Assembly (NCBI GenBank): GCA_965204375.1
Contig: OZ241986.1
Coordinates: 1,632,001 to 1,696,000, forward strand
Direction of reading: 5' to 3'
Origin: Candidatus Latescibacterota bacterium
GTDB taxonomy: Bacteria > Latescibacterota > UBA2968
DNA: 64,000 nucleotides
This document shows, piece by piece, positions 1 to 64,000 of this stretch. How positions within the stretch are numbered: the stretch's first letter is position 1; each line of letters starts with the position of its first letter. The notes below the pieces were generated by a model, which saw nothing but the letters and a program-made list of their open reading frames with translations, was not told the origin of the DNA and did not search any database. The position numbers and the translations under genes were made by a program.

Positions 1-1336
1 CCCATGTCATCAGCCCTTGCGTTCCCTTGATACCCGCCAGAAAGGCGCGGTCATCCATAAACGCGCCAAATCGGGGCGTGAAGCCACCGGGAAAGAGTTC
101 CTGGAATGTGAACCAATCCGAGTTGTCGAAAACGCGTTGTAAGGCTGCTGCATCCGGCTCATGGCAAAATATGCGTACGATGAACTCTTGGGGAATTCTA
201 AGACCAGTATCTTCGGAAGGTTCGAGAACCTGACTCAGATTGCCGGTGAGTAATGTCGCTGTCAGCGTTCCGTTTACGCCATCGACAATACCGAGTTCAG
301 CAGCTTTGTCCGGAGAATAATAATTGGTCCCGTCGAACATCAATACGGGGCCTCTAAATACGCCACCTCGCGTATTGGGATTTCGGAAGTAGAAACCACC
401 TTCAACTTCTTTGCTCGCATAGTTGCCATGTCCGTATATTTTAACATTGTCGTTGATGTTAATACCGTAGTTGACAAAGAGTTTCAGGTCGTCTCTAATG
501 TAGGGTTGACCCCAAATTTGTGCGGGATCTTCCACCCGGGTATTGCCCACGCGTATCAACCGCGCGGCATCGTCGCGTTGTACGGAACGATCGGTTTCAT
601 CCTCGTTGCCATATTCCGCACTGATGTTGACCCAGGCATCTGGGGTACCCAGACCGATATTGCCAGCGAAGGCATAGGCGAGACCATCGCCTTGCTGAAA
701 AATACCGGGTTTGACCTCAAAAGAACCGCCTTTATAATTGTCTTTAAGCTGGAAATTCAACACACCGGCAATGGCGTCAGAGCCGTACTGTGCTGAGGCG
801 CCATCGCGGAGGACTTCCACGCGCTTGATGGCAATAGAGGGGATAGGAGCTATGTCTGGTCCCTGTGCGCCATCGGCGACACCATTGGTTATCCAGTGAA
901 TAACGGCGGCGCGGTGGCGGCGCTTGTTATTGATGAGGACCAGCGTGTGGTCTGGAGCCAGACCCCGCATGCTGGGCGGACGCACAACGGTTGAGGCATC
1001 GCTAATCGGGTTCGTATTCACGTTGTATGAGGGCACCATATCTCTCAGAAGATTTTGTACATCCGTGTCGCCTTGCTTGACAAAATCTTCGCCCGTGACG
1101 ACATCGATGGGCACAGCAGACTCGGCGACAGAACGCGGTTGTGCGCGTGAACCAATAACCACCAATTCTTCGAGTATGACCACTTCTTCAAGTATGTCTG
1201 TAAGTGGGGGTAAGGCAGTTGTATCCGCGGTTTCTGTACGGGGCTTTTCCTCTTCCTGTGATATGGCAGAGCCACTCATTGCAAGCAGGGCGACGAGGCC
1301 AAGCGCGAGAGACTTAAAATGAAACTTGTGCAACAT
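1..1336 (-). CDS. TonB-dependent receptor (N-terminal part; runs off the left window edge)
   Basis: Manual translation from ATG 1336 after an AAGGAG RBS: signal peptide MLHKFHFKSLALGLVALLAMSGSA, then EELVVIGSR, SAVPIDVV, MRGLAPDHTLVLINNKRRH and RVEVLRDGASAQYGSDAIAGVLNF plug-domain motifs. Confidence 0.92.
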   Translation of the reverse strand, partial: MLHKFHFKSLALGLVALLAMSGSAISQEEEKPRTETADTTALPPLTDILEEVVILEELVVIGSRAQPRSVAESAVPIDVVTGEDFVKQGDTDVQNLLRDMVPSYNVNTNPISDASTVVRPPSMRGLAPDHTLVLINNKRRHRAAVIHWITNGVADGAQGPDIAPIPSIAIKRVEVLRDGASAQYGSDAIAGVLNFQLKDNYKGGSFEVKPGIFQQGDGLAYAFAGNIGLGTPDAWVNISAEYGNEDETDRSVQRDDAARLIRVGNTRVEDPAQIWGQPYIRDDLKLFVNYGININDNVKIYGHGNYASKEVEGGFYFRNPNTRGGVFRGPVLMFDGTNYYSPDKAAELGIVDGVNGTLTATLLTGNLSQVLEPSEDTGLRIPQEFIVRIFCHEPDAAALQRVFDNSDWFTFQELFPGGFTPRFGAFMDDRAFLAGIKGTQGLMTW

Positions 1337-1603
1337 AGCGAAACTCCTTTGCGTTGAAAACGAGGGAGAATGGCAGTTTTGGACTTTAAGCAGTCCAGCG
1401 GTCCTATTTGTATAAAAATAACCTTACTGATACAATTCGTCAACTTATATCTGCTATGTGTCAAAACCTGCCTGGGAGAATTTTAAGGTATCAAACAAAC
1501 GTATGTATCTGCTAATTTGCAATTAAGAGCTTATTTATTTATATTTCTGAATTCGTGTATTGAGGCGAAAGATCCACCAGATTCACCTGAAGGAGGTTGT
1601 GTT

Positions 1604-1765
1604 TTGAAGTCCAGTTACGTAAATAAAGATCTTGAGGAAACCAGACGTTTACTTACGCAGGTGAGGCAGGGGGGCAAGCGAAGCAAAAAGGCGCGTAAGA
1701 AATTAGAGGCCAAAGGCATCAGATATTATACATCTGAAGAAGCCGAAAGTCTCGGTATTGAATAA
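1604..1765 (+). CDS. small basic hypothetical protein
   Basis: AGGAGG at 1591-1596 before TTG 1604; followed by a hairpin and T-rich tract. Confidence 0.55.
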   Translation: MKSSYVNKDLEETRRLLTQVRQGGKRSKKARKKLEAKGIRYYTSEEAESLGIE

Positions 1766-1771
1766 AAAAGA

Positions 1772-1800
1772 AAGGCCTGCAAAAGCGGCCTTCTTTCTTT
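1772..1800 (+). terminator. possible intrinsic terminator
   Basis: AAGGCC...GGCCTT stem followed by CTTTCTTTT. Confidence 0.4.
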
Positions 1801-1802
1801 TT

Positions 1803-2408
1803 ATGAACTGCTCTGGAATCATCCTAACAGGTGGCGAAAGCAGGCGAATGGGGAAGCCCAAGTGCAGCTTGCCCTTTGGCGATGAAACCCTGCTTCAGCG
1901 AAGTGTCAGAAATCTGAGGGGCGTTGTTTGTCCCATTGCGGTCGTGGGTGCGCCCGGACAAAACTCGCCAGACATCCCCCATGTTTTATCTATATATGAT
2001 CCCGTTGCCAATCAAGGTCCGTTAATGGGACTCATGACAGGATTAAAACATGTTGAAGGCGTCTCTGAATGGGCATTGGGAACAGGTTGCGACATGCCAT
2101 TTATCAGTAACGAATTGATCCAATGCCTCAAATCGCACAGGACAACAGATTCAGAGATCGTCATTCCTTTCATAAATGAACATTTTTATCCTTTGTGCGC
2201 GCTTTATCGAACTGCTCTGTGGCGAAAGGCCAACACACTACTCGAAAAAGGGGAACGACGGCTTTTGACATTGGTTGATGTATGCCGCGTTCAGACCGTT
2301 GAACAAGACGCACTCGCACGGATTGACCCCAATCTTCGATTTCTGATGAATATCAATACGCCTCAATGTTATCAAAGTGCTCTTGAATTGGCTGGTTTGC
2401 GGCAGTGA
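1803..2408 (+). CDS. mobA: molybdenum cofactor guanylyltransferase
   Basis: ILTGGESRRMG-PK, QGPLMGL, GCDMPF, PLCALY, NINTP motifs. Confidence 0.9.
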   Translation: MNCSGIILTGGESRRMGKPKCSLPFGDETLLQRSVRNLRGVVCPIAVVGAPGQNSPDIPHVLSIYDPVANQGPLMGLMTGLKHVEGVSEWALGTGCDMPFISNELIQCLKSHRTTDSEIVIPFINEHFYPLCALYRTALWRKANTLLEKGERRLLTLVDVCRVQTVEQDALARIDPNLRFLMNINTPQCYQSALELAGLRQ

Positions 2409-2499
2409 GGTTAGGCGGATAGCTGACCGCTGTTGACGACATTCTTTTTTCGCTTATATTGCCGCGTATCCATTTACTCATCACCAAGGAGTTATCACA

Positions 2500-2802
2500 A
2501 TGGCTATTGAAGACAAAACCCTGCTGACCGAAGATGAGATTCGCGCAGAGGTTGCTGATCTCGAAGGGTGGAAATATTTGGAAGACACAAAAGAATTGCA
2601 ACGCGTTTGGCATTTTGAGAAATTTGTGCCGACTATGGCTTTTGTACGCAGGCTGACAGAGATTATGGATGAAAATAATCACCATTCGGATATCAGCCTC
2701 AACAGCCGAACAAAAACCCTCACAGTGACGGTGACGACCCACAGCGAAAATGCTGTTACCCGCGCAGATCTCGACTTTGCCGGAGCGGTAAATAGAGGGT
2801 AA
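2500..2802 (+). CDS. pterin-4-alpha-carbinolamine dehydratase family protein
   Basis: 100 aa; GW...LQRVWHF, NHHSDI, TTHS...VT-ADLDFA. Confidence 0.85.
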   Translation: MAIEDKTLLTEDEIRAEVADLEGWKYLEDTKELQRVWHFEKFVPTMAFVRRLTEIMDENNHHSDISLNSRTKTLTVTVTTHSENAVTRADLDFAGAVNRG

Positions 2803-2833
2803 AGTTCAGCAAAACAAGCAATTTGGAGGTGGG

Positions 2834-4186
2834 ATGAAGGTGAATGTCAATATTCAGCCTGGCGATCTAAAAGTCAGGCTGAATCGTTTTTTTCAACTGG
2901 CTGCACAGAAAATTCGCAGTATCGATTCGACGTGGGATCCAGGCCAGGGGACGCCGGTATTTACAGCAGGGGGCAAATACACCACGCGCGGGTGGACCGA
3001 ATGGACGCAGGGATTTCAATTTGGATGCGCCATTCTGGGATATGAAATTACGGGAGATAAAGACCTGCTACAGATTGGGCGCAAGGGCACGCTCGATCGC
3101 ATGGCGTCTCATGTGACGCATACAGGAGTACACGATCACGGTTTTAACAATGTATCGACCTATGGCAATTTGCGACGATTGATGCGAGAAGGTATAATTC
3201 CCGAAAATGAATGGGAGCAGCATTTTTATGAACTCGCGCTCAAAGCATCTGGCGCTGTTCAGGCTGCTCGCTGGACGACTATTGGCGATGGGAAAGGGTA
3301 TATTCATTCATTTAATGGACCACACTCCCTGTTTTCAGACACGATCAGGTCATGTCGCGCATTGGCTGTGGCACACGATCTCGGTCACGTTTTGATGGGG
3401 GAGAATGATCTCGCAATTTCGTTGCTCGAGCGCTTAATTCATCACGCCGAGACGACCGCGCAGTTCAATGTGTATTACGGCGAGGGGCGCGATCGATACG
3501 ATGTGCGGGGACGGGTTGTACACGAGTCCATTTTTAATGTCAACGACGGCAATTACCGCTGCCCGAGTACGCAGCAGGGTTATTCACCGTTTTCGACGTG
3601 GACCCGGGGATTGGCCTGGATCGTGACGGGCTATGCCGAATTGCTCGAATATGTAGAGCACCTGTCAGATGACGCGCTCGATTTTTATGGTGGTAGGGAT
3701 GCGATCAATGGCTGGATGCTCAAGGCGGCCTGTGCAACGGCAGATTATTATATCGACAGTATCACATCTACCGATGGTATTCCGTTATGGGATGCGGGTG
3801 CGCCGGGCTTGGTTGAGGGTTATGGCGATAAAATATCGGATCCTTATAATACAAGCGAACCCGTAGATAGTTCTGCTGCTGCCATTGCAGCGCAAGGGCT
3901 TTACCGTTTGGGCAAATATATGGACGATGCGCGTTACCGGCAGGCTGCATTAACCGTGGCCCATACGTTATTTGATGCGCCCTATTTGTCCGAGGCCGAG
4001 GAGCACCAGGGTCTTATTCTCCATTCTATTTATCACAATCCCAATGGGTGGGACTATGTGCCCAGTGGGCAAAAAGTCGCCTGCGGCGAGTCTTCGATGT
4101 GGGGAGATTATCACGCGATGGAATTGGCTGTTTTGCTCCAGCGGGAGATGGATAACGCGCCGTATCTGACGTTTTTTGATCAATGA
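2834..4186 (+). CDS. glycoside hydrolase family 88 (unsaturated glucuronyl hydrolase-like)
   Basis: WTEWTQGF, HDHGF, TQQGY...STWTRGLAW, DSSAAAIAA, WGDY motifs. Confidence 0.85.
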   Translation: MKVNVNIQPGDLKVRLNRFFQLAAQKIRSIDSTWDPGQGTPVFTAGGKYTTRGWTEWTQGFQFGCAILGYEITGDKDLLQIGRKGTLDRMASHVTHTGVHDHGFNNVSTYGNLRRLMREGIIPENEWEQHFYELALKASGAVQAARWTTIGDGKGYIHSFNGPHSLFSDTIRSCRALAVAHDLGHVLMGENDLAISLLERLIHHAETTAQFNVYYGEGRDRYDVRGRVVHESIFNVNDGNYRCPSTQQGYSPFSTWTRGLAWIVTGYAELLEYVEHLSDDALDFYGGRDAINGWMLKAACATADYYIDSITSTDGIPLWDAGAPGLVEGYGDKISDPYNTSEPVDSSAAAIAAQGLYRLGKYMDDARYRQAALTVAHTLFDAPYLSEAEEHQGLILHSIYHNPNGWDYVPSGQKVACGESSMWGDYHAMELAVLLQREMDNAPYLTFFDQ

Positions 4187-4962
4187 ATAAAGTCATTGCC
4201 TTGATAATCGGCCTCTTATTCGCTGGATTCGCGTCTCAAAGTGGAGCCGAGACATTTGATTATGCACCGCTCAACCGCACGCTCGGTCGCGTTGTAAATG
4301 CACAGGGGCGCGTGGATTACGAGGCCGTAAAAACAGATGCGGATTTGCAGGCTTTTGTAGATCAACTCGCGCAGATCAGTCCCGATACGCATCCCGAGTT
4401 TTTTCCCAGCCGCGCAGACAGCCTTGCCTTTTGGATCAATGCGTACAACGCCTGTGTACTTGCAGGGGTCTCAAAAGCCTATCCCATTTCTTCTGTCACA
4501 GAAATCGCGCCTGCTTTTGGCTTTTTTAAAATATATCGATTTGTCGTTGGCGAGCGTCGGCTCACATTGGACCAAATCGAGCACGAGATTATTCGCAAGC
4601 AGTTTGCCGATCCGCGCATTCACGCAGCAATCAATTGCGCGGCAGTGAGTTGTCCGCGTTTGCTAAACGAAGCATTTATACCCGATAAATTGGATGATCA
4701 GCTCAATTCGGTTATGCAAGATATGATTCGCAGCCCAATGCACGTTCAGATCCATCGAGAGACGAGGGTTGTGAGTCTATCTGCGATTTTTAATTGGTTT
4801 TCCTCTGATTTTACGTCTTATGTGCAAGCGCATGAGGCAGGTGAGACTGTGTTGGATTATGTCGCCCTTTTTTTGTCGCAAAACGATATCCTGTATTTTA
4901 AAAATCACCCCGATCTTCAAATTGTGTTTTTAGATTACGATTGGTCTTTGAATAATCAGTGA
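4183..4962 (+). CDS. DUF547 domain secreted protein
   Basis: Signal peptide; VDY, AFWINAYNA, DPRIHAAINCAAVSCP, YDWSLN. Confidence 0.9.
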   Translation: MNKVIALIIGLLFAGFASQSGAETFDYAPLNRTLGRVVNAQGRVDYEAVKTDADLQAFVDQLAQISPDTHPEFFPSRADSLAFWINAYNACVLAGVSKAYPISSVTEIAPAFGFFKIYRFVVGERRLTLDQIEHEIIRKQFADPRIHAAINCAAVSCPRLLNEAFIPDKLDDQLNSVMQDMIRSPMHVQIHRETRVVSLSAIFNWFSSDFTSYVQAHEAGETVLDYVALFLSQNDILYFKNHPDLQIVFLDYDWSLNNQ

Positions 4963-6662
4963 AAATGAGTATCTCAGATATACAAGTATCTTTGGGCGCG
5001 TTTCAGTCAGCAGTTGATCGCGCTTTGAAAACATGGTCGAAAAATGGCAATACAGCGCGGCTGTGGCGCGGCGATGCCACACTCTGGTCGGGGACGGATG
5101 AGTCCAATTGGTTGGGATGGCTTAATATCGCACCTCAAATACGCGATCGTGCAGACGCCCTATGCGCTTTTACACAGCAGGTGCGCGATAGGGGAATAAC
5201 GGATATCCTGCTTTTGGGAATGGGCGGTAGCAGTTTGTGCCCCGAAGTGCTGGCGATGACTTTTGGCTGTCGGGAGGGTTGGCCCAGGTTGCTTGTGCTG
5301 GACTCTACGGTTCCCGCGCAGGTGCAGCGGTTCGCCGATGCTGTAAATTTAGAAACGTCCCTTTGCGTTGTCGCCAGCAAATCTGGAACCACAACCGAAC
5401 CCCACGCATTTTGCGAGTTCTTCTGGAAAAAAATGCAGGGAGCAATTGGGGATGCGGCGAGGCAGCACTTTATCGCCATTACAGATCCTGGCTCTGACCT
5501 GGAAGCGCTTGCCAGAGAGCGAAATTTTCTGTCTGTTTTCTATGGTTTGCCAGAGATTGGCGGCAGGTTTTCAGCGCTTTCAAATTTTGGGATGGTGCCC
5601 GCAGCATTGATCGGCATCGATGTGCGAGAATTTTTAGAACGCGCAGTGGCGATGGGAAATCGATGCAAGGCATTGGACGAGCAGAATCCCGGTCTCTTGT
5701 TGGGCCTTATTCTGGGTGAGTTGGCAAAAGCAGGGCGAGACAAAGTGACGCTTGTAACCTCTCCCAAACTGTGGGATTTGGGTGCGTGGCTGGAGCAACT
5801 TTTAGCCGAAAGTACTGGGAAAAATGGTCGGGGTCTCATACCTGTTGATTTAGAAGAGATTGCCACGCCCGATATGTACGGTGAAGATAGGATCTTTGTC
5901 TATATCCGACTAAAAGACGAGGCAGACCCTGAACAGGATGCAAGTATAGAAAATCTGCGTGCGGCTGATTTCCCAGTTATTCAGATTGATATGGCAGATC
6001 TATTAGACCTGGGGGCAGAATTTTTCCGGTGGGAATACGCAACCGCGGTCGCTGGCGCGGTTTTGAATATCAATCCCTTTGACCAACCCAATGTACAGGA
6101 GAGCAAAGATTTTACGGCGGAATTGACGCAGGCTTATGAAAAAGAGGGAACATTACCGGCTCAAACGCCGTTTTTTATTGATGAGGATGTCCTGGTTTAC
6201 GCCGATGTAGCCAACTCGCAGGCGTTGGGAAAAATTGAATATCTCGATAGTTGTATTGCTGGACTGCTCAATCAGATTCGGGCGGGCGATTATGTCGCTT
6301 TGTGCGCTTATCTCGACATGAATGAAGATAATATCACCGCTTTACAGGCTCTGAGACATCGGATACGCAATGTATATCGAGTAGCTACCACATTAGGATT
6401 TGGTCCGCGGTTCTTGCATTCTACAGGGCAATTGCACAAGGGGGGACCGAACCAGGTGGTAGTTGTGCAACTGACAAGCGAAGATGCAGTAGATGTGGAT
6501 ATTCCAGGGCGAGCGTTCTCTTTCGGCGTGCTCAAGCAAGCACAGGCTCTGGGCGATGCCCACGCTCTTTCGAGTCGAAAAAGACGGGCGATTCGCATTC
6601 ATTTTAAAAAAGATATAATTGCTGGCATACATCGGGTGAAGCAAGCGGTTAGAGAGGATTGA
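4959..6662 (+). CDS. pgi: glucose-6-phosphate isomerase (like the PGI half of Tal/Pgi fusions)
   Basis: LGMGGSSL, ASKSGTT-E, ITDPGS, IGGRFSALS, QLLAESTGK, NPFDQPNV, GPRFLHSTGQLHKGGP. Confidence 0.85.
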   Translation: MKMSISDIQVSLGAFQSAVDRALKTWSKNGNTARLWRGDATLWSGTDESNWLGWLNIAPQIRDRADALCAFTQQVRDRGITDILLLGMGGSSLCPEVLAMTFGCREGWPRLLVLDSTVPAQVQRFADAVNLETSLCVVASKSGTTTEPHAFCEFFWKKMQGAIGDAARQHFIAITDPGSDLEALARERNFLSVFYGLPEIGGRFSALSNFGMVPAALIGIDVREFLERAVAMGNRCKALDEQNPGLLLGLILGELAKAGRDKVTLVTSPKLWDLGAWLEQLLAESTGKNGRGLIPVDLEEIATPDMYGEDRIFVYIRLKDEADPEQDASIENLRAADFPVIQIDMADLLDLGAEFFRWEYATAVAGAVLNINPFDQPNVQESKDFTAELTQAYEKEGTLPAQTPFFIDEDVLVYADVANSQALGKIEYLDSCIAGLLNQIRAGDYVALCAYLDMNEDNITALQALRHRIRNVYRVATTLGFGPRFLHSTGQLHKGGPNQVVVVQLTSEDAVDVDIPGRAFSFGVLKQAQALGDAHALSSRKRRAIRIHFKKDIIAGIHRVKQAVRED

Positions 6663-7663
6663 ATATGGCACTGGCAGCAATGGATTTGATGCAAATTGTG
6701 GGCGACGATCACAAGACCGATTTTGCGAGCAAACTTCGCGCTGAACAACTGGAACTCACGCGCAATCGATTGGATATTTTGCAGGTCAATGTCGGCAAGT
6801 TGTGCAATCAAGCCTGTCACCACTGTCATGTAGATGCCAGTCCGATCCGCACAGAGATTATGACCCGAGAAACCATTGACCGTATTCTATCATTTCTCGA
6901 AACATCCGATATTCAGACGGTTGACATAACGGGTGGCGCACCTGAGTTAATTCCAGATTTTCGCTATTTTGTCGCACAAATACGCGAGCAGAGCCGTCGC
7001 GTGATGGTGCGCTGCAATTTAACCGTGATCTTTGAACCCGGACAAGAAGACTTACCTGAGTTTTATCGCGAGCACGAAGTTGAATTGGTGTGTTCGCTGC
7101 CGTGTTATCTCGAAGAAAATGTGGATGAACAACGCGGGCGCGGTGTCTTCACGAAAAGCATACGGGCATTGCAGATTCTCAATGAAATTGGATACGGACG
7201 CCCCGACACGGGGTTGGAACTCCACCTGGTCTATAATCCCGTTGGCGCGTCTTTACCCCCTCCTCAGGTTGAACTCGAAGCCGATTATAAGGAAGAACTA
7301 AAAGCCCGTTACAATATTGATTTTAATAAGCTCTACACCATTACCAATATGCCCATTAGTCGGTTTGAAGAATTTCTAAAACGCCGGGGCATATACGACA
7401 GCTATATGCAGACTTTACAGGATAATTTTAATCCACATACGATCGCTAATTTGATGTGTCGCTCTCTAATTAGCGTTGGATGGCAGGGTGAGGTTTACGA
7501 TTGTGACTTTAATCAAATGCTCGATATGTATTCTTTTGGGCGCGAAGTCAAACTCTGGGAACTGACCGTTGAAGACCTGATCGGATGCAATGTGCGGGTG
7601 CGAGACCACTGCTTTGGATGCACTGCGGGTGCGGGAAGCAGTTGTGGGGGAGAGCTTGTTTAG
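6659..7663 (+). CDS. arsS: ArsS-family radical SAM protein (DUF3641 C-terminus)
   Basis: LQVNVGKLCNQACHHCHV (CxxxCxxC), DITGGAPE, YDCDFNQML, HCFGCTAGAGSSCGG. Confidence 0.9.
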   Translation: MNMALAAMDLMQIVGDDHKTDFASKLRAEQLELTRNRLDILQVNVGKLCNQACHHCHVDASPIRTEIMTRETIDRILSFLETSDIQTVDITGGAPELIPDFRYFVAQIREQSRRVMVRCNLTVIFEPGQEDLPEFYREHEVELVCSLPCYLEENVDEQRGRGVFTKSIRALQILNEIGYGRPDTGLELHLVYNPVGASLPPPQVELEADYKEELKARYNIDFNKLYTITNMPISRFEEFLKRRGIYDSYMQTLQDNFNPHTIANLMCRSLISVGWQGEVYDCDFNQMLDMYSFGREVKLWELTVEDLIGCNVRVRDHCFGCTAGAGSSCGGELV

Positions 7664-7673
7664 AAGTGTAATC

Positions 7674-7702
7674 CGCAGATGACGCAGATGAAACGCAGAT
7701 GA
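7674..7702. repeat. three CGCAGATGA direct repeats between convergent genes
   Basis: ccgcagatga cgcagatga aa cgcagatga read directly. Confidence 0.75.
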
Positions 7703-7721
7703 AACTCAATCGCTGCAAGAG

Positions 7722-7744
7722 GGCACCGAGATAGGTGCCTTTTT
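7722..7744 (+). terminator. intrinsic terminator after arsS
   Basis: GGCACC-GAGATA-GGTGCC followed by TTTTT. Confidence 0.7.
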
Positions 7745-10031
7745 ATTTTATGTTTAGTGCTATAGTCTGTGGTGGCAGGCATCGCGTGCTGTCGCATGCT
7801 TGATATGTGAGTAATAGCGAGAGGGTTTGTGGTCGGGTTTTGAATGATAGAGTGAGGAGTACATTGAGACTGTCTGCATAAACGGCAATGGCGCGCTCGG
7901 CAAAGGGAAACAGTAAGTCCTTGGCTGGAGGATAGTCGATTTGGGTGATTTCGGCAATGTCCGTGTCCAGTGAGAGGCGTGTAGGGATCAAATAATCGTC
8001 GGTGGGATTGGATGCTTGAATATGCCAGCCCGAAGTGATATTCAGGCGTACGTTCACTTTGAGGATATTCGCGCTATCAGAGGGCAAGGCTGTCGCGGAC
8101 GCAGTGACGAGACTATCGGGTGTAAGCGTTGCGATGGGAGAGGATGTCATCATTGTGCCGTGAATAAAGTGCAGGAGCGCGCCCGGCGTATTTTCTGCAA
8201 GGGGAGCAAAGCTGTTGGTGAGCGCGAGCGCGCGTTGGGCATACAGGGGGTTTTGTGTCAATGTCCGAAGTTCCCACAAAACGTGCAGGGCAACGGCATT
8301 GCCAGAAGGCAGGGCACTATCGTAAAAACTCTTGGTACGCACAATCATTTCATTTTGACTCTGCGTGAGAAAATATCCGCCATCTATCGTATCCCAAAAT
8401 GCGGTGTGCATCCGTTCTGAAAGCGATAGCGCGTCCTGGAGGTAGCGGGCAGAACGCGTTGCGCGATAGAGGTGGAGGAGGCCGTCGATTAAAAAGGCGT
8501 AATCTTCCTGATAGGCTTCTCCTTTGCGCTGTCCTTCGCGGTAGATGCGATACAGACCGCCATTTGCATTGCGGAGATTGTTGTGGATAAAATCGGCCGC
8601 CTTTTGTGCGACCTTCAAGTATTCGGAATGACCGAGGACTTCATAGGCACGGGCATACGCGCCGATCATGAGACCATTCCACGCTGTGATAATTTTATCG
8701 TCGAGGAGGGGGCGGGTACGTTGGCTGCGAGTGTTCAGAAGTTTTTCTTTTAGTGGGGATAGGCGCGTGCACAGAGTTGTGGCGTCGATTTGATGGCGGA
8801 CTGATAGCGCGCTGTCTGTATCGGTTTTATATATGACGCCGGTCGATCCTTCGGGCATGGGCGCGAGTCCATAACACGAGAGAAAGAAGTCGGCATCTTT
8901 CTTCAGGGTCTGGCGAATATTTTGTTCTGTCCAGGTATAATACGCGCCTTCTTCTGCTTCGGTTTCTGCGTCGAGAGCAGAGTAAAATCCGCCTTTGGAG
9001 TCTGTCATCTCTCGTGAAACAAAGCCCAGAATTTCCTCTGCTGCAAGGCGATAGGCCATTTTATTGGTGATCTGATAAGCGCGAAGAAAATTGTGGGTGA
9101 GGAGTGCCTGATTGTAGAGCATTTTTTCAAAGTGCGGTACGCGCCATTGTGCATCTGTCGCATAGCGATGAAAACCACCTCCGAGGTGATCGCGGATGCC
9201 GCCCAGTGCCATGTGATGCAGTGTTTGCTCGACTATGGCGAGGTACTTTGCCTGGGGATCTTGTCGATAGGCTGTCAGCAACAGGTTGAGCGCGTGATCG
9301 GGTGGAAATTTCGGGGCTGTGCCCAGGCCGCCGTTGATGGAATCAAATCGCTTTTCTATGTGGTCAATCGCCTTGTCAATCAGGTCTCTTTCCGATTTCT
9401 CTGAAACGGCGCGTGTCGTGTGAATGCGCGCGATAGATTGCGATATCTGATCGGCCTGTTTTTCGAGTTCCTGTCTCTTTTCCTGCCAGGCTACATGCAG
9501 TGCCTGAATCACGCGCGGAAATCCCGGACGCCCATGTGAATCTTCGGGGGGAAAGTAAGTACCGGCAAAAAAGGGTTTGAGATCTGGGGTGAGAAAAACA
9601 GAATTGGGCCATCCGCCGTGCCCGGTCATGAGCTGGGTAGCCGTCATGTAAATTTTGTCGATGTCAGGACGTTCTTCTCGGTCAACCTTGATGTTGACAA
9701 AAAACTGATTCATTAAGTGGGCAATATCCGGATCTGCAAAGACCAGCCTTTCCATGACATGGCACCAGTAACAACTCGAATATCCCACGGATAGAAAGAT
9801 CGGTTTGTCCTCGCGGCGCGCTTTTGCAAGTGCTTCTTCTCCCCAGGGATACCAGTCCACGGGATTGTGTGCATGAAGGCGCAAATACGGGCTTAGTTCC
9901 TGGCTGAGGCGATTTTGATGCGTGGGGGAGGGGGTAGAAGGATTTTTAGAAGAATAAACACCCCACCAATACCCCGCAGCAATGGCGAGGAGAATGATGG
10001 GGATGAATAGGAGACGTTTGGCGATTGCCAT
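7743..10031 (-). CDS. YyaL/SSP411-type thioredoxin + (alpha/alpha)6 protein with C-terminal DsbD-N-like domain
   Basis: [43 protein letters not shown]; C-terminal GWHI...YQAC...CLPP; N-terminal TM segment. Confidence 0.9.
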
Positions 10032-10042
10032 GTCATCAGGCC

Positions 10043-11275
10043 TCAAGCTGCAAACGCGCGTTTGATTCTGGCGACAGCTATTAAAATATCGTCCATATCG
10101 TCCCGTTCGCCCAGCAACATGTTTTGCAAGAACCAGATACTGGAGGCGCATATTGCTTCCACCTGGGGACACGGCAAACGGCGAATCAGATGTGGATGTC
10201 GATCCATCACGGTTTTGAGACCGCCTTCATCGGTTAAGGGCCGCTGATAACCAGGTGTGCAGGGAATGCCTTCGGCCTGCAAGGCCGCGATAAATTCATC
10301 GCGTGTTTTCCCTCCAAATGCTTCGCTGTCGTAGCGCATCATATACAGGTGATAGCCGTGCTGCGTGACCCAGGGATGCCATCGCGGTGGTTCTAATCCG
10401 CCAATTTCGTCTAGGCCCTTGCTGAGATAAGCCGCATTTTTATTGCGTAAATCGATTTGTGGTTCGAGTTTGGACAGTCGTTTTAATAAAATGCCTGCCA
10501 GATACTCAGAAGTGCGATAATTCCACCCCAGGCGGGGATATTCCCATCGCTCACCCTCAGGGCGTCTGCCCACATCGCGAAATGCCCATGCCCGGTCTCT
10601 GAGATCTCGATCATTGGTGAGAAGACACCCACCTTCACCCGAAGTCAAGTTTTTGCTCGACTGAAAGCTGAATGCGCCCACATGGCCCAAAGAACCCACT
10701 TTGCGGCCTTTGTGCTCGGCTCCGTGCGCCTGAGCGCAGTCTTCGATGACTTTGAGGTTGTGCTTACTGGCAATGTCATTGAGTGCATCCATGTCTGCCG
10801 GGTGCCCCCCCAGGTGAACGGGAAGGAGCGCAACGGTCTGATCTGTGATGGCGGCTTCGGTGGCTTCGGGCGACATGGTAAAACTCACCGGATCAATATC
10901 GACCAGAGCCAGAGAGCACCGCACCGAGAGGGGCGCGCTTGCAGTGGCAATAAAAGTGTAATTGGGAATGATGACTTCGCCGCCATCGACGAGGCCATCG
11001 AGGTCGAGCGCGGCGGATAATCCAGCCGCAATAGATGTGGTTCCGCTGGGCATCATCACGCCATAAGCCGCATCGCAATAGGCGGCAAATGCCTGACCAA
11101 AGCGGTGCCCCACAGGTGCGGGAAGTCCTTCGGTTTGATCGAGATAGACTTCTTTGAGGATGGGGGCGATTTCTTCTTCCCATTCCCGTTCTGTGTTATC
11201 CGGCCAGGTCGGCCACTGCGACGCTTCGGCATCGCGCACGGGAACACCACCATCTATTGCGAGTGTTTCTGACAT
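10043..11275 (-). CDS. DegT/DnrJ/EryC1/StrS PLP-dependent aminotransferase
   Basis: [38 protein letters not shown]. Confidence 0.92.
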
Positions 11276-11408
11276 GTAAAGCTCCTTAGTTGGATATATT
11301 GGAGACTACGCGCCTTGACCCGTAGTCAGGCGGGATGTATATTTAATTTGCAACTCAAGGTACGATTTATAGATTGATTGTCAAGTTATCAAGAGAGGAT
11401 GATTGACG

Positions 11409-14270
11409 ATGAACCTCGCTGGAATGTTGATGCAAAAAATTGAGGGCGAAGTGCGTTTTGATAAGATGTCGCGCATTCTTTACAGCACTGATGCGAGCAT
11501 GTATCAAATTGAACCCGTTGGCGTTGTTTTGCCCAAACACAAACAAGATGTTTTGCATGTCATCAATCTCGCCAATGAACACGAGGCCCCGATCATTCCC
11601 CGAGGCGGTGGCACCGGGCTTGCCGGCGGTGTGGTGGGAAGCGGTATTGTGATGGATATGTCGAAATATATGAATCGCATTCTCGACTTCAATGCCGAAG
11701 AAGGTTGGGTCAGGGTCGAGCCTGGCGTGATACTCGATGAACTCAATGCATTTCTCAAACCGCACGGATTGCAATTTGCGCCCGATGTGGCAACCAGCAG
11801 CCGTGCGACAATCGGGGGCATGGTGGCCAATAATTCGGCAGGCGCGCATTCGGTTATTTACGGCAAGACTATAGATCACGTATTAGAACTCGATTTGGTC
11901 TTGTCCGATGGCACTGAAATAACAGTAGGGGAGTTAGACGAGCCTGCTGTGCAACAAAAATGCGAGCAACAAAACCTCGAAGGTCAGGCGTATCGGGAGG
12001 TAATCCGCATAGCGCGGGAGAATGCGGAAGAAATCGAGCGACGATATCCCAAAATTTTGCGGCGGGTCGGCGGATACAATCTCGATGAATTTATCAAAAA
12101 GCAGCCGTTCAATCTCGCGCGTATGGTTATAGGTTCTGAGGGTACTTTGGCGACCGTTGTCGGGGCAAAGCTCAGAGTAATTCCGTTGCCCCGGGCAAAG
12201 GTGCTGGGCATTGTTCAATTTAACGACCTGATTGCGTCTATGAAGGCTGTTGCGCCGATCTTAGAAACGGCTCCGGCCGCAGTAGAGCTGATCGATAAGA
12301 TGATTCTGGATCAGACCAAAGGGTCTATGGAACTGTCCAGGATGCGTTCGTGGGTGCAGGGCGATCCAGAGGCTGTGCTCGCTGTTGAATACTACGGAGA
12401 TTCAGCGAGTGCACTGGCCTCTAAGCTGGACGAACTCGAGGTCGTTTTGGGCAATCTAAATCTCGAATATACTTTTTCCCGTGCTATTTCCGATATCGAG
12501 CAGGCCAATGTTTGGAATGTGCGCAAAGCGGGGCTGGGTTTGCTCATGGGGGTAAAAGGGGATTCTAAACCCATCGCTTTTGTCGAAGACGCTGCTGTAC
12601 CGCCAGAGAGGCTACCCGATTATATTTCTGAGTTTGGAGCTTTGGTGAAATCGCTCAACACGCGTGCGGGTTATTATGCACACGCCAGCGTGGGCTTGCT
12701 ACACGTTCGGCCGATGGTCAATCTCAAAGAGGCCGATGAGATCGCAAAAATGCGCTTTATCGCCGAATCCGTGCGCGATCTGGTGATGAAATACGGTGGT
12801 GCCGTAAGTGGAGAACACGGCGATGGCCTGGTTCGGAGTTGCTGGAATGAAACGTTCTTTGGCACGACACTTTACGAGGCTTTTCGGGAGGTCAAACGCG
12901 CTTTTGACCCCAAAGGACTGATGAATCCCGGTAAAATTGTCGATGCGCCGATGATGACCAAAAATTTGCGGTATGGGGCAGACTATCGCGCACAAGAGAT
13001 AAATACCCACTTCGATTTTTCTGCCGATGGGGGATTTCACCGCGCCGTTGAAATGTGCAATGGGGTGGGCGAGTGTCGCAAAAAGCTGGTGGGCACGATG
13101 TGTCCGTCTTATATGGCAACGCTGGAAGAAGAGCATTCGACGCGAGGGCGGGCAAACGCGCTTCGAGCGGCGATTTCAGGGCGGTGGGAAGGCGGGCTTA
13201 CGGATCATCGCATCAACGATGTCCTCGCACTTTGTCTGGAATGTAAGGCATGCAAAGCCGAGTGCCCATCCAATGTGGATATGGCGAAAATTAAGTATGA
13301 ATTTAAGGCGCATTATTACGCCAAACACGGACGACCCTTGCGGTCTATTTTATTTGGCAATGTGGAATTGATGGGCAAACTCGGATGCATCGTCGCACCC
13401 CTTGCCAATCGTCTGTCCAGGACGAGTATTTCAAAGTGGATGATGAAACGTCTCGGGATCGCGCCTGCGCGGTCACTGCCGCCATTTGCACGTCAGACAT
13501 TTACACACTGGTTCGCCAGTCGCAATGCGCCTTCGAAAAATAAACGCGTCGTGTTTTTTGCCGATACGTACATGACCTACAACTATCCCGAAATTGGCAA
13601 GGCAGCGACAGCCTTGTTTGAAGCAGCGGGTTATGAGGTGATTTTGGCCGTAAAGCGATGTTGTGGACGTCCGATGCTTTCGAGTGGTTATATCGATCGC
13701 GTAAAAGAAAACGCCCTGTTTAATATCGAGACTCTCTATCAATATACCGAACAGGGATATCCCATCGTGGGATTTGAACCGTCGTGTGTTTCGATGTTTA
13801 CGGATGAATACGGCGATTTAATTGACGATCCGCGCGTGCGTGCCGTAGCCGACAATATTTACACGTTTGAAGCATTTGTGCAGACGTTTTTCGAACGGGG
13901 CGAATTTTCCGTACCATTTACCGATCTTAAAAAAGACATCTTGCTCCACGGCCACTGCCACCAGAAGGCTCTGTGGGGGATCGGACCGTCTGAGGCTGCG
14001 TTGGGATTGCCCGAAGGCTTTCGCGTGACGCCCATTCAATCGGGTTGCTGTGGCATGGCGGGTTCTTTCGGCTATGAAGCCGAACACTACGATGTGTCGC
14101 TCAAAGTGGGTGAGTCGCGGCTGCTTCAGGTGGTTCGCAACGCAGATGACACAACCGAAATTGCCGCAGCAGGTTTGTCGTGCAGGCAGCAGATTGCACA
14201 CGCCACAGGGCGCACTGCCCGTCATCCCGTCGAGGTATTGGCAGACGCCCTGGATAAGGGCGATGGGTAA
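11409..14270 (+). CDS. FAD-binding and (Fe-S)-binding oxidoreductase (GlcD/GlpC fusion, YdiJ-like)
   Basis: PRGGGTG, SGEHGDG, CNGVGEC, CLECKACKAECP, and CCG motifs. Confidence 0.92.
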   Translation: MNLAGMLMQKIEGEVRFDKMSRILYSTDASMYQIEPVGVVLPKHKQDVLHVINLANEHEAPIIPRGGGTGLAGGVVGSGIVMDMSKYMNRILDFNAEEGWVRVEPGVILDELNAFLKPHGLQFAPDVATSSRATIGGMVANNSAGAHSVIYGKTIDHVLELDLVLSDGTEITVGELDEPAVQQKCEQQNLEGQAYREVIRIARENAEEIERRYPKILRRVGGYNLDEFIKKQPFNLARMVIGSEGTLATVVGAKLRVIPLPRAKVLGIVQFNDLIASMKAVAPILETAPAAVELIDKMILDQTKGSMELSRMRSWVQGDPEAVLAVEYYGDSASALASKLDELEVVLGNLNLEYTFSRAISDIEQANVWNVRKAGLGLLMGVKGDSKPIAFVEDAAVPPERLPDYISEFGALVKSLNTRAGYYAHASVGLLHVRPMVNLKEADEIAKMRFIAESVRDLVMKYGGAVSGEHGDGLVRSCWNETFFGTTLYEAFREVKRAFDPKGLMNPGKIVDAPMMTKNLRYGADYRAQEINTHFDFSADGGFHRAVEMCNGVGECRKKLVGTMCPSYMATLEEEHSTRGRANALRAAISGRWEGGLTDHRINDVLALCLECKACKAECPSNVDMAKIKYEFKAHYYAKHGRPLRSILFGNVELMGKLGCIVAPLANRLSRTSISKWMMKRLGIAPARSLPPFARQTFTHWFASRNAPSKNKRVVFFADTYMTYNYPEIGKAATALFEAAGYEVILAVKRCCGRPMLSSGYIDRVKENALFNIETLYQYTEQGYPIVGFEPSCVSMFTDEYGDLIDDPRVRAVADNIYTFEAFVQTFFERGEFSVPFTDLKKDILLHGHCHQKALWGIGPSEAALGLPEGFRVTPIQSGCCGMAGSFGYEAEHYDVSLKVGESRLLQVVRNADDTTEIAAAGLSCRQQIAHATGRTARHPVEVLADALDKGDG

Positions 14271-14547
14271 TATCAAGCGCGTTCGCGTGATAATCAGCGG
14301 ACGGGTTCAGGGTGTTGGATTCCGCTATGTCACACAGCGAGAAGGCGAGCGCCTCGGGCTGGTCGGATGGGTAAAAAATTTACCCAATGGCGATGTTGAG
14401 GCTGAAGCAGAGGGGGATGAGGCGCAAGTCGCTGAATTTGTAAAATCGATGCGGCGGGGACCTGCTACATCTCGCGTCCTGAGTTGTCAGGTTGACGAGA
14501 TACCTGCGACCCACTGGGATATAGTGTTTGGTATCATGTTTTTTTAG
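14263..14547 (+). CDS. acyP: acylphosphatase
   Basis: SGRVQGVGFR, GWVKNLPNGDVE. Confidence 0.9.
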   Translation: MGNIKRVRVIISGRVQGVGFRYVTQREGERLGLVGWVKNLPNGDVEAEAEGDEAQVAEFVKSMRRGPATSRVLSCQVDEIPATHWDIVFGIMFF

Positions 14548-14568
14548 TGAATTTTAAGGGAGGAAAGA

Positions 14569-15081
14569 GTGGATTTAATGGGCTTTATTCGCGATGTGCC
14601 CGATTTTCCCAAAGCGGGCATTTTGTTTAAAGATATTACGCCTCTGCTCGGCGATGCGGATGCGCTTCGCGCGGCGATAGAACGACTGGCGCAACCCTAT
14701 CGCGATGGGGCTGTCGATCTGGTTGTGGGAATCGAGTCGCGTGGTTTTATTTTTGGGACTGCACTCGCGCGAGAACTCGACGTGGGCTTTGTGCCGATCC
14801 GCAAACCCGGCAAACTGCCAGCAGATGCGATTTCTGCGAAATATGAATTGGAATACGGAACTGATAAGATTGAGATACACACAGACGCAATCGCCAAAGG
14901 ACAAAAAGTCGCGATCGTGGATGATTTGCTGGCGACCGGTGGCACAATGGCTGCTGCGTGTCAGCTCGTATCTGAACTCAAAGGGAAAATTGTCGGTATC
15001 TCTTTTGTCATAGAACTGGGCTTTTTGAACGGGCGCGAAAAACTCGGGGATTGGCCCATTCACAGGCTGGTTCACTATTGA
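14569..15081 (+). CDS. apt: adenine phosphoribosyltransferase
   Basis: PDFPK.GILFKDITP, IRKPGKLP, LEYG, VDDLLATGGT. Confidence 0.96.
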   Translation: MDLMGFIRDVPDFPKAGILFKDITPLLGDADALRAAIERLAQPYRDGAVDLVVGIESRGFIFGTALARELDVGFVPIRKPGKLPADAISAKYELEYGTDKIEIHTDAIAKGQKVAIVDDLLATGGTMAAACQLVSELKGKIVGISFVIELGFLNGREKLGDWPIHRLVHY

Positions 15082-15094
15082 TATTATCATATGT

Positions 15095-15132
15095 GCCCCT
15101 GTAGCTCAGAGGATAGAGTAGCGGATTCCTAA
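15095..15132 (+). tRNA. tRNA-Arg(CCU) 5' exon (positions 1-38)
   Basis: GCCCCTG TA GCTC AGAGGATA GAGT A GCGGA TTCCTAA: acceptor 5' strand, D arm with A20, anticodon CCT. Confidence 0.93.
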
Positions 15133-17576
15133 GTGCGCCGCTTCACGGTAGGAGTTCCTACCCAGTAACTGGGTATGAGTTGCAGGATAACTCGTAGATT
15201 AACCGATTCACTGAAATCTGAAAGGAGGAAGGGAAAACAGCATATCGGTAAAGCTGGTGGACAGGACAACCACAAAGAATGTCGCACTGGCAAAATCTGT
15301 ATCCTATGATTAAGGCTAAACTGCTTGAACCTCAACAACCAGTGGGAGAAAACCCGCCTCCTCTTGGAAATGTGGTTGACACCAAGACCTCACAAGATTC
15401 TGAAAGGATTAGGAGTTCAGAATACCTGACAACGTGGGCACGACTTGCAGAGAGCGAGTATAAGGTAGTGAATGAGGAATCTAAGGGATACTAAACGGAA
15501 CTCAGACACGGAAAGCGGGAATACCTAAGTGTCGAGAGACATAAGGTATCGGAGCCTCCGTAGTAGTCAGAGAACGGGAAAGCCGTTTACAAGGCGAAGG
15601 GAGGCAGGTAAGTTCGACTGTAAGGACAAGGAGGGATGCGTAATGCAAACAGCCAAAACTGTTCTTGAGGTCATCCATCGAAGGGGAATGGAAGGTAAAA
15701 CGCTTGAAAGGCTTTACAGGCAATTGTTCAACGAAGAGATATACCTGAAAGCGTATGCGGAAATCTACTCAAACAAGGGTGGATTAACCAGAGGTATTAG
15801 TAAAGAAACGATTGATGCAATGTCAGTTAAACGTATTCATAGCATCATAAAACGTCTCCGAACTGAAACATACCGATGGAAACCAACACGCCGAGAGTAT
15901 ATCCCAAAAAAGGACGGCAAAAAGAGACCACTTGGAATCCTCTCTGGGGACGACAAGATACTCCAAGCTGTTCTTAAAACCCTGCTTGAAGCCTATTATG
16001 AACCGCAATTCAGTGACCGCAGTCACGGATATAGACCGAATAGAGGCTGCCACACAGCACTTCAACAAATTGGTAGAAAACACCATACGGTCAGTTGGTT
16101 CATAGAGGCAGATATAAGAGGCTGCTTTGATAACATCGACCACGACATCTTAATTGATATACTGAGCGATAAAATCAAAGACGGAAGGTTTATACGACTT
16201 CTCAAACATCTTATGAAAGCAGGATATGTTGAAGATTGGAAATGGCATAAGACATATAGCGGAACACCGCAAGGTGGCATCATAAGCCCGCTTCTGTCAA
16301 ACATCTACCTGAACGAATTAGATATATGGGCAGAGAAAGAACTTATGCCAGAATACAATCGTAAGCCAAAAAGCGGTAGGAAGAAAATGAACCCTGAATA
16401 TAAGCGATATGCCTATAAAAGAGGCAACGCCAAAAAGCAGGGCGACTGGAAATCCTACAAACATTACGGAAATCTGATGAAATCACTTCCAACAACGATA
16501 GAAGATGATAACTACCGAAAATTGGAATATATCAGATACGCCGATGACTTTCTGTTAAGTTTCGCTGGCCCTAAAAAGGAAGCTAACGAAATCAAAGAGA
16601 AGATCAGGAATTTTCTCAAGGATAGATTAAGACTTGACCTATCATTGGAAAAAATCCTAATCACTCACGCCAGAACCAAAAAAGCCAAATTCCTGGGATA
16701 CGATCTGCGAGTCAGACAATCACGGGAAAGGCGAGTAGCAAATGGATCAATATGGTTCGGGACACCAACAGAGAGCAAGTTGAGAGCCATAAAGAAATAT
16801 AGGGAGAAAAACAAGGCGAAAGTAAGATTTGAACTGGTCGAACTGAGTGACTATGATATAGTAACGCAGTATCAATCAGAATACAGAGGTCTTGCGAACT
16901 TCTACGTAATGGCTCACAACAGACATACCTTAAACAAAGTAAGGTGGGAAGCGGAAAAATCCCTAATACGGACACTTGCAAGAAAGCACCGAACATCGGT
17001 CAAAAAAACCTATATAAAATATAGGGGCAAGATGAACGGTCATGCGGTGATAAAGGTGCAAGTAGAAAGAGAAGGGAAAGACCCACTAACCACATACTTT
17101 GGAGGAATTTCCCTGAAGAGAAACCCATACGTAAAGTCTATAAAAGACGAGTACACGAACAATTGGATCAAAAGAAGTCAGCTTATAGAGAGACTACTGG
17201 TAGACCAATGTGAAATGTGCGGACAAGTGGGGAATATCGAAGTCCATCACGTAAGAAAGCTAAAAGATGTGAACATACCGGGAAAGAGGAACAAACCCGC
17301 TTGGGTGCATCGAATGGCAGCTATCAGACGTAAAACTCTGATGACCTGCGTAAAATGTCATAAGGCAATACACGCAGGTAAACACCTTACGGAATGGGAT
17401 GTATGGAAGAACTTACTGGAGAGCCGTGTGCATTGAAAGGTGCAAGCACGGTTCGGAGGGAGGGTGCAGGAAAAGTGACCTAAATCCGTTTTGGTTTGAC
17501 TACGATGGAGCTAATATAGCTCTCTAGTGGACAACCAAAACGGCATTAGGTCAAACTCGCTTGCTCCCTACCCTAC
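15133..17576 (+). mobile_element. group IIA intron (Ll.LtrB-like) inserted in tRNA-Arg(CCU)
   Basis: 5' GTGCG at 15133; domain V GAGCCGTGTGCATTGAAAGGTGCAAGCACGGTTC at 17421-17454; bulged A17570 at position -7; 3' end CCCTAC at 17576; removing it restores a full cloverleaf. Confidence 0.93.
15643..17436 (+). CDS. ltrA: group II intron-encoded protein (RT, maturase X domain, HNH endonuclease)
   Basis: LYRQLFN...AY..IYSNKG, RPLGI, SHGYRPNRGCHTA, WFIEADIRGCFDNIDH, GTPQGGIISP, YIRYADD, CEMCG..IEVHH..CVKCH..IH; ATG after GGAGG. Confidence 0.95.
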   Translation: MQTAKTVLEVIHRRGMEGKTLERLYRQLFNEEIYLKAYAEIYSNKGGLTRGISKETIDAMSVKRIHSIIKRLRTETYRWKPTRREYIPKKDGKKRPLGILSGDDKILQAVLKTLLEAYYEPQFSDRSHGYRPNRGCHTALQQIGRKHHTVSWFIEADIRGCFDNIDHDILIDILSDKIKDGRFIRLLKHLMKAGYVEDWKWHKTYSGTPQGGIISPLLSNIYLNELDIWAEKELMPEYNRKPKSGRKKMNPEYKRYAYKRGNAKKQGDWKSYKHYGNLMKSLPTTIEDDNYRKLEYIRYADDFLLSFAGPKKEANEIKEKIRNFLKDRLRLDLSLEKILITHARTKKAKFLGYDLRVRQSRERRVANGSIWFGTPTESKLRAIKKYREKNKAKVRFELVELSDYDIVTQYQSEYRGLANFYVMAHNRHTLNKVRWEAEKSLIRTLARKHRTSVKKTYIKYRGKMNGHAVIKVQVEREGKDPLTTYFGGISLKRNPYVKSIKDEYTNNWIKRSQLIERLLVDQCEMCGQVGNIEVHHVRKLKDVNIPGKRNKPAWVHRMAAIRRKTLMTCVKCHKAIHAGKHLTEWDVWKNLLESRVH

Positions 17577-17611
17577 TCCGTTGGTCGCAGGTTCGAGTCC
17601 TGCCAGGGGCA
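17577..17611 (+). tRNA. tRNA-Arg(CCU) 3' exon (positions 39-73; CCA not encoded)
   Basis: TCCGT TGGTC GCAGG TTCGAGT CCTGC CAGGGGC A: pairs with the anticodon and acceptor stems of exon 1. Confidence 0.93.
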
Positions 17612-17615
17612 CTTT

Positions 17616-19001
17616 GAGGTATATTCAAAAGTTGTGGATGAGTAAAAGAAAAGAGCGTATCCTATAGTATCACAAAAACCTAAAATCCCTCCAGGAGGGA
17701 GAAAGGACACGCTCGTGAAAGAATATACCCCATTTGAAGTGGAAAGCATAGTGCAAGATACACTGGCCGAGAGCCTCGAAGAAGTCATAAGAAATGGTGC
17801 GCGTAAGATGTTATGTGCCGCCTTGCGGTATGAAGTGAATGAATACATAGCCCGATTTGCTGATCAGGTGGATGAAAAGGGTCATCGTGAGGTGGTCAAA
17901 AATGGGTATCATCCTGCCCGAGAAGTCACCACTGGTATTGGTAAAATACCCGTCAAACAACCCCGCGTTCACGATCGTCGAGACGGGGAGCACTTCACCA
18001 GTGCGATCCTGCCTAAATATGCCCGTCGCAGTCCGAGCATTGATACATTGATCCCCACACTGTATCTGAAAGGGGTCTCTACCTCAGCCTTTCCCCAGGC
18101 ACTCGAAGCGATCCTCGGCAAAGGCGCACCAGGGCTTTCACCAGCCAATATCACGCGCTTAAAGCGTATTTGGGAAGACGAGTATAAACAATGGCAAAAG
18201 CGCGACTTGCACGATAAAGCCTATGTCTATATCTGGGCAGACGGTATCTATTTTAACGTACGCCTGTCTGATGATCGCCCCTGTGTTCTCGTGCTCATTG
18301 GTGCCACAGCAGAAGGTAAAAAGGAAGTCCTTGCCATAGAGCAGGGACAGCGTGAGAGCACCTTATCTTGGAAAACCCTCTTACTGGATGTCAAAGCACG
18401 CGGGTTGCGCCTTGCCCCTGCTCTTGCCATAGGCGATGGGGCAATGGGCTTCTGGCACGCATTGGAAGAGACATTCCCTGCCACGAAACATCAGCGCTGC
18501 TGAGTGCATAAGAGTGCTAATGTGTTGGATAAGCTACCCAAATCTGTGCAGCCGGATGCCAAGAGACTCCTTCAAGATATGTATCAGTCGCCGACAAAAG
18601 AGGCCGCGCACAAGGTCTATGACCACTTCTTGAGTCTGTATCAGGATCGCTATGAAAAAGCCTGTGACTGCCTCACCAAAGATTTTGAGGTGCTCTTCAC
18701 CTTTTATGATTTTCCTGCCAAACACTGGATCCATTTACGCACCACCAACCCGATTGAATCGACTTTTGCTACCGTCAGGCATCGCACGAGGCAGACAAAA
18801 GGCTGCGGATCGGTCAAAGCCACAATGGCGATGGTGTATAAACTGGCTCTTGAAGCTGAAAAAACATGGGTCAGATTACGCGGTTACAAGCTCATACCCC
18901 TCGTCATTGACGGGGTGAAATTCGTAGATGGTGAACGCAAAATCGCTGCATAATCATAAAGGATGCGTTCTAAACCCATCCACAACATTTGACAATATCT
19001 C
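17616..19001 (+). mobile_element. IS256-family insertion sequence with 9-bp target duplication
   Basis: Left end GAGGTATATTCAAAAGTTGTGGATGAGT versus reverse complement of right end GAGATATTGTCAAATGTTGTGGATGGGT; GGGCACTTT at 17607-17615 and 19002-19010. Confidence 0.92.
17715..18953 (+). pseudogene. IS256 transposase with one in-frame TGA (18501-18503)
   Basis: NGY..R...TGIG, LYLKGVST, IWADG, IGDG, QRC*VHK (normally QRCWVHK), RTTNPIES; both parts are in the same frame. Confidence 0.9.
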
Positions 19002-19050
19002 GGGCACTTTTTAAAAACACAGACCCTTTAAAACTGCTATGGATTGACCG

Positions 19051-19242
19051 ATGAAACGCGTTCTGACCATATCCAAATTTGATCCAAATGAGAAAGCATG
19101 CGATCATACGCGACATCTCACAGGTGATGAACGGGTATCCCTCCTTGAGCAACTACGCCGAGAAATGTCTAAGGTAAGCCATCGTGAATATCCAAAAAGA
19201 CTTCGAAGAGTTCTTACAGTTGCTAAACGCAACAGGGGTTGA
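19051..19242 (+). CDS. small basic protein, putative partner of the nucleotidyltransferase
   Basis: 63 aa with ERVSLLEQLR...KRLRRVL; overlaps the next ORF. Confidence 0.65.
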   Translation: MKRVLTISKFDPNEKACDHTRHLTGDERVSLLEQLRREMSKVSHREYPKRLRRVLTVAKRNRG

Positions 19243-19639
19243 ATTTGTCATTGTTGGTGGCTATGCTGTTGCTTTTCATGGCTATGTACGCACCACTGAC
19301 GATATGGATTTGTTCTTCCGCAATACCCCTGAGAATATCGCAAGAATCCGCCAGGCCCTCCAAAAATTTGGTCTTTCTACAACCGAACAGCAGGCCGCTG
19401 AATTTGCCGTTCCAGAAAATATCATCCGCATGGGAATTGCCCCGGTGCGAATTGAAATGATGAATAGCATAAGTGGGCTTACATTTGATGAGGTGTGGCA
19501 AAACAGGGTCTCGGGAATCTACGGAGAAACCCCTGTCTTTTACATCTCCCGGTCAAACCTTCTTCACAATAAACGGGAATCCGCTCGCCCTAAGGATATT
19601 GCAGATGTGGACGAATTGGGCGGTAATAGAAACACTTAA
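19184..19639 (+). CDS. minimal nucleotidyltransferase (DUF6036/AbiEii-like fold)
   Basis: VIVGGYAV..HG..R.T.D.D and NK...RPKD..D. Confidence 0.85.
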   Translation: MNIQKDFEEFLQLLNATGVEFVIVGGYAVAFHGYVRTTDDMDLFFRNTPENIARIRQALQKFGLSTTEQQAAEFAVPENIIRMGIAPVRIEMMNSISGLTFDEVWQNRVSGIYGETPVFYISRSNLLHNKRESARPKDIADVDELGGNRNT

Positions 19640-20290
19640 TCACTTTTCAAGCTTATGACCTTTTGTTTTGCCTCTGCAAGAGCGTAGCCTCGTTCTACAT
19701 CATCTCTTGCTCTATTTGGCTTTTTTGCTCCTCCAGGTCGATAATTTTTTGACTGACAGCTTTGATATCAACCTTGCGCCCATTTAACGCCAGAAGTCAA
19801 AGAACATGCCGCAAAAAAATTGAGAGAGTGGTTTGAGTGATCAACCTCCGCATTGAGTGCGGCTAAAACCATCACAAAAAAGTTTGTGCAAAGCAATTTC
19901 GCAATCTATTATGGTATTGGAAGAACCGATCCTCATAACTTCAAAGAAAGGAGCAACACAGGCTACCTCGTGCATTATGGGAGCCGGTCTTTCTGTTTGT
20001 ACTGGCCTCCTCCGTTACCGCTTGGTCTGGATAGTTGGAAAAGAGGACTTCAATATATCTGCCCATCCTCGGACAAAGCTCTGACCGAGCTGTAACTGAT
20101 AGACTATGGACGTAAAATCGGATTGAGAATAGCCAGCGAATTGGTCATAAGCGGAGAACCGTTGCAAAAACACCTGAGCTTAGAAAATGCGATTGGCCTG
20201 AAAAATTGCGTGATTGTGTCGGACAACCTCTAACGCCTCGTCCTATGCTCGAGTACAGCAAAAATCTGGACCAACAGAAAGGAGAATGGA

Positions 20291-20665
20291 GTGAAAATAA
20301 TACTTGCTATTTCGCTGATGTGCTTGGTTGGGTGTGCCTGTACACGGCCCGACCAGAACGCCACAAATGCGGCGCATTATGGCGGATACGTAAGCCAGGA
20401 GACAGGGGAACGCCTGGCAAAAGCGTACTTCAGAGAAATACTCAAAGACCCGTATTCCGCGCAGTATCGGTTTGACCGGATTACAAGAGGCTGGATTCAA
20501 GACGCGCCCATTGATGGCTGCAAAACCCATTATGGTTATCTTCTCAGAGTAGGTGTCAACGCAAAGAACAGCTATGGCGGGTACACAGGAGAAAAACCTT
20601 ACGCATTCATTATCCGAGATGGGGGGATCGTCAAAGTCTCTTACCCGCCGCCCGCCCGATACTGA
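20291..20665 (+). CDS. hypothetical lipoprotein
   Basis: Lipobox LVGC; LKDPYSA and VNAKNSYGGYTG; AAGGAG RBS. Confidence 0.8.
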   Translation: MKIILAISLMCLVGCACTRPDQNATNAAHYGGYVSQETGERLAKAYFREILKDPYSAQYRFDRITRGWIQDAPIDGCKTHYGYLLRVGVNAKNSYGGYTGEKPYAFIIRDGGIVKVSYPPPARY

Positions 20666-21061
20666 TTCTAAGATGCTTTGAACCTACTTTAGGAGCGATA
20701 AATCCCTGTTAAATCACAGCAACACACACAACAGCCCGGTCGTTTTTTTGTATTCACAGCCCTCTCGATAGCCCTCTTTTCGAGTTCTCAGGCCCGATAT
20801 TGGCACTTTTTTGGCGCAAACATACTCCCAAAAAGGCACTAAAAAATAGATTTCTAGCCGCAATAAGACACTCTTTTATAAAAAATTTGGCTCAGATATC
20901 AGGCACGACACTACCAAACGGCGACAAAAATAGAGCAGCTAATGCTCGCCTCGAGTACAATACAAAAGTCCGGGTAATTTTGTGTGGACTTGACCTGTTT
21001 TAGTGGACAACTTATCTCTTTCAGAGAAAGGAGTCCAAAAGACGAAAGGATTTGTGTAACG

Positions 21062-24000
21062 ATGACAAAGTTTCAACCTTTAGGCCAGGTTCAATCTACT
21101 GCCGACACAAGTCAGATCGGCACGATTATCAAAGCTCTTCCTAAACATGCGGGTATGCAATATTATGAGGTGGATTATGGTGGGGGGCCGCGTGTTATAG
21201 TAGCTGAGAGCAACTTGAGACCTTATACGAATTTACAGAAGCCAAGCGAGTATCTGCTGGCTGGACTAATGGGAGGGTATCAGGAATTTCAAAGGCTTAT
21301 GACACATCGGCGGTTGCTTCGAGAACATACTTTAAGAAACAATATTTATGCTTTTAATGCGTCCAGAACCCAGTTTTTTCCTTACCAGTTCAAACCGCTT
21401 CTCAAACTTTTGGATTCTACACGTCATCGGCTACTCATTGCAGATGAAGTTGGACTGGGTAAGACAATAGAAGCTGGATTGATTCTAACCGAATTGATGG
21501 CTCGGCAGCATTTGCAGCGGGTACTGGTAGTCTGTCCATCCAATTTGATAGGCAAGTGGCGGTTAGAACTCAGGAACAGGTTTGGTGAAGATTTTGAGAT
21601 TGTGAAGTCTACCAGATTTCTGGATTTTCTCGAAGATTATGAAGACCGGCCTGAACATACCCGTATAAAAGGGATTATATCGCTAGAAAGCATCCGTAGA
21701 AACGCTGTTCTGGACCGCTTGGATGAGCTTGCGCCAGATTTTGACTTGGTAATTGTAGATGAAGCACACCACCTGCGAAATTTTTCCACTAAGCAGCGTC
21801 AGGCAGGTGTCCTACTCGGACAGGGTGCAGGCACGATGTTGATGTTAACGGCAACGCCTATACATTTGGGTAATGAAAATCTTTTTAGCCTTTTGAATAT
21901 TCTTGATGAAGAAGATTTCCCCGATATGTACACGGTTGACAGACGATTCCGAAACAATGAACCTATTGTTAGTGCCCAGATTTGTGTCGGACAGGTACCA
22001 CCAAACACCGAAAAAGCTCTTGAGCTTTTGGAAGGCATTCGCTATGCACCGGAAATTACTGAAAATCCACTCTACTCCGAAGTAATCTCTAGTCTGAAAG
22101 ACCTTAAAAGTAGAGATCACCCTGAATCCGAGCAGATGAGGATCCTATTGGAAATACAGAGGGATCTTTCTGAGCTAAACCTGATTGGTCATATCTTTAC
22201 GCGCACTCGAAAGCGGGAAGTACAGGAGCATGTAGCAGAGCGACAGGCTTTTCCTTTACAACTCCAGTTTACGGAAGTTGAACAGCAGTTCTACCGCGCG
22301 GTTACTGCATATGTAAGAGAGGAGAGTAAACGCAGGACGGATTCTCCTATTATTCGGCAGTGGATTCTCAACACACCTCAGCGCAGGGTCGCTTCTTCAA
22401 TTCCAGCGATGGTCAGACATTATCAGAATCATCTGGGACTTGATCGGGAAGACTTGTCGGAAGATCTTGACACATCAAGCATGGAAGGCGTATCAAGCCA
22501 GGCCGGAGCACTTGAAGTAGCTCGGCAACATCTTCAGCAAATCGTAGCAGACTGGCCTGTGGATGGACCTGACTCGAAATACGAGAAATTTATCGAAATT
22601 CTCAGGCAGCTCAAAAGCCAAGAAGGCAACATCAAAGTTGTTGTTTTCGCCTTTTTCAAAGCGACTCTGAATTATCTTCTGGAAAGGCTAAGAAAAGATG
22701 GTATCTGTGCGGTTTTGATCAGCGGAGATGTAGATGCGGATGAAAGGCCAGGTATTATTGAAAGATTTCGAACAGATCCTGAGATAGAAGTGTTGCTGTC
22801 TTCCCGGGTAGGCAGTGAAGGGCTTGATTTTCAGTTTTCTAATACACTTTTTAATTATGATCTGCCCTGGAACCCCATGGAGGTTGAGCAGAGAATCGGC
22901 CGTCTAGATCGTATCGGCCAGGAGTCGAGAATCATTCGGATCTACAACTTTTCGATTGAAGGCACAATTGAACAACGGATATTGGATCGCCTTTACGAAC
23001 GATTAGATATTTTCAGACGGTCTATTGGCGAACTGGAGGCCATTCTGGGTGATAAGCTTCAAGACCTAGAACGAGATTTCCTTGTGCAAGATTTGAGTCC
23101 TGAAGAAGAAGAAAGGCGTATCGTCGAAACTACCAGGGTCATTGAACAAAGGCTGAAGGATCTGGAACAACTCGAAAATGAAACTGCACAGTTTCTGGGC
23201 GTTGATCAGTATTTTGAGGAAGAAGTGCAGAAAATCAGGGATTGCAGACGGTATATCACTGGTGAACAGTTGAGACGGTTTTATGTGGACTTCATCAAGC
23301 ATACTTGTCCGAGAACGAAGCTGGAATACGATATAGACACCAACACGGGCAAGCTGTATCCTGACGAAAAGCTTCGAAATTTTATTACGCATCAACAAGC
23401 GTCGGGAGATATTATAGAATATTTGAATCGGTCAGGGCGCGGCATTTCGATTACATTCGATTCTCAGACGGCTTTCAATCATCCTAATCTAGATTTCATC
23501 AATATTCTGCATCCACTTACTCAGGCTATATCCCGCTATTACGGTCAAAATTCAGATCAATTGTCTAACGCCCATCATGTCGTTTTGGATACACAGAGCC
23601 TTCAGCCAGGCTTTTACTATTACAGTATATTTTTTGTTCGAACGTTGGGAGCACGTAGTGCCAATACGTTGGAAATGGTTATCTTAAACGACCAGATCAA
23701 AGAGGCTTGTTCACAGATGGATGCGGAGGTTGTCCTTGGAGAAATGGTTGAGAAAGGTGAAGACCCGGTTGGTGCTGGTCTTGAAATAGATCCACAATGG
23801 ATTCAAGAAGCAGGTAGTTACGCAGATACAATATTCTTGGAGCGAGTTGGTGCAATCCGTGATGCTTTGGAGCGAAGTAACGACTCATTTGTAGATCGGA
23901 GGCTAGTCAGCTTGCGTAGCTTTTACAACAAAAGAATCGATAAACAGCGTGATCTTCTACGAAGGGGTGAAACTGCACAACGGCAGGAGCGATATTTGCG

Positions 24001-24133
24001 GATGCTTCGTGGGACACTAACACGACTGGAGAGCGAATTAAAAAGTAAAGAAGATGAATTGGAGCAAAGGAGAAAGGTGGGGGTTGATCATGAAGGCATT
24101 GCTGCAGGAATTCTTGAAGTTTCTGAAAGGTAA
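21062..24133 (+). CDS. SNF2-family (RapA/HepA-like) helicase
   Basis: IADEVGLGKT, VDEAHH, LTATP, VGSEGLDFQ, NYDLPWNP..EQRIGRLDRIGQ; C-terminal coiled coil. Confidence 0.93.
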   Translation: MTKFQPLGQVQSTADTSQIGTIIKALPKHAGMQYYEVDYGGGPRVIVAESNLRPYTNLQKPSEYLLAGLMGGYQEFQRLMTHRRLLREHTLRNNIYAFNASRTQFFPYQFKPLLKLLDSTRHRLLIADEVGLGKTIEAGLILTELMARQHLQRVLVVCPSNLIGKWRLELRNRFGEDFEIVKSTRFLDFLEDYEDRPEHTRIKGIISLESIRRNAVLDRLDELAPDFDLVIVDEAHHLRNFSTKQRQAGVLLGQGAGTMLMLTATPIHLGNENLFSLLNILDEEDFPDMYTVDRRFRNNEPIVSAQICVGQVPPNTEKALELLEGIRYAPEITENPLYSEVISSLKDLKSRDHPESEQMRILLEIQRDLSELNLIGHIFTRTRKREVQEHVAERQAFPLQLQFTEVEQQFYRAVTAYVREESKRRTDSPIIRQWILNTPQRRVASSIPAMVRHYQNHLGLDREDLSEDLDTSSMEGVSSQAGALEVARQHLQQIVADWPVDGPDSKYEKFIEILRQLKSQEGNIKVVVFAFFKATLNYLLERLRKDGICAVLISGDVDADERPGIIERFRTDPEIEVLLSSRVGSEGLDFQFSNTLFNYDLPWNPMEVEQRIGRLDRIGQESRIIRIYNFSIEGTIEQRILDRLYERLDIFRRSIGELEAILGDKLQDLERDFLVQDLSPEEEERRIVETTRVIEQRLKDLEQLENETAQFLGVDQYFEEEVQKIRDCRRYITGEQLRRFYVDFIKHTCPRTKLEYDIDTNTGKLYPDEKLRNFITHQQASGDIIEYLNRSGRGISITFDSQTAFNHPNLDFINILHPLTQAISRYYGQNSDQLSNAHHVVLDTQSLQPGFYYYSIFFVRTLGARSANTLEMVILNDQIKEACSQMDAEVVLGEMVEKGEDPVGAGLEIDPQWIQEAGSYADTIFLERVGAIRDALERSNDSFVDRRLVSLRSFYNKRIDKQRDLLRRGETAQRQERYLRMLRGTLTRLESELKSKEDELEQRRKVGVDHEGIAAGILEVSER

Positions 24134-25721
24134 ACGAGAAGAACCTCAAGAAACTTCTGGTAGAAAATTTTCTCAGAACAGTGTCTCTAAGTCTGTGCAG
24201 AGACACGCAAGGGATGAAGTAGATCAGATTACCCAAAAACCGATTAAGCAAGCAGAGGCGAAAAAACAAAGACTATCTGGACCGGTTCGGCGGCGGGTTG
24301 AAAAGATACAGATACAGGTAGGATTGGATTTTGGCACCAGCAGCACAAAAATCGCGTATGCGCCGATCAGCGGTGTTGGACAGCGTCCAGTCCGTCCACT
24401 GATATTCGATCACAATTTGAAAACATATGAGACTTTCTGTCTGCCGTCGCTCGCTGCTTTTGATCGAAATCGTAAGTTACTTTTAGGTATTGAAGCAGCA
24501 AAATTACTGGAAAATGAGCCTTGGGATTCCGGATTAAGACGGCTCAAAGTTGTTGTGGCAGGAAAATATGAGCAGTCTTTTGTCGATCCCAATACGAAAA
24601 CGGCTTTTGACAAGTATTTGGAGCAGCATGATATAAAAACAAAAACCCATTCACCAGAATTGATCACTTCGGTTTACTTGGCCTATGCGATGCGTCAGGC
24701 CCGACTTGCCATACAGAATGTGCCGGACTTTCGCAACCACGAGCTTGATCTGCTTTTTAATGTTTGTGTTCCTATTGATCACCTGGAAAAAAGACGTGTG
24801 CTGCTCGCTTTTCATAATATCCTTGCCTGGGCCGAGGCTATCGAAGAAGCTTGGAATCAGTCAAATGGTTCATTTGATCCACTTGAATTTGCACGCAAGG
24901 TCAAGAAGAATGTTGAATATCGCCCGGCAGATCGATACGGTCTAAGTCGGCAAGATAGTGAAAGGCGAGTTTTTGCTGTCCCGGAAGCAGTTGCAGAAGC
25001 AGCTTCATACTTGACTTCCTTACAGAGACAGGAGGGTGTTCACGCTATTATTGATTTGGGTGCAGGGACCACGGATGTCTCTTTTTTTAATCTCAGACCT
25101 GAAAACGGAGGTCTCAAACCGTTCTGGTATTCAGCAGGAAATATTCCTGAAGGAGGATATAAAGTTGAGCGTGTTATTGCTGATCATCTAATAGCGAAAA
25201 AAGGCGGTTGTAGCTCTGGTGATATTCTCGAAGTTCTTCAAGTGCTCGATAGAAGTCGCCAAGGAAGCAAACTTTATAGTGATGACATCAGACACAAAGT
25301 CAGAAAAACTCTGGAAGGTATTCATTTAAAAGCTACAGATGTCTGGCGAGCAGCTTACAGGGACAAACTGAAGAGGCAATCTTTATGGGAAGATGTGCAG
25401 GTCTTTATTTCAGGGGGAATCGCTAACATACCTTCTGTTAAGAGCGTTTTTTCGGCACCTTGGATGCAGCAATTAAAAAATATCAGATACCCTGTTCACT
25501 ATCTCCCAACCCCCGAAGATTACGACTCAGCGAATGGAGAGGTACCTTTTCGACGGATGGCTGTTGCCTATGGTTTATCGCGTCCTGCTCCAGAACTCGG
25601 AGAGTTTATATTGCCAGCAGACTGTCCCAATCATACACCAGATCCTCTACCCATTAAAACACACGAAGGTAATCGAGATGGTAGTGGCCTTAGACCTAAT
25701 TCGGATTGGCTCGGAAGGTGA
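24090..25721 (+). CDS. actin/Hsp70-superfamily ATPase-fold protein
   Basis: VGLDFGTSSTK (phosphate 1), VPEAVA, IIDLGAGTTDVS (phosphate 2), ISGGIANIP (adenosine), VAYGL. Confidence 0.8.
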   Translation: MKALLQEFLKFLKGKREEPQETSGRKFSQNSVSKSVQRHARDEVDQITQKPIKQAEAKKQRLSGPVRRRVEKIQIQVGLDFGTSSTKIAYAPISGVGQRPVRPLIFDHNLKTYETFCLPSLAAFDRNRKLLLGIEAAKLLENEPWDSGLRRLKVVVAGKYEQSFVDPNTKTAFDKYLEQHDIKTKTHSPELITSVYLAYAMRQARLAIQNVPDFRNHELDLLFNVCVPIDHLEKRRVLLAFHNILAWAEAIEEAWNQSNGSFDPLEFARKVKKNVEYRPADRYGLSRQDSERRVFAVPEAVAEAASYLTSLQRQEGVHAIIDLGAGTTDVSFFNLRPENGGLKPFWYSAGNIPEGGYKVERVIADHLIAKKGGCSSGDILEVLQVLDRSRQGSKLYSDDIRHKVRKTLEGIHLKATDVWRAAYRDKLKRQSLWEDVQVFISGGIANIPSVKSVFSAPWMQQLKNIRYPVHYLPTPEDYDSANGEVPFRRMAVAYGLSRPAPELGEFILPADCPNHTPDPLPIKTHEGNRDGSGLRPNSDWLGR

Positions 25722-25786
25722 GATGGATTTCTGGATGGGAGGAAATCCTAACACAAAACAGGTGTTTCAACTCTTAATAGCGTGAC

Positions 25787-26077
25787 TTGCTCGGTGTTGC
25801 CAGCGCTTCGGAGAAATCACCTGGGCGTTGGGATCTCGGGCTTCCTCCAGCCCGGTATGGCACTTTTGTTCTGTTATGTGAAGATACAAAAGGCGAAATC
25901 CATACGTTCATTGCATCCAGAGATTTTACACAGAAATTCATAGACAAACTCAGCCGTGACTATAACGGCCAGATCAAATTAAACGTTAAAAAAACCGGCT
26001 CCAAATTTTACCTAACCATACCGGGAAGTCCCGATGAGTCGATTGTAAATCTGAAGGATCAATTTGAGAATATCTAA
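25787..26077 (+). CDS. hypothetical protein (start uncertain, possibly frameshifted from ATG 25723)
   Basis: Open frame directly after the ATPase gene; no good RBS at the TTG. Confidence 0.4.
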   Translation: MLGVASASEKSPGRWDLGLPPARYGTFVLLCEDTKGEIHTFIASRDFTQKFIDKLSRDYNGQIKLNVKKTGSKFYLTIPGSPDESIVNLKDQFENI

Positions 26078-26088
26078 GGAGTCAGAAA

Positions 26089-27141
26089 ATGGAACAGGAA
26101 TTTCAGGAGCGTGTCGTAAGGATAGAGCCTCCGAAACGTCACTTCGTATTTCTGATTGCACCTGACGGTTCTATGCTCGGCCTTGATGAAAGTAGCGAAC
26201 TCGCCTTGCACGACGAAGCCGACGATCGTGTGATCTGGGATCGCACACCAGAAGGCATAAAGCACGTGGCAACCGGTAAAGATGTATCCACCGATATCGA
26301 TGAGGATGTCTGCACATTGTCTGTCGGTTCAGACGAGATGACCTTCACCACCTATCACGGCCCTGAAAAATTGCCGTCTGAATATCTCGAACACTTAAAG
26401 CGCGAAGGGTGGGTCTGTCTGACCTGTATTCTGCCACCAGACATTTTAGAAGATATGGAACGCGTCGCCGGTACAGATCGTTACGAACACTTGGAAATGA
26501 ACACCGACATGCCCAGGATCTGTCAGAGTGTCTCTGTTGCCAGAGCATCCATTGAGCCCATCTCCATTTGGTTGGCCAGGCGGTATATGGGAGCCCACGA
26601 TTTACACCTCTCGCATCCACCCGGTTTTAGAATCGAGTACCCGGATGATGGCAAAAGAAAACTGGGCGGTTGGCACTCTGATTTTCCCTATTCGGCGTCA
26701 ACCGGTGGCAATGAGCCTCCCGACAGAAAGGGACCCATTAAGGCCATGCAACGTAATGTCTGTGTGTCTGACTTTACCAAGATTCGCGGTGCAACAGCAT
26801 TTAAACTGGGCTCACATCTATCAGACACACCCCCACCACCAGAATGGAACGACACACAAGCGAGTCGCTTTCCCTATCACGGCCCTGAAGCCGATGTGAT
26901 AGAAGCGCCCGGTGGTAGCGTCATCCTCTACGATGCCAGGGTGTGGCATCGAGCAGGCATCAACCGCAGCCAGCAGAAAAGAGCTGCAATGCTACAATCG
27001 TTCCAAGCACCAGATGTTCTGCCCAAAAACGACACCACAGCCACGTATGAACGCCTCGTGGAGAGTCCCATTTTCAATGAACTAAATGATAGAGAACAGA
27101 AGGATATAACAGCACTGCTGACCAATACAGTGGAAAAATGA
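26089..27141 (+). CDS. PhyH-family Fe(II)/2-oxoglutarate dioxygenase with N-terminal extension
   Basis: LKREGW, GWHSD, GSH, PGGSVILYDARVWHRAG.N....R. Confidence 0.85.
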   Translation: MEQEFQERVVRIEPPKRHFVFLIAPDGSMLGLDESSELALHDEADDRVIWDRTPEGIKHVATGKDVSTDIDEDVCTLSVGSDEMTFTTYHGPEKLPSEYLEHLKREGWVCLTCILPPDILEDMERVAGTDRYEHLEMNTDMPRICQSVSVARASIEPISIWLARRYMGAHDLHLSHPPGFRIEYPDDGKRKLGGWHSDFPYSASTGGNEPPDRKGPIKAMQRNVCVSDFTKIRGATAFKLGSHLSDTPPPPEWNDTQASRFPYHGPEADVIEAPGGSVILYDARVWHRAGINRSQQKRAAMLQSFQAPDVLPKNDTTATYERLVESPIFNELNDREQKDITALLTNTVEK

Positions 27142-29369
27142 TGGAATCAAATTTTCGTGGCAAGATAGGCATCTCCTACAAGGATTCAGAGCCAGATTGG
27201 CTTTCCCCCCCATCGTCAGACGGTGCTCCAAACGTCCTTGTGATTCTTCTGGATGATACCGGATTCGGCAATCTGGGTTGCTATGGTTCGACAATCGAAA
27301 CACCAAACATGGACGCCCTCGCAGCAAACGGGTTGCGGTACAACAATTTTCATGTCACGCCCCTATGTTCCCCGACCCGAGCATCTCTGTTAACCGGCCG
27401 TAACCACCATGCCGTTGGTATGTCGACGATAGTCGATGGCGGTGATGCTGGGTTTCCCAACTGTCGAAGTCGCGTGAGCCGACACGCGGCAACCCTGGCA
27501 GAGATGCTGAGCGAAGAAGGCTTCGCCACCTTTGCCCTGGGCAAATGGCATCTCAACCCCAGTACACAAAACTCAGCTGGTGGATCTCGTGAAGAATGGC
27601 CATTACAGCGCGGGTTCGATCGCTTCTACGGATTCTTACCCGGTGCAACCGATCAGTTTTATCCAGAACTGACCTATGACAACCACCCTGTATCGCCCCC
27701 AAAAACGCCTGAAGAAGGTTATCACCTCACAGAGGATCTGGTAGATCACGCCATCGAGTTTGTCAATGACCTCAAGGCCATGCGTCCCGAAACACCGTTC
27801 TTCATGTACTTCGCGCCCGGTGCTATGCATAACCCACATCAAGCGCCAAAAGAATACATCGATAAATACAAAGGTCGTTTTGACGAAGGGTGGGACGTTA
27901 TCCGTGAGCGCTATTTTCAAAAGCAAACCGAACTTGGGATTATCCCTGACGGCACTCGCCTGCCACCCAGGAATCCTGGCGTACAGCCCTGGGAAACACT
28001 GAGCCAGAATGAAAAGAATTTCGTGTGCCGGCTGCAGGAAACATGGGCAGGTTTCCTTGAGCATACGGATGCACAAATCGGACGACTGATCGAACATCTG
28101 CGCGCTATTGATCAACTGGATAATACACTCCTGATACTCACCGCCGACAACGGCACCAGCCAAAACGGTGGTCCTTACGGTGTTATGAACATTGGTCCAA
28201 GTCCCCTGCGCAATGCCGCAAACAATGGGCAGACCGTAGGCGGGAAAACCGGTCGCGCTTTACCAGAAGAAGATTTCGATGCCATACAAGAAAAACTGGA
28301 TGACATCGGGAGCCCGCACAGCTACACCGATATCCCCTGGGGTTGGGCTCAGGTGGGCAACACACCCTTGCCATGGTACAAGCAGGATACACATGCGGGC
28401 GGTGTACGCGTGCCGATGATCATTCACTATCCCCCAGCTATAAAAGATGCGGGCGGTGTAAGGGGACAGTTCCACTTCGTTTCAGATCTCACACCAACAA
28501 TACTTGAAGTACTCAATTTACAACCTCGGTCGTGCTACCGTGGATACGATCAGATGCCTATTACGGGAACGAGCATGGCCTACACTTTTGACGACAGAGA
28601 TTGCCCTACGCAAAAACCTGTTCAGTATTTTGAAATGATGGGCAACCGTGCGCTCTGGCTCGACGGCTGGATGGCCGTTACCAGACACGACCCAGACGAC
28701 GATTACAATGATGACGAATGGGAATTGTATTATCTCGATGAAGATTTCTCGCAATCCAATAACCTCGCAAAGGCCGAGCCAGATCAACTGAAAAAGCTGA
28801 TTGAAAGATGGTGGGTAGAAGCCGGACGCTATGGCGTCTTGCCTCTGCGCTCTGGGCTGCCACCGCGCCCGATCACTGCGGAACCCGATTCGCTGACGTA
28901 TCATTTTGTTCCGCCAATGGCTCGCATTGCATCAAAACAATCGCCCGCACTGGAACAGGGAAACTGGTCATTAACTGCCGAAGTTGAGATCCTGCCAGAA
29001 ACCGAAGGCGTCATCTATGCCCAGGGAAAATCCCTCGATGGATTTTCTTTATTCATACAGAATGGCACACTGTGCTTTGTGTATAATGCGCTGGGTCAAA
29101 CAATCTCAGGTCGTTCCACAACGACGCTTCCCAATGGTCGTATTACCGTGGGCGCTGCGTTCAAACCAGCCGACGATGGCACGGGAACCATCACTCTCAC
29201 GGGAGATGGCGAGACAATCGGTTCGATCCAAATTCCAGACGCCACACGCAGGTCAAAGATGCGCGGTGTAGAAGTCGGTCGCAACCGACATTCACCCATC
29301 GCGGGCGTTTCACCTTTTGAATTCACTGGCGTTATCCATTTTGTAGATATATGCGTAGAACTCAGGTGA
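27138..29369 (+). CDS. arylsulfatase (Cys-type)
   Basis: LLDDTG, LCSPTRASLLTGRNHH, GKWHL, ADNG, GGVRVP. Confidence 0.95.
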   Translation: MMESNFRGKIGISYKDSEPDWLSPPSSDGAPNVLVILLDDTGFGNLGCYGSTIETPNMDALAANGLRYNNFHVTPLCSPTRASLLTGRNHHAVGMSTIVDGGDAGFPNCRSRVSRHAATLAEMLSEEGFATFALGKWHLNPSTQNSAGGSREEWPLQRGFDRFYGFLPGATDQFYPELTYDNHPVSPPKTPEEGYHLTEDLVDHAIEFVNDLKAMRPETPFFMYFAPGAMHNPHQAPKEYIDKYKGRFDEGWDVIRERYFQKQTELGIIPDGTRLPPRNPGVQPWETLSQNEKNFVCRLQETWAGFLEHTDAQIGRLIEHLRAIDQLDNTLLILTADNGTSQNGGPYGVMNIGPSPLRNAANNGQTVGGKTGRALPEEDFDAIQEKLDDIGSPHSYTDIPWGWAQVGNTPLPWYKQDTHAGGVRVPMIIHYPPAIKDAGGVRGQFHFVSDLTPTILEVLNLQPRSCYRGYDQMPITGTSMAYTFDDRDCPTQKPVQYFEMMGNRALWLDGWMAVTRHDPDDDYNDDEWELYYLDEDFSQSNNLAKAEPDQLKKLIERWWVEAGRYGVLPLRSGLPPRPITAEPDSLTYHFVPPMARIASKQSPALEQGNWSLTAEVEILPETEGVIYAQGKSLDGFSLFIQNGTLCFVYNALGQTISGRSTTTLPNGRITVGAAFKPADDGTGTITLTGDGETIGSIQIPDATRRSKMRGVEVGRNRHSPIAGVSPFEFTGVIHFVDICVELR

Positions 29370-29416
29370 GGGACTAATCGGGGAATGATATATGGCTGAA
29401 GTTGTCAATTGGAGGA

Positions 29417-31663
29417 ATGATGGAACATGACAGGCATTTCAATGGGACCATCGGTCGGACCTTTGAAGACTCAACTGCATCATGGATCACGAAACCGACT
29501 GAGTTAAAACAGTCGCCCAACATCGTGATGATTGTGTTAGACGATGTCGGGTATTCACAATTGGGCTGTTATGGTTCTGACATTGAGACACCTGCGCTGG
29601 ACAGTTTGGCAGAAGATGGCTTGCGATATGCCAATTTCCATGTAACCCCACTGTGTTCCCCTACCCGCACTTGCTTGTTGACGGGTCGAAACCATCATAG
29701 TGTCGGTATGGGCCGCGTGACTGAGATGAACAACGGCTTTCCCAATACACGCGGGTTTATTTCCAAAGAAGCCGCCAATCTGGCTGAACTATTGCGACCC
29801 CATGGCTATCAGACCCTCGCCGCAGGCAAATGGCACTTGAATGCCATCGATGACACGAGTCCGGCAGGGGCCTATGATCACTGGCCTTTACAACGTGGCT
29901 TTGACCGCTTCTATGGTTTCCTGGCTGGCGAGACCAACCAGTGGCATCCCGAACTCGTCATGGGCAACGAGCGCATTGAACAGCCACCCACCGAGGGCTA
30001 TCACCTGTCGGAAGATATCGTCGACCAATCTTGCAAATGGCTTCGGCAGTTGGTTTCGGCAGACCCCGACAAACCCTTCTTTCTGTACCTGGCATTTGCG
30101 GCTGGTCACTCACCCCACCACGTGCCACGAGAATTTGCAGACAAATACAAAGGTCGGTTTGACGGTGGCTGGGATGTTGCGCGTGACAAAACCCTAACTC
30201 GACAGAAAGCATTCGGTCTATTGCCTGATGATCAACGTCTCGCCTCGCGGAATGATGGTGTACAACCCTGGAACGAGCTGAGCGCAGATGAGCAACGCCT
30301 TGCATCCAGGTTCAAGGAAGTCTTTGCTGGCTTCATGGAACACACCGATGTTCAAATCGCCCGTTTGCTTGCCCAGTTGGATGCACTCGGTAAACGCGAC
30401 GAAACCATTGTGATCGCCCTTTCTGACAATGGCGCAGCATCTCTGGGTGGTCCTCACGGTAGCTACCATCATCTGCGTTCTCGCATAGGAGATCCACCCA
30501 CAGTTGAGGAAAATCTCGCCCACATTGATGACCTCGGCAGTCCTCTAAGCTATCCCATTTATCCTTCCGGCTGGGCGATGGCGGGCAACACGCCGTTCAA
30601 ACGCTATAAAGGAAATACCTATGCAGGCGGTGTCCGCGCACCGCTGCTCATCCGTTGGCCAGCGGGTATCCAGGCCAAAGGCGAAACGCGGCGACAGTTT
30701 TATCATGTGGTGGATATAACCCCGACCTTGTTAGACCTTCTGGGGCTGGATCTGCCCAATCAGGTGAACGGCATAGAACAAATCCCTTTGCATGGTACGT
30801 CGATGGCTCACACACTGAATGACAATACGGCGGATACCCGAAAAAAAATCCAGTATTTCGAAACGACTGGTCAAAGAGCGATCTGGCACGAAGGCTGGAA
30901 AGCCGTGACCTTCCACACCAGAGGCACCGACTTCGATACAGACGAATGGGAGCTTTATCATTTGGATCAGGACCTGGCCGAGATAGACAACCTGGCAGAT
31001 CAGCATCCTGAAAAATTAAGAGAAATGATCGACCTCTGGTGGCGTGAAGCGAAGCAATACGGCGTCTTACCTCTGGATGATATAGGTGGCAGAAATGGTG
31101 TGGGCTGGTGGCCTGAACCCAAGGATCGCTGGGTATTATACCAGGATGCGGTACTGCCCCACCATTTTAAATCCGGCCCAAGAGTGCTCGGTCTCTCACA
31201 TCGCATTACCGCACGCATTGAACGTAAATCAACGGACGTCGAAGGTACTATTGTCGCCGATGGTGGTCGATTTGGTGGCTGGAGCTTATTCATCCACGAC
31301 AATCGCCTGCACTATACAAACAACCACTCCGGCGATCAAAAACGCATCTCTTCATCAGTGACAATTCCACCGGGCAATGTAACACTTCGTCTTGATGTGG
31401 TGAAAACCGGAGAAGATGAAGGGCGTGCACGTTTCTTCGTAAATGACCAGCCTGCGGGCGAAGGTCTTATATCACCATTTCGCCAATATAACTTTGTCAA
31501 CGAACCCTTTGAAGTGGGGCGAGATAGCCAGACACCCGTTGACGATCACTACAACGCCCCGTTTGTATTCTCAGGCCAAATCGTCGATGTGGTGATCGAG
31601 GCCGTAGGTGAAGAGATCGTGGATCAAAATACCCTGCTTGAAGAACTGATGAGTAGTCAATAG
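29417..31663 (+). CDS. arylsulfatase (Cys-type), paralog of the upstream gene
   Basis: VLDDVG, LCSPTRTCLLTGRNHH, GKWHL, SDNG, GGVRAP. Confidence 0.95.
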   Translation: MMEHDRHFNGTIGRTFEDSTASWITKPTELKQSPNIVMIVLDDVGYSQLGCYGSDIETPALDSLAEDGLRYANFHVTPLCSPTRTCLLTGRNHHSVGMGRVTEMNNGFPNTRGFISKEAANLAELLRPHGYQTLAAGKWHLNAIDDTSPAGAYDHWPLQRGFDRFYGFLAGETNQWHPELVMGNERIEQPPTEGYHLSEDIVDQSCKWLRQLVSADPDKPFFLYLAFAAGHSPHHVPREFADKYKGRFDGGWDVARDKTLTRQKAFGLLPDDQRLASRNDGVQPWNELSADEQRLASRFKEVFAGFMEHTDVQIARLLAQLDALGKRDETIVIALSDNGAASLGGPHGSYHHLRSRIGDPPTVEENLAHIDDLGSPLSYPIYPSGWAMAGNTPFKRYKGNTYAGGVRAPLLIRWPAGIQAKGETRRQFYHVVDITPTLLDLLGLDLPNQVNGIEQIPLHGTSMAHTLNDNTADTRKKIQYFETTGQRAIWHEGWKAVTFHTRGTDFDTDEWELYHLDQDLAEIDNLADQHPEKLREMIDLWWREAKQYGVLPLDDIGGRNGVGWWPEPKDRWVLYQDAVLPHHFKSGPRVLGLSHRITARIERKSTDVEGTIVADGGRFGGWSLFIHDNRLHYTNNHSGDQKRISSSVTIPPGNVTLRLDVVKTGEDEGRARFFVNDQPAGEGLISPFRQYNFVNEPFEVGRDSQTPVDDHYNAPFVFSGQIVDVVIEAVGEEIVDQNTLLEELMSSQ

Positions 31664-31711
31664 GAGCACGCAAAACATGAACACAGAATCAACACGAGAA
31701 ACGAGGATTGA

Positions 31712-32386
31712 ATGATCTATACCATCCGCACATTTCACGTCCACCGCAAAGACTACGCCGAATTTGTTCGCTTTAGCGAAGAACAGATCTGGCCAGCCAT
31801 CGAAGAAAAAGGAGCGCGTGCACTCGGCCTCTGGGTCGCTGCCATAGGTGGCCCCGAACGCATCTTTCTCATGACGCGATACGACAGCCATGGTCATTGG
31901 GAAGAAACCCGAAACTGGGACAATCTCGCCAATGAAGGCAGTGGACGTGCCGCACTCGTACACGAAACCGAATGTATTTCCCTCTTGCCCCTCACGCAAA
32001 GACAGCCTGATGGCGACGCCCCCGAAAAAGAGCCTGGCATTTATACTCTGCGCTCATTCAAAGTCGCGCCCACCGACGTTTCGCGTTTTGTCGATTTATC
32101 AGAAAATCAGTGGTGGCCCTGGGTCACCCGAGGCGAAGGCGTGCGCCCCATTGGCCAATGGATAACCAAATCAGCACCCGAAGACCGCATCTACATGATG
32201 ACGCGATACGACAGCCTGTATCATTGGGAAGGCCATCACAGCAATGTCGGCACCATCGCACAACCCGATGATCCCGAAATGGGCAAAGTCTGGGAAATCG
32301 GCCAAAAAGCCATTCAAGAGCGCAAAAAAATCACCATCGATACCAACGTCAAAGTTCTGCGTCCCATCACCAGCAGAAGACCATAG
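31712..32386 (+). CDS. tandem NIPSNAP-domain protein
   Basis: Two repeats of IYT.R.F...G.W...MTRYDS..HWE; exact 19-nt DNA repeat at 31871-31889 and 32198-32216. Confidence 0.75.
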   Translation: MIYTIRTFHVHRKDYAEFVRFSEEQIWPAIEEKGARALGLWVAAIGGPERIFLMTRYDSHGHWEETRNWDNLANEGSGRAALVHETECISLLPLTQRQPDGDAPEKEPGIYTLRSFKVAPTDVSRFVDLSENQWWPWVTRGEGVRPIGQWITKSAPEDRIYMMTRYDSLYHWEGHHSNVGTIAQPDDPEMGKVWEIGQKAIQERKKITIDTNVKVLRPITSRRP

Positions 32387-32425
32387 ATCGTTTAATCATA
32401 AACATCATTTTTTGGAGGAGCAACA

Positions 32426-33172
32426 ATGTCAATCGAGCAATTACAAGAAAATGGCCTAACCGGTCCTTTTGAGTTGGCAGACAAATCCCTCGTCGATGCC
32501 GTATGTGAGGTCGGGATAGAACTACAAGCGCTACAACGCCAGGAAAATATCGTGCGCCAGTTGGCAGGACAAGAACCCCAATTTAGAACGAAGATCGATA
32601 GACACATGGAATTCAAGGTGATGAGAGACCTCTGTCTCGATGACAATGTGAAGTCCGTGGTGTCCGAACATTTCGGCAATGATCTTTTTATCTGGGGTAG
32701 CGTTTTTCAATTGAAATCTGAAGGCGTGTCAGAAAATATATGGCACCACGATCGCGCATACGAAAACGGTCGCGATCAAGTCAATCTCTATGATACCAGC
32801 AACCACTTCACGGTTCTATTTGCGTTGACCGACATTGGGTACGGTGCTGGCCGCATCGAATATGTGAAGGGATCTCATCAACCCATTGATGGATGGAACA
32901 GAGATATGCGATTTGTAAAAGAAGTGCCTGAACTCGTCCATGATAGGATCGGCACACTCACAATGGAAAGAGGCCAGTTCACGGTGTTTCATTCTCAAAT
33001 CATGCATCGCAGTCTGCCTTTTGAGTATGGCGAGCCAAGAATCTCATTGGCTGTAAGACTCGCGAGGAAGGGCACACAAATCCCCGATTATTATCCACAA
33101 AATCCAAATCCGGCCGCAGAAACACAAGGGATCGCCCGTTTCATCCCTTCAGCAACATTTGATTTTAATTAG
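32426..33172 (+). CDS. PhyH-family dioxygenase
   Basis: WHHD, YVKGSH, GQFTVFH...MHRS, RISLAVR. Confidence 0.85.
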   Translation: MSIEQLQENGLTGPFELADKSLVDAVCEVGIELQALQRQENIVRQLAGQEPQFRTKIDRHMEFKVMRDLCLDDNVKSVVSEHFGNDLFIWGSVFQLKSEGVSENIWHHDRAYENGRDQVNLYDTSNHFTVLFALTDIGYGAGRIEYVKGSHQPIDGWNRDMRFVKEVPELVHDRIGTLTMERGQFTVFHSQIMHRSLPFEYGEPRISLAVRLARKGTQIPDYYPQNPNPAAETQGIARFIPSATFDFN

Positions 33173-33329
33173 AACCAGCCCCAAGCGCTGAAACCCATGA
33201 AATGGGTTATCGTCATCTAAACCAGAAAGATGTCCGTTATGAGACACACACGCTCAGACGGTCCAACCGAACTCACTTTCGAGCAAAAGGAAGTCGTTGC
33301 TGAGGCACAAAATTCGGGAGATCAAAGCG

Positions 33330-34598
33330 ATGCTTGAACTTGGTGTAATCGCAGATGATCTCACAGGTGGGATGATGGTCGCGAGTTTGCTCGAAAGAGA
33401 AGGCGTGCGTTGTCCACTGGTAACATCTGTTGATGCACTCAATACACTCGACGACGATGCACAAGCTGTGGTCGTTGGACGAAAACTCCTGATCCAACCC
33501 CCTGACGATGCCCGTGCCGATGCAAAACACACGGCTGAAGCCCTGCTCGCCAAAGGGACGAAACAGATATACTACAAATACAGTGCGCTCTTTTCCTCTA
33601 CAGCACGTGGCAATATCGGGCCTGTGGCAGAAACGTTGATGGACTTGACCCAGGCCGACCACGTATTTTTCTGTCCCATCTGGAAAAACACAACCATCTA
33701 TCAAGGGCGGTTGTTTCTTGGCGAGATCATGTTGCACGAATCACCCCGGCGCAATGATCCTGTAACACCGATGACCAATTCCAATCTTGTTGAAGTACTA
33801 CAGGAACAAAGCCAGGTCAAAGTCGGTCTTTTGCCATATCAAATTGTGGTGTCAGGAACAGACGCTTGCGAGAATTACATTTCAGAGCAGAAGGCTCTGG
33901 GTGTAAAGTTTTTTGTTGTCGACGTAATTCATGAGTCGGATCTTGAGCAATTAGCAACACTATCCAAAGATTTGCCATTGAGCACTGGCGCAGATCTACT
34001 CCCAGTGATGCTCGCCCGCAACTGGCAGGAAAATACAAGGAGCCAACCGAAAACATTACTGCCGCCTGCACCTGGTTATGAAGCTGTTATTTCTGGAAGT
34101 TGCACAGGAAAATCAGTCCGGCAACTTGCGCATTTCGAGCAAACGCATCCGGTGTTTCGCATTGACCTTTTAGAAGCAGCTCAAGACGCCAACATGGTTG
34201 ACCGCATTGTGGAATGGGCAAAAGACCGATTAGAAAAAGGGCCTGTAGGTGTGGGTACCTCAACGGATCCTGAAGGCGTAAAAAGAGCCCAAGCGGAGCT
34301 CGGGCGCGAAGGCGCTGCAACACTTGCCGATAAGCTTCTGTCCAGTGTTGCCCAGCATTTCTATCAGCACGGTGTGCGCAAATTTGTTGTGATGGGTGGC
34401 GAAACATCAGGGGCGGTCATGGCATCTTTAGGTATAGAGCAAGTTTCGGTGGCAACATTCGACGTTCTCAACGGTGGTTATTGTCACCGTGCAGGGCGCG
34501 ATCCATTGTCGTTGGTACTAAAAGCGGGCGGTGTTGGTGAAGGCAACTTTATTCATACCGCCCTGGAGCAGATGCGTGAAGCAGACAAAAACCAATAA
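33330..34598 (+). CDS. four-carbon acid sugar kinase (OtnK/DUF1537 family)
   Basis: GVIADDLTG, YYKY...F.ST..GNIGP, DPVTPMT.SNL, SGSC, GGETSG, LKAG. Confidence 0.88.
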   Translation: MLELGVIADDLTGGMMVASLLEREGVRCPLVTSVDALNTLDDDAQAVVVGRKLLIQPPDDARADAKHTAEALLAKGTKQIYYKYSALFSSTARGNIGPVAETLMDLTQADHVFFCPIWKNTTIYQGRLFLGEIMLHESPRRNDPVTPMTNSNLVEVLQEQSQVKVGLLPYQIVVSGTDACENYISEQKALGVKFFVVDVIHESDLEQLATLSKDLPLSTGADLLPVMLARNWQENTRSQPKTLLPPAPGYEAVISGSCTGKSVRQLAHFEQTHPVFRIDLLEAAQDANMVDRIVEWAKDRLEKGPVGVGTSTDPEGVKRAQAELGREGAATLADKLLSSVAQHFYQHGVRKFVVMGGETSGAVMASLGIEQVSVATFDVLNGGYCHRAGRDPLSLVLKAGGVGEGNFIHTALEQMREADKNQ

Positions 34599-34608
34599 AG
34601 GAATACAT

Positions 34609-35268
34609 ATGGAAGATGATCCCGTTTATGAAATGGCCTTACGCGAGCAATTGGTTTTTTATTATAAAAAAGTTGGAGAGCTTGGCTTAAACGAAATGTC
34701 CTCTGGCAATCTGAGCGTCCGATTTGGCGACAAAATGCTCATCTCTCCCAACCACGCAACCGCAGACAATATTACCACAGAAACGATTGTCAAAGCCACC
34801 TTCGACGGTGAGTATGAAGGCGACCGCAAACCCTCTTCGGAATCGCCCATGCATGGTGCCATCTATAAAAAGCACCCCGAAGCCGGAGCAGTGGTTCACA
34901 CCCACTCCGATTACTGTGTTGCGGTATCGTGCCATGTGATGACCCTACCAGGCTTTCACTACCTCATGGGTGTGTTTGGCGGTAACGATGTGCCCTGTGT
35001 CCCTTATTCCACATTTGGCAGCCAATCGCTTGCCAAAGACGCATCCGAAGCGCTCTATGACCGCACCGCGTGTCTCCTCGGAAACCACGGCATGGTCTGC
35101 CACGGACCAACCTTAAAACGCGCTGTCAACCAGGCCCATCGTCTGGAAATCATGTGCCGACAATACGTGCTTTCCCGTCAGCTTGGCGAACCAAAATATC
35201 TGACCGATGACGATTGGTACGCGTTTCACAACAGAGGCAAGGAAAACCAATACGGCAAAAACGGTTAA
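34609..35268 (+). CDS. class II aldolase/decarboxylase (FucA/OtnC family)
   Basis: SGNLS.R, PSSE..MH, VVHTHS, LLGNHG. Confidence 0.9.
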   Translation: MEDDPVYEMALREQLVFYYKKVGELGLNEMSSGNLSVRFGDKMLISPNHATADNITTETIVKATFDGEYEGDRKPSSESPMHGAIYKKHPEAGAVVHTHSDYCVAVSCHVMTLPGFHYLMGVFGGNDVPCVPYSTFGSQSLAKDASEALYDRTACLLGNHGMVCHGPTLKRAVNQAHRLEIMCRQYVLSRQLGEPKYLTDDDWYAFHNRGKENQYGKNG

Positions 35269-35416
35269 GTCGGCAAAGTTGAGGGCGTGTGGACGATCGG
35301 TGGTATTTCGAGAATATAAAAATGAGGGATTAGTAAGGAGGAATATCTTGAAAATTACATCGGTAAAAGCAGTTCACGCATCTAAAACGCGCTGAAATGC
35401 CTCGATCCCTGTTCGA

Positions 35417-36205
35417 TTAAGGTGGCGGGGGTCTCTCAATTTTAGACAAAACAGTAACAGCCCTTGTATGCATGGCGTTAATGCTATCATAGGTTGACTG
35501 CGAAAGCACCAGGTCTGCTCGCATCTTGTCGAGATTTCTCGTTTTCTCCGCAACCAGACTGTCCCATACTGATTCTTCGCGGAGATACACAGCCTTTGCG
35601 TCGATTAAAACTTTTTCCCAGTGGGCTATTTCCTTCACACGCTTTTTAGGTTTCTCAATAAACTTCCAAAGGATATTACCCGCTGATTTATAATTCCTTT
35701 TGAGCCTTTCAAGCTGCACCCGTTCTTTCGCAACCGAGTCCGTCGCTATTTTCAGGAGTTTGGTTAAATGAGCCTTGTAGCCACTCAAAGACGCCATTCT
35801 CAAATTTTCTTCATAGCGTATAGAGTCCCTTTCCAGGGTGCGAATTACGCGCTTTTTATGGTCAATCTTCCAATCCCATGAACTCAGATGCTTTTCCCTG
35901 ATTCTTTTTTCTTCAGCAATATGCCAATTACGCACCTCGGCCAGCTTTTTTTCTACCGTCTCAAAATCCCGCTTCTTGTAATAGAGGTTTTCTCTTTCAA
36001 ACGTTGCCCATTCATCGAATTTTTCTCTTTCGGCGGCAATGGCTACCATCTGCTCTGTAATAATCTCCATTGTTTTTTTTCGCATCTCGTCGAGACGTTC
36101 AACTTCTTGTAGTGCCATCGTCAGCTTTTCTTCTTGCGAAGGCCCACAGCCTACAAGATAAACAAACAGGAGACCGCACACACAATGGGCTTTATTAAAC
36201 ATCAC
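35417..36205 (-). CDS. coiled-coil hypothetical lipoprotein
   Basis: LVGC lipobox; charged helical sequence. Confidence 0.7.
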   Translation of the reverse strand: MMFNKAHCVCGLLFVYLVGCGPSQEEKLTMALQEVERLDEMRKKTMEIITEQMVAIAAEREKFDEWATFERENLYYKKRDFETVEKKLAEVRNWHIAEEKRIREKHLSSWDWKIDHKKRVIRTLERDSIRYEENLRMASLSGYKAHLTKLLKIATDSVAKERVQLERLKRNYKSAGNILWKFIEKPKKRVKEIAHWEKVLIDAKAVYLREESVWDSLVAEKTRNLDKMRADLVLSQSTYDSINAMHTRAVTVLSKIERPPPP

Positions 36206-36525
36206 TCATCTCCATTTTGAAAAGTTTCTTGGTTGGCTTCGGTGTTTTGTCCTGTGTTTTAATTGGTCTTTTCATACCTGAAATAATATTCCGCAACCGC
36301 CTGTTTTAGGCCCGCTCTTTGGCAAGGTCGGCTCTCTGTTCTCCGAATGTGCTCCTACCGCTATATTATTATCTCTCTCGCAGGCAATGGCAAGGCAATT
36401 CTCGACAATCTCCTATTCGTGTATGCCTAAAAAAATACGATAAGATTAAAAAAAGGCAATTTGCATAGGTGATGGGCGATTGATGCTATTATTCACCAAA
36501 ACTGAGCAAGTCCATTTAGAAAAGT

Positions 36526-36540
36526 TGGCATAATTTTTGC
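36526..36540 (+). promoter_or_regulatory. putative sigma-54 (-24/-12) promoter
   Basis: TGGCAT-AATTT-TTGC with canonical GG/GC spacing, in an intergenic region. Confidence 0.5.
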
Positions 36541-36686
36541 CTTGCTCTGTTAAACGGGAATTATATACAAAATCGCACCACGTTTTTAAAAAAGAATAAG
36601 ATTTTTTCGGAATATTTGAATTAGGGGAGGTATAACCATGTGGAAGCGTTAATCAAAAATGAGGTATTATTCAGGAGGGCTGTATC

Positions 36687-36833
36687 ATGAGTAAAATTGG
36701 AAAAGCTATTATTTTGGTCATGCTGGTCATGTACCTTCGGGGAGAAAGCACATGGAACTCCTGGATGTACCGGGCGTCAGTACCCTACATTAACAATTGT
36801 GGGGTACTGACATGGCTGCGCGAAAAGACATAA
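36687..36833 (+). CDS. putative 48-aa peptide with hydrophobic N-terminus
   Basis: AGGAGG RBS; MSKIGKAIILVMLVMYLRGESTWNSWMYRASVPYINNCGVLTWLREKT. Confidence 0.4.
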   Translation: MSKIGKAIILVMLVMYLRGESTWNSWMYRASVPYINNCGVLTWLREKT

Positions 36834-36946
36834 GTACTCATTTTTCGGTTGTCTCTGTCACCCAAGTATTGTACATTCGCAGGGACAACACCGACGCGAT
36901 GGCGTGTAATTTTGACCGAGAGGTGGTTTGTTATGGTGGGAAAAAA

Positions 36947-38410
36947 ATGACACCAAATTCGATTGAAGAACATATCAGAGTAAGAATTAGGAATATAGGG
37001 AAACTTAGAGACGCAGAAATCCATGTCGGTCAGTTTACTGTGTTTGCTGGGACAAACAGCACAGGAAAAAGCTCTGTGTCTAAACTCTTATATTCTTTTT
37101 TTAGCGCAACAAATCCACATCCCGGTGAAACGTATCTATATACCATTGTGCAAGACGTCTGCGATAACTTAAAGGCAATGGTAAGTGTGTACGAAGAAGA
37201 TGAGGATGAAGCTCCCGAAATCAGCATGTATGGGGACTACAGCACATTCAGGGGGTGGTTAGGCAGGGTAAAATCCGAGACCGCAAAATTACAATCTCTT
37301 GGCGATGTGGAGTATTCTCTAAGTGAAAGCATTGCAAAATTAGCCAATCAAGTAGATGTGCTTATTGCCATATTTTCTGAGATGCACTTTGAAAGAACGA
37401 AGAAGAAAAGACGTCGTAGAGATATAGGTTCTTCAATATATGATGACTTTTCCCCAAGTAATGTGAAAGATTCATTAAAAAAATTAAAAGAAAAGCTCCA
37501 AATCAGCCCAGAACAATCCATTGTTAATGGCTTATCACTTCAGATTAGAAAAAATTTGGTCAGCAATTTTCAAATACCAAATGCTTCTGATTTAATAGGC
37601 TCAGAAAGGCATCTGGCAGCAGAGGTTGAAATAGGTGACTTTGGTACATTTTGTTTGCTAAAAAACAAAGAAGTCCAATTCGTGCCCAATGACAACAAGT
37701 CTTTATTAGAACGGTTACAATATTACAAGAGGCACTCGGATGTCATTTATTTAGAATCTCCAATTCACTGGAAAGTAAAAAATGCTTTGACGCAGGATCG
37801 CTACTTGTTTTTCTCCTCCATTGGCAGGAGAAGGCAACCGTTGACTGGTGTGCCTGGATACTTTCGTGATCTTGTGAGAAAACTGGAGACCATCTACACA
37901 GGAGATATGGATTTTTCGGACATATATGCCGAGTTGACTGGGGAAGATGTCATTGGCGGGAAAATCGCACTCTCTGAAACAGGAGTCCTTTCTTTCCAAG
38001 AAAACAACCGTAATTTTCCCTTGCCTGTTACTGCTACGGGAATCACAAATCTCGGCATGTTGGCCTTGCTGATTGAACGTAAAGTATTAAATAAAGGCAC
38101 ATTTCTTTTTATTGATGAGCCAGAAGCCCACTTGCATCCGTCATGGCAAATATTTATGGTAAAAAACCTTTTCGCGCTATCCCAGCAGGGCGTAAACGTC
38201 GTGATTGCCACACACAGTGTAGATATTCTTAAATGGCTGTCGGTTCATATAAAAAACAATCCAGAGGATATGCGGCGCGTTGCACTCAATCACTTTGACA
38301 ACGACAACACAACCGCAGAGGACGCCGAGGACACCTTTGAAGAAAAAATGGATAAAATTATGTACGAACTGACGAAGCCTTTCTCAGACCTATATATTGA
38401 GGGTATATGA
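36947..38410 (+). CDS. ABC-type/AAA_15-AAA_21 ATPase
   Basis: IRNIG, FAGTNSTGKS (Walker A), TATGI (signature-like), FIDEPEAHLHP, ATHS. Confidence 0.9.
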   Translation: MTPNSIEEHIRVRIRNIGKLRDAEIHVGQFTVFAGTNSTGKSSVSKLLYSFFSATNPHPGETYLYTIVQDVCDNLKAMVSVYEEDEDEAPEISMYGDYSTFRGWLGRVKSETAKLQSLGDVEYSLSESIAKLANQVDVLIAIFSEMHFERTKKKRRRRDIGSSIYDDFSPSNVKDSLKKLKEKLQISPEQSIVNGLSLQIRKNLVSNFQIPNASDLIGSERHLAAEVEIGDFGTFCLLKNKEVQFVPNDNKSLLERLQYYKRHSDVIYLESPIHWKVKNALTQDRYLFFSSIGRRRQPLTGVPGYFRDLVRKLETIYTGDMDFSDIYAELTGEDVIGGKIALSETGVLSFQENNRNFPLPVTATGITNLGMLALLIERKVLNKGTFLFIDEPEAHLHPSWQIFMVKNLFALSQQGVNVVIATHSVDILKWLSVHIKNNPEDMRRVALNHFDNDNTTAEDAEDTFEEKMDKIMYELTKPFSDLYIEGI

Positions 38411-38970
38411 GTCACCTCAACAAGTACTGGGAGACTATTAAACTCGCAGGCAAGTCCATTAAAAACTGCTATGCGTACTGTATGGATGGCGAACCTCCTT
38501 GTCCCAATGATATGAGAAAAGATGTAGGTTTAGGCACATGCAGTTGTGCCGATTACTTCAGCCCCCAAAGCAATTCTATTCTCATCATTGAAGAAGGCCA
38601 GATCGCAGCAAGCGTTGATAGCTATAAAAATGACTACGAATTTTGTAATAGTACTGACCAGACAAAGTACGCCGAGAAACAACTTCTAAAAGAATTTCAG
38701 CTTAAAGCCTATGGATCATTGATTGTGTTGTGCCGTTTATCCGCAATCTGCGAAAGCGTGAGAGATTTGTTAAAAAACAAAAAGTATGAATATTGGGTTA
38801 TTGTAAGCGACAAAAAATACAATGTGCAATTTTTGGAACATCTCACAAGCAATCTAAAAAGCACTCTATCAAAGCAAATCGTAAAAAGTGTCAAAGTGAT
38901 ATTCCGAGATGATTTTGAGGAAGAATTCCGCAAGGGGGAGAGTTTAAAAATAACTGATTGTAATAACTGA
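38407..38970 (+). CDS. hypothetical protein, possible degenerate PD-(D/E)XK fold
   Basis: ATGA overlap with the ATPase; CADY...ILIIEE...LKAYGS. Confidence 0.7.
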   Translation: MSHLNKYWETIKLAGKSIKNCYAYCMDGEPPCPNDMRKDVGLGTCSCADYFSPQSNSILIIEEGQIAASVDSYKNDYEFCNSTDQTKYAEKQLLKEFQLKAYGSLIVLCRLSAICESVRDLLKNKKYEYWVIVSDKKYNVQFLEHLTSNLKSTLSKQIVKSVKVIFRDDFEEEFRKGESLKITDCNN

Positions 38971-39138
38971 TTGTCTGAAACAAAAAAGCAGTGCGAGATG
39001 ACGAAAATAAAACGGGAAGGTTCAATATGAAAATATTCATACGTGCTTCCCGTTTTTGTATTGAACCCCAGAACAAATTTAGCCATATTAAATATACGCC
39101 AATAAGTTTATAAAAATCAAAAATTTATGGAGTTAACC

Positions 39139-39285
39139 ATGAACGGACTAATTGCCTTTTCTCAGCGTTTTTCTACGCCAGATGAATGTCTTGTCCACAT
39201 TGAATCTGTGCGCTGGGAAAAGGGCGAATTTTGCCCGAAGTGTGGTTCTACGGAAAAGATATACCATTATCAAAAAGGCGTATAG
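39139..39285 (+). pseudogene. IS1595-family transposase N-terminal remnant
   Basis: MNGLIAFSQRFSTPDECLVHIESVRWEKGEFCPKCGS matches the F...C...RW..G..CP.CG zinc-ribbon start; stops after 48 aa. Confidence 0.8.
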
Positions 39286-39359
39286 CTTATGAAAAACTGC
39301 ATCAATCACAGGCTTGAAATACAAGCCCTAAACTCTCCACCGAAGCGGGGCAACCCCAA

Positions 39360-40127
39360 TTAGACGCCCGTGGTCAAGAGACCGCCATCTACCGGTAGGG
39401 AGACGCCTGTAATATTGCCAGCCGCTGGCGAACAGAGAAAGGCAACAGTTCGTCCGATGTCCTCGGGAGTGCCACGGCGCTGCAAGGGTATATTGGCTTT
39501 GAGGTTGTCGGACGCGCTACCCACAGACGGAGCCTGAGTGCCAAAAATATGGGTCAGGTCCATATACCCCGGCATCACGGCGTTGCAGCGGATATTGTGG
39601 TGACCTAAGTCCACAGCCATGCTCTCGGTGAGACGCAGAACACCCGCTTTGGCCACTCCGTAGGCCGTATCGTCGGGCCAGGCGCGGTAGGCATGGACCG
39701 AGGAAGTACTGACAATGCAGCCTCCCTCGCCCTGTTGTACCATGATGCGGGCGGCCTGTTGACTACAAAGAAAAAAGCCTTTGAGACACACGTCCAGGGT
39801 CAAATCCCAGTTTTTTTCGGTGATTTCGAGGAAGGTAGCCCCACTTCCGGCATAGGGATTGTTAACCAGGATATCAAGGCGATTAAAACGTGCGGTGAAG
39901 GCGGTGAACATCGCTTCTACCTGTGCTCGGTCGGATATATCAGCCTGAAAGAAGTCGGCTTCTCGCCCTTGATCCCGGATCAGTTCCAGGGTCCTGTCGG
40001 CATCGGCATCTCGTTCCAGATCATTGATGCCTACATCACAGCCTGCCTCAGCCAGAGCAAGGGCAATTCCGCGACCGATATTGCGGCGTCCTCCAGTGAC
40101 GAGAGCCTTTTTTCCATCGAGTGACAT
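39360..40127 (-). CDS. short-chain dehydrogenase/reductase
   Basis: VTGGRRNIG, LDILVNN, YGVAK, PG, VDGG. Confidence 0.93.
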   Translation of the reverse strand: MSLDGKKALVTGGRRNIGRGIALALAEAGCDVGINDLERDADADRTLELIRDQGREADFFQADISDRAQVEAMFTAFTARFNRLDILVNNPYAGSGATFLEITEKNWDLTLDVCLKGFFLCSQQAARIMVQQGEGGCIVSTSSVHAYRAWPDDTAYGVAKAGVLRLTESMAVDLGHHNIRCNAVMPGYMDLTHIFGTQAPSVGSASDNLKANIPLQRRGTPEDIGRTVAFLCSPAAGNITGVSLPVDGGLLTTGV

Positions 40128-40359
40128 AGTGCGACCTCCCTTTTGGCGTAGTAGTGCAAGACTATTTATGAAATATTTGTAAATTTCAATATACACCAAA
40201 AACGGTGCGATGCGACAGAGAAAGCATGGCTACATCAAACCCCCTGCATCATCTTAAAAATTGCTTTCAATGATGAGGTGTGTTATCATTACTATTCACT
40301 GATTACCGGGGATAAAGCGTCCTGTCCTGCTTTTCACATCTGGGAACTCGCGTTTTGTT

Positions 40360-40836
40360 ATGACAAAAGAAATTGAGCGGAAGTTTTGCGTGCGAAAAAT
40401 GCCGGATCTAACGGCTTGTACAGGAGTAGAAATATCACAGGGTTATCTCTCGGTAGGCGAGAATGGCGTGGAGATTCGGCTGCGTCGTAAAGGCGACCGA
40501 TTTTATCAGACTGTGAAACAGGGCAAGGGTGTGCAACGGACGGAAGTTGAGGTGGAATTGAGCCAGGCGCAATTTGATACCCTCTGGCCTTTAACTGAGG
40601 GCAGGCGGGTCGAAAAAGTGCGCTATGAGATCGTCGAAGGGATATGGACAATTGAATTGGATGTGTACCGCGGTCGCCTGGAGGGTCTGGTGGTGGCCGA
40701 GGTTGAGTTTGAGACCGTAGATGAAAGTTCGCGCTTTGTCCCTCCGCCGTGGTTTGGACGAGATGTGACTAATGATGACCGTTACAAAAATGCGATCCTC
40801 GCACATAAGGGTAAGCCCGATGATCACGCGCAGTGA
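40360..40836 (+). CDS. CYTH domain protein
   Basis: EIERKF, QGYL, EKVRY, VAEVEF, DVT...Y.N. Confidence 0.93.
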   Translation: MTKEIERKFCVRKMPDLTACTGVEISQGYLSVGENGVEIRLRRKGDRFYQTVKQGKGVQRTEVEVELSQAQFDTLWPLTEGRRVEKVRYEIVEGIWTIELDVYRGRLEGLVVAEVEFETVDESSRFVPPPWFGRDVTNDDRYKNAILAHKGKPDDHAQ

Positions 40837-42349
40837 AACTTATATTTTACGTGAACCACATGGACGGGATGCGGTCGAACAACTCGCGTCCGAGCGCCTG
40901 CTACCTGTATCTGAAATTGAGAATACGGTGCGGTATTTCGACACGTTTGACTGGCGGTTGTATAAAAAGGGACTCGCGCTGATACAAACGGGAAGCACGG
41001 TGTATTTGCAGCGAATTGTAGATGGAGAATACCCCTTGGTACACGATCAAATCGAAATGAAACAACGTATAGAAGGCCGTTTCTGGTGGATGTTTCCAGA
41101 AGGCAAATTGCGCGACACATTGCAAGATGCGCTCTCAGTTCGGGCGCTGTTATTTCGAGCGCAGGTGACGCAGAAAGTTTGCGGATTTGGCGTTTTGAAT
41201 GCAGATGAAAAGACCGTTGTCCGGTTGTTTCTCACGCATACCAACGTAGAAAACAGACATGTTGCGACTTTGACATTGCGAAGCGTGCGGGGATATGAGC
41301 GCGATTTTGAGAATTTGCGCCGTCGTTTTCTGAAATTGGATGTTGCACAGGCGGCAGAGGATGTATTTGAGCGCGTGATGAGTCTCGCAGGGTGCGTGCC
41401 GGGTGATTATTCTTCAAAGCTCAATCTTGGCCTGAATCACGAGGCGAGTGGGCGCGAGGCAACATGTGAGATTTTGAAATGCCTGCACGATGTGATGCGC
41501 CAAAATGAAACGGGCATTCGCGCGGATTGGGATACGGAATTTTTGCACGATTTTCGGGTTGCAATTCGGCGCACGCGGTCTGCACTGACTCAAATCAAAG
41601 GCGTTTTGCCCGAAGATGCTGTAGCACACTTTAAGGATGAGTTTCGGCAATTGGGCAGATCAACCAATCGGTTGCGAGATCTGGACGTGTATTTACTCGA
41701 AGAAGAGACTTATCGCGCCATGTTGCCCTGGTCACTGCAACCCGGGCTGGACGCCGTATTTTCGCGCTTAAAAAGCGAGCGTCGGCGTGCCCTTAAAGAC
41801 ATGGTGCAGGTTCTCGATACTCCTGAATATCGGGACCTGATGGATTCATGGGCGGCTTTTTTACGGGGCGCACAGTCTCGGGGGGGGAAGGACGCCGCGG
41901 TACCTGCTATAGTCCTTGCGCGAAAATTTATTTTTAAGCGTTTTAAGCAAGTGCTCAAAAGGGGCAAGACGATCGGAGACGACACGCCCGATGAGGCATT
42001 GCACGATTTGCGAATCGACTGCAAAAAATTGCGATATTTGTTAGAATTTTTCGCCTCGTTTTTTCCTAAAGATAAGATGGATAAACTCATCGGGTCTATG
42101 AAGAAATTGCAGGATAATCTGGGAGATTTTAACGATTTATCGGTACAACAGTGGGAATTGACGACCTATTTGAACGAGGTATTGCCCCGCAGCCGGCGTG
42201 CGGACCGCCTGCTTTGTGCTGCGGCTGTTGGCGGACTTATTGCGCGTTTGCACGACCAGCAGCAAACTGTTCGACGCGAATTTGCCAGTGCGTTTGCCGT
42301 TTATGCGAAAAAGAAAAATGTTCGTTTGTACCGCGATTTATTTGGATAG
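40820..42349 (+). CDS. CHAD domain protein
   Basis: YFDTFDWRL, LHDFRVAIRRTRS, RDLDV, LHDLRIDCKKLRY, LQDNLGDFND. Confidence 0.92.
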   Translation: MITRSETYILREPHGRDAVEQLASERLLPVSEIENTVRYFDTFDWRLYKKGLALIQTGSTVYLQRIVDGEYPLVHDQIEMKQRIEGRFWWMFPEGKLRDTLQDALSVRALLFRAQVTQKVCGFGVLNADEKTVVRLFLTHTNVENRHVATLTLRSVRGYERDFENLRRRFLKLDVAQAAEDVFERVMSLAGCVPGDYSSKLNLGLNHEASGREATCEILKCLHDVMRQNETGIRADWDTEFLHDFRVAIRRTRSALTQIKGVLPEDAVAHFKDEFRQLGRSTNRLRDLDVYLLEEETYRAMLPWSLQPGLDAVFSRLKSERRRALKDMVQVLDTPEYRDLMDSWAAFLRGAQSRGGKDAAVPAIVLARKFIFKRFKQVLKRGKTIGDDTPDEALHDLRIDCKKLRYLLEFFASFFPKDKMDKLIGSMKKLQDNLGDFNDLSVQQWELTTYLNEVLPRSRRADRLLCAAAVGGLIARLHDQQQTVRREFASAFAVYAKKKNVRLYRDLFG

Positions 42350-42371
42350 TGAATTTTATTGAGGAGCGGGT

Positions 42372-43112
42372 GTGAGTATCTTTGCGTTGTACAGCATGAA
42401 AGGTGGCGTAGGGAAGACCGCCGCCGCTGTGAATCTGGCTTATGAAGCGGTTCGTTCTGGTGCGACCGCATTGCTGTGCGATTTAGACCCTCAAGGGGCT
42501 GCGGCTTTTTATTTTCGCATTCGAGCAAAAAAAAAATTTGGACGCAAGCGTTTCTTGAAGGGCGGCAAGCACTTAGAGAATAATATTCGGGGGACGGACT
42601 TTGAAGGTCTGGACTTATTGCCTTCGGCCATGTCTTTTCGCAATATGGATTTGGGGTTGGACGATCGGGCAAAAAACAAAAGCTATTTGAAGCGTCTGTT
42701 GACGCCGATGAGGAAAGAGTACGATTATATTTTTTTAGATTGCCCGCCCAACCTGACGCTCCTTGCCGAGCATGTTTTCAGGGCGGCCGATTATGTGGTT
42801 GTTCCGTGTATTCCGACAACTCTGTCGATGTTGACACATCAAAAGCTGGTAGAGTTCTTTAAAAAAAATAAATTGAAGCGCAAGACAATAGTGTCGTTTT
42901 TTTCAATGGTTGAACAGCGCAAGACAATGCACAGGGAAATGATCGCACAGGTGGGCGAGCGCGAGGGAAAATTTCTGAACGCGCAAATTCCTTACACGAC
43001 GGATGTGGAACGGATGGGATGGACGAGACAACCCGTAGCATGCTTCAAGTCGCGTTCAAAGGCAACTCAGGCGTATCGGGAATTGTGGACAGAATTGCAA
43101 ATGCTTGGATGA
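42372..43112 (+). CDS. ParA/Soj family ATPase
   Basis: KGGVGKT, DLDPQG, LDCPP. Confidence 0.92.
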   Translation: MSIFALYSMKGGVGKTAAAVNLAYEAVRSGATALLCDLDPQGAAAFYFRIRAKKKFGRKRFLKGGKHLENNIRGTDFEGLDLLPSAMSFRNMDLGLDDRAKNKSYLKRLLTPMRKEYDYIFLDCPPNLTLLAEHVFRAADYVVVPCIPTTLSMLTHQKLVEFFKKNKLKRKTIVSFFSMVEQRKTMHREMIAQVGEREGKFLNAQIPYTTDVERMGWTRQPVACFKSRSKATQAYRELWTELQMLG

Positions 43113-43200
43113 ATAGACGAATAGACGAATAGACGAATAGACGAATAGACGACCCCCTCCTCACCACCCAAAATCAGTGCGAATTCGTAGATTTGTTTGC
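43111..43200 (+). repeat. (GAATAGAC)x5 plus conserved tail; REP-like copy A
   Basis: Five exact 8-mers at 43111-43150, then GACCCCCTCCTCACCACCCAAAATCAGT. Confidence 0.8.
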
Positions 43201-43212
43201 AGCCAATAACAA

Positions 43213-43242
43213 AACCCCCCGACAAGTTTTTGTCGGGGGGTT
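43213..43242 (-). terminator. intrinsic terminator of tonB (possibly bidirectional)
   Basis: AACCCCCCGACA...TGTCGGGGGGTT stem between convergent genes. Confidence 0.8.
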
Positions 43243-43260
43243 GGTGTTTGCGTTCGTAAA

Positions 43261-43947
43261 TTATCGACTAATTCGGAAACGTATGGGTATGACGAGATAG
43301 ACTTTAACAGGTCTATCATTTTGACGGGCTGGCTTAAAACGATATTGATTAACGGACTGAAGGGCCGCTTTGTAAAAAATTTCTTTGCCTTTGACAGCAA
43401 CGGCCTGTTCGACTACTCCGGCTTTGTCAACCAGTATTTTCAAGTGAACGGTGCCTTCAATACCCGCCTTGAGGGCGACCGGGGGATATACTGGTGCTAC
43501 GCGATGGAGGAGCACGGGTTTTTCTTCGACCATGAAATATTCGAGTATCTCTTCTTCTGGTTCTTCTATTACAGCAGTCTCACCAGGGGGTGGAGGCACA
43601 TGGAGGTCGACCTTATCGAAATCGAGGTCGGTAGTTTCAATAGTGACGTCGTCGGGCACATCCTCGCTTTCGGTTGCAATGGGAATAGACGGCCGTGGCG
43701 GTGGCGGCGCGCGGTGAATTTGACGGGTTTCCGGTATATCGACGGTCTCAATGACGATGGTGCGTCGCTCTATTTTACGCGTGCCGGCTGTGAATGTGGG
43801 AAACATAATCCCCACACCCACATGCAAGATGAATGCAATCACCATGCTGATGCGAAATACGCGCTTATAAGTGCGTTTGAGATCACAATCTGGATTTTTG
43901 GTACGCGGAATTTCGGGCGTAATCAACTGATCTGATTTTTCGTTCAT
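43261..43947 (-). CDS. tonB: energy transducer TonB
   Basis: N-terminal TM, Pro-rich linker, P.YP..A..GIEG.V, F.PA.Q...V. Confidence 0.9.
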   Translation of the reverse strand: MNEKSDQLITPEIPRTKNPDCDLKRTYKRVFRISMVIAFILHVGVGIMFPTFTAGTRKIERRTIVIETVDIPETRQIHRAPPPPRPSIPIATESEDVPDDVTIETTDLDFDKVDLHVPPPPGETAVIEEPEEEILEYFMVEEKPVLLHRVAPVYPPVALKAGIEGTVHLKILVDKAGVVEQAVAVKGKEIFYKAALQSVNQYRFKPARQNDRPVKVYLVIPIRFRISR

Positions 43948-44173
43948 GATTCTTCTCGACAGAAAGAATTGCGGGCTTATGTGATTGAGCGTTTAGCTTG
44001 TTTTGCTGACTGCTGGCCGCTTATACCTACCTATCTATAAATTTTAACACCGCCGTAACAGAAAGGCAAGGTATTTTTGCAAGACCCTATTTGACAAACT
44101 GCTTGTTTATTCATGGTTCATATCAATATATTGAAGCCTGTTAATCAATTATTACCTTTCTCGTGGTACAAAA

Positions 44174-45712
44174 ATGGGAAACCGCTTCTCTCATTTGCTA
44201 TTTATGTGTGCTATGGGCCTTCTGACCGGATGTTATAACCCCCAACGCGATCTGAGTATAGACCCATACAATACACCGCTTATCCACATTCTCGATGCCT
44301 CCTATAATGTTGAGGATAACACCTGGGGAGTGGTCACTGTGCAGTGGGAGTATCTCGGGCAGAAGCGCGTTGAGAACTTTGTCCTCCAGCGTCGAGATAT
44401 TTCCGGTTTTAGAAATATTGAGCTTTCTTCCGGTGCCGATGCCAATGGTAAATACGCGACTGTGGGTGCATTTCGAGACGAAAAACTGATTGCTGGCGAG
44501 CTCCTGCAATACCGCGTGGTTGCCGAACATAGTGAGGGTGGCCTGGTGAGTACTTCTGCTGTTGAAGTTCCTATCCCGGGTGCTGGTTTGCGCGAAGTTC
44601 GGCGCGCCCCCATTGCTCTTGCCGTGCAACTCGTCTGGCATGATGAGGGAAACACGGCAAGAAGTTATGAAATTCTGCGGACGCCTGAAGGTGGTGATAA
44701 AAAAATTCTTGCCGTCATACAAAGCCGTGCACAGACCTCCTTTTGGGATCGGTCAATTTCCGACAACCGCTCTTATACTTATGCCATAAGGTCTATGCGT
44801 GTCTCAAGGTCTCCCCTTTCGACGGATGTGCGGCTCACAAGTCGCAGTGTGAGCGTGCAATTTTATCGCGAGGTAGGACGGCACGTCGTTGAAACTCTAA
44901 GCGGGACAAACGAGCGGATGAGGCTTGCAGCAGCAGATTCCGATGGCGAAGCCGACATGCTCGCCCTGATTGTTCGCCCCAATCAGATTTCGCTTTCTCG
45001 CCTGCGACATACCCTGAGTGTCGATATTTCCAATACGCTATCGCGCCATCTGGTCGGGACTTCTTTTCCGCGATTGAACGACCTCGTGTCGCAATCGGTG
45101 GATCTGGCTGGACCTTCGCTTGCTGGAAGAGGTGCTCTTCAACGCGCTTATATCGGCGGTCTGGATCGGGCCGGGCGCGTTGTAGTAGTGGGTATCGAAC
45201 TGATAAATAATAACACGGTGTGGCGTATTCCCGACAATTGGGTAAGCGCGTCTTCGCATGTGCGATTGGCCCAGGACGATCAACAGCGGATTTATATTGC
45301 GACAGGCGGACAATTACGCGTCTATTCTGCCGCGGGTTCTCCTGTGGGCACTTTCGATCTCGAAGAGGATCCCGTGGATATCGCAGTTTACAATGGTGTT
45401 ATCTGGGCCGCATGGACAAATGGGATTCAACGGGGAGTTTTGCGCTTTTCGAATGATGTCCTCAGTGATATTACATGGGATGTGCTACATTCTCAGATCG
45501 AACCGCGCGCTTTAACGCTCAATACCGCGGGACAGGTTTTTGTATTGGATCGCCTACAAGTGCGCGTGTTTCAGGCAAATGGAGAAGACCTTCTCTCATG
45601 GGCACTGCCTTCAAGCGCACTCTCAGCAGGTGATCTAACTATCGGCGGATCGGGCAGAAATTTTGTCCATCTTTCAGATGAAAGTGGGGGAGTCATAACG
45701 TATGTACCGTAG
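44174..45712 (+). CDS. lipoprotein with FN3-like and beta-propeller-like regions
   Basis: LTGC lipobox; YRVVA and YTYAI FN3-like strands; NHL-like C-terminus. Confidence 0.7.
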   Translation: MGNRFSHLLFMCAMGLLTGCYNPQRDLSIDPYNTPLIHILDASYNVEDNTWGVVTVQWEYLGQKRVENFVLQRRDISGFRNIELSSGADANGKYATVGAFRDEKLIAGELLQYRVVAEHSEGGLVSTSAVEVPIPGAGLREVRRAPIALAVQLVWHDEGNTARSYEILRTPEGGDKKILAVIQSRAQTSFWDRSISDNRSYTYAIRSMRVSRSPLSTDVRLTSRSVSVQFYREVGRHVVETLSGTNERMRLAAADSDGEADMLALIVRPNQISLSRLRHTLSVDISNTLSRHLVGTSFPRLNDLVSQSVDLAGPSLAGRGALQRAYIGGLDRAGRVVVVGIELINNNTVWRIPDNWVSASSHVRLAQDDQQRIYIATGGQLRVYSAAGSPVGTFDLEEDPVDIAVYNGVIWAAWTNGIQRGVLRFSNDVLSDITWDVLHSQIEPRALTLNTAGQVFVLDRLQVRVFQANGEDLLSWALPSSALSAGDLTIGGSGRNFVHLSDESGGVITYVP

Positions 45713-46478
45713 TCTATTGGTCTGGGTGTTGTTTTGTCTGGCGATGGGGTCGGCATGGGCGAATGACCAGAAAATTATTGAAAAAGCGCAGGCCGCCTAT
45801 CGCGCAGGTGATTACGCCAGCGCATTTGAGACGCTCTCTCATCTTCCGAGCTTGTTGGGCGTAGTGCCTTTGTTCGATAGACCGCAGCAAAGTCGAAGAG
45901 CCGAGATCTTTTTTGATCTGGGGCGTATTCACATGGCTTCTGGCGATACGACTCGTGCCCGTCTGGTACTTGTCGAGGTATTTCACCTGGATCCAGAGGT
46001 CAACGAGGGTATTATGGACATTCCCTCCGATCAGGCACTTGCAGATACACGGACGTTGCTTTCGGGCATGCGCCGCATAACGTTGCGACAAAACCTTGGA
46101 AAAACCACGTTTTGGGGTGCTGCGAGCCGCTCGCTGCTCTTGCCGGGTTGGGGACAGTTGTACCGCGGACACAAAAAACGGGGGTATGTTTTTATGGGGA
46201 CTTCAGCAGTGCTCGCAGCGGTCTGGCTTGTGAGCGATATATCCTATCGCAGTGCATATAATACCTACCGCGGTACGCGTCTGAGTGATTTGCAACTGGG
46301 GCAACCCATAGCAGGTACGGATTCCGATGCGTTTACGCGCAATTTTGAACGCGTGGAATCTCGCGCGGGACGGGCCAATCTCGTCCTGGGCTTGCTCGCG
46401 GCGGTCTGGTTATCCAGTGTATTGGATCATCTGGTGATTGGGCCAGCTCAAGTTTCCCTGTCAGTGCCCATAAATTGA
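45702..46478 (+). CDS. TPR + DUF5683-like membrane protein
   Basis: Signal peptide, TPR-like helices, RSLLLPGWGQLY. Confidence 0.75.
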   Translation: MYRSLLVWVLFCLAMGSAWANDQKIIEKAQAAYRAGDYASAFETLSHLPSLLGVVPLFDRPQQSRRAEIFFDLGRIHMASGDTTRARLVLVEVFHLDPEVNEGIMDIPSDQALADTRTLLSGMRRITLRQNLGKTTFWGAASRSLLLPGWGQLYRGHKKRGYVFMGTSAVLAAVWLVSDISYRSAYNTYRGTRLSDLQLGQPIAGTDSDAFTRNFERVESRAGRANLVLGLLAAVWLSSVLDHLVIGPAQVSLSVPIN

Positions 46479-46490
46479 GGGAGGCCGGGT

Positions 46491-49400
46491 TTGAGGCTAT
46501 TGCTGAGACAAAAAATATTCTATCGGGTATATCTTTATGTACTGGTTGGGTTGCTGTCGCCAGCCAGTGCTTTTTCTCAATCACCAGCCACCTTCCGATT
46601 GGCAATCGCGCCCTTTTATTCTCCTTACAATGGCGATTACGGCGTCTATATGGCCGATCGCATCGCCTATGAACTCCATCGCCGTGCTTATGTGCCAGCT
46701 CTGGGAAGGGCGCGGTTTGTTTTAATAGAAACCGATGTGCCGATGGGGGAAATAGATCAGACAGATAGACAGCTTTCTCCCGATCTACGCGAGTTCCTTA
46801 GCAAAAGGGTTCCCGCCTCTTATCTCTTGACGGGTTCTGTAGCGTTTACAGGGATTTATTTGATCAAACTCAAACTCATTGATCTTCGGACGGGTATGAT
46901 TGTCTGGACTGGCGATGTGCGGGACAATCCGGCATGGGTATGGACGCGAGCGCATCGATCTGTGGGAGAGATCCCCACTGTTGAAGTGCGATCTTCGCTT
47001 GGATTTGGTGAAGCGGAAACACCTGTACCTGCGCCAGAGGCGGAGCATTTGCCGCATCATATCCTCCTGCAACCGATCCATACTACGGATTATTTGCCTC
47101 TGGCTGCCGATTGTGAAATGCATCTTAAAAATGCGATTCAGCGCGATGGCCTGTTTTCTCTCGTGCCAGGGACATTAAAAGGAAAACAGGGGCGCGAGCG
47201 GTTTTCTCGCATCAGTCCCGATTTGCGCCGGGAAGCATCAGAAACAACGCTTGCAGAAGCCATCCTGACGGGCAGCTTACTCGTGCTGGGCAAAGATGGC
47301 GCAACAGACAATATCGGCCTGGTATTGCGTTTGGTTGAAGTGGAGACCGGACAAATTCTCTGGATGGGGTCTTCAACCGGGCGAAGGGTCTGGAGATGGG
47401 ACAAAGTGGCGGATATTGTATCCGCGACCATGGGGCGGCTCGGTGAAGATCTTTCGCAGTACGGGGCAGGAGCAGCAGAAACGCAGATTGCAGCGTTGCG
47501 CGACCTGGCAAAAGATGGGAAATCGTGGAGTGTGCTCGGTCATGCCTATCTCGAGCGGGGATTGCTCAAGCAGGCTGAAGAAGCATTTGAAAAAGCTGTG
47601 ATTTTTCCCGATGCGCCGGCACAGGCGCGCGCGGGAAAAGGGCTGGTACTGCTGAGGCGGGGTGGGTATTTCGATGACGGGGTGCAAGCACTCAGATCTG
47701 CAATTCGATCTGATCCAGATTATCTGGATGCGTACAGCTTTTTAGCACAAGCTCTTCTCGACCAAGGGATGGTCGATGGCGTTAAAATTGCCGAAAACGC
47801 CATTCGGCGCGATTCGACATATCTCCCGCCATACCGCGTGCTGGGCGATTGGTATGCAGATCGCGAAGACCACCAAAGATCCCGGGCATTTTACCAAGCG
47901 TATTTGACGCGCAATCCCGACGACGAAGTCGCTGTGCGGCTGGGTAGAAGTCTGTTGCAGTTAAAAAATTATCGGGATATCGACCGTTTTGTCGCACCCA
48001 TCGCACGCGAAAAACCCGAAGCCTCGCATTTGTTGCCCATTATGGCAATCAAAGCACTACGGGTGAAGCGCTACGAGGAATCGACCCAATTATTCGAGCG
48101 ATTCCTCGCGCAAATTGACGCGCGTGAACGCCAGCTTTACGATGATATTCGGGTACTATTGTCAGAGGAGGAAATAGAGATTTACCACGCGCTTGACGAT
48201 GTGGAAAAGAAAAAGTATGTGGCGCGGTTTTGGCGTGCAAAAAATCCGAATTTGTCCAGCGCGTACAACGAGCGCCAACTGGCGCACTACGAACGGGTCT
48301 GGACGGCGCGCTGGGCATTTGGGCGGGAAAATTATCCCTGGGATCGGCGTGGTGAAGTCTATATCCGCTATGGTGAACCCGATTACCGCGCCCGATCGGG
48401 ATGGGTTTCCTCGCTGCCTTCAACACGCGTGCAGGAGGTGAAGGAAAAGGTGTACAGAGAATTGTATCGGGATCCCAATGACAGTGAATTGATTGGTCCG
48501 GTTTTTCCCATTCGGAGCGATCGCGGGTTTGCTGCTGAACGCGAAAGGCAGGTAATCGATATTCCCGATCAGAGTACCTTTGCCCCGGTTGAAGGACGCC
48601 GCGAAGAAACCACTCGCAGCGACCCTTCTCAGGAAGCTTACGCGCCTGTTACCATGCAACACGACCGCAGTATCGTGCCCTGGGAGTCGTGGGTCTATAC
48701 CGAGGTAGATGGCGGCATAGTCATCGATTTTACACGCGAATTGGGTGGTGTCTCCGGGTTTGATTTCGCGCCTATTCCGCCCATTCCGCCCACTATGCTC
48801 AGAGACAATATTCGCATTGCCGAACACGCCCCGGCAATTCGCTACAAAAATGCTACCGTGAACCAGCCCGACGAATTTCGCAGAGCACCTCGTTTGTCGC
48901 TGGGCACTTTTTATTTTGATCTGGCGGACTTTCGGGGCAGTACAGGCAAAACCCGGGTGGATATTATGTATGGCATACCACTTGAAAATTTGCTCGCCGT
49001 TACAGATGGGCAACAGCCCCAGGTGGTACTTGAGCACGCGGTTGCGCTGGCCGATTCGGCGTATCGCATGGTGTATCGAAACGCGCAAAAAGTGCAGCAT
49101 TTTGTAGATACTTCAAATGTCGCCACTCAGGAAGTCGTGGATATCACGCGCCAAGACGTGCCCGCGGGGATGTATCATCTTACATTGACCGTTACCGATG
49201 TTATGTCCGCGCGGCAAGGGGTGCTCGCGCTCGATGTGGCGATTGATGACTACGGTGAAGAACGGCTTCATATCAGCGATCTTATGCTGGTTAAGAGCAT
49301 GTCGGATACGCTACTCCATACGCGATTTCGAAGGGGGAATTGGCAGGTTGTACCCAATCCTCGGAGGACTGTTCGCGCGCCCAATCCACTCGCGTTTTAT

Positions 49401-49688
49401 TGCGAAGTGTACAATCTGGCAAAAGACGAGTTTGGGCAGACCCGCTATCGCGTGACAACCGCAGTCAAGGTAGAGGAAACAGAGCAGAGGCGTGCGCCGG
49501 GTACTGTTGATCAACCCGAAGTCGCCTTGTCCTATACACAGGTGGGCAATAGCGATTGGGAACGCCTGCCCCTCGAAGTCCATCTCGAACACGCACAGGC
49601 AGGACAAAATCGCCTCTTTGTGATTATTGAGGATCTCGTTGCGGGAACACGGGTGGCAAAAGATACTTTTTTTCAGTATATTCGATGA
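46491..49688 (+). CDS. GWxTD-domain protein with TPR repeats
   Basis: FWRAKNP...NE...HYERV..A, WDRRGEVYIRYGEPD, WESWVY; TPR region. Confidence 0.85.
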   Translation: MRLLLRQKIFYRVYLYVLVGLLSPASAFSQSPATFRLAIAPFYSPYNGDYGVYMADRIAYELHRRAYVPALGRARFVLIETDVPMGEIDQTDRQLSPDLREFLSKRVPASYLLTGSVAFTGIYLIKLKLIDLRTGMIVWTGDVRDNPAWVWTRAHRSVGEIPTVEVRSSLGFGEAETPVPAPEAEHLPHHILLQPIHTTDYLPLAADCEMHLKNAIQRDGLFSLVPGTLKGKQGRERFSRISPDLRREASETTLAEAILTGSLLVLGKDGATDNIGLVLRLVEVETGQILWMGSSTGRRVWRWDKVADIVSATMGRLGEDLSQYGAGAAETQIAALRDLAKDGKSWSVLGHAYLERGLLKQAEEAFEKAVIFPDAPAQARAGKGLVLLRRGGYFDDGVQALRSAIRSDPDYLDAYSFLAQALLDQGMVDGVKIAENAIRRDSTYLPPYRVLGDWYADREDHQRSRAFYQAYLTRNPDDEVAVRLGRSLLQLKNYRDIDRFVAPIAREKPEASHLLPIMAIKALRVKRYEESTQLFERFLAQIDARERQLYDDIRVLLSEEEIEIYHALDDVEKKKYVARFWRAKNPNLSSAYNERQLAHYERVWTARWAFGRENYPWDRRGEVYIRYGEPDYRARSGWVSSLPSTRVQEVKEKVYRELYRDPNDSELIGPVFPIRSDRGFAAERERQVIDIPDQSTFAPVEGRREETTRSDPSQEAYAPVTMQHDRSIVPWESWVYTEVDGGIVIDFTRELGGVSGFDFAPIPPIPPTMLRDNIRIAEHAPAIRYKNATVNQPDEFRRAPRLSLGTFYFDLADFRGSTGKTRVDIMYGIPLENLLAVTDGQQPQVVLEHAVALADSAYRMVYRNAQKVQHFVDTSNVATQEVVDITRQDVPAGMYHLTLTVTDVMSARQGVLALDVAIDDYGEERLHISDLMLVKSMSDTLLHTRFRRGNWQVVPNPRRTVRAPNPLAFYCEVYNLAKDEFGQTRYRVTTAVKVEETEQRRAPGTVDQPEVALSYTQVGNSDWERLPLEVHLEHAQAGQNRLFVIIEDLVAGTRVAKDTFFQYIR

Positions 49689-49700
49689 AGAGAAAAAAGC

Positions 49701-49848
49701 GCGAATCTACGGAACGGGGTACAACTGCGTCAGCAGTTCATCTACGAACCCCGCCCATCCACCTAAAATCAGTATGTACTGCTATTCGTCTATTCGTCTA
49801 TGAACTGGCCTGAGAGTCGGCCAGTTGTACCCCGCTCCGTCTATTCGC
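49701..49848. repeat. palindromic REP/MITE-like element (copy B)
   Basis: GCGAATCTACGGAACGGGGTACAACTG ... CAGTTGTACCCCGCTCCGTCTATTCGC inverted arms; internal GTCTATTC units. Confidence 0.8.
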
Positions 49849-49915
49849 TCGTTTTTTTAGCCGATTGATTGACAGAAATGCGTGCATTGCTTAAGTTTGC
49901 CTGAAGGAGAGGAAA

Positions 49916-50263
49916 ATGGAAAAGCCAGATTTTAGCGAAGATGAGCGCATATTGGCCGTTTTGACGGATAATACCGATATTGAAGCGTTTAACAATCTGA
50001 TGGAACACGCACATGAGCAGGGGGTCAGTGCGGCTGATTTTATTCGCGAAGAACCCAGACGCACCTCTCGAAAGCGCATTCGCAAGCTCTGCCTGAAAAA
50101 TCGCAAGCGATCCCTGCAGGTGATGTTCCAATCCATTATAAAATCGCTGTGGGATCGCCCTGTTACTGACACATCAGTTGTTGAATCCCTGTATGGGATG
50201 CCTCCTCAATTTGGCAAACCCCACCGCAATGGTAGTACCAACAAAAGGAATAAGGGTGAATAA
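49916..50263 (+). CDS. hypothetical protein
   Basis: Strong AGGAGAGG RBS; 115 aa. Confidence 0.7.
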   Translation: MEKPDFSEDERILAVLTDNTDIEAFNNLMEHAHEQGVSAADFIREEPRRTSRKRIRKLCLKNRKRSLQVMFQSIIKSLWDRPVTDTSVVESLYGMPPQFGKPHRNGSTNKRNKGE

Positions 50264-50432
50264 TCCACTGATCCTTCGGGCGCATATTGACGAAATAGAA
50301 GCTCTCAGAGACGATTTGCTGCCCTCTGCAAAACGCGGACAGGACGACGCACGCGAACTCGCGGTTGCCCTACACAAAGTCGCAATGGAAAAACGCGATC
50401 GTTTGCGAGGCCATACTGACGGAAACCCCTGA
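50256..50432 (+). CDS. small hypothetical protein
   Basis: GTG start overlapping the previous ORF; ends 2 nt before ruvX. Confidence 0.55.
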   Translation: MNNPLILRAHIDEIEALRDDLLPSAKRGQDDARELAVALHKVAMEKRDRLRGHTDGNP

Positions 50433-50434
50433 TT

Positions 50435-50845
50435 ATGGCACGGATTTTAGCCGTTGACTTTGGAAGGCGACGAATTGGACTTGCGGTATGCGACGAATTG
50501 CAAATTTCCGTTCGTGGATTGCCCACGCTCAAAGTCCGCAATTTCAATGATAGTGTGGCGCAGGTTGCACAGGTCGCAGGGGATCAGGTAGCAGAGGAAG
50601 TAGTGGTTGGCTTGCCCTTAAACATGGATGGCAGTCGTGGGGAAATGGCGAGTGCTGCAGAAAATTTCGCCTCCCAACTGGCTGTTTTGAGCAACAGGCC
50701 AGTTCGCACGTTTGATGAACGGCTTTCATCGGTGGGTGCAAAACGCGAGTTGCATGCCATGCAGGCTAAGAAACACAAAGGAGAAATAGATCGCCTGGCT
50801 GCTGTATTAATCCTCGAAACCTATTTGCAACACAAAGGAAGATAG
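50435..50845 (+). CDS. ruvX: YqgF/RuvX family nuclease
   Basis: ILAVDFG.RRIGLA, VVGLP.NMDG, DERLSS, ID..AA..IL. Confidence 0.95.
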   Translation: MARILAVDFGRRRIGLAVCDELQISVRGLPTLKVRNFNDSVAQVAQVAGDQVAEEVVVGLPLNMDGSRGEMASAAENFASQLAVLSNRPVRTFDERLSSVGAKRELHAMQAKKHKGEIDRLAAVLILETYLQHKGR

Positions 50846-50851
50846 CCCCTC

Positions 50852-51877
50852 ATGAAACGGTTTCTCTTTATTTTTAGTATTGTGCCAATTGTGTGCTTTT
50901 TGGGTGCTTGCACGGGTATTCTTATTTTTAATCGGCCAACGGGGGTGGGAAAGAAAGAGGTCGAGATTCGACATGGAGCAACCGTTAAACAAATCAGCCA
51001 GCAACTCTATCAAAAACGCCTGATCCACAGCCCGCGCCTGCTGCAGTTTCTTGCCCAGCTCAATGGGAGCAGTCGCCGCCTGAAGGCAGGCATTCATCCC
51101 TTCGACGGTCAGATGACGACCTGGGAGGTTTTGCTCGAGTTGGAGCGTTCACGCGATGTCACGCAAAATGTCACGGTTCCCGAGGGTTTAGAAAAAAAAC
51201 AAGTTGCGGCGATCCTATCTGAGAAATTGAATCTCGACCAGAAAAAATTGCTGTTGTTAATGAACAGTTCCGCTTTTTGCAAAACCCTTTCTGTACAGGC
51301 CAAAGATCTGGAAGGCTATTTATTCCCCGAAACCTATAATTTTCCGATAACAGTATCAGAACAACAGGTTCTGCGCAGGATGGTTGAGCATTGTCGTGCT
51401 GTTTTTGATGAAAGGCTTCAGAGACGCGCAGATGAACTCGGAATGAGTATTCACGAAGTGATCACCTTCGCATCTATTATCGAAGGGGAAACCAGTTGGG
51501 ATTCCGAGCGAGATACGATTGCGGCAGTCTATCACAATCGTCTGAAAAAAGGCATGCGTCTGCAAGCCGATCCCACGGTGCAATATGCCCTTCCGGGTGA
51601 ACCTCGGCGGCTATTTTATAAGGATTATGACTACGATTCTCCCTATAATACCTATCGCCATGCAGGACTGCCGCCCGGACCTATTAACAGTCCTGGACGT
51701 GCGTCTATTGAGGCTGCACTTTTTCCAGCGGATGTCAATTATTTTTATTTTGTCGCTACTGGCGAAGGCGGCCATGTCTTTACACATTCTTTGCAAGAGC
51801 ACAAGGCCGCAAAAAAGAGAACCGCTTCTGCACGACAAAACACCTGGCAAAAAAAGAAACTGGTAACAGGGGATTAG
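50852..51877 (+). CDS. mltG: endolytic transglycosylase MltG
   Basis: TVPEG, LEGYLFPETY, ASIIE.E, LQADPTV.Y, SPYNTY...GLPPGPI.SPG. Confidence 0.95.
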   Translation: MKRFLFIFSIVPIVCFLGACTGILIFNRPTGVGKKEVEIRHGATVKQISQQLYQKRLIHSPRLLQFLAQLNGSSRRLKAGIHPFDGQMTTWEVLLELERSRDVTQNVTVPEGLEKKQVAAILSEKLNLDQKKLLLLMNSSAFCKTLSVQAKDLEGYLFPETYNFPITVSEQQVLRRMVEHCRAVFDERLQRRADELGMSIHEVITFASIIEGETSWDSERDTIAAVYHNRLKKGMRLQADPTVQYALPGEPRRLFYKDYDYDSPYNTYRHAGLPPGPINSPGRASIEAALFPADVNYFYFVATGEGGHVFTHSLQEHKAAKKRTASARQNTWQKKKLVTGD

Positions 51878-51903
51878 GGCTTGGGGGTTTTGACAACTGG
51901 CTT

Positions 51904-54075
51904 ATGTCTTCAATTCTCAATGGATTAAATGATGCACAACGCAAAGCTGTACAGGCCGTAGATGGTCCCGTGCTCGTTCTCGCAGGGGCCGGTTCTGGTA
52001 AAACGCGTGTTTTGACGCGGCGCATCGCTTATCTGTTGAGTGAATGCGGTGTTGAGCCGCGCCAGATTCTGGCGATGACTTTTACCAATAAGGCCGCCGG
52101 AGAAATGCGCGAGCGCGTCGAAGACTTGCTTAATCGCTCGTGCCAAACCATGTGGATTGGTACGTTCCACAGTTTATGTGCGCGTCTTTTGCGATCACAG
52201 GCCGAACGCGTGGGACTGAGGTCCAACTTTACGATTTACGATGCAACAGATCAACTCGCGCTTCTGCGACGGGTTATTGCTGATGAGGAACTTTCTGAAC
52301 GCGATTTTCCTGCGCGTTTGATTCGCACGCGGATCAGCCAGGCGAAAAACCAGATGGTGGGAGTCGATGTGTTTGCCCAGCGTGCGAGCACATTTCGGGA
52401 GCAAATAATCGCGCGGGTTTTCCGCCACTATCAGGATGCCCTGAAACAGAATAACGCCGTTGACTTTGATGATTTGTTGACATTGAGCGTGGAGTTGATC
52501 CGCGACCACGAGGATGTGCGCCAAACCTATCAGGCGCAGTTTTCACATATTTTAATCGACGAATATCAGGATACCAATCGTCCACAATACCTTTTTGCGC
52601 GTTATCTGGCTGAGGAGTATCAAAATATATGTGTTGTTGGCGATGACGATCAGAGTATCTATGCGTGGCGTGGCGCAGATATTCGCAATATTCTCGATTT
52701 TGAAGCCGATTATCCCAACGCGCTTGTCGTGCGTCTGGAGCAAAATTACCGTTCCACGCAGGTTATTCTGGATGCCGGCAATGCCCTGATTCGCAACAAT
52801 GCGGGGCGCAAGGGAAAGGAACTGTGGACGGATCGCGCGCGCGGTGAAAAAATCCGTTTAAAAAGATGTGCCGATGAAGCAGAAGAAGCCCGCTGGATCG
52901 CCGGTGTAGCACGAGACTTTAAGCGCGTGCATACCTACCGGAATATGGCGGTGCTCTATCGCACCAATGCACAGTCTCGCGCCCTTGAAGAAGGGTTCAG
53001 ACGCGCCAATATTCCATATCAAATTGTGGGGGATGTGCGATTTTACGAGCGCAAGGAAGTCAAGGATGTACTCGCGTATCTCAAATTGGTGGTCAATTCG
53101 CGCGATTCCATCAGTTTTTGGCGCGTGATTAACACGCCGCGCCGCGGCATTGGGGCGACATCTACAGGGCGGCTCGATGAGTTTGCCATGCGCGAGGGAC
53201 TTGCGCCCTACCAGGCACTTGCACATTTAGACGTTATTGATACAATTCCGAAGCGCACAGCCCACGCGATGCGGCGGTTTTACGACATGATCGAGGGTTT
53301 TCGCCAGGATATGGAAGCGATACCTGCCGATGAACTCGCGGCAAACATTGTCGATGAAACTGGCTATTTGGGCAATTTTGAGAAACTCCTGCCAGAAGAA
53401 CAGATGTCCCGAAGAGCGCATGTCGCGGAATTGTTGACGGATATCCAGATTTTTGTCGAACAATCGGATGATGTCTCTTTAGAGGCGTATTTACGGAAAG
53501 TTTCGCTGGTGACAGATGTGGATCAGTGGGAAAACGCCGCAGATGCGGTCACGCTGATGACTCTGCACAGTGCTAAGGGACTGGAATTTCCCATTGTGTT
53601 TGTTACCGGTCTCGAAGAAGGGCTATTTCCGATTTTGCGCCCTGCTGGCGACGAAGGGAATATGGAAGATGCATTAGAAGAGGAACGCCGTCTTTTTTAT
53701 GTGGGCATTACCCGCGCCCAGGATAGACTCTTTTTGTCCTATGCCATGCGAAGGCAGCGATACGGCGGCGCGGTAAGCTGCTCTGCCTCGCAGTTTTTGT
53801 CCGAAATACCCGAAGACCTGCTCGATGCCGGTTTTAAGATCAGTGAAATCAGCAGTGTTCCACGCCCCAAATCGGGCAGAGAACCCGCCCGGCGGGTCAA
53901 TCCGGGAGAACCGTTTTTAATGGATGTCGGATCGTGGGTCGTGCATCCCGCCTGGGGCCGTGGACAGATTCAAAGCCGCGCGGGATCGGGGCAAACGGCC
54001 AGACTCAAAGTGCGATTCGACGGCGGGGCCGTCAAAACACTCATGGTCAAATTTGCCAATCTTCAGCCGGGATAG
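51904..54075 (+). CDS. pcrA: UvrD/PcrA DNA helicase
   Basis: AGAGSGKT, TFTNKAA, DEYQD, GDDDQSIY, LEQNYRS, H.AKGLEF, EERRLFYV. Confidence 0.95.
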   Translation: MSSILNGLNDAQRKAVQAVDGPVLVLAGAGSGKTRVLTRRIAYLLSECGVEPRQILAMTFTNKAAGEMRERVEDLLNRSCQTMWIGTFHSLCARLLRSQAERVGLRSNFTIYDATDQLALLRRVIADEELSERDFPARLIRTRISQAKNQMVGVDVFAQRASTFREQIIARVFRHYQDALKQNNAVDFDDLLTLSVELIRDHEDVRQTYQAQFSHILIDEYQDTNRPQYLFARYLAEEYQNICVVGDDDQSIYAWRGADIRNILDFEADYPNALVVRLEQNYRSTQVILDAGNALIRNNAGRKGKELWTDRARGEKIRLKRCADEAEEARWIAGVARDFKRVHTYRNMAVLYRTNAQSRALEEGFRRANIPYQIVGDVRFYERKEVKDVLAYLKLVVNSRDSISFWRVINTPRRGIGATSTGRLDEFAMREGLAPYQALAHLDVIDTIPKRTAHAMRRFYDMIEGFRQDMEAIPADELAANIVDETGYLGNFEKLLPEEQMSRRAHVAELLTDIQIFVEQSDDVSLEAYLRKVSLVTDVDQWENAADAVTLMTLHSAKGLEFPIVFVTGLEEGLFPILRPAGDEGNMEDALEEERRLFYVGITRAQDRLFLSYAMRRQRYGGAVSCSASQFLSEIPEDLLDAGFKISEISSVPRPKSGREPARRVNPGEPFLMDVGSWVVHPAWGRGQIQSRAGSGQTARLKVRFDGGAVKTLMVKFANLQPG

Positions 54076-54083
54076 GATTTCCT

Positions 54084-54371
54084 ATGCCTGTTTCAAAAGA
54101 TGATGTCCAAAAAGTGGCGCAACTTGCGCGCCTGGATTTCGCGCCGGAAGAAGAGGCGCAGCTAATCGAAGACTTAAACCGCATGCTCGAATACGTTGCG
54201 GCACTTGATCAACTCGATACAACAGAGGTAGCCCCGACAGCGCATGTACTCCCCCTGGAAAATGCGTTTCGGGACGATGTCATGGGACAGTCATTGGATC
54301 GGTCAGATGCGCTGGCGAATGCCCCGCTTTCCGGACAAGGCCACTTTCGCGTCCCCAGAGTAATTGAATAA
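54084..54371 (+). CDS. gatC: Asp/Glu-tRNA amidotransferase subunit C
   Basis: DV.KVA.LARL, V.PT.H, R.D, NAP...F.VPRVIE. Confidence 0.93.
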   Translation: MPVSKDDVQKVAQLARLDFAPEEEAQLIEDLNRMLEYVAALDQLDTTEVAPTAHVLPLENAFRDDVMGQSLDRSDALANAPLSGQGHFRVPRVIE

Positions 54372-54380
54372 GCACAAGTC

Positions 54381-54410
54381 TCGGCGGTAAACTTCCGCCG
54401 ATTTTCTTTT
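54381..54410 (+). terminator. intrinsic terminator between gatC and pyrG
   Basis: TCGGCGG-TAAACTT-CCGCCGA then TTTTCTTTT. Confidence 0.7.
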
Positions 54411-54434
54411 GTCGAACACAGATGGAGGCACATT

Positions 54435-56216
54435 GTGAAAAAACATGATCGCGAGCCAAAATACATCGTGGTTGCCGGGGGGGTGATCAGTGGCGTGGGG
54501 AAAGGACTCGCCACGGCTTCTATCGGTAAAATTTTGCAGTATTACGGCTATAAAACCACAGCCATAAAAATTGATCCCTATTTGAATTACGATGCCGGGA
54601 CACTCAGGCCCACAGAACACGGCGAGGTGTGGGTCACGGATGACGGGGGCGAGATCGACCTCGATCTGGGCAACTATGAGCGGTTTCTCGGCCTGGATTT
54701 GCCCCGCACAAACAATCTTACAACCGGGCAAATCTACCACGCGGTTATCGAGCGCGAGAGGCGGGGCGAATATCTCGGACAGACCGTTCAGCCGATCCCA
54801 CATATTACTGACGAGATCAAGGATCGGGTGCAGCAGGCTGCACAGGGGTCCGATATCGCGCTGGTCGAAATTGGCGGCACCATTGGCGACGATGAAAATA
54901 TCCCATTTTTCTTTGCAATGAAGGGCCTGGAGCGGGAAATTGGCGAGGCCAATATTATGTATGTGCTGGTTAGCTATTTGCCCGTGCCCGATCATATCAA
55001 CGAGATGAAGACCAAACCCACGCAACACGCAGTCAAACTACTCAGCGGGCATGGCATGGTACCCGACTTTATTATTTGCCGCGCCACGCGACCGGTGGAT
55101 GAGGTGCGAAAACGCAAAATTGAGGTTTCTGCCAATATCCCAAAAGATCGCATTATTTCCGCGCCAGATTTGGATATTGTGTATCAAGTTCCGATCCATT
55201 ATGAAAGCGAGCAGGTCGGTGTTAAAATGCTCGCACATCTGGGGCTAAAACCCAAAAAAGAACCCGATTGGACGCGGTGGACGCATTTGGTGCAGAAGAT
55301 TCGTCGGCCTTCACAGACGGTTAAAGTGGCGATGGTTGGAAAATACGTCGAGATTGGCGATTACGAATTTACAGATTCGTACATTTCAGTGAACCAATCT
55401 CTCGAACACGCCGGTGCCAATTTAGACACGCGCATCGACATTTCCTGGATTGATTCGGCCAGCCTCGAAATGGGAGGGGGCGAAGATGTGCTTGGAGAAT
55501 TTGATGGCATTATTGTACCTGGTGCCTTTGGTGAAGGAGGAGCCGAAGGCGTGATTGAGGCCATTCGCTATGCGCGTGAAAATGGCCTGCCATTTCTCGG
55601 GCTGTGTTATGGACTTCAGATGGCCATTGTTGAATATGCGCGAAACGTGGTAGGATTGGAAGATGCCAATTCGGCTGAAAATGATCCCGACACGCCCCAT
55701 GCTGTGATCGATATTCAGATGAGCCAACGAGAAATTATTGAAGAAAGTCGTTTTGGCGGTACGATGCGTCTGGGGGGATATGTGGCTGTACTCCGCCGAG
55801 AGAGCGTCGTACTCGATCTGTATGAGCGCACGGGGCGCCTGGAGGAAGATGCATGGCGCATCGATCAACTGAGCAAGAATCCGGCTGAGGCTTTCCGCCT
55901 GGGTGTTCTTCTCGAAAGCGAGCGCTGTGTGATTGAACGCCATCGCCATCGCTATGAAGTATCGCCCAAATTCGTCGATTTGCTCGATGAATTTGGCCTG
56001 ATTTTTTCCGGGTATCACCGCCGAGAGGACGGCACCAAACTCATGGAATTTATAGAGTTACCTGATCATCCATTTTTTGTGGCTACGCAAGCCCATCCCG
56101 AATTTAAGTCGCGCCTCGAACAGCCCGCCCCTTTGTTTTACGGTTTTGTAGAATCTGTTGTCGCTCATACACAGGAACGAGTTGGTGATACATCGGTTTC
56201 TAAAAAAAGCGTCTGA
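54435..56216 (+). CDS. pyrG: CTP synthase
   Basis: GGVISGVGKG, DPYLN.D.GT, KTKPTQH, GLCYG.Q, ERHRHRYE, Q.HPEF. Confidence 0.97.
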   Translation: MKKHDREPKYIVVAGGVISGVGKGLATASIGKILQYYGYKTTAIKIDPYLNYDAGTLRPTEHGEVWVTDDGGEIDLDLGNYERFLGLDLPRTNNLTTGQIYHAVIERERRGEYLGQTVQPIPHITDEIKDRVQQAAQGSDIALVEIGGTIGDDENIPFFFAMKGLEREIGEANIMYVLVSYLPVPDHINEMKTKPTQHAVKLLSGHGMVPDFIICRATRPVDEVRKRKIEVSANIPKDRIISAPDLDIVYQVPIHYESEQVGVKMLAHLGLKPKKEPDWTRWTHLVQKIRRPSQTVKVAMVGKYVEIGDYEFTDSYISVNQSLEHAGANLDTRIDISWIDSASLEMGGGEDVLGEFDGIIVPGAFGEGGAEGVIEAIRYARENGLPFLGLCYGLQMAIVEYARNVVGLEDANSAENDPDTPHAVIDIQMSQREIIEESRFGGTMRLGGYVAVLRRESVVLDLYERTGRLEEDAWRIDQLSKNPAEAFRLGVLLESERCVIERHRHRYEVSPKFVDLLDEFGLIFSGYHRREDGTKLMEFIELPDHPFFVATQAHPEFKSRLEQPAPLFYGFVESVVAHTQERVGDTSVSKKSV

Positions 56217-56721
56217 GGTTCTGTTGTGTACCCTGTGCGCCTGCGCTCCTGCTGACCGGGTAGAGCAAGCTGTGGAAGAAACACTGGTTAACCGAGAAAT
56301 GTGGCACTGGTCCACGCGGATTACAGATCGTGGCAAATCCCGAGCACAGGTTCAGGCTGGCTCTTTTCAACAGGTGTCGGAAGATGAACCCGCTCGTTTT
56401 TCCGATGGTGTTCGGGTTGTATTTTTTAATGCTCAGGGCGATACAGTTTCCACGCTGAGTGCTGAAAGAGGCGAAATTAACGCATCGGGCGACGATATGA
56501 AAGTATTTGGGTCTGTCGTTGTCGTGGCACGAGACCGCACGCAGTTGCAAACGGATTCGCTCCGCTGGCAGCGCGATGAGGATCGCATTATGGGCGAGGG
56601 CTATGTGACGATTTCTCGGCCCGATGGCACAGAGACGGGGGTGGGTTTTAATGCTTCGTCAGATCTGAAACAGTGGACACTTTTGTTTGTAAATACGCAG
56701 ATGAGACGCAAGAAGCCGTGA
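56158..56721 (+). CDS. lptC: LPS export protein LptC
   Basis: Beta-jellyroll pattern (L.A..G, L.TD.L.W, G.GF); lies before lptA-like and lptB; start uncertain. Confidence 0.8.
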   Translation: MSLIHRNELVIHRFLKKASEVLLCTLCACAPADRVEQAVEETLVNREMWHWSTRITDRGKSRAQVQAGSFQQVSEDEPARFSDGVRVVFFNAQGDTVSTLSAERGEINASGDDMKVFGSVVVVARDRTQLQTDSLRWQRDEDRIMGEGYVTISRPDGTETGVGFNASSDLKQWTLLFVNTQMRRKKP

Positions 56722-58031
56722 AAAATATCAGACATTATTTTATTTTTCGAACAGAACTCCGGGGCTTTCTCGGAGTTCTGCTTATATGCACCTGCTCGGG
56801 AGTAAATGCCGAGCAGAAGCTCAGTGCAGATTGGGTGAAAACGCTGCTCTTGAACGACCAGACGCAGCGCAATTACCGCGGGAGCGTGGTGTATGAAGAC
56901 AGCTTGCGCCAACTCACGGTAAAAGCCGATTCTGCACATGTACGCGTTGGAGATGCGATTTATCTTTTTGTACATCAAGTGAGTTACAAAGACACGGTGA
57001 GGGAAATTCGCGCTGATACACTCGTGTTTCAAGACCGCGAAGACCGCGCGACATTTCGGGGACACGTCTTTCTAAGCGATGACCAGCGCACGCTTGAGGC
57101 GCATATCGTGCAATTTTTAAGCAAAGAAGACTCGCTTATTGCCGAGGGTGATGTCATCCTTCTGTTGCCCGAAGGCCGAAGTCTGCGCGCTTCCCAATTG
57201 CGCTACGATTTGATCCGCGAGCGCGGAAATCTGCAGGGCCAGACACAGTTACAGGTAGTAGGAGAATACGGCGATACCCTCGAGGCTCAGTCCGATTCCA
57301 TTGCCTTTGTCAATCGCGGGCAAGAGCTCTTGCTCAATGGCAACCTCATCTTGCGTCAGGGACACACGCGCGGCAAAGCTATGTCTGGCGCGTATGCGGA
57401 TTCTGCAATCGTCCTTTCTGGGAGGCCCTTGATGACCTGGACCAATCCCAGCAGGCGAGATTCCGTTTCGGCACAGGGCACAAAAATTCTTATGGATGTG
57501 TCTGATCAGATCATCAATGCGATGGTGCTTTCAGATAGCACACGCATCCATGCTATGGCTTTTGCCAATGGTCATGCACAAAAAATACGCTCAGATTCTG
57601 CTCGGATTGTCTTTCGTGATGAGACCCCACAGCGCATGCACGCCTGGGGAAATGTGATACTCAATCTGAGCGAGCGGGATACGTCGCGGGCGGTGCTGTC
57701 TGGCGACGATCTCAAAGTGTCCTATAGAGATGGGAAATTGGATAGTTTGACGCTGTCTGGTGACTGTATCGGTTCTTATATTGCCCAGGACAGCCTATCG
57801 GAAAGCCACCTGAGGGGCAAAAAATTTGTATTGTGGTTTTCCAACAGTGAGTTAGTCCAGATGGCGATTTCCGATGAAGCACATTGCACGCGGATTATGC
57901 GAGATAACGACGATGTGACGGTTTCTGGGGATTATCTCCTTTTGAAATTTACTCCCGGTCAGTTGTCATCTATCCGAGCTGAAGGGGCTGTGCGAGGGCA
58001 CTATACCGCTGAGTTGGAGGATGCGCCGTGA
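56718..58031 (+). CDS. OstA/LptA-like multi-repeat periplasmic protein
   Basis: Repeated AD.L/G.V beta-jellyroll units; between lptC and lptB. Confidence 0.75.
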   Translation: MKNIRHYFIFRTELRGFLGVLLICTCSGVNAEQKLSADWVKTLLLNDQTQRNYRGSVVYEDSLRQLTVKADSAHVRVGDAIYLFVHQVSYKDTVREIRADTLVFQDREDRATFRGHVFLSDDQRTLEAHIVQFLSKEDSLIAEGDVILLLPEGRSLRASQLRYDLIRERGNLQGQTQLQVVGEYGDTLEAQSDSIAFVNRGQELLLNGNLILRQGHTRGKAMSGAYADSAIVLSGRPLMTWTNPSRRDSVSAQGTKILMDVSDQIINAMVLSDSTRIHAMAFANGHAQKIRSDSARIVFRDETPQRMHAWGNVILNLSERDTSRAVLSGDDLKVSYRDGKLDSLTLSGDCIGSYIAQDSLSESHLRGKKFVLWFSNSELVQMAISDEAHCTRIMRDNDDVTVSGDYLLLKFTPGQLSSIRAEGAVRGHYTAELEDAP

Positions 58032-58753
58032 ACCTGAGAGCCGAGGGATTGGTCAAAAAATACGCACGGCGCCTGGTTGTCAATCAGGTCAACTTAATTG
58101 TCAATCCCGGTGAAATTGTCGGCCTATTAGGGCCTAATGGCGCGGGAAAAACCACCTGTTTTTACCTCATTGTCGGCGCAATTTCGTCAAATGCCGGACA
58201 CATTTTTTTAGGTGATCGAGACATCACTGCATTGCCCATGTATCGCCGCGCACGCCTGGGCATTGGTTATTTGGCACAGGAATCAACTGTTTTTAGGAAG
58301 ATGTCCGTGTTGGAAAATGTACTGTCCGTGCTCGAATACGAGAAAATAGGTAAGGCAGAACGGTTAGACCGCGCCCACAAGGTATTGGAAGATCTGGGAG
58401 TGGGACATTTATCGCACCAACGCGCAGATAGTTTGTCGGGCGGCGAAACACGCCGACTGGAAATCGCGCGGGCACTCTCTCGAGAACCGCTTTTTATGCT
58501 GCTTGACGAGCCTTTTGCCGGCGTGGATCCGCGTGCGGTTGAAGATATTCAGAATATTATTGCCGAACTGAAACGCCTGAATATAGGCGTTTTGATTACT
58601 GATCACAATGTGCGAGAAACTCTGGCGATTACAGATCGCTCCTATTTGCTCTCCGAAGGGAAAATTCTCCTATCAGGTACATCCCAGGCATTGGCAGCAA
58701 GCGACGAAGCGCGTCGCATTTATCTGGGTGACCGGTTTCGCCTCGATTCGTGA
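58028..58753 (+). CDS. lptB: LPS export ABC ATPase
   Basis: GPNGAGKTT, GYLAQE, LSGGE, LDEPFAGVDP, ITDHNVRETL. Confidence 0.96.
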   Translation: MNLRAEGLVKKYARRLVVNQVNLIVNPGEIVGLLGPNGAGKTTCFYLIVGAISSNAGHIFLGDRDITALPMYRRARLGIGYLAQESTVFRKMSVLENVLSVLEYEKIGKAERLDRAHKVLEDLGVGHLSHQRADSLSGGETRRLEIARALSREPLFMLLDEPFAGVDPRAVEDIQNIIAELKRLNIGVLITDHNVRETLAITDRSYLLSEGKILLSGTSQALAASDEARRIYLGDRFRLDS

Positions 58754-58843
58754 CAAATTGGGAAAAAGGTTTACAATCCTCTCCGTTATGTGTTATTATT
58801 TAAAGTTAAATTTTCTCTTTATTGAATACTGATGAGGACAGGA

Positions 58844-59398
58844 ATGAAACATGTAACAATGGCAGAACTGGAAGCGGGATTAGAAGATATTCGCCAGTCT
58901 CCCACAGATGCGGGTGTGTTAGCATTGATTGTGCGACGGCCGCAGGTTGAGGCGCGGGAGGTTCTGGAAGTGGGCGAACTCGATCTGTTTGAAGGACTCG
59001 TGGGCGACAACTGGAAAACGCGCGGCAGTTCTCAAACCGCAGACGGGTCAGCTCATCCAGACATGCAACTCAACATCATGAACGCCCGCGTGATTGCCCT
59101 GTTGGCGCAGAAAAAGGAGCGTTGGGCACTGGCGGGGGATCAGTTGTATATGGATCTCGATTTAAGCGCAGAGAATGTGCCACCGGGTACCAGACTAAGT
59201 CTGGGGGAAGCGGTGATCGAGGTGACAGATCAACCTCACACGGGCTGTAAAAAATTTGCGGCGCGTTTTGGGTTGGACGCGCTGAAATTTATCAGTTCTC
59301 CCGTGGGAAAACAGCTTCAGTTGCGCGGAATCAATGCAAAGGTCATTCGCTCTGGCGCGATACGGATTGGTGATACTGTGAAGAAAGTTAAACTATGA
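58844..59398 (+). CDS. MOSC domain protein
   Basis: GL.GD.W, AGDQLY, PHTGC.KF..RFG, RGINA.V...G.I..GD. Confidence 0.85.
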   Translation: MKHVTMAELEAGLEDIRQSPTDAGVLALIVRRPQVEAREVLEVGELDLFEGLVGDNWKTRGSSQTADGSAHPDMQLNIMNARVIALLAQKKERWALAGDQLYMDLDLSAENVPPGTRLSLGEAVIEVTDQPHTGCKKFAARFGLDALKFISSPVGKQLQLRGINAKVIRSGAIRIGDTVKKVKL

Positions 59399-60897
59399 TT
59401 GGTCTTGATCATACACAATCTCAGATGCTCCAGCAAAAACTGGCGCCGCAGCTTATCCAATCTTTGCACTTGCTCCAAATGCCAACTCTGGAATTAGCGG
59501 AGTTAATTCGACAAGAATTGGAGATCAATCCGCTTCTGGAGATTGATGAAGATGCTGCTCTGGATTTGGAACAAGAAGAACCTGAATCCGAACAGGACGA
59601 CGAGACCGAGAACGAAGACCAGGATGAGGAACCCGTTGAGGAATTGGAATTTGAAGAAGCGGATTTAAACACAATCGATACAGACATATTCGATGAGCAT
59701 GACTGGGACCACTACTTAAATGAATCCGGGTATGCCAGCCCGCGTGAAGAATTTGAATCCAATACCGAAGACTGGCACACCGACAGCACCACCCAGAAAA
59801 CGCTTCGAGATTCACTTTTAGAACAGGTGGCAGTTACGGATCTTTCACCGAGTGAACGCATCATCGCCGAATACTTAATTTGCAATATTGACGAAGACGG
59901 ATTTCTGGGATGTTCGACAGGAGAAGTGGCTGATGAGCTTGGGGTCAATTGTGATAACGTGGAACGCATTTTGGGCATTATCCAGACATTTGATCCAGTA
60001 GGTGTTGGTGCACGAAACCTTCAAGAGTGTTTGTTGATTCAGTTAAAAGAAAAAAATATCACAAACGGTTTGGTTGCAAAGGTGGTACGCGATCACCTCG
60101 ACGACTGGATTAACCGGCGGTTTGGACTGATCAGTCAGGCACTCGACACAAGTATTGATGATATGCGCGATGATATGCGCGTTGTCGAAGAAGTACTCGC
60201 ATCGCTCAATCCCAAACCCAATATTGAATCCGAACCCGCATTGAATCTCAATCACGTCATTCCCGATCTCGAAGTCCAAAAGGTCGGTGACGAGTACGTC
60301 GTTTCCCTGACTGATCGCACGCTGCCCGAATTGCGTGTCAGTCCAGTTTATCGCACTTTGCTCAGACAATCTGACAAATCTGGGCGAGGTGACCCAAAAT
60401 TGCGAGAGACCAAAAAATTTGTCGTTGAAAAACTCAATTCTGCGCGCTGGTTTATCAATGCGATTCACCAAAGACGCGCAACCATGTTAACGGTCATGCG
60501 ATGTATTGTCGAAAATCAGATTGATTTTTTTGACCGAGGTCCTGGTTTTCTCAAACCGATGGTACTTCAAGAAGTAGCTGATATGGTGCAGATGCACATT
60601 TCGACCATCAGCCGTGTGAGCAATGGCAAATACGTGCAAACATCGCATGGCGTTTATGAGTTGAAATATTTTTTTGATGGAGGATTGAGTCGATACGATG
60701 ACGACGATATATCTGCCAGAAGTGTAAAAGAAAAAATTGCAATGCTCATTCATGATGAAGACGTACAGAATCCGTTGAGCGATCAACATATATCAGATAT
60801 GCTAAGAGAAGAAGGCATTAATATCGCGCGGCGCACAGTAGCCAAATATCGAGATCAACTCAATATTAGCTCTGCGCGACTTCGGAAGGCGCTTTAG
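59395..60897 (+). CDS. rpoN: RNA polymerase sigma-54 factor
   Basis: Q-rich N-terminus, P.GVGAR.L.ECL, H.STISR, ARRTVAKYR RpoN box. Confidence 0.97.
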   Translation: MIGLDHTQSQMLQQKLAPQLIQSLHLLQMPTLELAELIRQELEINPLLEIDEDAALDLEQEEPESEQDDETENEDQDEEPVEELEFEEADLNTIDTDIFDEHDWDHYLNESGYASPREEFESNTEDWHTDSTTQKTLRDSLLEQVAVTDLSPSERIIAEYLICNIDEDGFLGCSTGEVADELGVNCDNVERILGIIQTFDPVGVGARNLQECLLIQLKEKNITNGLVAKVVRDHLDDWINRRFGLISQALDTSIDDMRDDMRVVEEVLASLNPKPNIESEPALNLNHVIPDLEVQKVGDEYVVSLTDRTLPELRVSPVYRTLLRQSDKSGRGDPKLRETKKFVVEKLNSARWFINAIHQRRATMLTVMRCIVENQIDFFDRGPGFLKPMVLQEVADMVQMHISTISRVSNGKYVQTSHGVYELKYFFDGGLSRYDDDDISARSVKEKIAMLIHDEDVQNPLSDQHISDMLREEGINIARRTVAKYRDQLNISSARLRKAL

Positions 60898-60964
60898 AAC
60901 GAATTAGCAAATCTACGATAGTAGTTAGGTGATAGGGCGGGGTTCGTCTATTCGTCTATTCGCT
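60898..60964 (-). repeat. REP-like copy C
   Basis: Reverse complement reads GCGAATAGACGAATAGACGAACCCCGCCCTATCACCTAA, matching copies A and B. Confidence 0.7.
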
Positions 60965-61741
60965 TCAGTCTGTCTGCTGAGTGCTGATTTCGTCTTCTGA
61001 GATTTTGTGTACACTTTTGGGATTGAAGGTCTGCTGGGTATTGATGCGGAGTGCAACTTCAATCCGCCCGCCAGTTAGCACAAAAAACTGAATCAGAAAC
61101 CCGCCACCTTGCATGGTTTCAACCTGGTAAGCGTCGGTGTCTAATCCGTCGAGCAATTGTGGAAGGGTGGTTTCAAATCGCGGGTGTTGTGTAATATTGG
61201 GAGGCAACGCCATAATCAGGGTTCCCGGTTCTGCATTGAGATGACCTCCAATGCGTTGTCGAGTGCTGACCATGTGAGCAATAACCCTGCATGCATAATC
61301 GAAATCATCGCCGCCGTTTCGATCTGGCGGCACTATCCCCCAGGTCAGGTGGTGGATAAAGGGATTGCCGTATCCCTGCCCAAGCATCTGATCAAGCGCG
61401 GGTTGGTCAACGGGATGAACCACTGCGACATAGTGAAACCAGCCACGTGCGAGGGCAGGATGCCCGAACGGCAAACCCGATGGTACGTTGATATAATCCT
61501 GTTCATCGACGGGTGAGGGATAACACTTGGTGTCCCAACCCGCAATATAACCCATCGTTTTTAGAGGTCCTGCGACGAGGTACGGTGGATCCGTAAAGAT
61601 CGCCGCGTGGTCCATGTTGGGATACAATTTGACGCCAGCAGCAGAAATTTTTTCGGCGACTTGCAAGGCTTCATCAAAGCGTTCAGACGCATTCTCAATT
61701 TGGAGAACTGTGTGAAAGTCTTCGGGTAATTTACAGTTCAT
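60965..61741 (-). CDS. hypothetical protein, possible VOC/HPPD-like metalloenzyme
   Basis: AGGAGG RBS before ATG 61741; MDHAAIF, PFIHHLTW, GFLIQFF...RIEVALR. Confidence 0.65.
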   Translation of the reverse strand: MNCKLPEDFHTVLQIENASERFDEALQVAEKISAAGVKLYPNMDHAAIFTDPPYLVAGPLKTMGYIAGWDTKCYPSPVDEQDYINVPSGLPFGHPALARGWFHYVAVVHPVDQPALDQMLGQGYGNPFIHHLTWGIVPPDRNGGDDFDYACRVIAHMVSTRQRIGGHLNAEPGTLIMALPPNITQHPRFETTLPQLLDGLDTDAYQVETMQGGGFLIQFFVLTGGRIEVALRINTQQTFNPKSVHKISEDEISTQQTD

Positions 61742-61969
61742 AGTGTCATCCTCCTGTTGGTTAGACGATGTAATCAATAACACGTTTTTTCCATATACGT
61801 CAAGCATAAATGAATCCCGGTCACTTTGGTGGCCGTTTTTTTTTTGAAAAATTTGATTCACCCATTGCTGAAAAATTGAACGATTCATTCTCTAATGCTA
61901 TTTGGTTATACAGACCTCTATGGACATAACTTACTGATTTAACGTCTCTTGCGATATTTTTCTCAATTC

Positions 61970-61984
61970 TGGCACGCGATTTGC
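61970..61984 (+). promoter_or_regulatory. sigma-54 (-24/-12) promoter
   Basis: Consensus TGGCAC-GCGAT-TTGC ending 37 nt before ATG 62022. Confidence 0.75.
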
Positions 61985-62021
61985 GTAAGTCATGATCCAA
62001 AAAACATTGCGGGAGGTCAAT

Positions 62022-64000
62022 ATGATGAGATACGGGATTATTGTTGTGATGTTGGGAGTGCTTTTGTTAGCACATGTAACTGTAGCACAAGGGTCGGACA
62101 AATTGAGTGGCCTACAAATTGAAGAAATTCTCGCGGATCCACCATCTGGCGAAAAGGGTGATGCCAACGGCGACGGAGTACGCGATACCTATACGGATGA
62201 ATTTATTGAATTGGTCAACAAGGGGAATGATTCGATTGATCTGTCGGGTTATCTGCTTTCTGATGATGATGTTGCACATGAAAATATGTTCCCATTTCCA
62301 ACAGGAACGGTGCTCGCACCAGGAGAACGCTTCGTGCTGTTTGGCGGAGGAAACCCTCAGGGTATTCCTGGACTGGTATATACAGATGACGGAAGAATTG
62401 GCAATGGCCTGACAAATACGAAGGATGTAATCTTAATCATTGATCCGGTAGCCGGAGATACACTGCTCTCGGTGGGGTATGACACGAAAGTTAAAGATCA
62501 GTCTCTCGTCCAAAAAAATGGGACTTGGATTGGGCATAGTACACAAAATGGCAGAGGATTGTTTTCGCCGGGCAAACCACGGTCGCTTTTTGATAAAATC
62601 GAGTCTCTTCCCGAATATGTGGACCTGATAGCAGGAGAATCCATTTCACTGATCCCTGCGATCTATAGCTACGAGACTGGGGAAACGAAGCGGATTGAAG
62701 ACGAAGTTTTATGGGTATCGTGGGATACCACTGTCGTGCGAATCGAACACGGCGACAGGGTGGTTGCTGTGCGTGCTGGTGAGACGAAGGTCGGATTTTT
62801 ATGGAATGGTCGCGAGAGTCTCCACACATATATCCGGGTGTTAGAAAAGGAAAAACCCCCATTGGTGATCTCGGAGGTGCATCCCAATCCCGCCTGGGGA
62901 GACGCGGGTGATACCAATGGCGATGGGGTGCGACACACCTATCAAGACGAATTTGTCGAAGTGGCGAATATGAGTAAACAGCCCATTGACATTGGCGGCT
63001 ATTTTCTCGGTGATGACGATGTCTCAGCAGATCGCCTATTTCGATTTCCCGACAACACAGTGCTTGATACGCAAGCAGTTGTCGTGCTCTTTGGTGGTGG
63101 GGATATGCCAGTTAGCGGTCGGGTTTTTGCCGATGACGGTCGCATTGGCGATGGCTTATCCAATTGGAGCGATACCGTGCAGCTATTGGCACCAGATAGT
63201 AGTACGGTGGTATTTTCAATGACGTATGAACGTTCAACCAGAGGCGTATCTTTTGTCAGAGACAATAATGGCAATTATGTCTTGCACAATGAGATATACA
63301 AAGAGGATTCAACTTCCGTCGGACGCTTAGAGCCAGGCGATGATCCGATTGAGCCTGAGGTATTGACCGATACATTGACTGTCCCGGATGGTATCGTATT
63401 TTCCGAAATTCTGATGCTGCCCGAACAGGTGGATGCCAATAATGATGGGATTGTCGATCGGCATGCAGATGCCTTTGTCGAATTGACCAATATCGGTGCA
63501 GATACCCTCAACTTGAGCGGATGGCTACTCGGCGATGACGATATCATGGTCTCTCAGTTTTTCTCTTTTCCCGATAATGTCGTGCTCGTGCCCGGTGGTT
63601 ATGTCACCATTTTTGGCGGAGGAACGCCCATGGGCATCTCCGGCACTGTCTTGTCCGCCGAGGGACAAATTGGAAATGGACTGAGTAGTAGTGGCGATGT
63701 CGTCCACCTGATCATGTCCGATGGCAAGACCGTGGCGCGGTCTGTGCGCGTACCAAAAGCCACACCCGACGTTTCATGGCTATTTTCGTCCGATGAGCCT
63801 CCAGAGTTACACCCTCAAATCCCTGGCAGGCACGCGATGTCGCCCGGTACATCACCGGATGGGCAAGAGGCGACTTCCATAGATACAACTGCACTCGACA
63901 TATTTCAACCACCTGAAGGCCTGGTGATCTCCGAAGTCTATCCCAATCCCGCCGCAGGCGATGCAGGCGATACCAATGGCGATGGGGGGCGACACACCTA
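62022..64000 (+). CDS. secreted protein with repeated lamin-tail (LTD) domains (runs off the right edge)
   Basis: Manual translation: signal peptide MMRYGIIVVMLGVLLLAHVTVA; repeats of I.E...P...DANGDG.RD...DEF.EL.N.....DL.G..L.D; GGGAGG RBS. Confidence 0.85.
   Translation, partial: MMRYGIIVVMLGVLLLAHVTVAQGSDKLSGLQIEEILADPPSGEKGDANGDGVRDTYTDEFIELVNKGNDSIDLSGYLLSDDDVAHENMFPFPTGTVLAPGERFVLFGGGNPQGIPGLVYTDDGRIGNGLTNTKDVILIIDPVAGDTLLSVGYDTKVKDQSLVQKNGTWIGHSTQNGRGLFSPGKPRSLFDKIESLPEYVDLIAGESISLIPAIYSYETGETKRIEDEVLWVSWDTTVVRIEHGDRVVAVRAGETKVGFLWNGRESLHTYIRVLEKEKPPLVISEVHPNPAWGDAGDTNGDGVRHTYQDEFVEVANMSKQPIDIGGYFLGDDDVSADRLFRFPDNTVLDTQAVVVLFGGGDMPVSGRVFADDGRIGDGLSNWSDTVQLLAPDSSTVVFSMTYERSTRGVSFVRDNNGNYVLHNEIYKEDSTSVGRLEPGDDPIEPEVLTDTLTVPDGIVFSEILMLPEQVDANNDGIVDRHADAFVELTNIGADTLNLSGWLLGDDDIMVSQFFSFPDNVVLVPGGYVTIFGGGTPMGISGTVLSAEGQIGNGLSSSGDVVHLIMSDGKTVARSVRVPKATPDVSWLFSSDEPPELHPQIPGRHAMSPGTSPDGQEATSIDTTALDIFQPPEGLVISEVYPNPAAGDAGDTNGDGGRHT

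Follow-up and report, generated by a model that had tools for sequence, protein, structure and literature searches.

Here, we report that the only tRNA-Arg(CCU) gene of a sponge- and coral-associated Candidatus Latescibacterota bacterium is split between tRNA positions 38 and 39 by a 2444-nt, IIA-like group II intron that encodes a reverse transcriptase. The gene lies in a 64,000-nt stretch of forward-strand sequence (contig OZ241986.1, positions 1,632,001 to 1,696,000; hereafter the window, in whose numbering features are given), which is part of a complete 6.34-Mb genome in one contig. We propose, and consider it probable though well short of assured, that an IIA-type retromobile intron with an LtrA-like RT-X-HNH protein retrohomed precisely into this single-copy gene at 38/39 and splices out to give a normal tRNA. 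Group II introns in bacterial tRNA genes are apparently undescribed: a literature search returned no report of them, and the lists held in intron databases and supplements may contain some.

The two halves of the gene can be delimited to the base. The 5' exon (15095..15132, + strand; 38 nt, tRNA positions 1-38) supplies the 5' strand of the acceptor stem, the D arm, the 5' strand of the anticodon stem and the entire anticodon loop, TTCCTAA, which closes this half and is followed at 15133 by GTGCG. The 3' exon (17577..17611, + strand; 35 nt) begins TCCGT just after the intron's CCCTAC and supplies the 3' strand of the anticodon stem, the variable loop, the T arm, the 3' strand of the acceptor stem and discriminator A, with CCA not encoded. 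The sequence-only reading of this DNA had recognised the split and suggested joining 15095-15132 to 17577-17611 and scanning the product; joined in a script, the exons gave in ARAGORN a canonical 74-nt tRNA-Arg(cct) cloverleaf with anticodon CCU, and intron-aware ARAGORN called the gene in place as tRNA-Arg(cct) i(39,2444). That standard annotation would miss the gene was also correctly foreseen, since default ARAGORN finds 0 tRNAs across the whole window and the Rfam tRNA model has no match there, even at E<=1. Genome-wide, intron-aware ARAGORN made four further long-intron calls, which we take as false positives as all are without group II boundaries, and the program by itself is therefore insufficient evidence.

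No second cct tRNA occurs among the 53 tRNA/tmRNA calls in the genome, where the arginine set consists of acg, ccg, tcg and tct; the question raised earlier, whether another copy exists, is thereby settled among these calls, and the split gene is the sole tRNA-Arg(CCU). A C34 tRNA is present for nearly every split box of this genome, so that Arg(CCU) would form a conspicuous gap, and AGG usage is ordinary at 4.7 per 1000 codons (3000 long ORFs).

The borders of the intron were set by empty sites in relatives. All 38 relatives examined, including 19 of the same genus, carry at this locus an uninterrupted gene in which the 5' half runs directly into TCCGTTGG, and the intron is in none of them. 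Their 5' exons show 0-3 mismatches to that of the window (identical in most), and both tRNA halves are identical or nearly so to the relatives' contiguous tRNA-Arg(CCU); the bases just upstream of 15095 differ between this strain and its relatives. Set against the empty sites, the insertion site shows no duplication and no loss of bases. Given its absence from 38/38 relatives, the insertion is, on this comparison of sequences, recent and precise, and because it is young, the intactness of the exons is no proof of selection.

The same arrangement was recovered from an independent sponge metagenome (X5), where a 2504-nt contig covers 15103-17606 with 3 differences (99.9% identical) and crosses both junctions with 30 nt of tRNA at either side; thus it is not an assembly error. 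When 185,579 species genomes, a collection in which the window's own genome is possibly not included, were searched for exact matches to the 15-mer at the 5' junction, 83 stretches matched, of which 0 are tRNA junctions, and all 83 are chance matches.

The insert itself (15133..17576, + strand) is single-copy in the genome by blastn and has a G+C content of 43.5% vs 50.8% for the genome. The group II end consensus (5' GUGYG, 3' AY) is satisfied at the 5' splice site by GUGCG (15133..15137, + strand, from sequence; related introns have the same GTGCGCCG start) and at the other end by CCCTAC up to 17576. The Rfam model of domains V-VI, RF00029, matches 17419-17576 over its full length (model positions 1-77) with 60.5 bits against a cut-off of 40. 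Domain V (17421..17454, + strand) is a hairpin starting GAGC with a 2-nt bulge, located by Rfam alignment, regex and MFE fold. Domain VI (17457..17574, + strand; MFE fold) is unusually long, with a hairpin of ~60 nt inserted distally, as compared with post-domain-V tails of ~63 nt in relatives. In the same fold, A17570 bulges unpaired from the stem of domain VI, at a distance of 7 nt from the 3' end, and is a candidate for the branch-point. These ends, the domain V-VI match, the bulged adenosine and the RT-X-HNH reading frame described below bear out the earlier identification of an RT-encoding group II intron. A group I reading of the insert was rejected, as Rfam finds no group I catalytic core in it and the group I intron families give no match at the gathering threshold or at E<=1. 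The Rfam group-II-D1D4 families likewise have no match to the window, even at E<=1; domain I of the intron aligns well with domain I of a related intron from Caldilineaceae, L442.

How would such an intron recognise its exons? The 5' exon holds IBS2 (GCGG, exon -12 to -9, in the anticodon stem) and IBS1 (TCCTAA, -6 to -1). Within the intron, EBS1 (TTAGGA, 15409-15414) pairs with TCCTAA at 6/6 positions and the adjacent delta sequence (GGA, 15406-15408) pairs with TCC at +1 to +3 of the 3' exon, so that the nine nucleotides of 15406..15414 (+ strand), once reverse-complemented, read exactly TCCTAA/TCC, the sequence across the ligated exons. EBS1 occupies intron position 277, its counterparts in relatives lie at ~275-280, and in most relatives read (by eye) +1 of the 3' exon is paired with the nucleotide immediately 5' to EBS1. 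The candidate EBS2, CCGC (15354..15357, + strand), pairs with GCGG at just 4/6 positions and is found at intron position ~219-225, as is the EBS2 of relatives with known exons. A delta next to EBS1, with no separate EBS3, is by its sequence pattern IIA-type recognition.

The intron-encoded protein (IEP) points to the same class. Its uninterrupted ORF of 597 aa (15643..17436, + strand) lies in domain IV, has the ribosome-binding site GGAGGG directly before its ATG, contains a YADD motif and has an RT-X-HNH layout according to Pfam (RVT_1 2.7e-37, Intron_maturas2 2.2e-12, AI2M-like_HNH 2e-12). LtrA is by far its best PDB match, at full length (residues 5-576; E 4.6e-117), whereas IIB/IIC RTs match far less, at 1e-39 or weaker. 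The LtrA match and the delta pairing together suggest that the intron is IIA-like, that is, of the mitochondrial-like (LtrA-type) class. The RT active site and the HNH domain are intact and the insertion is precise, without target duplication; by these retroelement hallmarks the intron would be a mobile, retrohoming-competent element. A second RT gene in the genome (C1:3937675-3939342) is 40% identical to the IEP; it was rejected as a copy of the intron, having no canonical domain V by regex and no RF00029 match.

In light of these features, a route to a mature tRNA can be envisaged. A pre-tRNA of ~2.5 kb would be transcribed, either by read-through or from a promoter located in the final part of the apt-like gene, and the IEP, translated from its own ribosome-binding site, would then bind the intron. 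EBS1 and delta (GGATTAGGA), together with EBS2, would hold the exons by base pairing, the 5' exon through its anticodon loop and stem and the 3' exon through its opening bases; A17570 would attack the 5' splice site, a lariat would be released, and the ligated exons would be matured by end trimming (RNase P and other enzymes) and CCA addition to normal tRNA-Arg(CCU). The candidate promoter for this transcript is a promoter-like site (15059..15087, + strand; TTCACA, 17 nt, TATTAT, with TG) that ends 8 nt before the tRNA start and lies within the 3' end of the phosphoribosyltransferase (apt-like) gene located upstream, in which a Pribosyltran domain is found. The site has 10/12 consensus matches, but since a scan of the region gave 3 such sites vs 5.4 expected by chance, it is weak evidence. 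On the other side of the gene, an IS256-like element starts 4 nt past the tRNA, at 17616, and has removed the T-rich tail seen downstream in relatives; hence the genome evidently tolerates mobile-element insertions at its tRNA-Arg(CCU) locus.

The RNA data consist of assembled contigs of mixed communities, from libraries that may carry DNA, and parts of the stretch left uncovered in these runs carry no evidential weight. Three RNA libraries (X16, X17 and X18) yielded contigs that fall on the intron, with 100% identity in two cases. The exact 15132/17577 exon joint, which the sequence-only reading had suggested seeking, does occur in RNA-library contigs of X17 (a joined contig of 72 nt, depth 98.6) and X18. 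The X18 contig has 12 differences in its flank and so comes from a relative. As intron-less alleles that share the identical tRNA sequence occur in the same RNA samples, the joint is inseparable from intron-less relatives and not assignable to this strain; none of the RNA-library contigs is an unambiguous spliced product of this strain, and its splicing is accordingly put forward as a proposal. The further claim that production of an AGG-reading tRNA here depends on splicing was overstated. The genome has a tRNA-Arg(UCU) gene, and tRNA-Arg(UCU) could read AGG by wobble, so that AGG decoding need not depend on the split gene.

Related introns place the window's case in a wider setting. The nearest full-length relative, L442, whose IEP is 55% identical to that of the window, also splits tRNA-Arg(CCU), at 40/41, two bases further on than the window intron. 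These two introns group at SH-aLRT 100 with L001, which completes the nearest clade and does not sit in a tRNA. The EBS1 loops of L442 (GGTTTAGGAG) and the window (GGATTAGGAG) differ by one base, and EBS1 of L442 pairs in a register displaced by 2 nt, the same distance by which the splice site has moved; as read from the sequences, the two loops are homologous. With its nearest full-length relative, from a different phylum, occupying the same tRNA species and carrying a homologous EBS1 loop, this intron lineage probably homes to the tRNA anticodon arm by nature and did not land there by accident.

Nor is the case a one-off. A pattern scan of public genomes found at least 10 more bacterial tRNA genes split by group II introns, a count that is a lower bound and not a frequency because the scan pattern is biased towards a single 3' end motif and a single T-loop. 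The split tRNAs in other bacteria are Arg(UCU), Arg(CCU), Leu(UAA) and Ser(UGA), and their hosts belong to the Chloroflexota, Poribacteria, Cyanobacteria and Alphaproteobacteria. Among the 35 tRNAs detected in a cyanobacterial (Prochloraceae) MAG, 0 are an uninterrupted AGR decoder, and in one metagenomic relative the intron that interrupts tRNA-Leu(UAA) carries a spare tRNA-Leu(UAA) within it. Fixation of a comparable intron in Poribacteria was rejected: its D-arm junction occurs in just 5/121 sampled genomes, so that it is no conserved clade feature and its pattern is sporadic and mobile.

The flanks of IEP homologs, proposed earlier as a place to look for tRNA halves, yielded nothing at the loci in genome contigs, where a tRNA was found at 0/79, with or without the intron option. 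Most of these genome-contig relatives are in protein genes (e.g. at a helicase-like GEMGTGKTF site) and some in other introns. In metagenome contigs, 1 of 80 loci is in a tRNA (L232), and across these 80 loci there is no close copy of the window intron and no IEP relative more than 49% identical. A partial 66% match in another Latescibacterota genome (L068) was set aside as a related intron in an ssb-like gene, not a tRNA. In L425, L445 and L462, domain V is followed by a tRNA-like 3' half, and no join yielded a tRNA within the locus stretch searched.

What else might the split gene represent? It may be a dead end, in which the intron splices poorly or not at all, tRNA-Arg(CCU) is knocked out, tRNA-Arg(UCU) reads AGG, and the insertion persists as a recent event of low cost. 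We regard this as rather unlikely but give it real weight. An insertion recent enough to be missing in 38/38 relatives and an available tRNA-Arg(UCU) speak for it, and the EBS2 pairing of just 4/6, the loss of the relatives' T-rich tail to the IS 4 nt downstream and the want of an unambiguous spliced product among the RNA-library contigs are all consistent with it. However, the intron keeps all its catalytic and recognition elements intact, as well as the 597-aa IEP, the 9 nt of EBS1 and delta fit the junction without a mismatch, and a relative with a homologous EBS1 loop resides in the same tRNA species. The presence of the same allele, 99.9% identical, in an independent sample also counts against a dead end, as does the keeping of C34 tRNAs for nearly every split box, with Arg(CCU) otherwise the gap. 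A chimeric assembly, joining the tRNA locus to an intron from elsewhere, we consider wholly improbable. It is true that tRNA halves are repeats in metagenome graphs and that contigs of the sequencing runs break there; yet the genome is a single 6.34-Mb contig, both junctions are bridged by the independent 2504-nt contig, which extends 30 nt into the tRNA at each end, and the borders coincide to the base with group II ends and the relatives' empty site.

The remaining alternative is a domesticated, plastid-like system, that is, a fixed, immobile intron whose IEP is chiefly a maturase under host control, the part that matK plays for trnK; this we judge very improbable. The sequence-only reading had drawn the parallel with plastid trnK/matK, the trnK(UUU) system of streptophytes, and it stands in a loose sense. 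Like the trnK intron 1, which the part of a review that deals with it places in class IIA (PMC4424553), the window intron is IIA-like, sits in the anticodon region of a tRNA and encodes an X (maturase) domain, and in both cases the tRNA is obtainable by splicing alone. The same source portrays MatK as having lost RT motifs 0-4 and mobility, as serving several introns and as stably inherited (PMC4424553). In contrast, the window IEP is a complete RT-X-HNH protein that retains a full RT with YADD and the HNH endonuclease, the intron is missing in 38/38 relatives, its G+C content is foreign, its Poribacteria counterpart is sporadic (5/121 sampled genomes), and its host is a free bacterial Latescibacterota genome, not a cyanobacterium or plastid. 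Domestication of the trnK/matK type (degenerate RT, lost mobility, clade-wide inheritance) was therefore rejected; the full RT-X-HNH and the absence from 38/38 relatives speak for an element that moved in recently and against a fixed maturase system.

Our preferred reading, a mobile IIA-type intron that retrohomed into the tRNA gene and splices, can be compared with other known systems. To Ll.LtrB of Lactococcus lactis, the model mobile IIA intron, the likeness lies in the full-length alignment of the IEP with LtrA, the order of EBS2, EBS1 and adjacent delta, and an ORF in domain IV. Ll.LtrB sits in the relaxase gene of a conjugative element, whereas the target in the window is a chromosomal tRNA gene, and the window's domain VI bears the ~60-nt insertion. 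Paquin and colleagues are said to have described in 1999, to go by their title, a group I intron in an alphaproteobacterial tRNA-Arg(CCU). The group I introns hosted by bacterial tRNA genes, as presented in the pertinent sections of two sources (PMC4033280; 10.1101/2020.01.27.920355), share with the window intron the host gene type, self-splicing from a conserved, always-transcribed anticodon loop and a sporadic distribution, but differ in ribozyme class, with guanosine attack instead of a lariat and a DNA homing endonuclease instead of retrohoming by RT. In florideophyte plastids, trnMe is described, in the relevant portion of one study, as a tRNA missed by annotation that has a GTGYG-type group II intron with an RT/maturase ORF in its anticodon loop (PMC3607583). 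It thus resembles the window's gene both in being missed and in its RT/maturase-encoding intron, but the trnMe intron follows anticodon position 36 and is kept in 5/5 florideophytes studied (PMC3607583), whereas that of the window is at 38/39 and lineage-specific.

More generally, the pertinent parts of reviews and surveys bear out the background given in the sequence-only reading, describing the introns of bacterial tRNA genes as group I and treating group II introns in tRNAs as a feature of plastids (PMC4033280; PMC4424553; PMC3607583; PMC8450103; 10.1101/2020.01.27.920355), and locate most bacterial group II introns elsewhere than in housekeeping genes. A minority are in conserved host genes, where efficient splicing is required (PMC4424553). 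These housekeeping-gene introns, mostly of cyanobacteria and of the CL and ML lineages, share with the window intron a conserved host gene, but the hosts named in that review are protein-coding only, the one tRNA being plastid trnK (PMC4424553).

We put forward more tentatively, and with slightly more doubt than belief, that bacterial tRNA genes are regular, overlooked group II homing sites. On this proposal, the window's intron belongs to an IIA lineage that has an exon-binding loop adapted to the anticodon loop of tRNA-Arg(CCU) and moves between sponge-habitat phyla (Latescibacterota and Caldilineaceae), at least 3-4 independent lineages reside in tRNA-Arg, tRNA-Leu and tRNA-Ser genes, splicing is obligatory in some hosts, and such introns are possibly the source of plastid tRNA introns.

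For annotation, group II introns of 2-3 kb hide tRNA genes from default ARAGORN and the Rfam tRNA model, so that genomes and MAGs appear to be without a decoder; the apparent gap concerns Arg(CCU) here and every AGR decoder found in the Prochloraceae MAG. The bacterial cases, in which EBS loops are fitted to anticodon arms, constitute a new natural target class and offer a tractable bacterial model for maturase-dependent tRNA splicing. The cyanobacterial and co-habiting sponge-symbiont examples make bacterial forerunners of plastid tRNA introns testable, and whether conserved tRNA sequences act as cross-phylum landing pads is a second testable question. The practical effect on the present cell may be small if tRNA-Arg(UCU) covers AGG. 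If the more tentative proposal is true, maturase-assisted splicing would be obligatory for bacterial tRNA maturation wherever the split gene is the sole decoder, and the group II introns of plastid tRNAs would have in the bacterial cases their free-living counterpart and perhaps their origin.

Here, we propose that the sole tRNA-Arg(CCU) gene of this genome is interrupted by a genuine group II intron, a conclusion about which we have very little doubt. The 5' half of the tRNA (15095-15132, + strand, 38 nt) ends in the anticodon loop TTCCTAA and the 3' half (17577-17611, + strand, 35 nt) starts TCCGT; between them lies an insert of 2444 nt (15133-17576, + strand) that starts GTGCG and ends CCCTAC. 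ARAGORN read a script-made join of the halves as a canonical 74-nt tRNA-Arg with anticodon CCU, which bears out the split cloverleaf described in the sequence-only reading, and with its long-intron option reported tRNA-Arg(cct) i(39,2444). By default the program found no tRNA in the 64-kb window and the Rfam tRNA model had no match there, even at E<=1, so ordinary annotation would miss the gene, as that reading had predicted.

The same reading took the insert for an RT-encoding group II intron, and anatomy and protein agree. RF00029 (domains V-VI) matches over the whole model at 17419-17576 (60.5 bits against an Rfam cut-off of 40); in the predicted MFE fold of this segment, domain V forms a hairpin with a 2-nt bulge and A17570 is bulged in a long domain VI stem, 7 nt from the intron end. 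The Rfam D1-D4 group II models gave no match to the intron. An ORF at 15643-17436 encodes a 597-aa intron-encoded protein (IEP) with RVT_1, Intron_maturas2 and AI2M-like HNH domains, in which the YADD motif is kept, and LtrA of the Lactococcus IIA intron is by far its best solved relative (E 4.6e-117, full length). EBS1 in domain I (TTAGGA, 15409-15414) exactly complements the last six bases of the 5' exon, and the GGA directly before it complements bases +1 to +3 of the 3' exon, by its sequence a IIA-type delta arrangement. A candidate EBS2 (CCGC, 15354-15357) complements GCGG of the anticodon stem, so that just 4 positions pair instead of the usual 6; the intron positions of EBS1 and EBS2 (~275-280 and ~219-225) match those of relatives with readable exons. 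Domain VI is ~60 nt longer than in relatives, and at 17480-17550 it has a hairpin insertion of ~60 nt that is absent from most of them; a related intron on a metagenome contig (L232) also has an insertion there, but of a different kind.

The history of the site can be read from related genomes. The 5' exon sequence was found in 39 of the 41 genomes searched, the window's own counted, with two relatives lacking a match. One locus was compared for each of the 38 relatives having it (a second, 3-mismatch place in the relative G026 was left out), and in 38/38 the exon joins TCCGTTGG directly, with no insert. Judged from sequence, this uninterrupted gene in every relative compared marks the insertion as precise, recent and lineage-specific. 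The upstream flank, the end of an apt-like gene, is the same in many genomes of the genus. Downstream, an IS256-like element (Mutator-family transposase, 17616 to ~19003; 7 copies in the genome) begins 4 nt past the tRNA 3' end, where relatives have a T-rich tail after the tRNA. An in-frame TGA (18501-18503, QRC*VHK) interrupts the transposase frame of this copy, at a position where this transposase family usually has Trp.

Misassembly, the other explanation that had been raised, is countered by an independent sample. Runs of 10 studies, for the most part metagenomes of sponges and corals, contain the stretch, and four of these runs were compared with the locus: X5, a sponge DNA metagenome, and the RNA libraries X16, X17 and X18. 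A 2504-nt X5 contig spans 15103-17606 with 3 differences, so the arrangement is real outside the source assembly; intron-less alleles also occur in X5. Within this Candidatus Latescibacterota genome, a single contig of 6.34 Mb, the intron is single-copy, and its G+C content (43.5%) is below that of the genome (50.8%). Outside the window there is another group II-like RT gene (G000:C1:3937675-3939342, - strand; 40% identical over 585 aa), with no RF00029 match and no domain V by regex; the sequence directly upstream of it ends in what we take to be a motif resembling the end of a CRISPR repeat.

In light of this interruption, is tRNA-Arg(CCU) still made? We think it fairly probable that the intron splices and the tRNA is produced; the main rival, a tolerated knock-out of the gene with tRNA-Arg(UCU) reading AGG, strikes us as rather unlikely. 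The genome does hold a tRNA-Arg(UCU), along with tRNA-Arg genes of ACG, CCG and UCG anticodons, and AGG makes up 7.1% of its Arg codons (4.7 per 1000 codons in 3000 long ORFs). No second tRNA-Arg(CCU) was found in the tRNA set of the 6.34-Mb contig, a check that the sequence-only reading had called for, and as most of the remaining split boxes do have a C34 isoacceptor, the single obvious gap in the set is the one that the interrupted gene fills. Contigs from X16, X17 and X18 map to the intron, two of those from X17 at 100% identity, which is compatible with transcription but may also reflect DNA carry-over. The exon-exon joint that had been proposed as a test (15132/17577) is present exactly in one X17 contig (72 nt, depth 98.6) and one X18 contig, but cannot be assigned to this strain: 12 differences in the apt flank of the X18 contig show that this contig derives from a relative, nothing in the X17 contig is strain-specific, and, since relatives share an identical tRNA, neither joint is proof of splicing. 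For production of the tRNA by splicing, what is observed is the anatomy of the element, its precise insertion, its intact parts and its presence in a second sample, and we infer the remaining steps: transcription would start at a weakly supported promoter-like site (15059-15087) or read through from the apt-like gene, the IEP would be translated from its own ribosome-binding site and assist lariat splicing guided by EBS1, delta and EBS2, and the ligated exons would enter normal tRNA end processing.

Relatives of the IEP reach 54-55% identity among 185,579 species genomes and at best 49% in metagenome contigs, and most are located in protein-coding genes or other introns. A search of their flanks for tRNA halves, also suggested beforehand, found none at 79 loci from species genomes but one at 80 metagenome loci (L232); the exact 5' junction 15-mer had 83 matching stretches, 0/83 being a tRNA junction. 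The closest full-length relative among the matches listed is the IEP of L442 (Caldilineaceae, 55% identity), itself in a tRNA-Arg(CCU). A quick ML tree was built from 46 IEPs, all of its non-tRNA rows being picked as relatives of the window's IEP; in it, the window, L442 and a further locus, L001, form a clade (SH-aLRT 100) with no internal resolution, and tRNA-resident introns have at least 3-4 origins. The EBS1 loops of the window and L442 are one base apart in the domain I alignment (GGATTAGGAG vs GGTTTAGGAG), both complementary to the CCU anticodon loop, with pairing registers shifted 2 nt, exactly like the splice sites (38/39 vs 40/41). This one-base difference and matching shift suggest that the tRNA anticodon arm is the homing site of the lineage and not an accidental target; L001 occupies a non-tRNA site, so the lineage is able to retarget. 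Elsewhere among the relatives, intron 3' ends abut the 5' end of another copy in three Dehalococcoidia loci (L007, L008, L033; tandem copies), and two metagenome introns (L201, L277) sit within the RT gene of another intron, past a YYEPQ-coding site, in twintron-like nesting. In another Latescibacterota genome, a related intron (L068:2448-6471, 67% nucleotide identity) interrupts an ssb-like gene directly behind the codons for KVLLIGNLGSDPETR, and the IEP region of this intron is itself broken by ~1.66 kb of extra DNA.

A scan for an intron 3' end motif followed by a T-loop motif within 8-30 nt gave at least 119 stretches; among the matches listed, 13 had a domain V motif closely 5' of a tRNA 3' half, and 10 of these were resolved as split tRNAs by intron-aware ARAGORN and script-made joins, which resolved no tRNA at L425, L445 and L462. 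These at least 10 genes, from Cyanobacteria, Chloroflexota, Alphaproteobacteria and Poribacteria, are interrupted either in the anticodon arm (loop or stem) or in the D arm: tRNA-Arg(UCU) at 36/37 in a Prochloraceae cyanobacterium (L401) and a member of the Chloroflexota (L406), tRNA-Leu(UAA) at 34/35 in Oscillochloris (L412), tRNA-Ser(UGA) at 38/39 in Marivita (L436), and tRNA-Arg(CCU) at 36/37 in Anaerolineales (L421) and Chloroflexaceae (L440, an ORF-less intron of 689 nt), at 40/41 in L442, and within the D arm, past nt 22-23, in Poribacteria (L384, L467, L472). In the four genomes tested, RF00029 matches above cut-off lie exactly 5' of the tRNA 3' halves. The Poribacteria junction occurs in 5/121 sampled genomes of the phylum, so this intron is sporadic. 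The Prochloraceae MAG has 35 Rfam tRNA matches, with Arg only as ACG and CCG, making the split tRNA-Arg(UCU) the only AGA/AGG decoder detected in an incomplete MAG with 150/384 candidates scored. In L232 (contig of 2819 nt), a related intron whose IEP is 46% identical to the window's splits tRNA-Leu(UAA) at 34/35 (L232:90-2748). Directly upstream of its IEP ORF it holds a second, complete tRNA-Leu(UAA) with CCA encoded (L232:647-734), apparently a backup for the tRNA that this intron splits.

In the full texts searched, which took in neither supplementary files nor the curated database of group II introns, we found no paper that reports such an intron from a tRNA gene of bacteria, so earlier records may exist. 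In the portions of the sources available, bacterial tRNA introns are group I (PMC4033280), or group I alone is mentioned for bacterial tRNAs (PMC8450103); tRNA is mentioned for plastid trnK only, most bacterial introns lying outside housekeeping genes (PMC4424553); plastid tRNA group II introns are known from streptophytes, with a florideophyte trnMe intron added (PMC3607583); and a survey of interrupted bacterial tRNA genes, as far as its text was available, covered group I introns only (10.1101/2020.01.27.920355). In its working the element would resemble an LtrA-type mobile IIA intron, going by sequence features. The parallel to trnK/matK drawn in the sequence-only reading holds for the type of host gene but no further: RT and endonuclease are complete and the distribution is not fixed, so the element lacks what defines a domesticated maturase system. 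Thus, that reading's observation of an intron in tRNA-Arg(CCU) is confirmed and its interpretation supported in part. The genome of a free bacterium here carries a tRNA group II intron in the style of organelles, and this intron appears to be one visible example of a wider class overlooked by annotation.

Follow-up and report, generated by a model that had tools for sequence, protein, structure and literature searches.

A probably active group II intron in the only detected tRNA-Arg(CCU) gene of a bacterium and the complementarity of its EBS1 loop to the anticodon arm

Results

Interrupted tRNA gene and intron boundaries

The window, that is, the whole stretch of 64,000 nucleotides analysed, contains a group II intron of 2444 nt, which interrupts a tRNA-Arg(CCU) gene between tRNA nucleotides 38 and 39 (Table 1). 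Exon 1 ends at 15132, reading ...GCGGATTCCTAA, and exon 2 reads TCCGTT from 17577. With GTGCG at its 5' end (15133) and CCCTAC at its 3' end (17576) the intron matches the boundary pattern GUGYG/AY. When the exons were joined by coordinates, ARAGORN gave a 74-nt tRNA-Arg(cct) with a cloverleaf and the anticodon CCT, and in the unjoined DNA ARAGORN with the option -i reported tRNA-Arg(cct) i(39,2444). The uninterrupted sequence ...GCGGATTCCTAATCCGTTGG... was present in all eight relatives whose site was retrieved. The exons have not decayed; two of these relatives, L086 and L087, carry an uninterrupted orthologue with exactly the joined sequence. An uninterrupted tRNA-Arg(CCU) gene without the intron was found in 39 of 40 related genomes.

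Table 1. Positions of the split tRNA gene, the intron and its predicted parts in the window
Feature	Position	Strand	Remarks
tRNA-Arg(CCU) exon 1	15095..15132	+	nt 1-38: acceptor, D arm, 5' anticodon stem, whole anticodon loop
Candidate IBS2 GCGG	15121..15124	+	tRNA nt 27-30, 5' anticodon-stem strand; complementary to CCGC 15354-15357
IBS1 TTCCTAA	15126..15132	+	entire 7-nt anticodon loop, anticodon CCT 15128-15130; pairs with 15409-15415
Group II intron, GTGCG...CCCTAC	15133..17576	+	RF00029 match; boundaries from empty sites
Domain I	15133..15518	+	approximate, minimum-free-energy fold; closing helices 15138-15143/15513-15518 and 15152-15158/15497-15503
EBS2 hairpin	15345..15361	+	stem GGAG 15345-15348/CTCC 15358-15361, loop AAAACCCGC 15349-15357
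EBS1 hairpin	15397..15423	+	8-bp stem, 11-nt loop; delta GGA 15406-15408; EBS1 TTAGGA(G) 15409-15415
Domains II and III	15521..15605	+	approximate, minimum-free-energy fold only; helices 15521-15526/15544-15549 and 15554-15559/15600-15605
Intron-encoded protein, 597 aa, RT-maturase (X)-HNH	15643..17436	+	ORF intact; AAGGAGGG 7 nt upstream of ATG
Domain V (GAGCCGT...ACGGTTC, AGC triad)	17421..17454	+	RF00029 alignment; model R1 75.2 bits
Domain VI, expanded internal hairpin, 3' end ...TAC	17455..17576	+	bulged A 17570 = candidate branch point
delta' TCC	17577..17579	+	tRNA nt 39-41, 3' anticodon-stem strand; pairs with GGA 15406-15408
tRNA-Arg(CCU) exon 2	17577..17612	+	nt 39-74; ARAGORN and empty-site comparison

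ARAGORN detected 50 tRNAs in the 6.34-Mb genome. Besides the split gene the arginine set comprised CCG, UCU, ACG and UCG, and no second tRNA-Arg(CCU) gene was detected. The corresponding codon AGG is a minor one; in 1159 long ORFs it made up 6.8% of the arginine codons and occurred 4.6 times per 1000 codons. Default tRNA finders reported no tRNA at the split locus; the genome would therefore be annotated without a tRNA-Arg(CCU). As the genome has a single copy of the intron, recent mobility is not directly indicated.

Ribozyme domains and intron-encoded protein

The region from 15050 to 17700 was searched against Rfam at E values up to 1. RF00029 matched 17419-17576 with 60.5 bits (gathering score 40) over the full model (1-77) and ended exactly at 17576; apart from it only three chance-level matches were obtained, and none of the D1-D4 families matched. 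The catalytic AGC triad of domain V and the bulged A of domain VI near the 3' end are both present, and in the RF00029 alignment UA is unpaired in the CCUACCC of domain VI. The extension of domain VI, GGAAAAGTG...AACTCGCC, is common to the relatives, whose hairpin is much shorter.

Minimum-free-energy folding of the 5' 510 nt gave a z score of -3.64, and none of 100 shuffled sequences folded equally well. In this fold the EBS1 hairpin lies in the ID multiloop, on a basal stem formed by CTCAC (15389-15393) and GTGGG (15434-15438). An alignment of 20 of the 50 flanked sequences was used for subdomain ID. Its trunk helices were 97-99% paired with compensatory changes, and double changes occurred at 30 of 39 pairs. 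Over the whole subdomain 88.3% of the cells were paired, compared with 71.1% after shuffling and 32-44% after sliding. In alignment A2 the stem at the base of the EBS1 arm was only 59% paired, a low value caused by the window and the non-Dehalococcoidia rows, which are shifted out of register at this stem. RNAalifold applied to a MAFFT slice of the variable hairpins gave three pairs with misaligned loops, and the hairpins were then folded singly.

The intron-encoded protein contains the Pfam domains RVT_1 (2.7e-37), Intron_maturas2 (2.2e-12) and AI2M-like_HNH (2e-12). Its closest solved relative is LtrA (5g2x), with an E value of 4.6e-117 over residues 5-576. The next solved matches were 8.6e-40 or weaker and covered the RT part only; the IIB protein of T.el (6me0) was matched with 3.4e-33. 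The LtrA-like protein, together with the position of delta, supports an assignment of the intron to the mitochondrial-like (ML) lineage, class IIA. A second LtrA-like protein, 43% identical, is encoded elsewhere in the genome. No ribozyme was detectable with it, and it was ruled out as a second copy of the intron.

Pairing of the EBS1 loop with the exons

The EBS1 hairpin consists of ATTCTGAA (15397-15404), the loop AGGATTAGGAG (15405-15415) and TTCAGAAT (15416-15423), so that the stem assigned to it in the original prediction could be read directly from the letters. The predicted pairing with the joined-exon sequence TTCCTAA|TCC held pair by pair. Positions 15406-15415 of the loop form ten contiguous pairs with it, nine Watson-Crick pairs and one G-U. 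Three belong to delta (G15406-C17579, G15407-C17578, A15408-T17577) and seven to EBS1 (T15409-A15132, T15410-A15131, A15411-T15130, G15412-C15129, G15413-C15128, A15414-T15127 and the wobble G15415.T15126). On both strands of the 64-kb window the exact loop 10-mer occurs once, at the EBS1 loop itself, and with up to one mismatch four matches were found versus 3.12 expected. The hairpin alone is energetically ordinary, with -6.8 kcal/mol and a z score of -0.67, and 48 of 200 shuffled sequences folded equally well. As judged from the sequences, its significance rests on complementarity and homology and not on the stability of the stem.

The homologous hairpins of relatives were compared with exon positions -7 to -1. 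For 31 distinct relatives the mean score with the intron's own exon was 5.74 of 7, compared with 4.57 for the exons of other introns, and scores of at least 6.5 were reached by 29% of the own pairs but by only 1.3% of the pairs with other introns' exons. Delta was assessed with 33 distinct introns having an EBS1 match of at least 5/6, and 1022 cross combinations served as the control. The bases immediately 5' of EBS1 paired with the intron's own exon 2 over at least 1, 2 and 3 nt in 94%, 79% and 39% of the introns, whereas the values for other introns' exon 2 were 40%, 22% and 12%. In the window intron the delta-delta' pairing comprises 3 nt. At least 5 of the 7 EBS1 and delta bases tallied were unpaired in the folded hairpin of 21 of the 33 relatives; in the window intron all 7 were.

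In the relatives the homologous loop thus pairs with the intron's own 5' exon and the bases just 5' of it with the own 3' exon, which identifies the loop as EBS1 plus delta, as in class IIA. For the window these comparisons support the assignment of 15405-15415, the terminal loop of a hairpin in the distal part of domain ID, to a predicted EBS1 (TTAGGA and the G after it) directly preceded by a delta of 3 nt. The naming of TTAGGA as EBS1 and of the preceding GGA as a IIA-type delta in the original prediction agrees with this family-wide pattern and with the full-length likeness of the protein to LtrA. The fold also agrees with it; a location of the loop outside the EBS1 subdomain had been named as grounds for rejection, and the hairpin lies within the ID multiloop.

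The candidate EBS2

In the relatives the loop homologous to the EBS2 loop of the window pairs with exon positions -14 to -7. Contiguous runs of at least 4 were found in 64% of the own pairs versus 17.5% of the cross pairs, and runs of at least 5 in 42% versus 4.1%. The columns of the EBS2 stem were 76% paired in the alignment of 20 sequences. In the window itself the pairing of CCGC with GCGG comprises 4 bp only, and 16-20% of mismatched loop/exon combinations contain a run of this length. When folding was unconstrained, CCCGC was paired with GUGGG, so that the CCGC is not left in the loop. A second loop near 15350-15358 had been suggested to pair with GCGG at 15121-15124. The homologous loops and the GCGG partner were in keeping with this suggestion; the loop lies at 15349-15357, one position off the suggested coordinates, and its pairing is short. 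EBS2 may contribute to exon recognition in the window intron.

Relatives and their insertion sites

The introns most closely related to that of the window, namely L003, L070 and the copies in G016, a genome of the same genus, are inserted in non-tRNA sites. Among the 3' flanks of 139 relatives one tRNA-sited case was found, L123, which belongs to a different protein clade. It interrupts a tRNA-Leu(UAA) gene and itself contains another tRNA-Leu(UAA), which is intact. Its EBS2 run also comprises only 4 bp, and a 4-bp EBS2 in both tRNA-sited introns would fit an IBS2 that lies within a structured stem. The expectation that relatives might retarget other tRNAs is therefore represented by one intron from another clade, while the nearest relatives do not follow it. 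The proposed adaptation of the window intron to its tRNA is supported by the 10-bp match and by empty sites identical to the joined exons.

Neither the intron nor its junction was encountered a second time in 167 further genomes of the phylum. An extra match to the phylum-wide junction pattern in G080 was a chance match in non-tRNA sequence. Scans of genomes and metagenomes for the same intron gave none, the best protein identities being 54% and 49%, respectively.

Occurrence in RNA libraries

Intron RNA is represented in contigs of sponge metatranscriptomes. Half or more of the words of the intron-bearing stretch were present in 14 runs, and any part of it in 20 runs from 10 studies; parts of the stretch left uncovered in RNA runs are uninformative either way. 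One contig of 582 nt from an RNA library begins exactly at 15133 and had a depth of 41.7, compared with 7.6 over the ORF; such libraries may include some DNA, and true ends cannot be recognised in contigs.

The joint 15132->17577 was found only in contigs from one RNA run (X17) and one DNA run (X14). Their flanks were only about 91% identical to the window, and they are therefore attributed to intron-less relatives and not to spliced RNA; as such they agree with the intron boundaries. The joints 15132->17588, 15109->17588 and 15118->17578 had other letters between the two sides and were assigned to the tRNAs of other organisms.

Discussion

The intron is probably full-length and active, judging by its sequence, and we infer that it splices and is still mobile. 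In the reading that we prefer, with a probability of about 0.8, a probably active ML/IIA intron resides in the sole tRNA-Arg(CCU) gene and reads the anticodon arm via EBS1 and delta for splicing and retrohoming. In the precursor, EBS1 would bind the complete anticodon loop as its IBS1, and delta would bind delta', the three nucleotides with which the 3' strand of the anticodon stem begins. Both splice sites would be positioned in this way, and the EBS2-family loop (15349-15357) could contribute four G-C pairs by binding the 5' strand of that stem. After excision, the RNP of the intron and its protein with RT, maturase and HNH domains would use these pairings to reach intron-less tRNA-Arg(CCU) genes, where retrohoming would take place.

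It is unlikely that the intron is a dead relic which homed once and no longer splices. The tRNA-Arg(CCU) gene would then be a pseudogene in effect, with AGG being read by tRNA-Arg(UCU). The single genomic copy is consistent with such a relic, as are the lack of a spliced product among the contigs with the junction, the minor use of AGG and the presence of a tRNA-Arg(UCU) gene. tRNA-Arg(UCU) may read AGG by wobble, so that the host might tolerate a dead intron. However, the ORF of 597 aa is intact and encodes each of the three domains, and the GTGCG end, domain V, the bulged A and the match of EBS1 and delta are likewise intact. The exons are identical to functional orthologues, the intron-bearing stretch recurs in the 14 and 20 runs mentioned above, and RNA libraries contain the intron, one of their contigs beginning at its first base.

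The location of the intron bears on another alternative, that the tRNA is an ectopic site reached by retrotransposition and the cognate homing target lies elsewhere. The 4-bp EBS2-IBS2 pairing, the non-tRNA sites of the nearest relatives (L003, L070 and the G016 copies) and the failure to find the intron or its junction again in the 167 genomes or in the genome and metagenome scans would fit this, but ten contiguous pairs span the junction and include all of EBS1 and a 3-nt delta. Ectopic sites in this family typically have a degraded EBS1 match, such as 4/6 in L004, and the tRNA-borne L123 likewise has a 4-bp EBS2 run; an ectopic insertion is accordingly rated as very unlikely. It is extremely improbable that the intron is IIB-like, with an EBS3 elsewhere in domain I reading the 3' exon and an incidental GGA/TCC match beside EBS1. 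That no class-specific RNA model matches the 5' part would be compatible with it. Against it stand the full-length likeness of the protein to LtrA, compared with a match of the IIB protein 6me0 to the RT part only (E 3.4e-33), the AI2M/AI1M-type HNH domain, and the more frequent pairing, across the family, of the bases 5' of EBS1 with the own exon 2, which is the IIA arrangement as described in PMC3898094 and PMC4424553.

If the preferred reading of a tRNA-homing ML/IIA intron is right, the locus may represent a natural retargeting system, in which EBS2, EBS1 and delta read the whole anticodon arm and a conserved, empty target is available in 39 of 40 related genomes. It might also provide a bacterial model for the origin of plastid tRNA introns. 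A broader and rather doubtful idea is that ML/IIA introns, reading the anticodon loop with EBS1 and delta, colonised the anticodon arms of bacterial tRNAs at least twice independently, as living bacterial counterparts of the ancestors of plastid tRNA introns such as trnK-matK. In this view L123, with its own intact tRNA-Leu(UAA) in domain IV, would supply a substitute for the very gene that it splits.

Among known systems Ll.LtrB of Lactococcus lactis, the model bacterial mobile intron of class IIA and the ML lineage, is comparable. The window protein aligns with LtrA over the full length in the same RT-X-HNH order. The predicted RNA arrangement is also alike, as judged from descriptions of IIA introns (PMC3898094, PMC4424553): loops of domain ID carry EBS2 and EBS1, and delta, which immediately precedes EBS1, pairs with the first part of exon 2. 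Ll.LtrB resides in a conjugative relaxase gene, whereas the host of the window intron is a chromosomal tRNA gene. The window intron further differs from Ll.LtrB in that IBS2, IBS1 and delta' span a tRNA anticodon arm, the EBS2 pairing comprises only 4 bp and domain VI is expanded.

The plastid trnK(UUU)/MatK and red-algal trnMe introns, as described in PMC4424553 and PMC13578239, are likewise IIA introns that contain a maturase ORF and interrupt a tRNA gene required by the host. These plastid introns are organellar and vertically inherited, whereas the window intron belongs to a 6.3-Mb bacterium and is absent from 39 of 40 related genomes. MatK is described in PMC4424553 as being without the upstream RT motifs; the window protein, in contrast, retains RT, X and HNH, and its host is tRNA-Arg(CCU). 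The attributes of the trnK/matK type, namely an organellar location, immobility, a degenerate maturase and a tRNA-Lys(UUU) host, do not describe the window intron, which by analogy appears to work like this type without being a member of it.

The tRNA-Arg(CCU) gene of Agrobacterium hosts a group I intron. Group I introns in the tRNA-Leu(UAA), tRNA-fMet and tRNA-Ile genes of cyanobacteria and proteobacteria are given in PMC4033280, the table and text of which name no introns other than those of group I for bacterial tRNAs. They are also self-splicing and located in or beside the anticodon loop, but they differ from the window intron in ribozyme class and exon recognition and have no reverse transcriptase. 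In the literature no case of a bacterial tRNA split by a group II intron was found; the supplementary host-gene lists of surveys could hold one. As bacterial group II introns are described in PMC4424553 as mostly avoiding housekeeping genes, an apparently functional, complete IIA intron in the sole gene for an isoacceptor is an exception to the expectation from the literature. The recognition mechanism is ordinary for such introns, while the bacterial tRNA host is unusual.

Boundaries of the intron and the host tRNA

Direct reading of the sequence showed exon 1 to end with ...GCGGATTCCTAA, the intron to begin with GTGCG and finish with CCCTAC, and exon 2 to start with TCCGTT. Rfam scored the group II domains V and VI at 60.5 bits (gathering score 40). 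ARAGORN with default settings found no tRNA gene in the entire window (1-64000), so standard annotation would list the genome as lacking tRNA-Arg(CCU). The exons joined by their coordinates were recognized as a 74-nt tRNA-Arg(cct), and with long introns allowed, the native DNA gave tRNA-Arg(cct) i(39,2444), which places the intron between tRNA nt 38 and 39. Read in this way, IBS1 corresponds to the complete 7-nt anticodon loop of tRNA-Arg(CCU) and delta' to the initial 3 nt on the 3' side of the stem; nt 27-30 on its 5' side are the candidate IBS2. A single intron copy and, according to ARAGORN, 50 tRNA genes were present in the genome, which is one contig of 6.34 Mb, with an arginine set of CCG, UCU, ACG and UCG; none of the 50 was a second tRNA-Arg(CCU).

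Features of the window intron and of related loci
Feature	Position	Remarks
Exon 1	15095-15132	
Intron	15133-17576	2444 nt
Exon 2	17577-17612	
Domain I closing helix	15138-15143/15513-15518	
EBS2 loop	15349-15357	AAAACCCGC, closed by GGAG/CTCC
EBS1 hairpin stem	15397-15404/15416-15423	ATTCTGAA/TTCAGAAT, flanking AGGATTAGGAG
EBS1 and delta	15406-15415	pairs with 15126-15132 and 17577-17579
Intron ORF	15643-17436	597 aa
Domains V-VI	17419-17576	158 nt
Domain VI	17455-17576	about 120 nt
Domain VI hairpin	roughly 17478-17552	long, imperfect
Repeated bases	17610-17640	25-31 bases
Transposase	17615-18953	IS256/Mutator family; in-frame TGA at 18501-18503
Split tRNA-Leu(UAA) locus	L123:90-2748	metagenome contig; intron of 2573 nt after tRNA nt 34
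Inner tRNA-Leu(UAA)	L123:647-734	88 nt, ending with CCA
Second LtrA-like gene	L174:2173-3837 (-)	= C1:3937672-3939336

The exon halves were adjacent in 39 of 40 related genomes of the same genus, family or order; the 40th, 91% complete, had no exon match. All eight loci fetched carried an intact tRNA-Arg(cct) with ...GCGGATTCCTAATCCGTTGG..., two of them identical to the joined exons of the window, and the upstream flank was syntenic in the fetched relatives. Among 168 genomes of the phylum, the exon-intron junction was found in the own genome and otherwise as one chance match.

The hairpin of domain VI lies between the conserved elements GGAAAAGTG and AACTCGC. Relatives keep both elements with a far shorter hairpin between them, and their domain V-VI segments measure 89-99 nt. 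The transposase directly after the tRNA consists of two same-frame ORFs broken by the TGA; the relatives have different sequence beyond the tRNA. The repeated bases have four further matches in the genome at 97-100% identity and may be an insertion-sequence end.

Intron-encoded protein and its relatives

The ORF encodes RVT_1, Intron_maturas2 and AI2M-like HNH domains. It matched LtrA, the protein of the model IIA intron Ll.LtrB, over the full length (E 4.6e-117), while the remaining solved group II proteins matched in the RT part only (E 8.6e-40 or weaker). On genome contigs 186 of 259 candidate stretches encoded a relative, and on metagenome contigs 347 of 516; the best 80 of each were kept. 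The closest proteins were 54% identical on genome contigs (L003/L004), with L070 reaching 66% over the first 307 residues, where its match ends, and 49% identical on metagenome contigs.

In several relatives (L005, L012, L015, L017, L021, L033 and others), the segment separating the ORF from domain V is enlarged by 300-900 bases, for an intron length of 2.9-3.3 kb; even greater lengths were seen in L070 (4023 nt) and L066 (4144 nt). Two Dehalococcoidia loci (L009, L010) hold head-to-tail tandem arrays of 2664-nt introns, in which the 3' end adjoins the GTGCG of the next intron. Many Dehalococcoidia copies share one site, ...GGCACCGGCAAGACCTTCA|TCGG..., which by its sequence looks like a Walker-A coding motif. 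The own genome encodes a second LtrA-like RT-maturase-HNH protein (L174), 43% identical to the window protein over the full length; no group II ribozyme was detectable around its gene, which follows immediately after a CRISPR array (36-nt repeats). The next ORF contains a DVTQGF stretch, which resembles a Cas-protein motif; Pfam named no family for it.

Pairing of the EBS1 loop with the anticodon loop

The original observation was that an intron EBS loop is complementary to the spliced anticodon-loop junction. Direct reading confirmed the hairpin, whose loop can form nine Watson-Crick pairs plus one G-U with the joined exons. On both strands of the window together, the exact 10-mer has this single occurrence. 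Folded alone, the hairpin has ordinary stability (z -0.67; matched by 48 of 200 shuffles).

The 5' parts of relatives were aligned where nhmmer could place the 5' end, and a covariance model of domains V-VI supplied 3' ends for about 150 introns, giving 58 introns with both ends. After exclusion of rows with less than 14 nt of exon 1, less than 4 nt of exon 2 or tandem intron-intron junctions, 50 rows including the window were retained, 45 of them distinct. Across 31 distinct introns, obtained from 35 rows by removing duplicates, the hairpin homologous to 15397-15423 matched the own exon (-7 to -1) with a mean of 5.74/7 and the exons of other introns with 4.57/7; scores of at least 6.5 were reached by 29% of own and 1.3% of other exons. 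EBS1 matched at 5/6 or better in 33 of the 45 distinct introns, and in 21 of these 33 at least five of seven loop positions were unpaired when the hairpin was folded alone (7/7 in the window). The assignment of the loop as EBS1 is thus supported by its preference for the own 5' exon.

A delta-delta' pairing of 3 nt of the IIA type had also been proposed. The bases directly 5' of EBS1 paired with exon 2 over at least 1, 2 and 3 nt in 94, 79 and 39% of these 33 introns with the own exon 2, and in 40, 22 and 12% of 1022 combinations with the exon 2 of other introns; these are descriptive contrasts and not probabilities, because the relatives are mutually non-independent. The window intron pairs over 3 nt with its own exon 2, in agreement with the proposal. 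According to reviews, delta 5' of EBS1 belongs to IIA introns and EBS3 to IIB and IIC introns (PMC3898094, PMC4424553), and the family has the IIA arrangement as described there.

Fold of domain I and EBS2

In the minimum-free-energy structure of the 5'-terminal 510 nt (z -3.64), the two EBS hairpins lie within the distal ID multiloop, and domains II and III come next. In an ID alignment of 20 of the 50 sequences, picked for diversity and lack of large insertions, 88.3% of cells were paired, compared with 71.1% after shuffling and 32-44% after sliding. Both-side changes occurred in 30 of 39 pairs, and the trunk helices were 97-99% paired. The EBS2 stem was 76% paired, and the base of the EBS1 arm (CTCAC/GTGGG in the window) just 59% because of alignment misregister.

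The second loop exists, one base away from the position originally given, and sequence comparison identifies it as the EBS2 loop of the family: uninterrupted Watson-Crick runs of 4 or more with exon positions -14 to -7 were found in 64% of own and 17.5% of cross combinations, and runs of at least 5 in 42% and 4.1%. The run in the window is 4 (CCGC/GCGG), a length seen in 16-20% of mismatched combinations, which makes the proposed EBS2-IBS2 pairing plausible without establishing it. In the fold without constraints, CCCGC paired elsewhere.

Other tRNA targets

Relatives had been expected possibly to retarget other tRNAs, and one case was found. ARAGORN -i on 171 loci detected one further tRNA-splitting relative, in tRNA-Leu(UAA) (L123), with a protein 46% identical; its EBS1/delta loop TTTAAGTT pairs with GACTT|AAA. 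It was also the only one with a tRNA 3' half among the 3' flanks (at least 45 nt) of 139 relatives. FastTree, applied to 150 proteins, grouped the window with L003 (local support 99) and put L123 into a separate 12-row clade (support 97); the window and L123 are both long branches of unsure placement. The congeneric genome G016 had a different intron of the mitochondrial-like lineage at a non-tRNA site. From the single case among the flanks, the separate clades and this site, tRNA targeting appears to be rare and to have arisen separately.

Upstream of its ORF, domain IV of the L123 intron contains a complete second tRNA-Leu(UAA), identical to the split gene at 65 of 86 positions, with a differing acceptor stem and the same GACTT|AAA target. 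The split gene has no encoded CCA. The intron may carry the inner gene as a spare tRNA, or this gene may have arisen by retro-copying of a tRNA.

RNA libraries and origin

The intron-bearing stretch turned up in 20 public runs labelled as sponge, coral and other metagenomes, which come from 10 studies and include six RNA libraries; 14 of the runs contained at least half of the words of the stretch. Contigs of three RNA runs and of one DNA run were mapped onto it. One 582-nt RNA-library contig, about 97% identical to the window, covered 15133-15714 and began exactly at intron base 1, and its depth was 41.7, against 7.6 over the ORF; together this is a weak hint that excised intron accumulates. 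An exact intron-skipping joint, found in one run each of RNA and DNA, was rejected as a spliced product, since its flanks were only about 91% identical to the window and therefore come from intron-less relatives.

G+C is lower in the intron (43.5%) than in the genome (50.8%). AGG accounts for 11 of 54 arginine codons in its ORF versus 6.8% in long host ORFs, a usage that is consistent with horizontal acquisition.

Comparison with known systems

For bacterial tRNAs, reviews name group I introns only (PMC4033280, PMC4390854), and where they mention group II introns in tRNAs, these are in plastids (PMC4424553, PMC13578239); the Thiomargarita tRNA-Arg intron is likewise group I (PMC4853749). Searches of an incomplete collection of main texts brought up no group II intron interrupting a bacterial tRNA, though such a case may be in print. 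Overall, the complementarity of the EBS loop to the spliced anticodon-loop junction was confirmed as an observation and its interpretation supported. The mechanism of the window intron is standard IIA and the host gene is the unusual part: a known mechanism in an unusual place.

Follow-up and report, generated by a model that had tools for sequence, protein, structure and literature searches.

A co-inherited gene pair encoding a RapA/DrmD-clade SNF2 helicase and an Hsp70-like ATPase, a candidate defence module

The locus described here lies in a 64-kb stretch of DNA from a Candidatus Latescibacterota bacterium (hereafter the window) and consists of a SNF2 helicase gene and an actin/Hsp70-fold ATPase gene on the same strand, which share 44 nt (Table 1). 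The helicase open reading frame spans 20984-24133, and translation from the ATG at 21062, which is preceded by a gaaagga stretch, yields the 1023-residue protein. The ATPase frame spans 24054-25721, and its start at 24090 is backed by the family alignment, by close relatives of the same 543-residue length, and by a purine-rich stretch ahead of the ATG. With the start so placed, the 44-nt overlap given in an earlier note on this DNA, which was made from the sequence alone, is exact.

Table 1. Coordinates of the genes and features of the locus, in window positions
Feature	Position	Strand	Basis or remarks
SNF2 helicase/translocase, 1023 aa, RapA/DrmD clade	21062..24133	+	Pfam, PADLOC, NCBIfam, AF2, Foldseek
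Tudor-like small beta-barrel, residues 1-58	21062..21235	+	five strands (E9-54) in model; aligns with RapA N-terminus
SNF2 ATPase core, lobes 1 and 2	21419..23011	+	model secondary structure; motifs invariant in 34 partner helicases
C-terminal alpha/beta domain (~730-900), long helical hairpin (911-1002), terminal strand (1007-1020)	23249..24121	+	model
Purine-rich Shine-Dalgarno-like stretch inside helicase gene, ahead of ATG 24090	24066..24082	+	read from sequence
44-nt dual-coding overlap	24090..24133	+	helicase end ...IAAGILEVSER*; ATPase N-terminus MKALLQEFLKFLKG
Hsp70-NBD-like (actin-fold) ATPase, 543 aa, undescribed family	24090..25721	+	family search, AF2, Foldseek
Basic disordered linker, residues 26-75 (P0002 numbering)	24129..24278	+	pLDDT below 50
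NBD core	24303..25613	+	invariant columns; alignment to Hsc70
Phosphate-1 motif QVGLDFGTSSTK	24315-24350	+	within NBD core
Phosphate-2 motif IIDLGAGTTDVS	25047-25082	+	within NBD core
Adenosine motif GG, residues 454-455	within 24303..25613	+	invariant
Proline-rich C-terminal tail LPxDxPxHTPxPLP ... W, conserved	25611..25718	+	family alignment; no regular structure in model
Small ORF, 96 aa, TTG start, no Met	25787-26077		ORF call; downstream of ATPase

Within the overlap, the ATPase is read one base off the helicase frame, and the same nucleotides encode the C-terminal strand of the helicase. The overlap has the identical length in one relative (locus L001), and an overlap of 35-56 nt fits the termini in 24/30 contig-matched pairs versus 8/288 mismatched pairings. 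Helicase and ATPase genes are predicted to be translationally linked through this conserved out-of-frame overlap. Several members of the ATPase family lack the overlap, and their N-termini are unrelated. The N-terminal helix of the ATPase is amphipathic (median hydrophobic moment, 0.75; background 95th percentile, 0.66), and both membrane anchoring and docking were considered as its role. We downgraded this idea because the peptide is an out-of-frame reading of the conserved terminal strand of the helicase, and because of the unrelated N-termini of the overlap-free members.

The first gene has the Pfam domains SNF2-rel_dom (2e-20) and Helicase_C (1.4e-21), and the top PDB sequence matches of its product are RapA (1.7e-44), bearing out its description in the earlier note as a RapA-like SNF2 protein of 1023 residues. 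The PADLOC DrmD model PDLC02623 matches residues 32-997 at 1e-175 and also recognizes all five partner helicases of the relatives (1e-160 to 1.9e-279). Among NCBIfam models, DISARM_DrmD ranks first with 357 bits, under its equivalog cut-off of 610, while RapA (PRK04914) gives 248.7 bits against an equivalog cut-off of 576 and DrmD_b 170 bits against a cut-off of 950. The AF2 model (pLDDT 81.9) contains the full RapA domain architecture, from N-terminal barrel through C-terminal domain, and aligns with RapA 6bog_A over 1061 columns (Foldseek, 1.7e-37) and with 8t0l_F, RapA in an RNA polymerase post-termination complex, at a TM of 0.57/0.60. A RapA_C match is found in the L001 orthologue, and a Tudor domain like that at the N-terminus is described for RapA-like defence helicases (PMC12839542). 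The Walker A (DEVGLGKT, 128-135), DEAH (233-236), and motif VI (QRIGRLDRIGQ, 610-620) sequences are all invariant in 34 partner helicases. A nuclease in the C-terminal alpha/beta domain was considered and rejected, as no PD-(D/E)xK (acidic-acidic-lysine) triad is conserved among the invariant columns of these 34 proteins. Gene 1 is thus classed by sequence as a SNF2 double-stranded-DNA translocase of the RapA/DrmD clade with a predicted intact ATPase site.

The family of the second gene comprises no fewer than 131 clusters at 50% identity (E<=1e-30) and reaches no Pfam threshold. The window protein scores 16.2 bits on Pfam HSP70, under the 20.6 gathering cut-off, and across 38 members (E<=0.01) the matches to HSP70 (8/38), FtsA (17/38), and MreB-like_C (6/38) are all weak. 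With the AF2 model (pLDDT 83.2, pTM 0.80), the top PDB matches listed by Foldseek are all Hsp70-family chains, the best at 5.2e-14, with no ParM, MreB, actin, or Arp among them. Twelve columns, G90, D92, G94, K99, K165, E311, D334, G336, G338, T340, G454, and G455, are invariant in the 38 members. The motifs align with Hsc70 residues 7-18, K71, and 197-214, D92, K165, D334, and T339 pairing with what we take to be Hsc70 D10, K71, D199, and T204. All the actin-fold motifs claimed in the earlier note, phosphate-1, phosphate-2, and adenosine, are therefore present and invariant. The basic N-terminus reported there is likewise found, as a linker of 59 aa with 16 K/R versus 8 D/E, residues 26-75 being modelled as disordered; family-wide, linkers range from 2 to 201 aa, averaging 58 aa in length and +5 in net charge. 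Also upheld is the lack of a DnaK-type substrate-binding domain or lid, as the protein stops ~35 aa past the nucleotide-binding domain (NBD), in the unstructured proline-rich tail of the model. Some relatives carry N-terminal WD40 propellers. Longer proteins (973-2775 aa) with the ATPase domain gave no natural fusions, in a search that is itself weak. By alignment and model, gene 2 appears to encode a divergent Hsp70-type NBD that keeps the catalytic residues and has no substrate-binding domain.

The neighbourhoods and phylogenies of the two genes were compared across other genomes. A SNF2 gene lies directly upstream of the ATPase gene in all five full-length relatives fetched (L001, L002, L003, L004, and L007) and also in L030, whose family member is more distant, making 6/6 loci, whereas no SNF2 match occurs among ORFs of >=150 aa in any of 31 control loci. 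With 120 matches listed per protein (76 of the 120 actin-fold matches being on contigs of >=4.7 kb), 29 further ATPase-SNF2 protein pairs come from contigs of exactly equal length, compared to 0-2 pairs in offset controls. Helicase and ATPase distances are strongly correlated over 34 pairs (Mantel r 0.94, reached in 0/2000 permutations), and 16 of the 17 well-supported splits in the ATPase tree recur in the SNF2 tree, against a mean of 0.27 and a maximum of 4 common splits with shuffled labels. Per-domain Mantel analysis was uninformative for interface mapping, as every helicase segment behaves alike (0.80-0.91). Members of the ATPase family occur in a Methanosarcinaceae archaeon, Deltaproteobacteria, Aminivibrio, Victivallales, Arenicellales, and Verrucomicrobia, and in records from Nitrospirota, Nitromaritima, and Ignavibacteria. 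The helicase and the ATPase are inherited together across bacteria and archaea, and the co-occurrence put forward in the earlier note is borne out.

In a blastp comparison (1e-3) of the 5 kb around the pair, no third gene recurs among six loci, the window and five others. The small ORF downstream of the ATPase, which had been suggested as a possible third component, has no family match in Pfam, PADLOC, NCBIfam, or PHROGs, an Atlas recognition score of 1999 (below 2300, with unnamed clusters only), and no counterpart beside the pair in the five other loci. We reject it as a module gene on the basis of its missing conservation and family match; the ORF exists, and a frameshift in it, as entertained in the earlier note, would be conjectural. 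From the "two- or three-gene conflict system" of that note, the two large genes stand, conserved and co-inherited, and the third falls away.

The genomic surroundings of the relatives point towards defence. PADLOC identifies known defence genes within 8 kb of the pair in all five loci scanned (L030 was left out, and the count has no background control): a GmrSD-like gene in L001, HmaC in L002, SNF2 plus a type IIG restriction-modification gene in L003, type I HsdR in L004, and a CBASS cyclase and E2 in L007. On the same strand and just upstream are the GmrSD-like gene of L001 (at 62 nt), the HsdR gene of L004 (55 nt), a split HmaC in L002 (179 nt), and a mad2-like methyltransferase in L003 (81 nt); the window and L007 have no restriction or defence gene directly upstream. 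Anti-phage genes are thus the usual company of the pair, which probably represents a defence module that has no name as yet.

In the window, the pair is surrounded by mobile elements, together with a gene for a phage-type lipoprotein, rather than by known defence genes. The mobile elements adjoining it are a group II intron and an IS256 remnant whose transposase is split (Pfam, Rfam), and an AbiEii-like nucleotidyltransferase is also nearby. The GC content of the pair is 0.445 versus 0.504 and 0.508 in the flanks, whereas in the other five loci it equals that of the surroundings. The "tRNA island" of the earlier note has to be given up: ARAGORN finds 0 tRNA genes in the whole 64 kb, Rfam reports only the group II intron over 14000-27000, and the setting of the pair is instead a low-GC insert containing mobile elements. 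No convincing direct repeats flank the island borders. Promoter-like (7 versus 11.4) and terminator-like (6 versus 8.1) matches yield nothing usable, because they are rarer than in shuffled sequence.

The helicase falls in the clade of DrmD, BrxHII, and DpdE, and yet none of the Drm, Zor, Brx/Pgl, or Dpd partners occurs in the window (PADLOC; 16 + 3 + 33 ORFs). For DISARM class 1, DrmD is the best PADLOC model of the helicase, over its full length, and the NCBIfam DrmD score is below the equivalog level. The genes described as defining DISARM are drmA (helicase), drmB (DUF1998), drmC (PLD), and the N6-adenine methylase drmMI; the first three are absent from the window (PADLOC, Pfam), and no methyltransferase is present in the island or elsewhere in the window. 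DISARM, moreover, has no Hsp70-like component, whereas the pair has one. ZorD models match the helicase core only (PADLOC, 2.1e-26; NCBIfam, 40 bits versus 1500), and ZorA, ZorB, and ZorC have no match in the window (PADLOC). The absence of DISARM and Zorya partners stated in the earlier note thus holds. Partners of the BREX type 3, Hma, and ARMADA systems (PglX-type methyltransferase, PglZ/BrxC, HmaB/HmaC, and YprA helicase) are also missing from the window, and among the related loci HmaC is confined to L002 and a type IIG methylase to L003.

RapA/DrmD-like motors are described as reused across defence systems, including IetH (ietHAS), ArmA (ARMADA), BrxHII (BREX type 3), and the Hma helicases, with partners that differ from the one found here: a protease with an ATPase, a methyltransferase with a YprA helicase, or PglX/PglZ. 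No Hsp70-like protein is among these partners, and PADLOC finds none of them in the window. In one report, a DrmD-like SNF2 protein has joined the unrelated ietAS, and protection needs its Walker A and DEAH motifs (PMC13069673). An Hsp70-type ATPase domain has likewise been taken into a defence system, as CnuD of type III CoCoNuT, which is described as keeping its substrate-binding domain, having degenerate catalytic motifs, and working with McrBC-type GTPase partners (PMC11090510). In contrast, the ATPase studied here has no substrate-binding domain, invariant catalytic residues, and a SNF2 helicase as its partner. From Hsp70 chaperones, whose type of NBD and catalytic residues it has, it differs by the missing substrate-binding domain and by falling under the Pfam HSP70 cut-off.

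A literature search turned up no name under which the pair has been published, so that its description in the earlier note as unrecognized is right as regards the name and less so as regards the helicase, which PADLOC knows through the DrmD model. The PADLOC model PDC-M61B matches 38/38 members of the ATPase family, weakly and partially, with a best value of 3.2e-17 and 2.3e-8 for the window protein over 68 residues (308-375), while PDC-M61A is not among the best 25 of the 48 PADLOC matches of the helicase. PDC-M61 is an unvalidated PADLOC candidate that appears as a label in one preprint. By these matches, the ATPase appears to be a distant relative of PDC-M61 component B, so that existing catalogues do touch on the pair.

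On balance, we favour reading the pair as a self-contained, horizontally mobile two-gene operon that serves as an anti-phage or anti-plasmid module, a function that we infer from its context. The two proteins would form one complex, with the Hsp70-like ATPase as a nucleotide-gated sensor or regulator bearing variable N-terminal modules (WD40 propellers in some relatives) and the SNF2 motor as the effector, tracking along foreign DNA. Rather than cutting DNA, the motor may strip or stall protein-DNA complexes such as RNA polymerase, in the manner of RapA; cutting is not proposed because neither protein has a recognizable nuclease. Pfam, PADLOC, NCBIfam, and the invariant columns reveal no toxin or methylase in either protein as well, and the defence reading is for this reason missing an effector step.

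Part of the evidence would also fit an accessory motor cassette that plugs into an adjacent restriction or modification system, as DrmD does in DISARM and BrxHII in BREX, the window copy being an orphan. The same-strand gene just upstream is restriction- or defence-related in 4/5 loci, and related helicases, as far as they are described, always act within multi-gene systems. However, these upstream genes all differ between loci, the window and L007 lack such a neighbour, and tight co-divergence is confined to the two genes, with no third one shared by the six loci within 5 kb; we consider this reading unlikely, if deserving of some weight. The full-length RapA fold suits a role in transcription equally well. 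The pair could be a specialized RapA paralogue and an Hsp70-like cofactor of its own, working not in immunity but in transcription, for instance to recycle RNA polymerase or in rescue under stress. Such a role would agree with the fold alignment of more than 1,000 columns, best with the post-termination form, with the 249 bits on NCBIfam RapA, and with the lack of a nuclease or methylase. RapA itself, an RNA-polymerase-recycling SNF2 ATPase also called HepA, shares the whole-chain architecture at 21% identity, and to our knowledge its gene is a housekeeping gene that stands alone, with no actin-fold partner overlapping it. The 576-bit equivalog cut-off is not reached and DrmD scores higher, the distribution is patchy and cross-domain, the window pair lies within a low-GC insert with mobile elements, and defence genes are nearby in all the loci scanned, all of which makes a transcription role improbable in our view.

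The mobile elements in the window raise a further alternative, that the pair is cargo serving an element in partition, maintenance, or anti-defence, with a ParM-like ATPase. Actin-fold ATPases do segregate plasmids, and the intron, the IS256 remnant, the AbiEii-like nucleotidyltransferase, and the phage-type lipoprotein all adjoin the pair. On the other hand, tblastn with the ATPase family finds nothing among 72,556 plasmid and 50,697 phage records and PHROGs holds no family for it, the top PDB matches listed are Hsp70-family and not ParM/MreB chains, and pair GC equals that of the surroundings in the other five loci. We regard element cargo as highly improbable; the missing plasmid and phage matches also limit the evidence for mobility by those vehicles.

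In the eukaryotic remodelers INO80, SWR1, and BAF, a SNF2 motor works with an actin-superfamily ATPase subunit, actin or Arp, whereas the partner here is nearest to the Hsp70 NBD. PDB titles among the fold matches of the helicase include remodeler modules with actin-superfamily subunits. Since the motor here is of SNF2 type and its partner has an actin fold, the comparison is a natural one, and a bolder version of the defence module can be built on it, speculative and in our estimate distinctly doubtful. A prokaryotic SNF2 motor obligately paired with an actin-superfamily ATPase would then be the counterpart of remodeler motor and actin/Arp, providing nuclease-free defence in which polymerases and nucleoprotein complexes on invading DNA are mechanically cleared away or stalled, with the Hsp70-like subunit as an ATP-gated sensor whose N-terminal module, peptide or WD40 propeller, is exchangeable.

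The conserved 35-56 nt overlap is a clean natural case of dual coding, in which both frames give recognizable peptides, and it raises the question of stoichiometric co-translation of helicase and ATPase. Should protection against phages or plasmids be borne out, the pair would represent a new type of defence, with two ATPases and no obvious nuclease. The PADLOC DrmD model would then also cover non-DISARM helicases, which matters for automated annotation, and an actin/Hsp70-fold family of at least 131 clusters (50% identity), below every Pfam threshold, would gain a function.

The SNF2 helicase and the Hsp70-like actin-fold ATPase encoded after it form a conserved, co-inherited, and translationally linked module, a conclusion that is well supported. 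A scan of species-representative genomes yielded 37 loci (L001 to L037), and full-length relatives of the ATPase were found in five of them: L001 (Methanosarcinaceae archaeon), L002 (Deltaproteobacteria), L003 (Aminivibrio), L004 (Victivallales), and L007 (Arenicellales). Each of these carries, directly 5' of the ATPase gene and in the same orientation, a SNF2 gene encoding 1,024 to 1,044 aa, and all five SNF2 genes match the same DrmD model (1e-160 to 1.9e-279). Local HMMs of both families added a sixth pair, in L030 (Verrucomicrobia), which is more distantly related: its ATPase scores 1.6e-19, and its SNF2 gene (672 bits) stops a single base short of the ATPase ORF. A SNF2 gene is therefore directly upstream of the ATPase in 6/6 pair loci versus 0/31 of the others, which have no SNF2 match among ORFs of ≥150 aa and whose ASKHA proteins score only 14 to 33 bits against the ATPase family. 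These 31 loci (L005 to L037 without L007 and L030), many of them from Rhodanobacteraceae or Lysobacterales, encode an ASKHA protein of ~245 to 690 aa that has only the phosphate-2 region in common with the family. In L030 (1066-8780), a further SNF2-like gene (1066-3897; 177 bits against the helicase profile) precedes the pair.

For at least 29 of the 120 ATPase matches listed, the longest contig is the same size to the base as that of a listed helicase match, compared with 0 to 2 contig matches when sizes were offset by 1 to 7 bases. This count is a lower bound, because only 76 of the 120 are on contigs of ≥4.7 kb and the comparison used the best 120 of 3,524 helicase matches. Across 34 pairs (the window, the 29 contig-matched pairs, L002, L003, L004, and L007), helicase and ATPase pairwise distances correlate with an r of 0.94, a value reached in 0/2,000 permutations. 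The two trees have 18 of 31 splits in common, and 16 of 17 well-supported splits in the ATPase tree recur in the helicase tree, against an average of 0.27 and a maximum of 4 splits in common with shuffled labels. Co-occurrence elsewhere, which the earlier note had left for checking, holds at these loci. The small downstream ORF suggested as a further module member does not fare as well, as within 5 kb the six DNA loci have no third gene in common, and the ORF itself matches no family.

Features of the window around the helicase-ATPase pair
Feature	Position	Details
Group II intron	15529-17576	RT/maturase/HNH ORF, 15529-17436; Rfam Intron_gpII, 17419-17576, 60.5 bits
IS256-family (Transposase_mut) gene	17715-18503 + 18504-18953	Two adjoining ORFs; Pfam
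DUF6036/DUF2204 nucleotidyltransferase	19184-19639	151 aa; weak AbiEii similarity; Pfam/PADLOC
Lipoprotein	20291-20665	124 aa; lipobox signal; 396 nt 5' of helicase
SNF2 helicase ORF	20984-24133 (+)	ATG at 21062; 1,023 aa
Hsp70-like ATPase ORF	24054-25721 (+)	Start placed at ATG 24090; 543 aa
Gene overlap	24090-24133	44 nt
Putative small ORF	25787-26077	96 aa; TTG start; no methionine; 11 nt before PhyH gene at 26089
Second low-GC pocket	36797-38970	GC ~0.40

The helicase ATG follows a gaaagga stretch. The ATPase start is supported by alignment of 38 family members, by a purine-rich stretch at 24066-24082, and by a protein length equal to that of most members in the two closest clusters. With this start the genes overlap by 44 nt, as had been proposed, and an overlap of the same length occurs in L001 (5173-5216). 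Translated with a one-base shift, the DNA for the conserved terminal strand of the helicase, ...YD(D/E)IAAGILEV, yields M(M)KLLQEFWK, precisely the peptide that is "conserved" at the N terminus of the ATPase family. For each of 30 contig-matched pairs, we tested if both protein termini could be encoded by a single DNA sequence. An overlap of 35 to 56 nt fits 24/30, always in the same relative frame, versus 8/288 mismatched control pairings, indicating that the long overlap is a family trait. The six nonfitting pairs have different ATPase N termini, some amphipathic and some not, and L002, L003, L004, and L007 have short gaps between the genes in place of the overlap. The long overlap argues for coupled translation. 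Since it is a family trait, conservation of the N-terminal amphipathic helix of the ATPase may be largely a by-product of overprinting, by which this terminus may itself have arisen.

The helicase carries the Pfam domains SNF2-rel_dom, Helicase_C, and ResIII, and among solved structures RapA chains are closest to it in sequence (1.7e-44). The PADLOC DrmD model PDLC02623 covers residues 32 to 997 (1e-175), while the NCBIfam order is DISARM DrmD (357 bits; cutoff, 610), RapA (249; 576), and DpdE (239; 500), with none of these three equivalog cutoffs reached. The AlphaFold model (mean pLDDT, 81.9; pTM, 0.77) opens with a five-stranded barrel at the N terminus, continues through two RecA-like lobes, an alpha/beta domain (residues ~730 to 900), and a helical hairpin (911 to 1002), and ends in a terminal strand. 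Foldseek aligns it with RapA over >1,000 columns (1.7e-37), and against RapA in the post-termination complex of RNA polymerase the TM scores are 0.57/0.60, whereas all other remodelers match the motor core only (~1e-18). The 34 partner helicases show no variation in motifs I (DEVGLGKT), II (DEAH), and VI (QRIGRLDRIGQ); the invariant columns of their C-terminal domains include no conserved nuclease triad. A 2026 paper (PMC12839542) describes the equivalent domain in RapA-like defense helicases as an inactive restriction endonuclease fold.

The ATPase reaches Pfam HSP70 only below threshold (16.2 bits against 20.6), and weak Pfam matches across 38 members are to FtsA (17/38), HSP70 (8/38), and MreB-like_C (6/38). 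The family profile finds nothing better than an E value of 0.004 among solved structures. All 151 matches from a word-indexed search are unnamed or "hypothetical," and an exhaustive search, clustered at 50% identity, delimits 131 clusters with E ≤ 1e-30, a number that rises to 331 at E ≤ 1e-10. For the AlphaFold model (pLDDT, 83.2; pTM, 0.80), the top PDB matches listed are all Hsp70-family chains (such as DnaK, BiP, and Hsc70; best, 5.2e-14), with TM scores of 0.55 to 0.59 normalized to chains of the nucleotide-binding domain (NBD) only and 14 to 17% identity; in a viral structure library it matches viral Hsp70 homologues only. HMMER pairing with Hsc70 places VGlDFGtsstK at residues 7 to 17, the conserved lysine at K71, and viDlGaGtTDvS at residues 197 to 208. 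With an invariant PEA motif (E311) as well, the family by alignment keeps the set of catalytic residues usual for Hsp70. In the model, the NBD is preceded by a short helix and a basic linker that is disordered, and only a proline-rich tail, LPxDxPxHTPxPLP, follows it in alignment and model. The linker is 59 aa here (16 K/R and 8 D/E) and 2 to 201 aa across the family (mean net charge, +5); in six of 12 longer relatives scanned (P0166, P0168, P0171, P0180, P0209, and P0122), WD40 repeats replace it. Another relative, P0150, gives a weak match to a Top1-type zinc ribbon. The earlier note's description of a RapA-like SNF2 gene of 1,023 aa beside an ATPase with actin-fold motifs, a basic N-terminal region, and no DnaK substrate-binding domain therefore stands. 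In CoCoNuT systems, Hsp70-like domains keep the substrate-binding domain and have degenerate motifs, in contrast to the ATPase here, which lacks that domain and keeps the motifs.

The helicase clade, the neighborhoods, a patchy distribution that crosses domains, and the location in an island lead us to lean modestly toward a defense module. Published work shows RapA/DrmD-like SNF2 helicases recurring as components of DISARM, BREX type 3, BREX-related systems, ARMADA, and ietHAS; in ietHAS the ATPase motifs of the helicase were essential. PADLOC places defense genes within 8 kb of the pair in 5/5 loci scanned, a raw count without a background rate: a GmrSD-like gene (HEC-05 model) in L001, a split HmaC in L002, a second DrmD/BrxHII-like SNF2 gene with a type IIG restriction-methylase in L003, a type I HsdR in L004, and a CBASS cyclase with E2 in L007. 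A main rival draws on the same neighborhoods, making the pair an accessory cassette for neighboring restriction systems. Another, a nonimmune, RapA-type role in transcription, has the RapA fold match on its side and the DrmD-like clade and defense neighbors on the other. As the earlier note had stated for DISARM and Zorya, partners of named systems are absent: the 52 window ORFs scanned with PADLOC include none of the Drm, Zor, Brx/Pgl, or Dpd partners. Full-text literature searches found no description of a SNF2 pairing with an Hsp70-like/actin-fold protein. PDC-M61, an unvalidated PADLOC candidate whose component B distantly resembles the ATPase, appears there only as a label in one preprint.

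The pair (GC, 0.445) sits in a lower-GC insert (15100-26080; 0.450) between flanks of 0.504 and 0.508. Elsewhere the window reads as an ordinary chromosome of a Gram-negative bacterium, with Lpt genes, RpoN, CTP synthase, UvrD, and sulfatases. The term "tRNA island" was wrong, because ARAGORN finds no tRNA across the whole window. That the pair serves the mobile element itself, also a main rival, accords with the intron and transposase in the insert, the split transposase being probably disrupted. The insert also holds the lipoprotein, which has phage relatives (phrog_2320, 4.5e-22) and no counterpart beside the pair in other loci, and the nucleotidyltransferase, for which no obvious partner gene was identified. 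The second low-GC pocket, which may be another small defense system, encodes a 537-aa AAA_15/AAA_21 ATPase matching PADLOC HEC-02A (3.5e-28), AriA (1.3e-26), and PD-T4-4_A; the next ORF, of 187 aa, overlaps it and matched no family. If the pair is indeed a defense module, the Hsp70-like ATPase would serve as sensor or regulator, and the RapA-like motor would act on protein-DNA complexes, leaving the DNA uncut.
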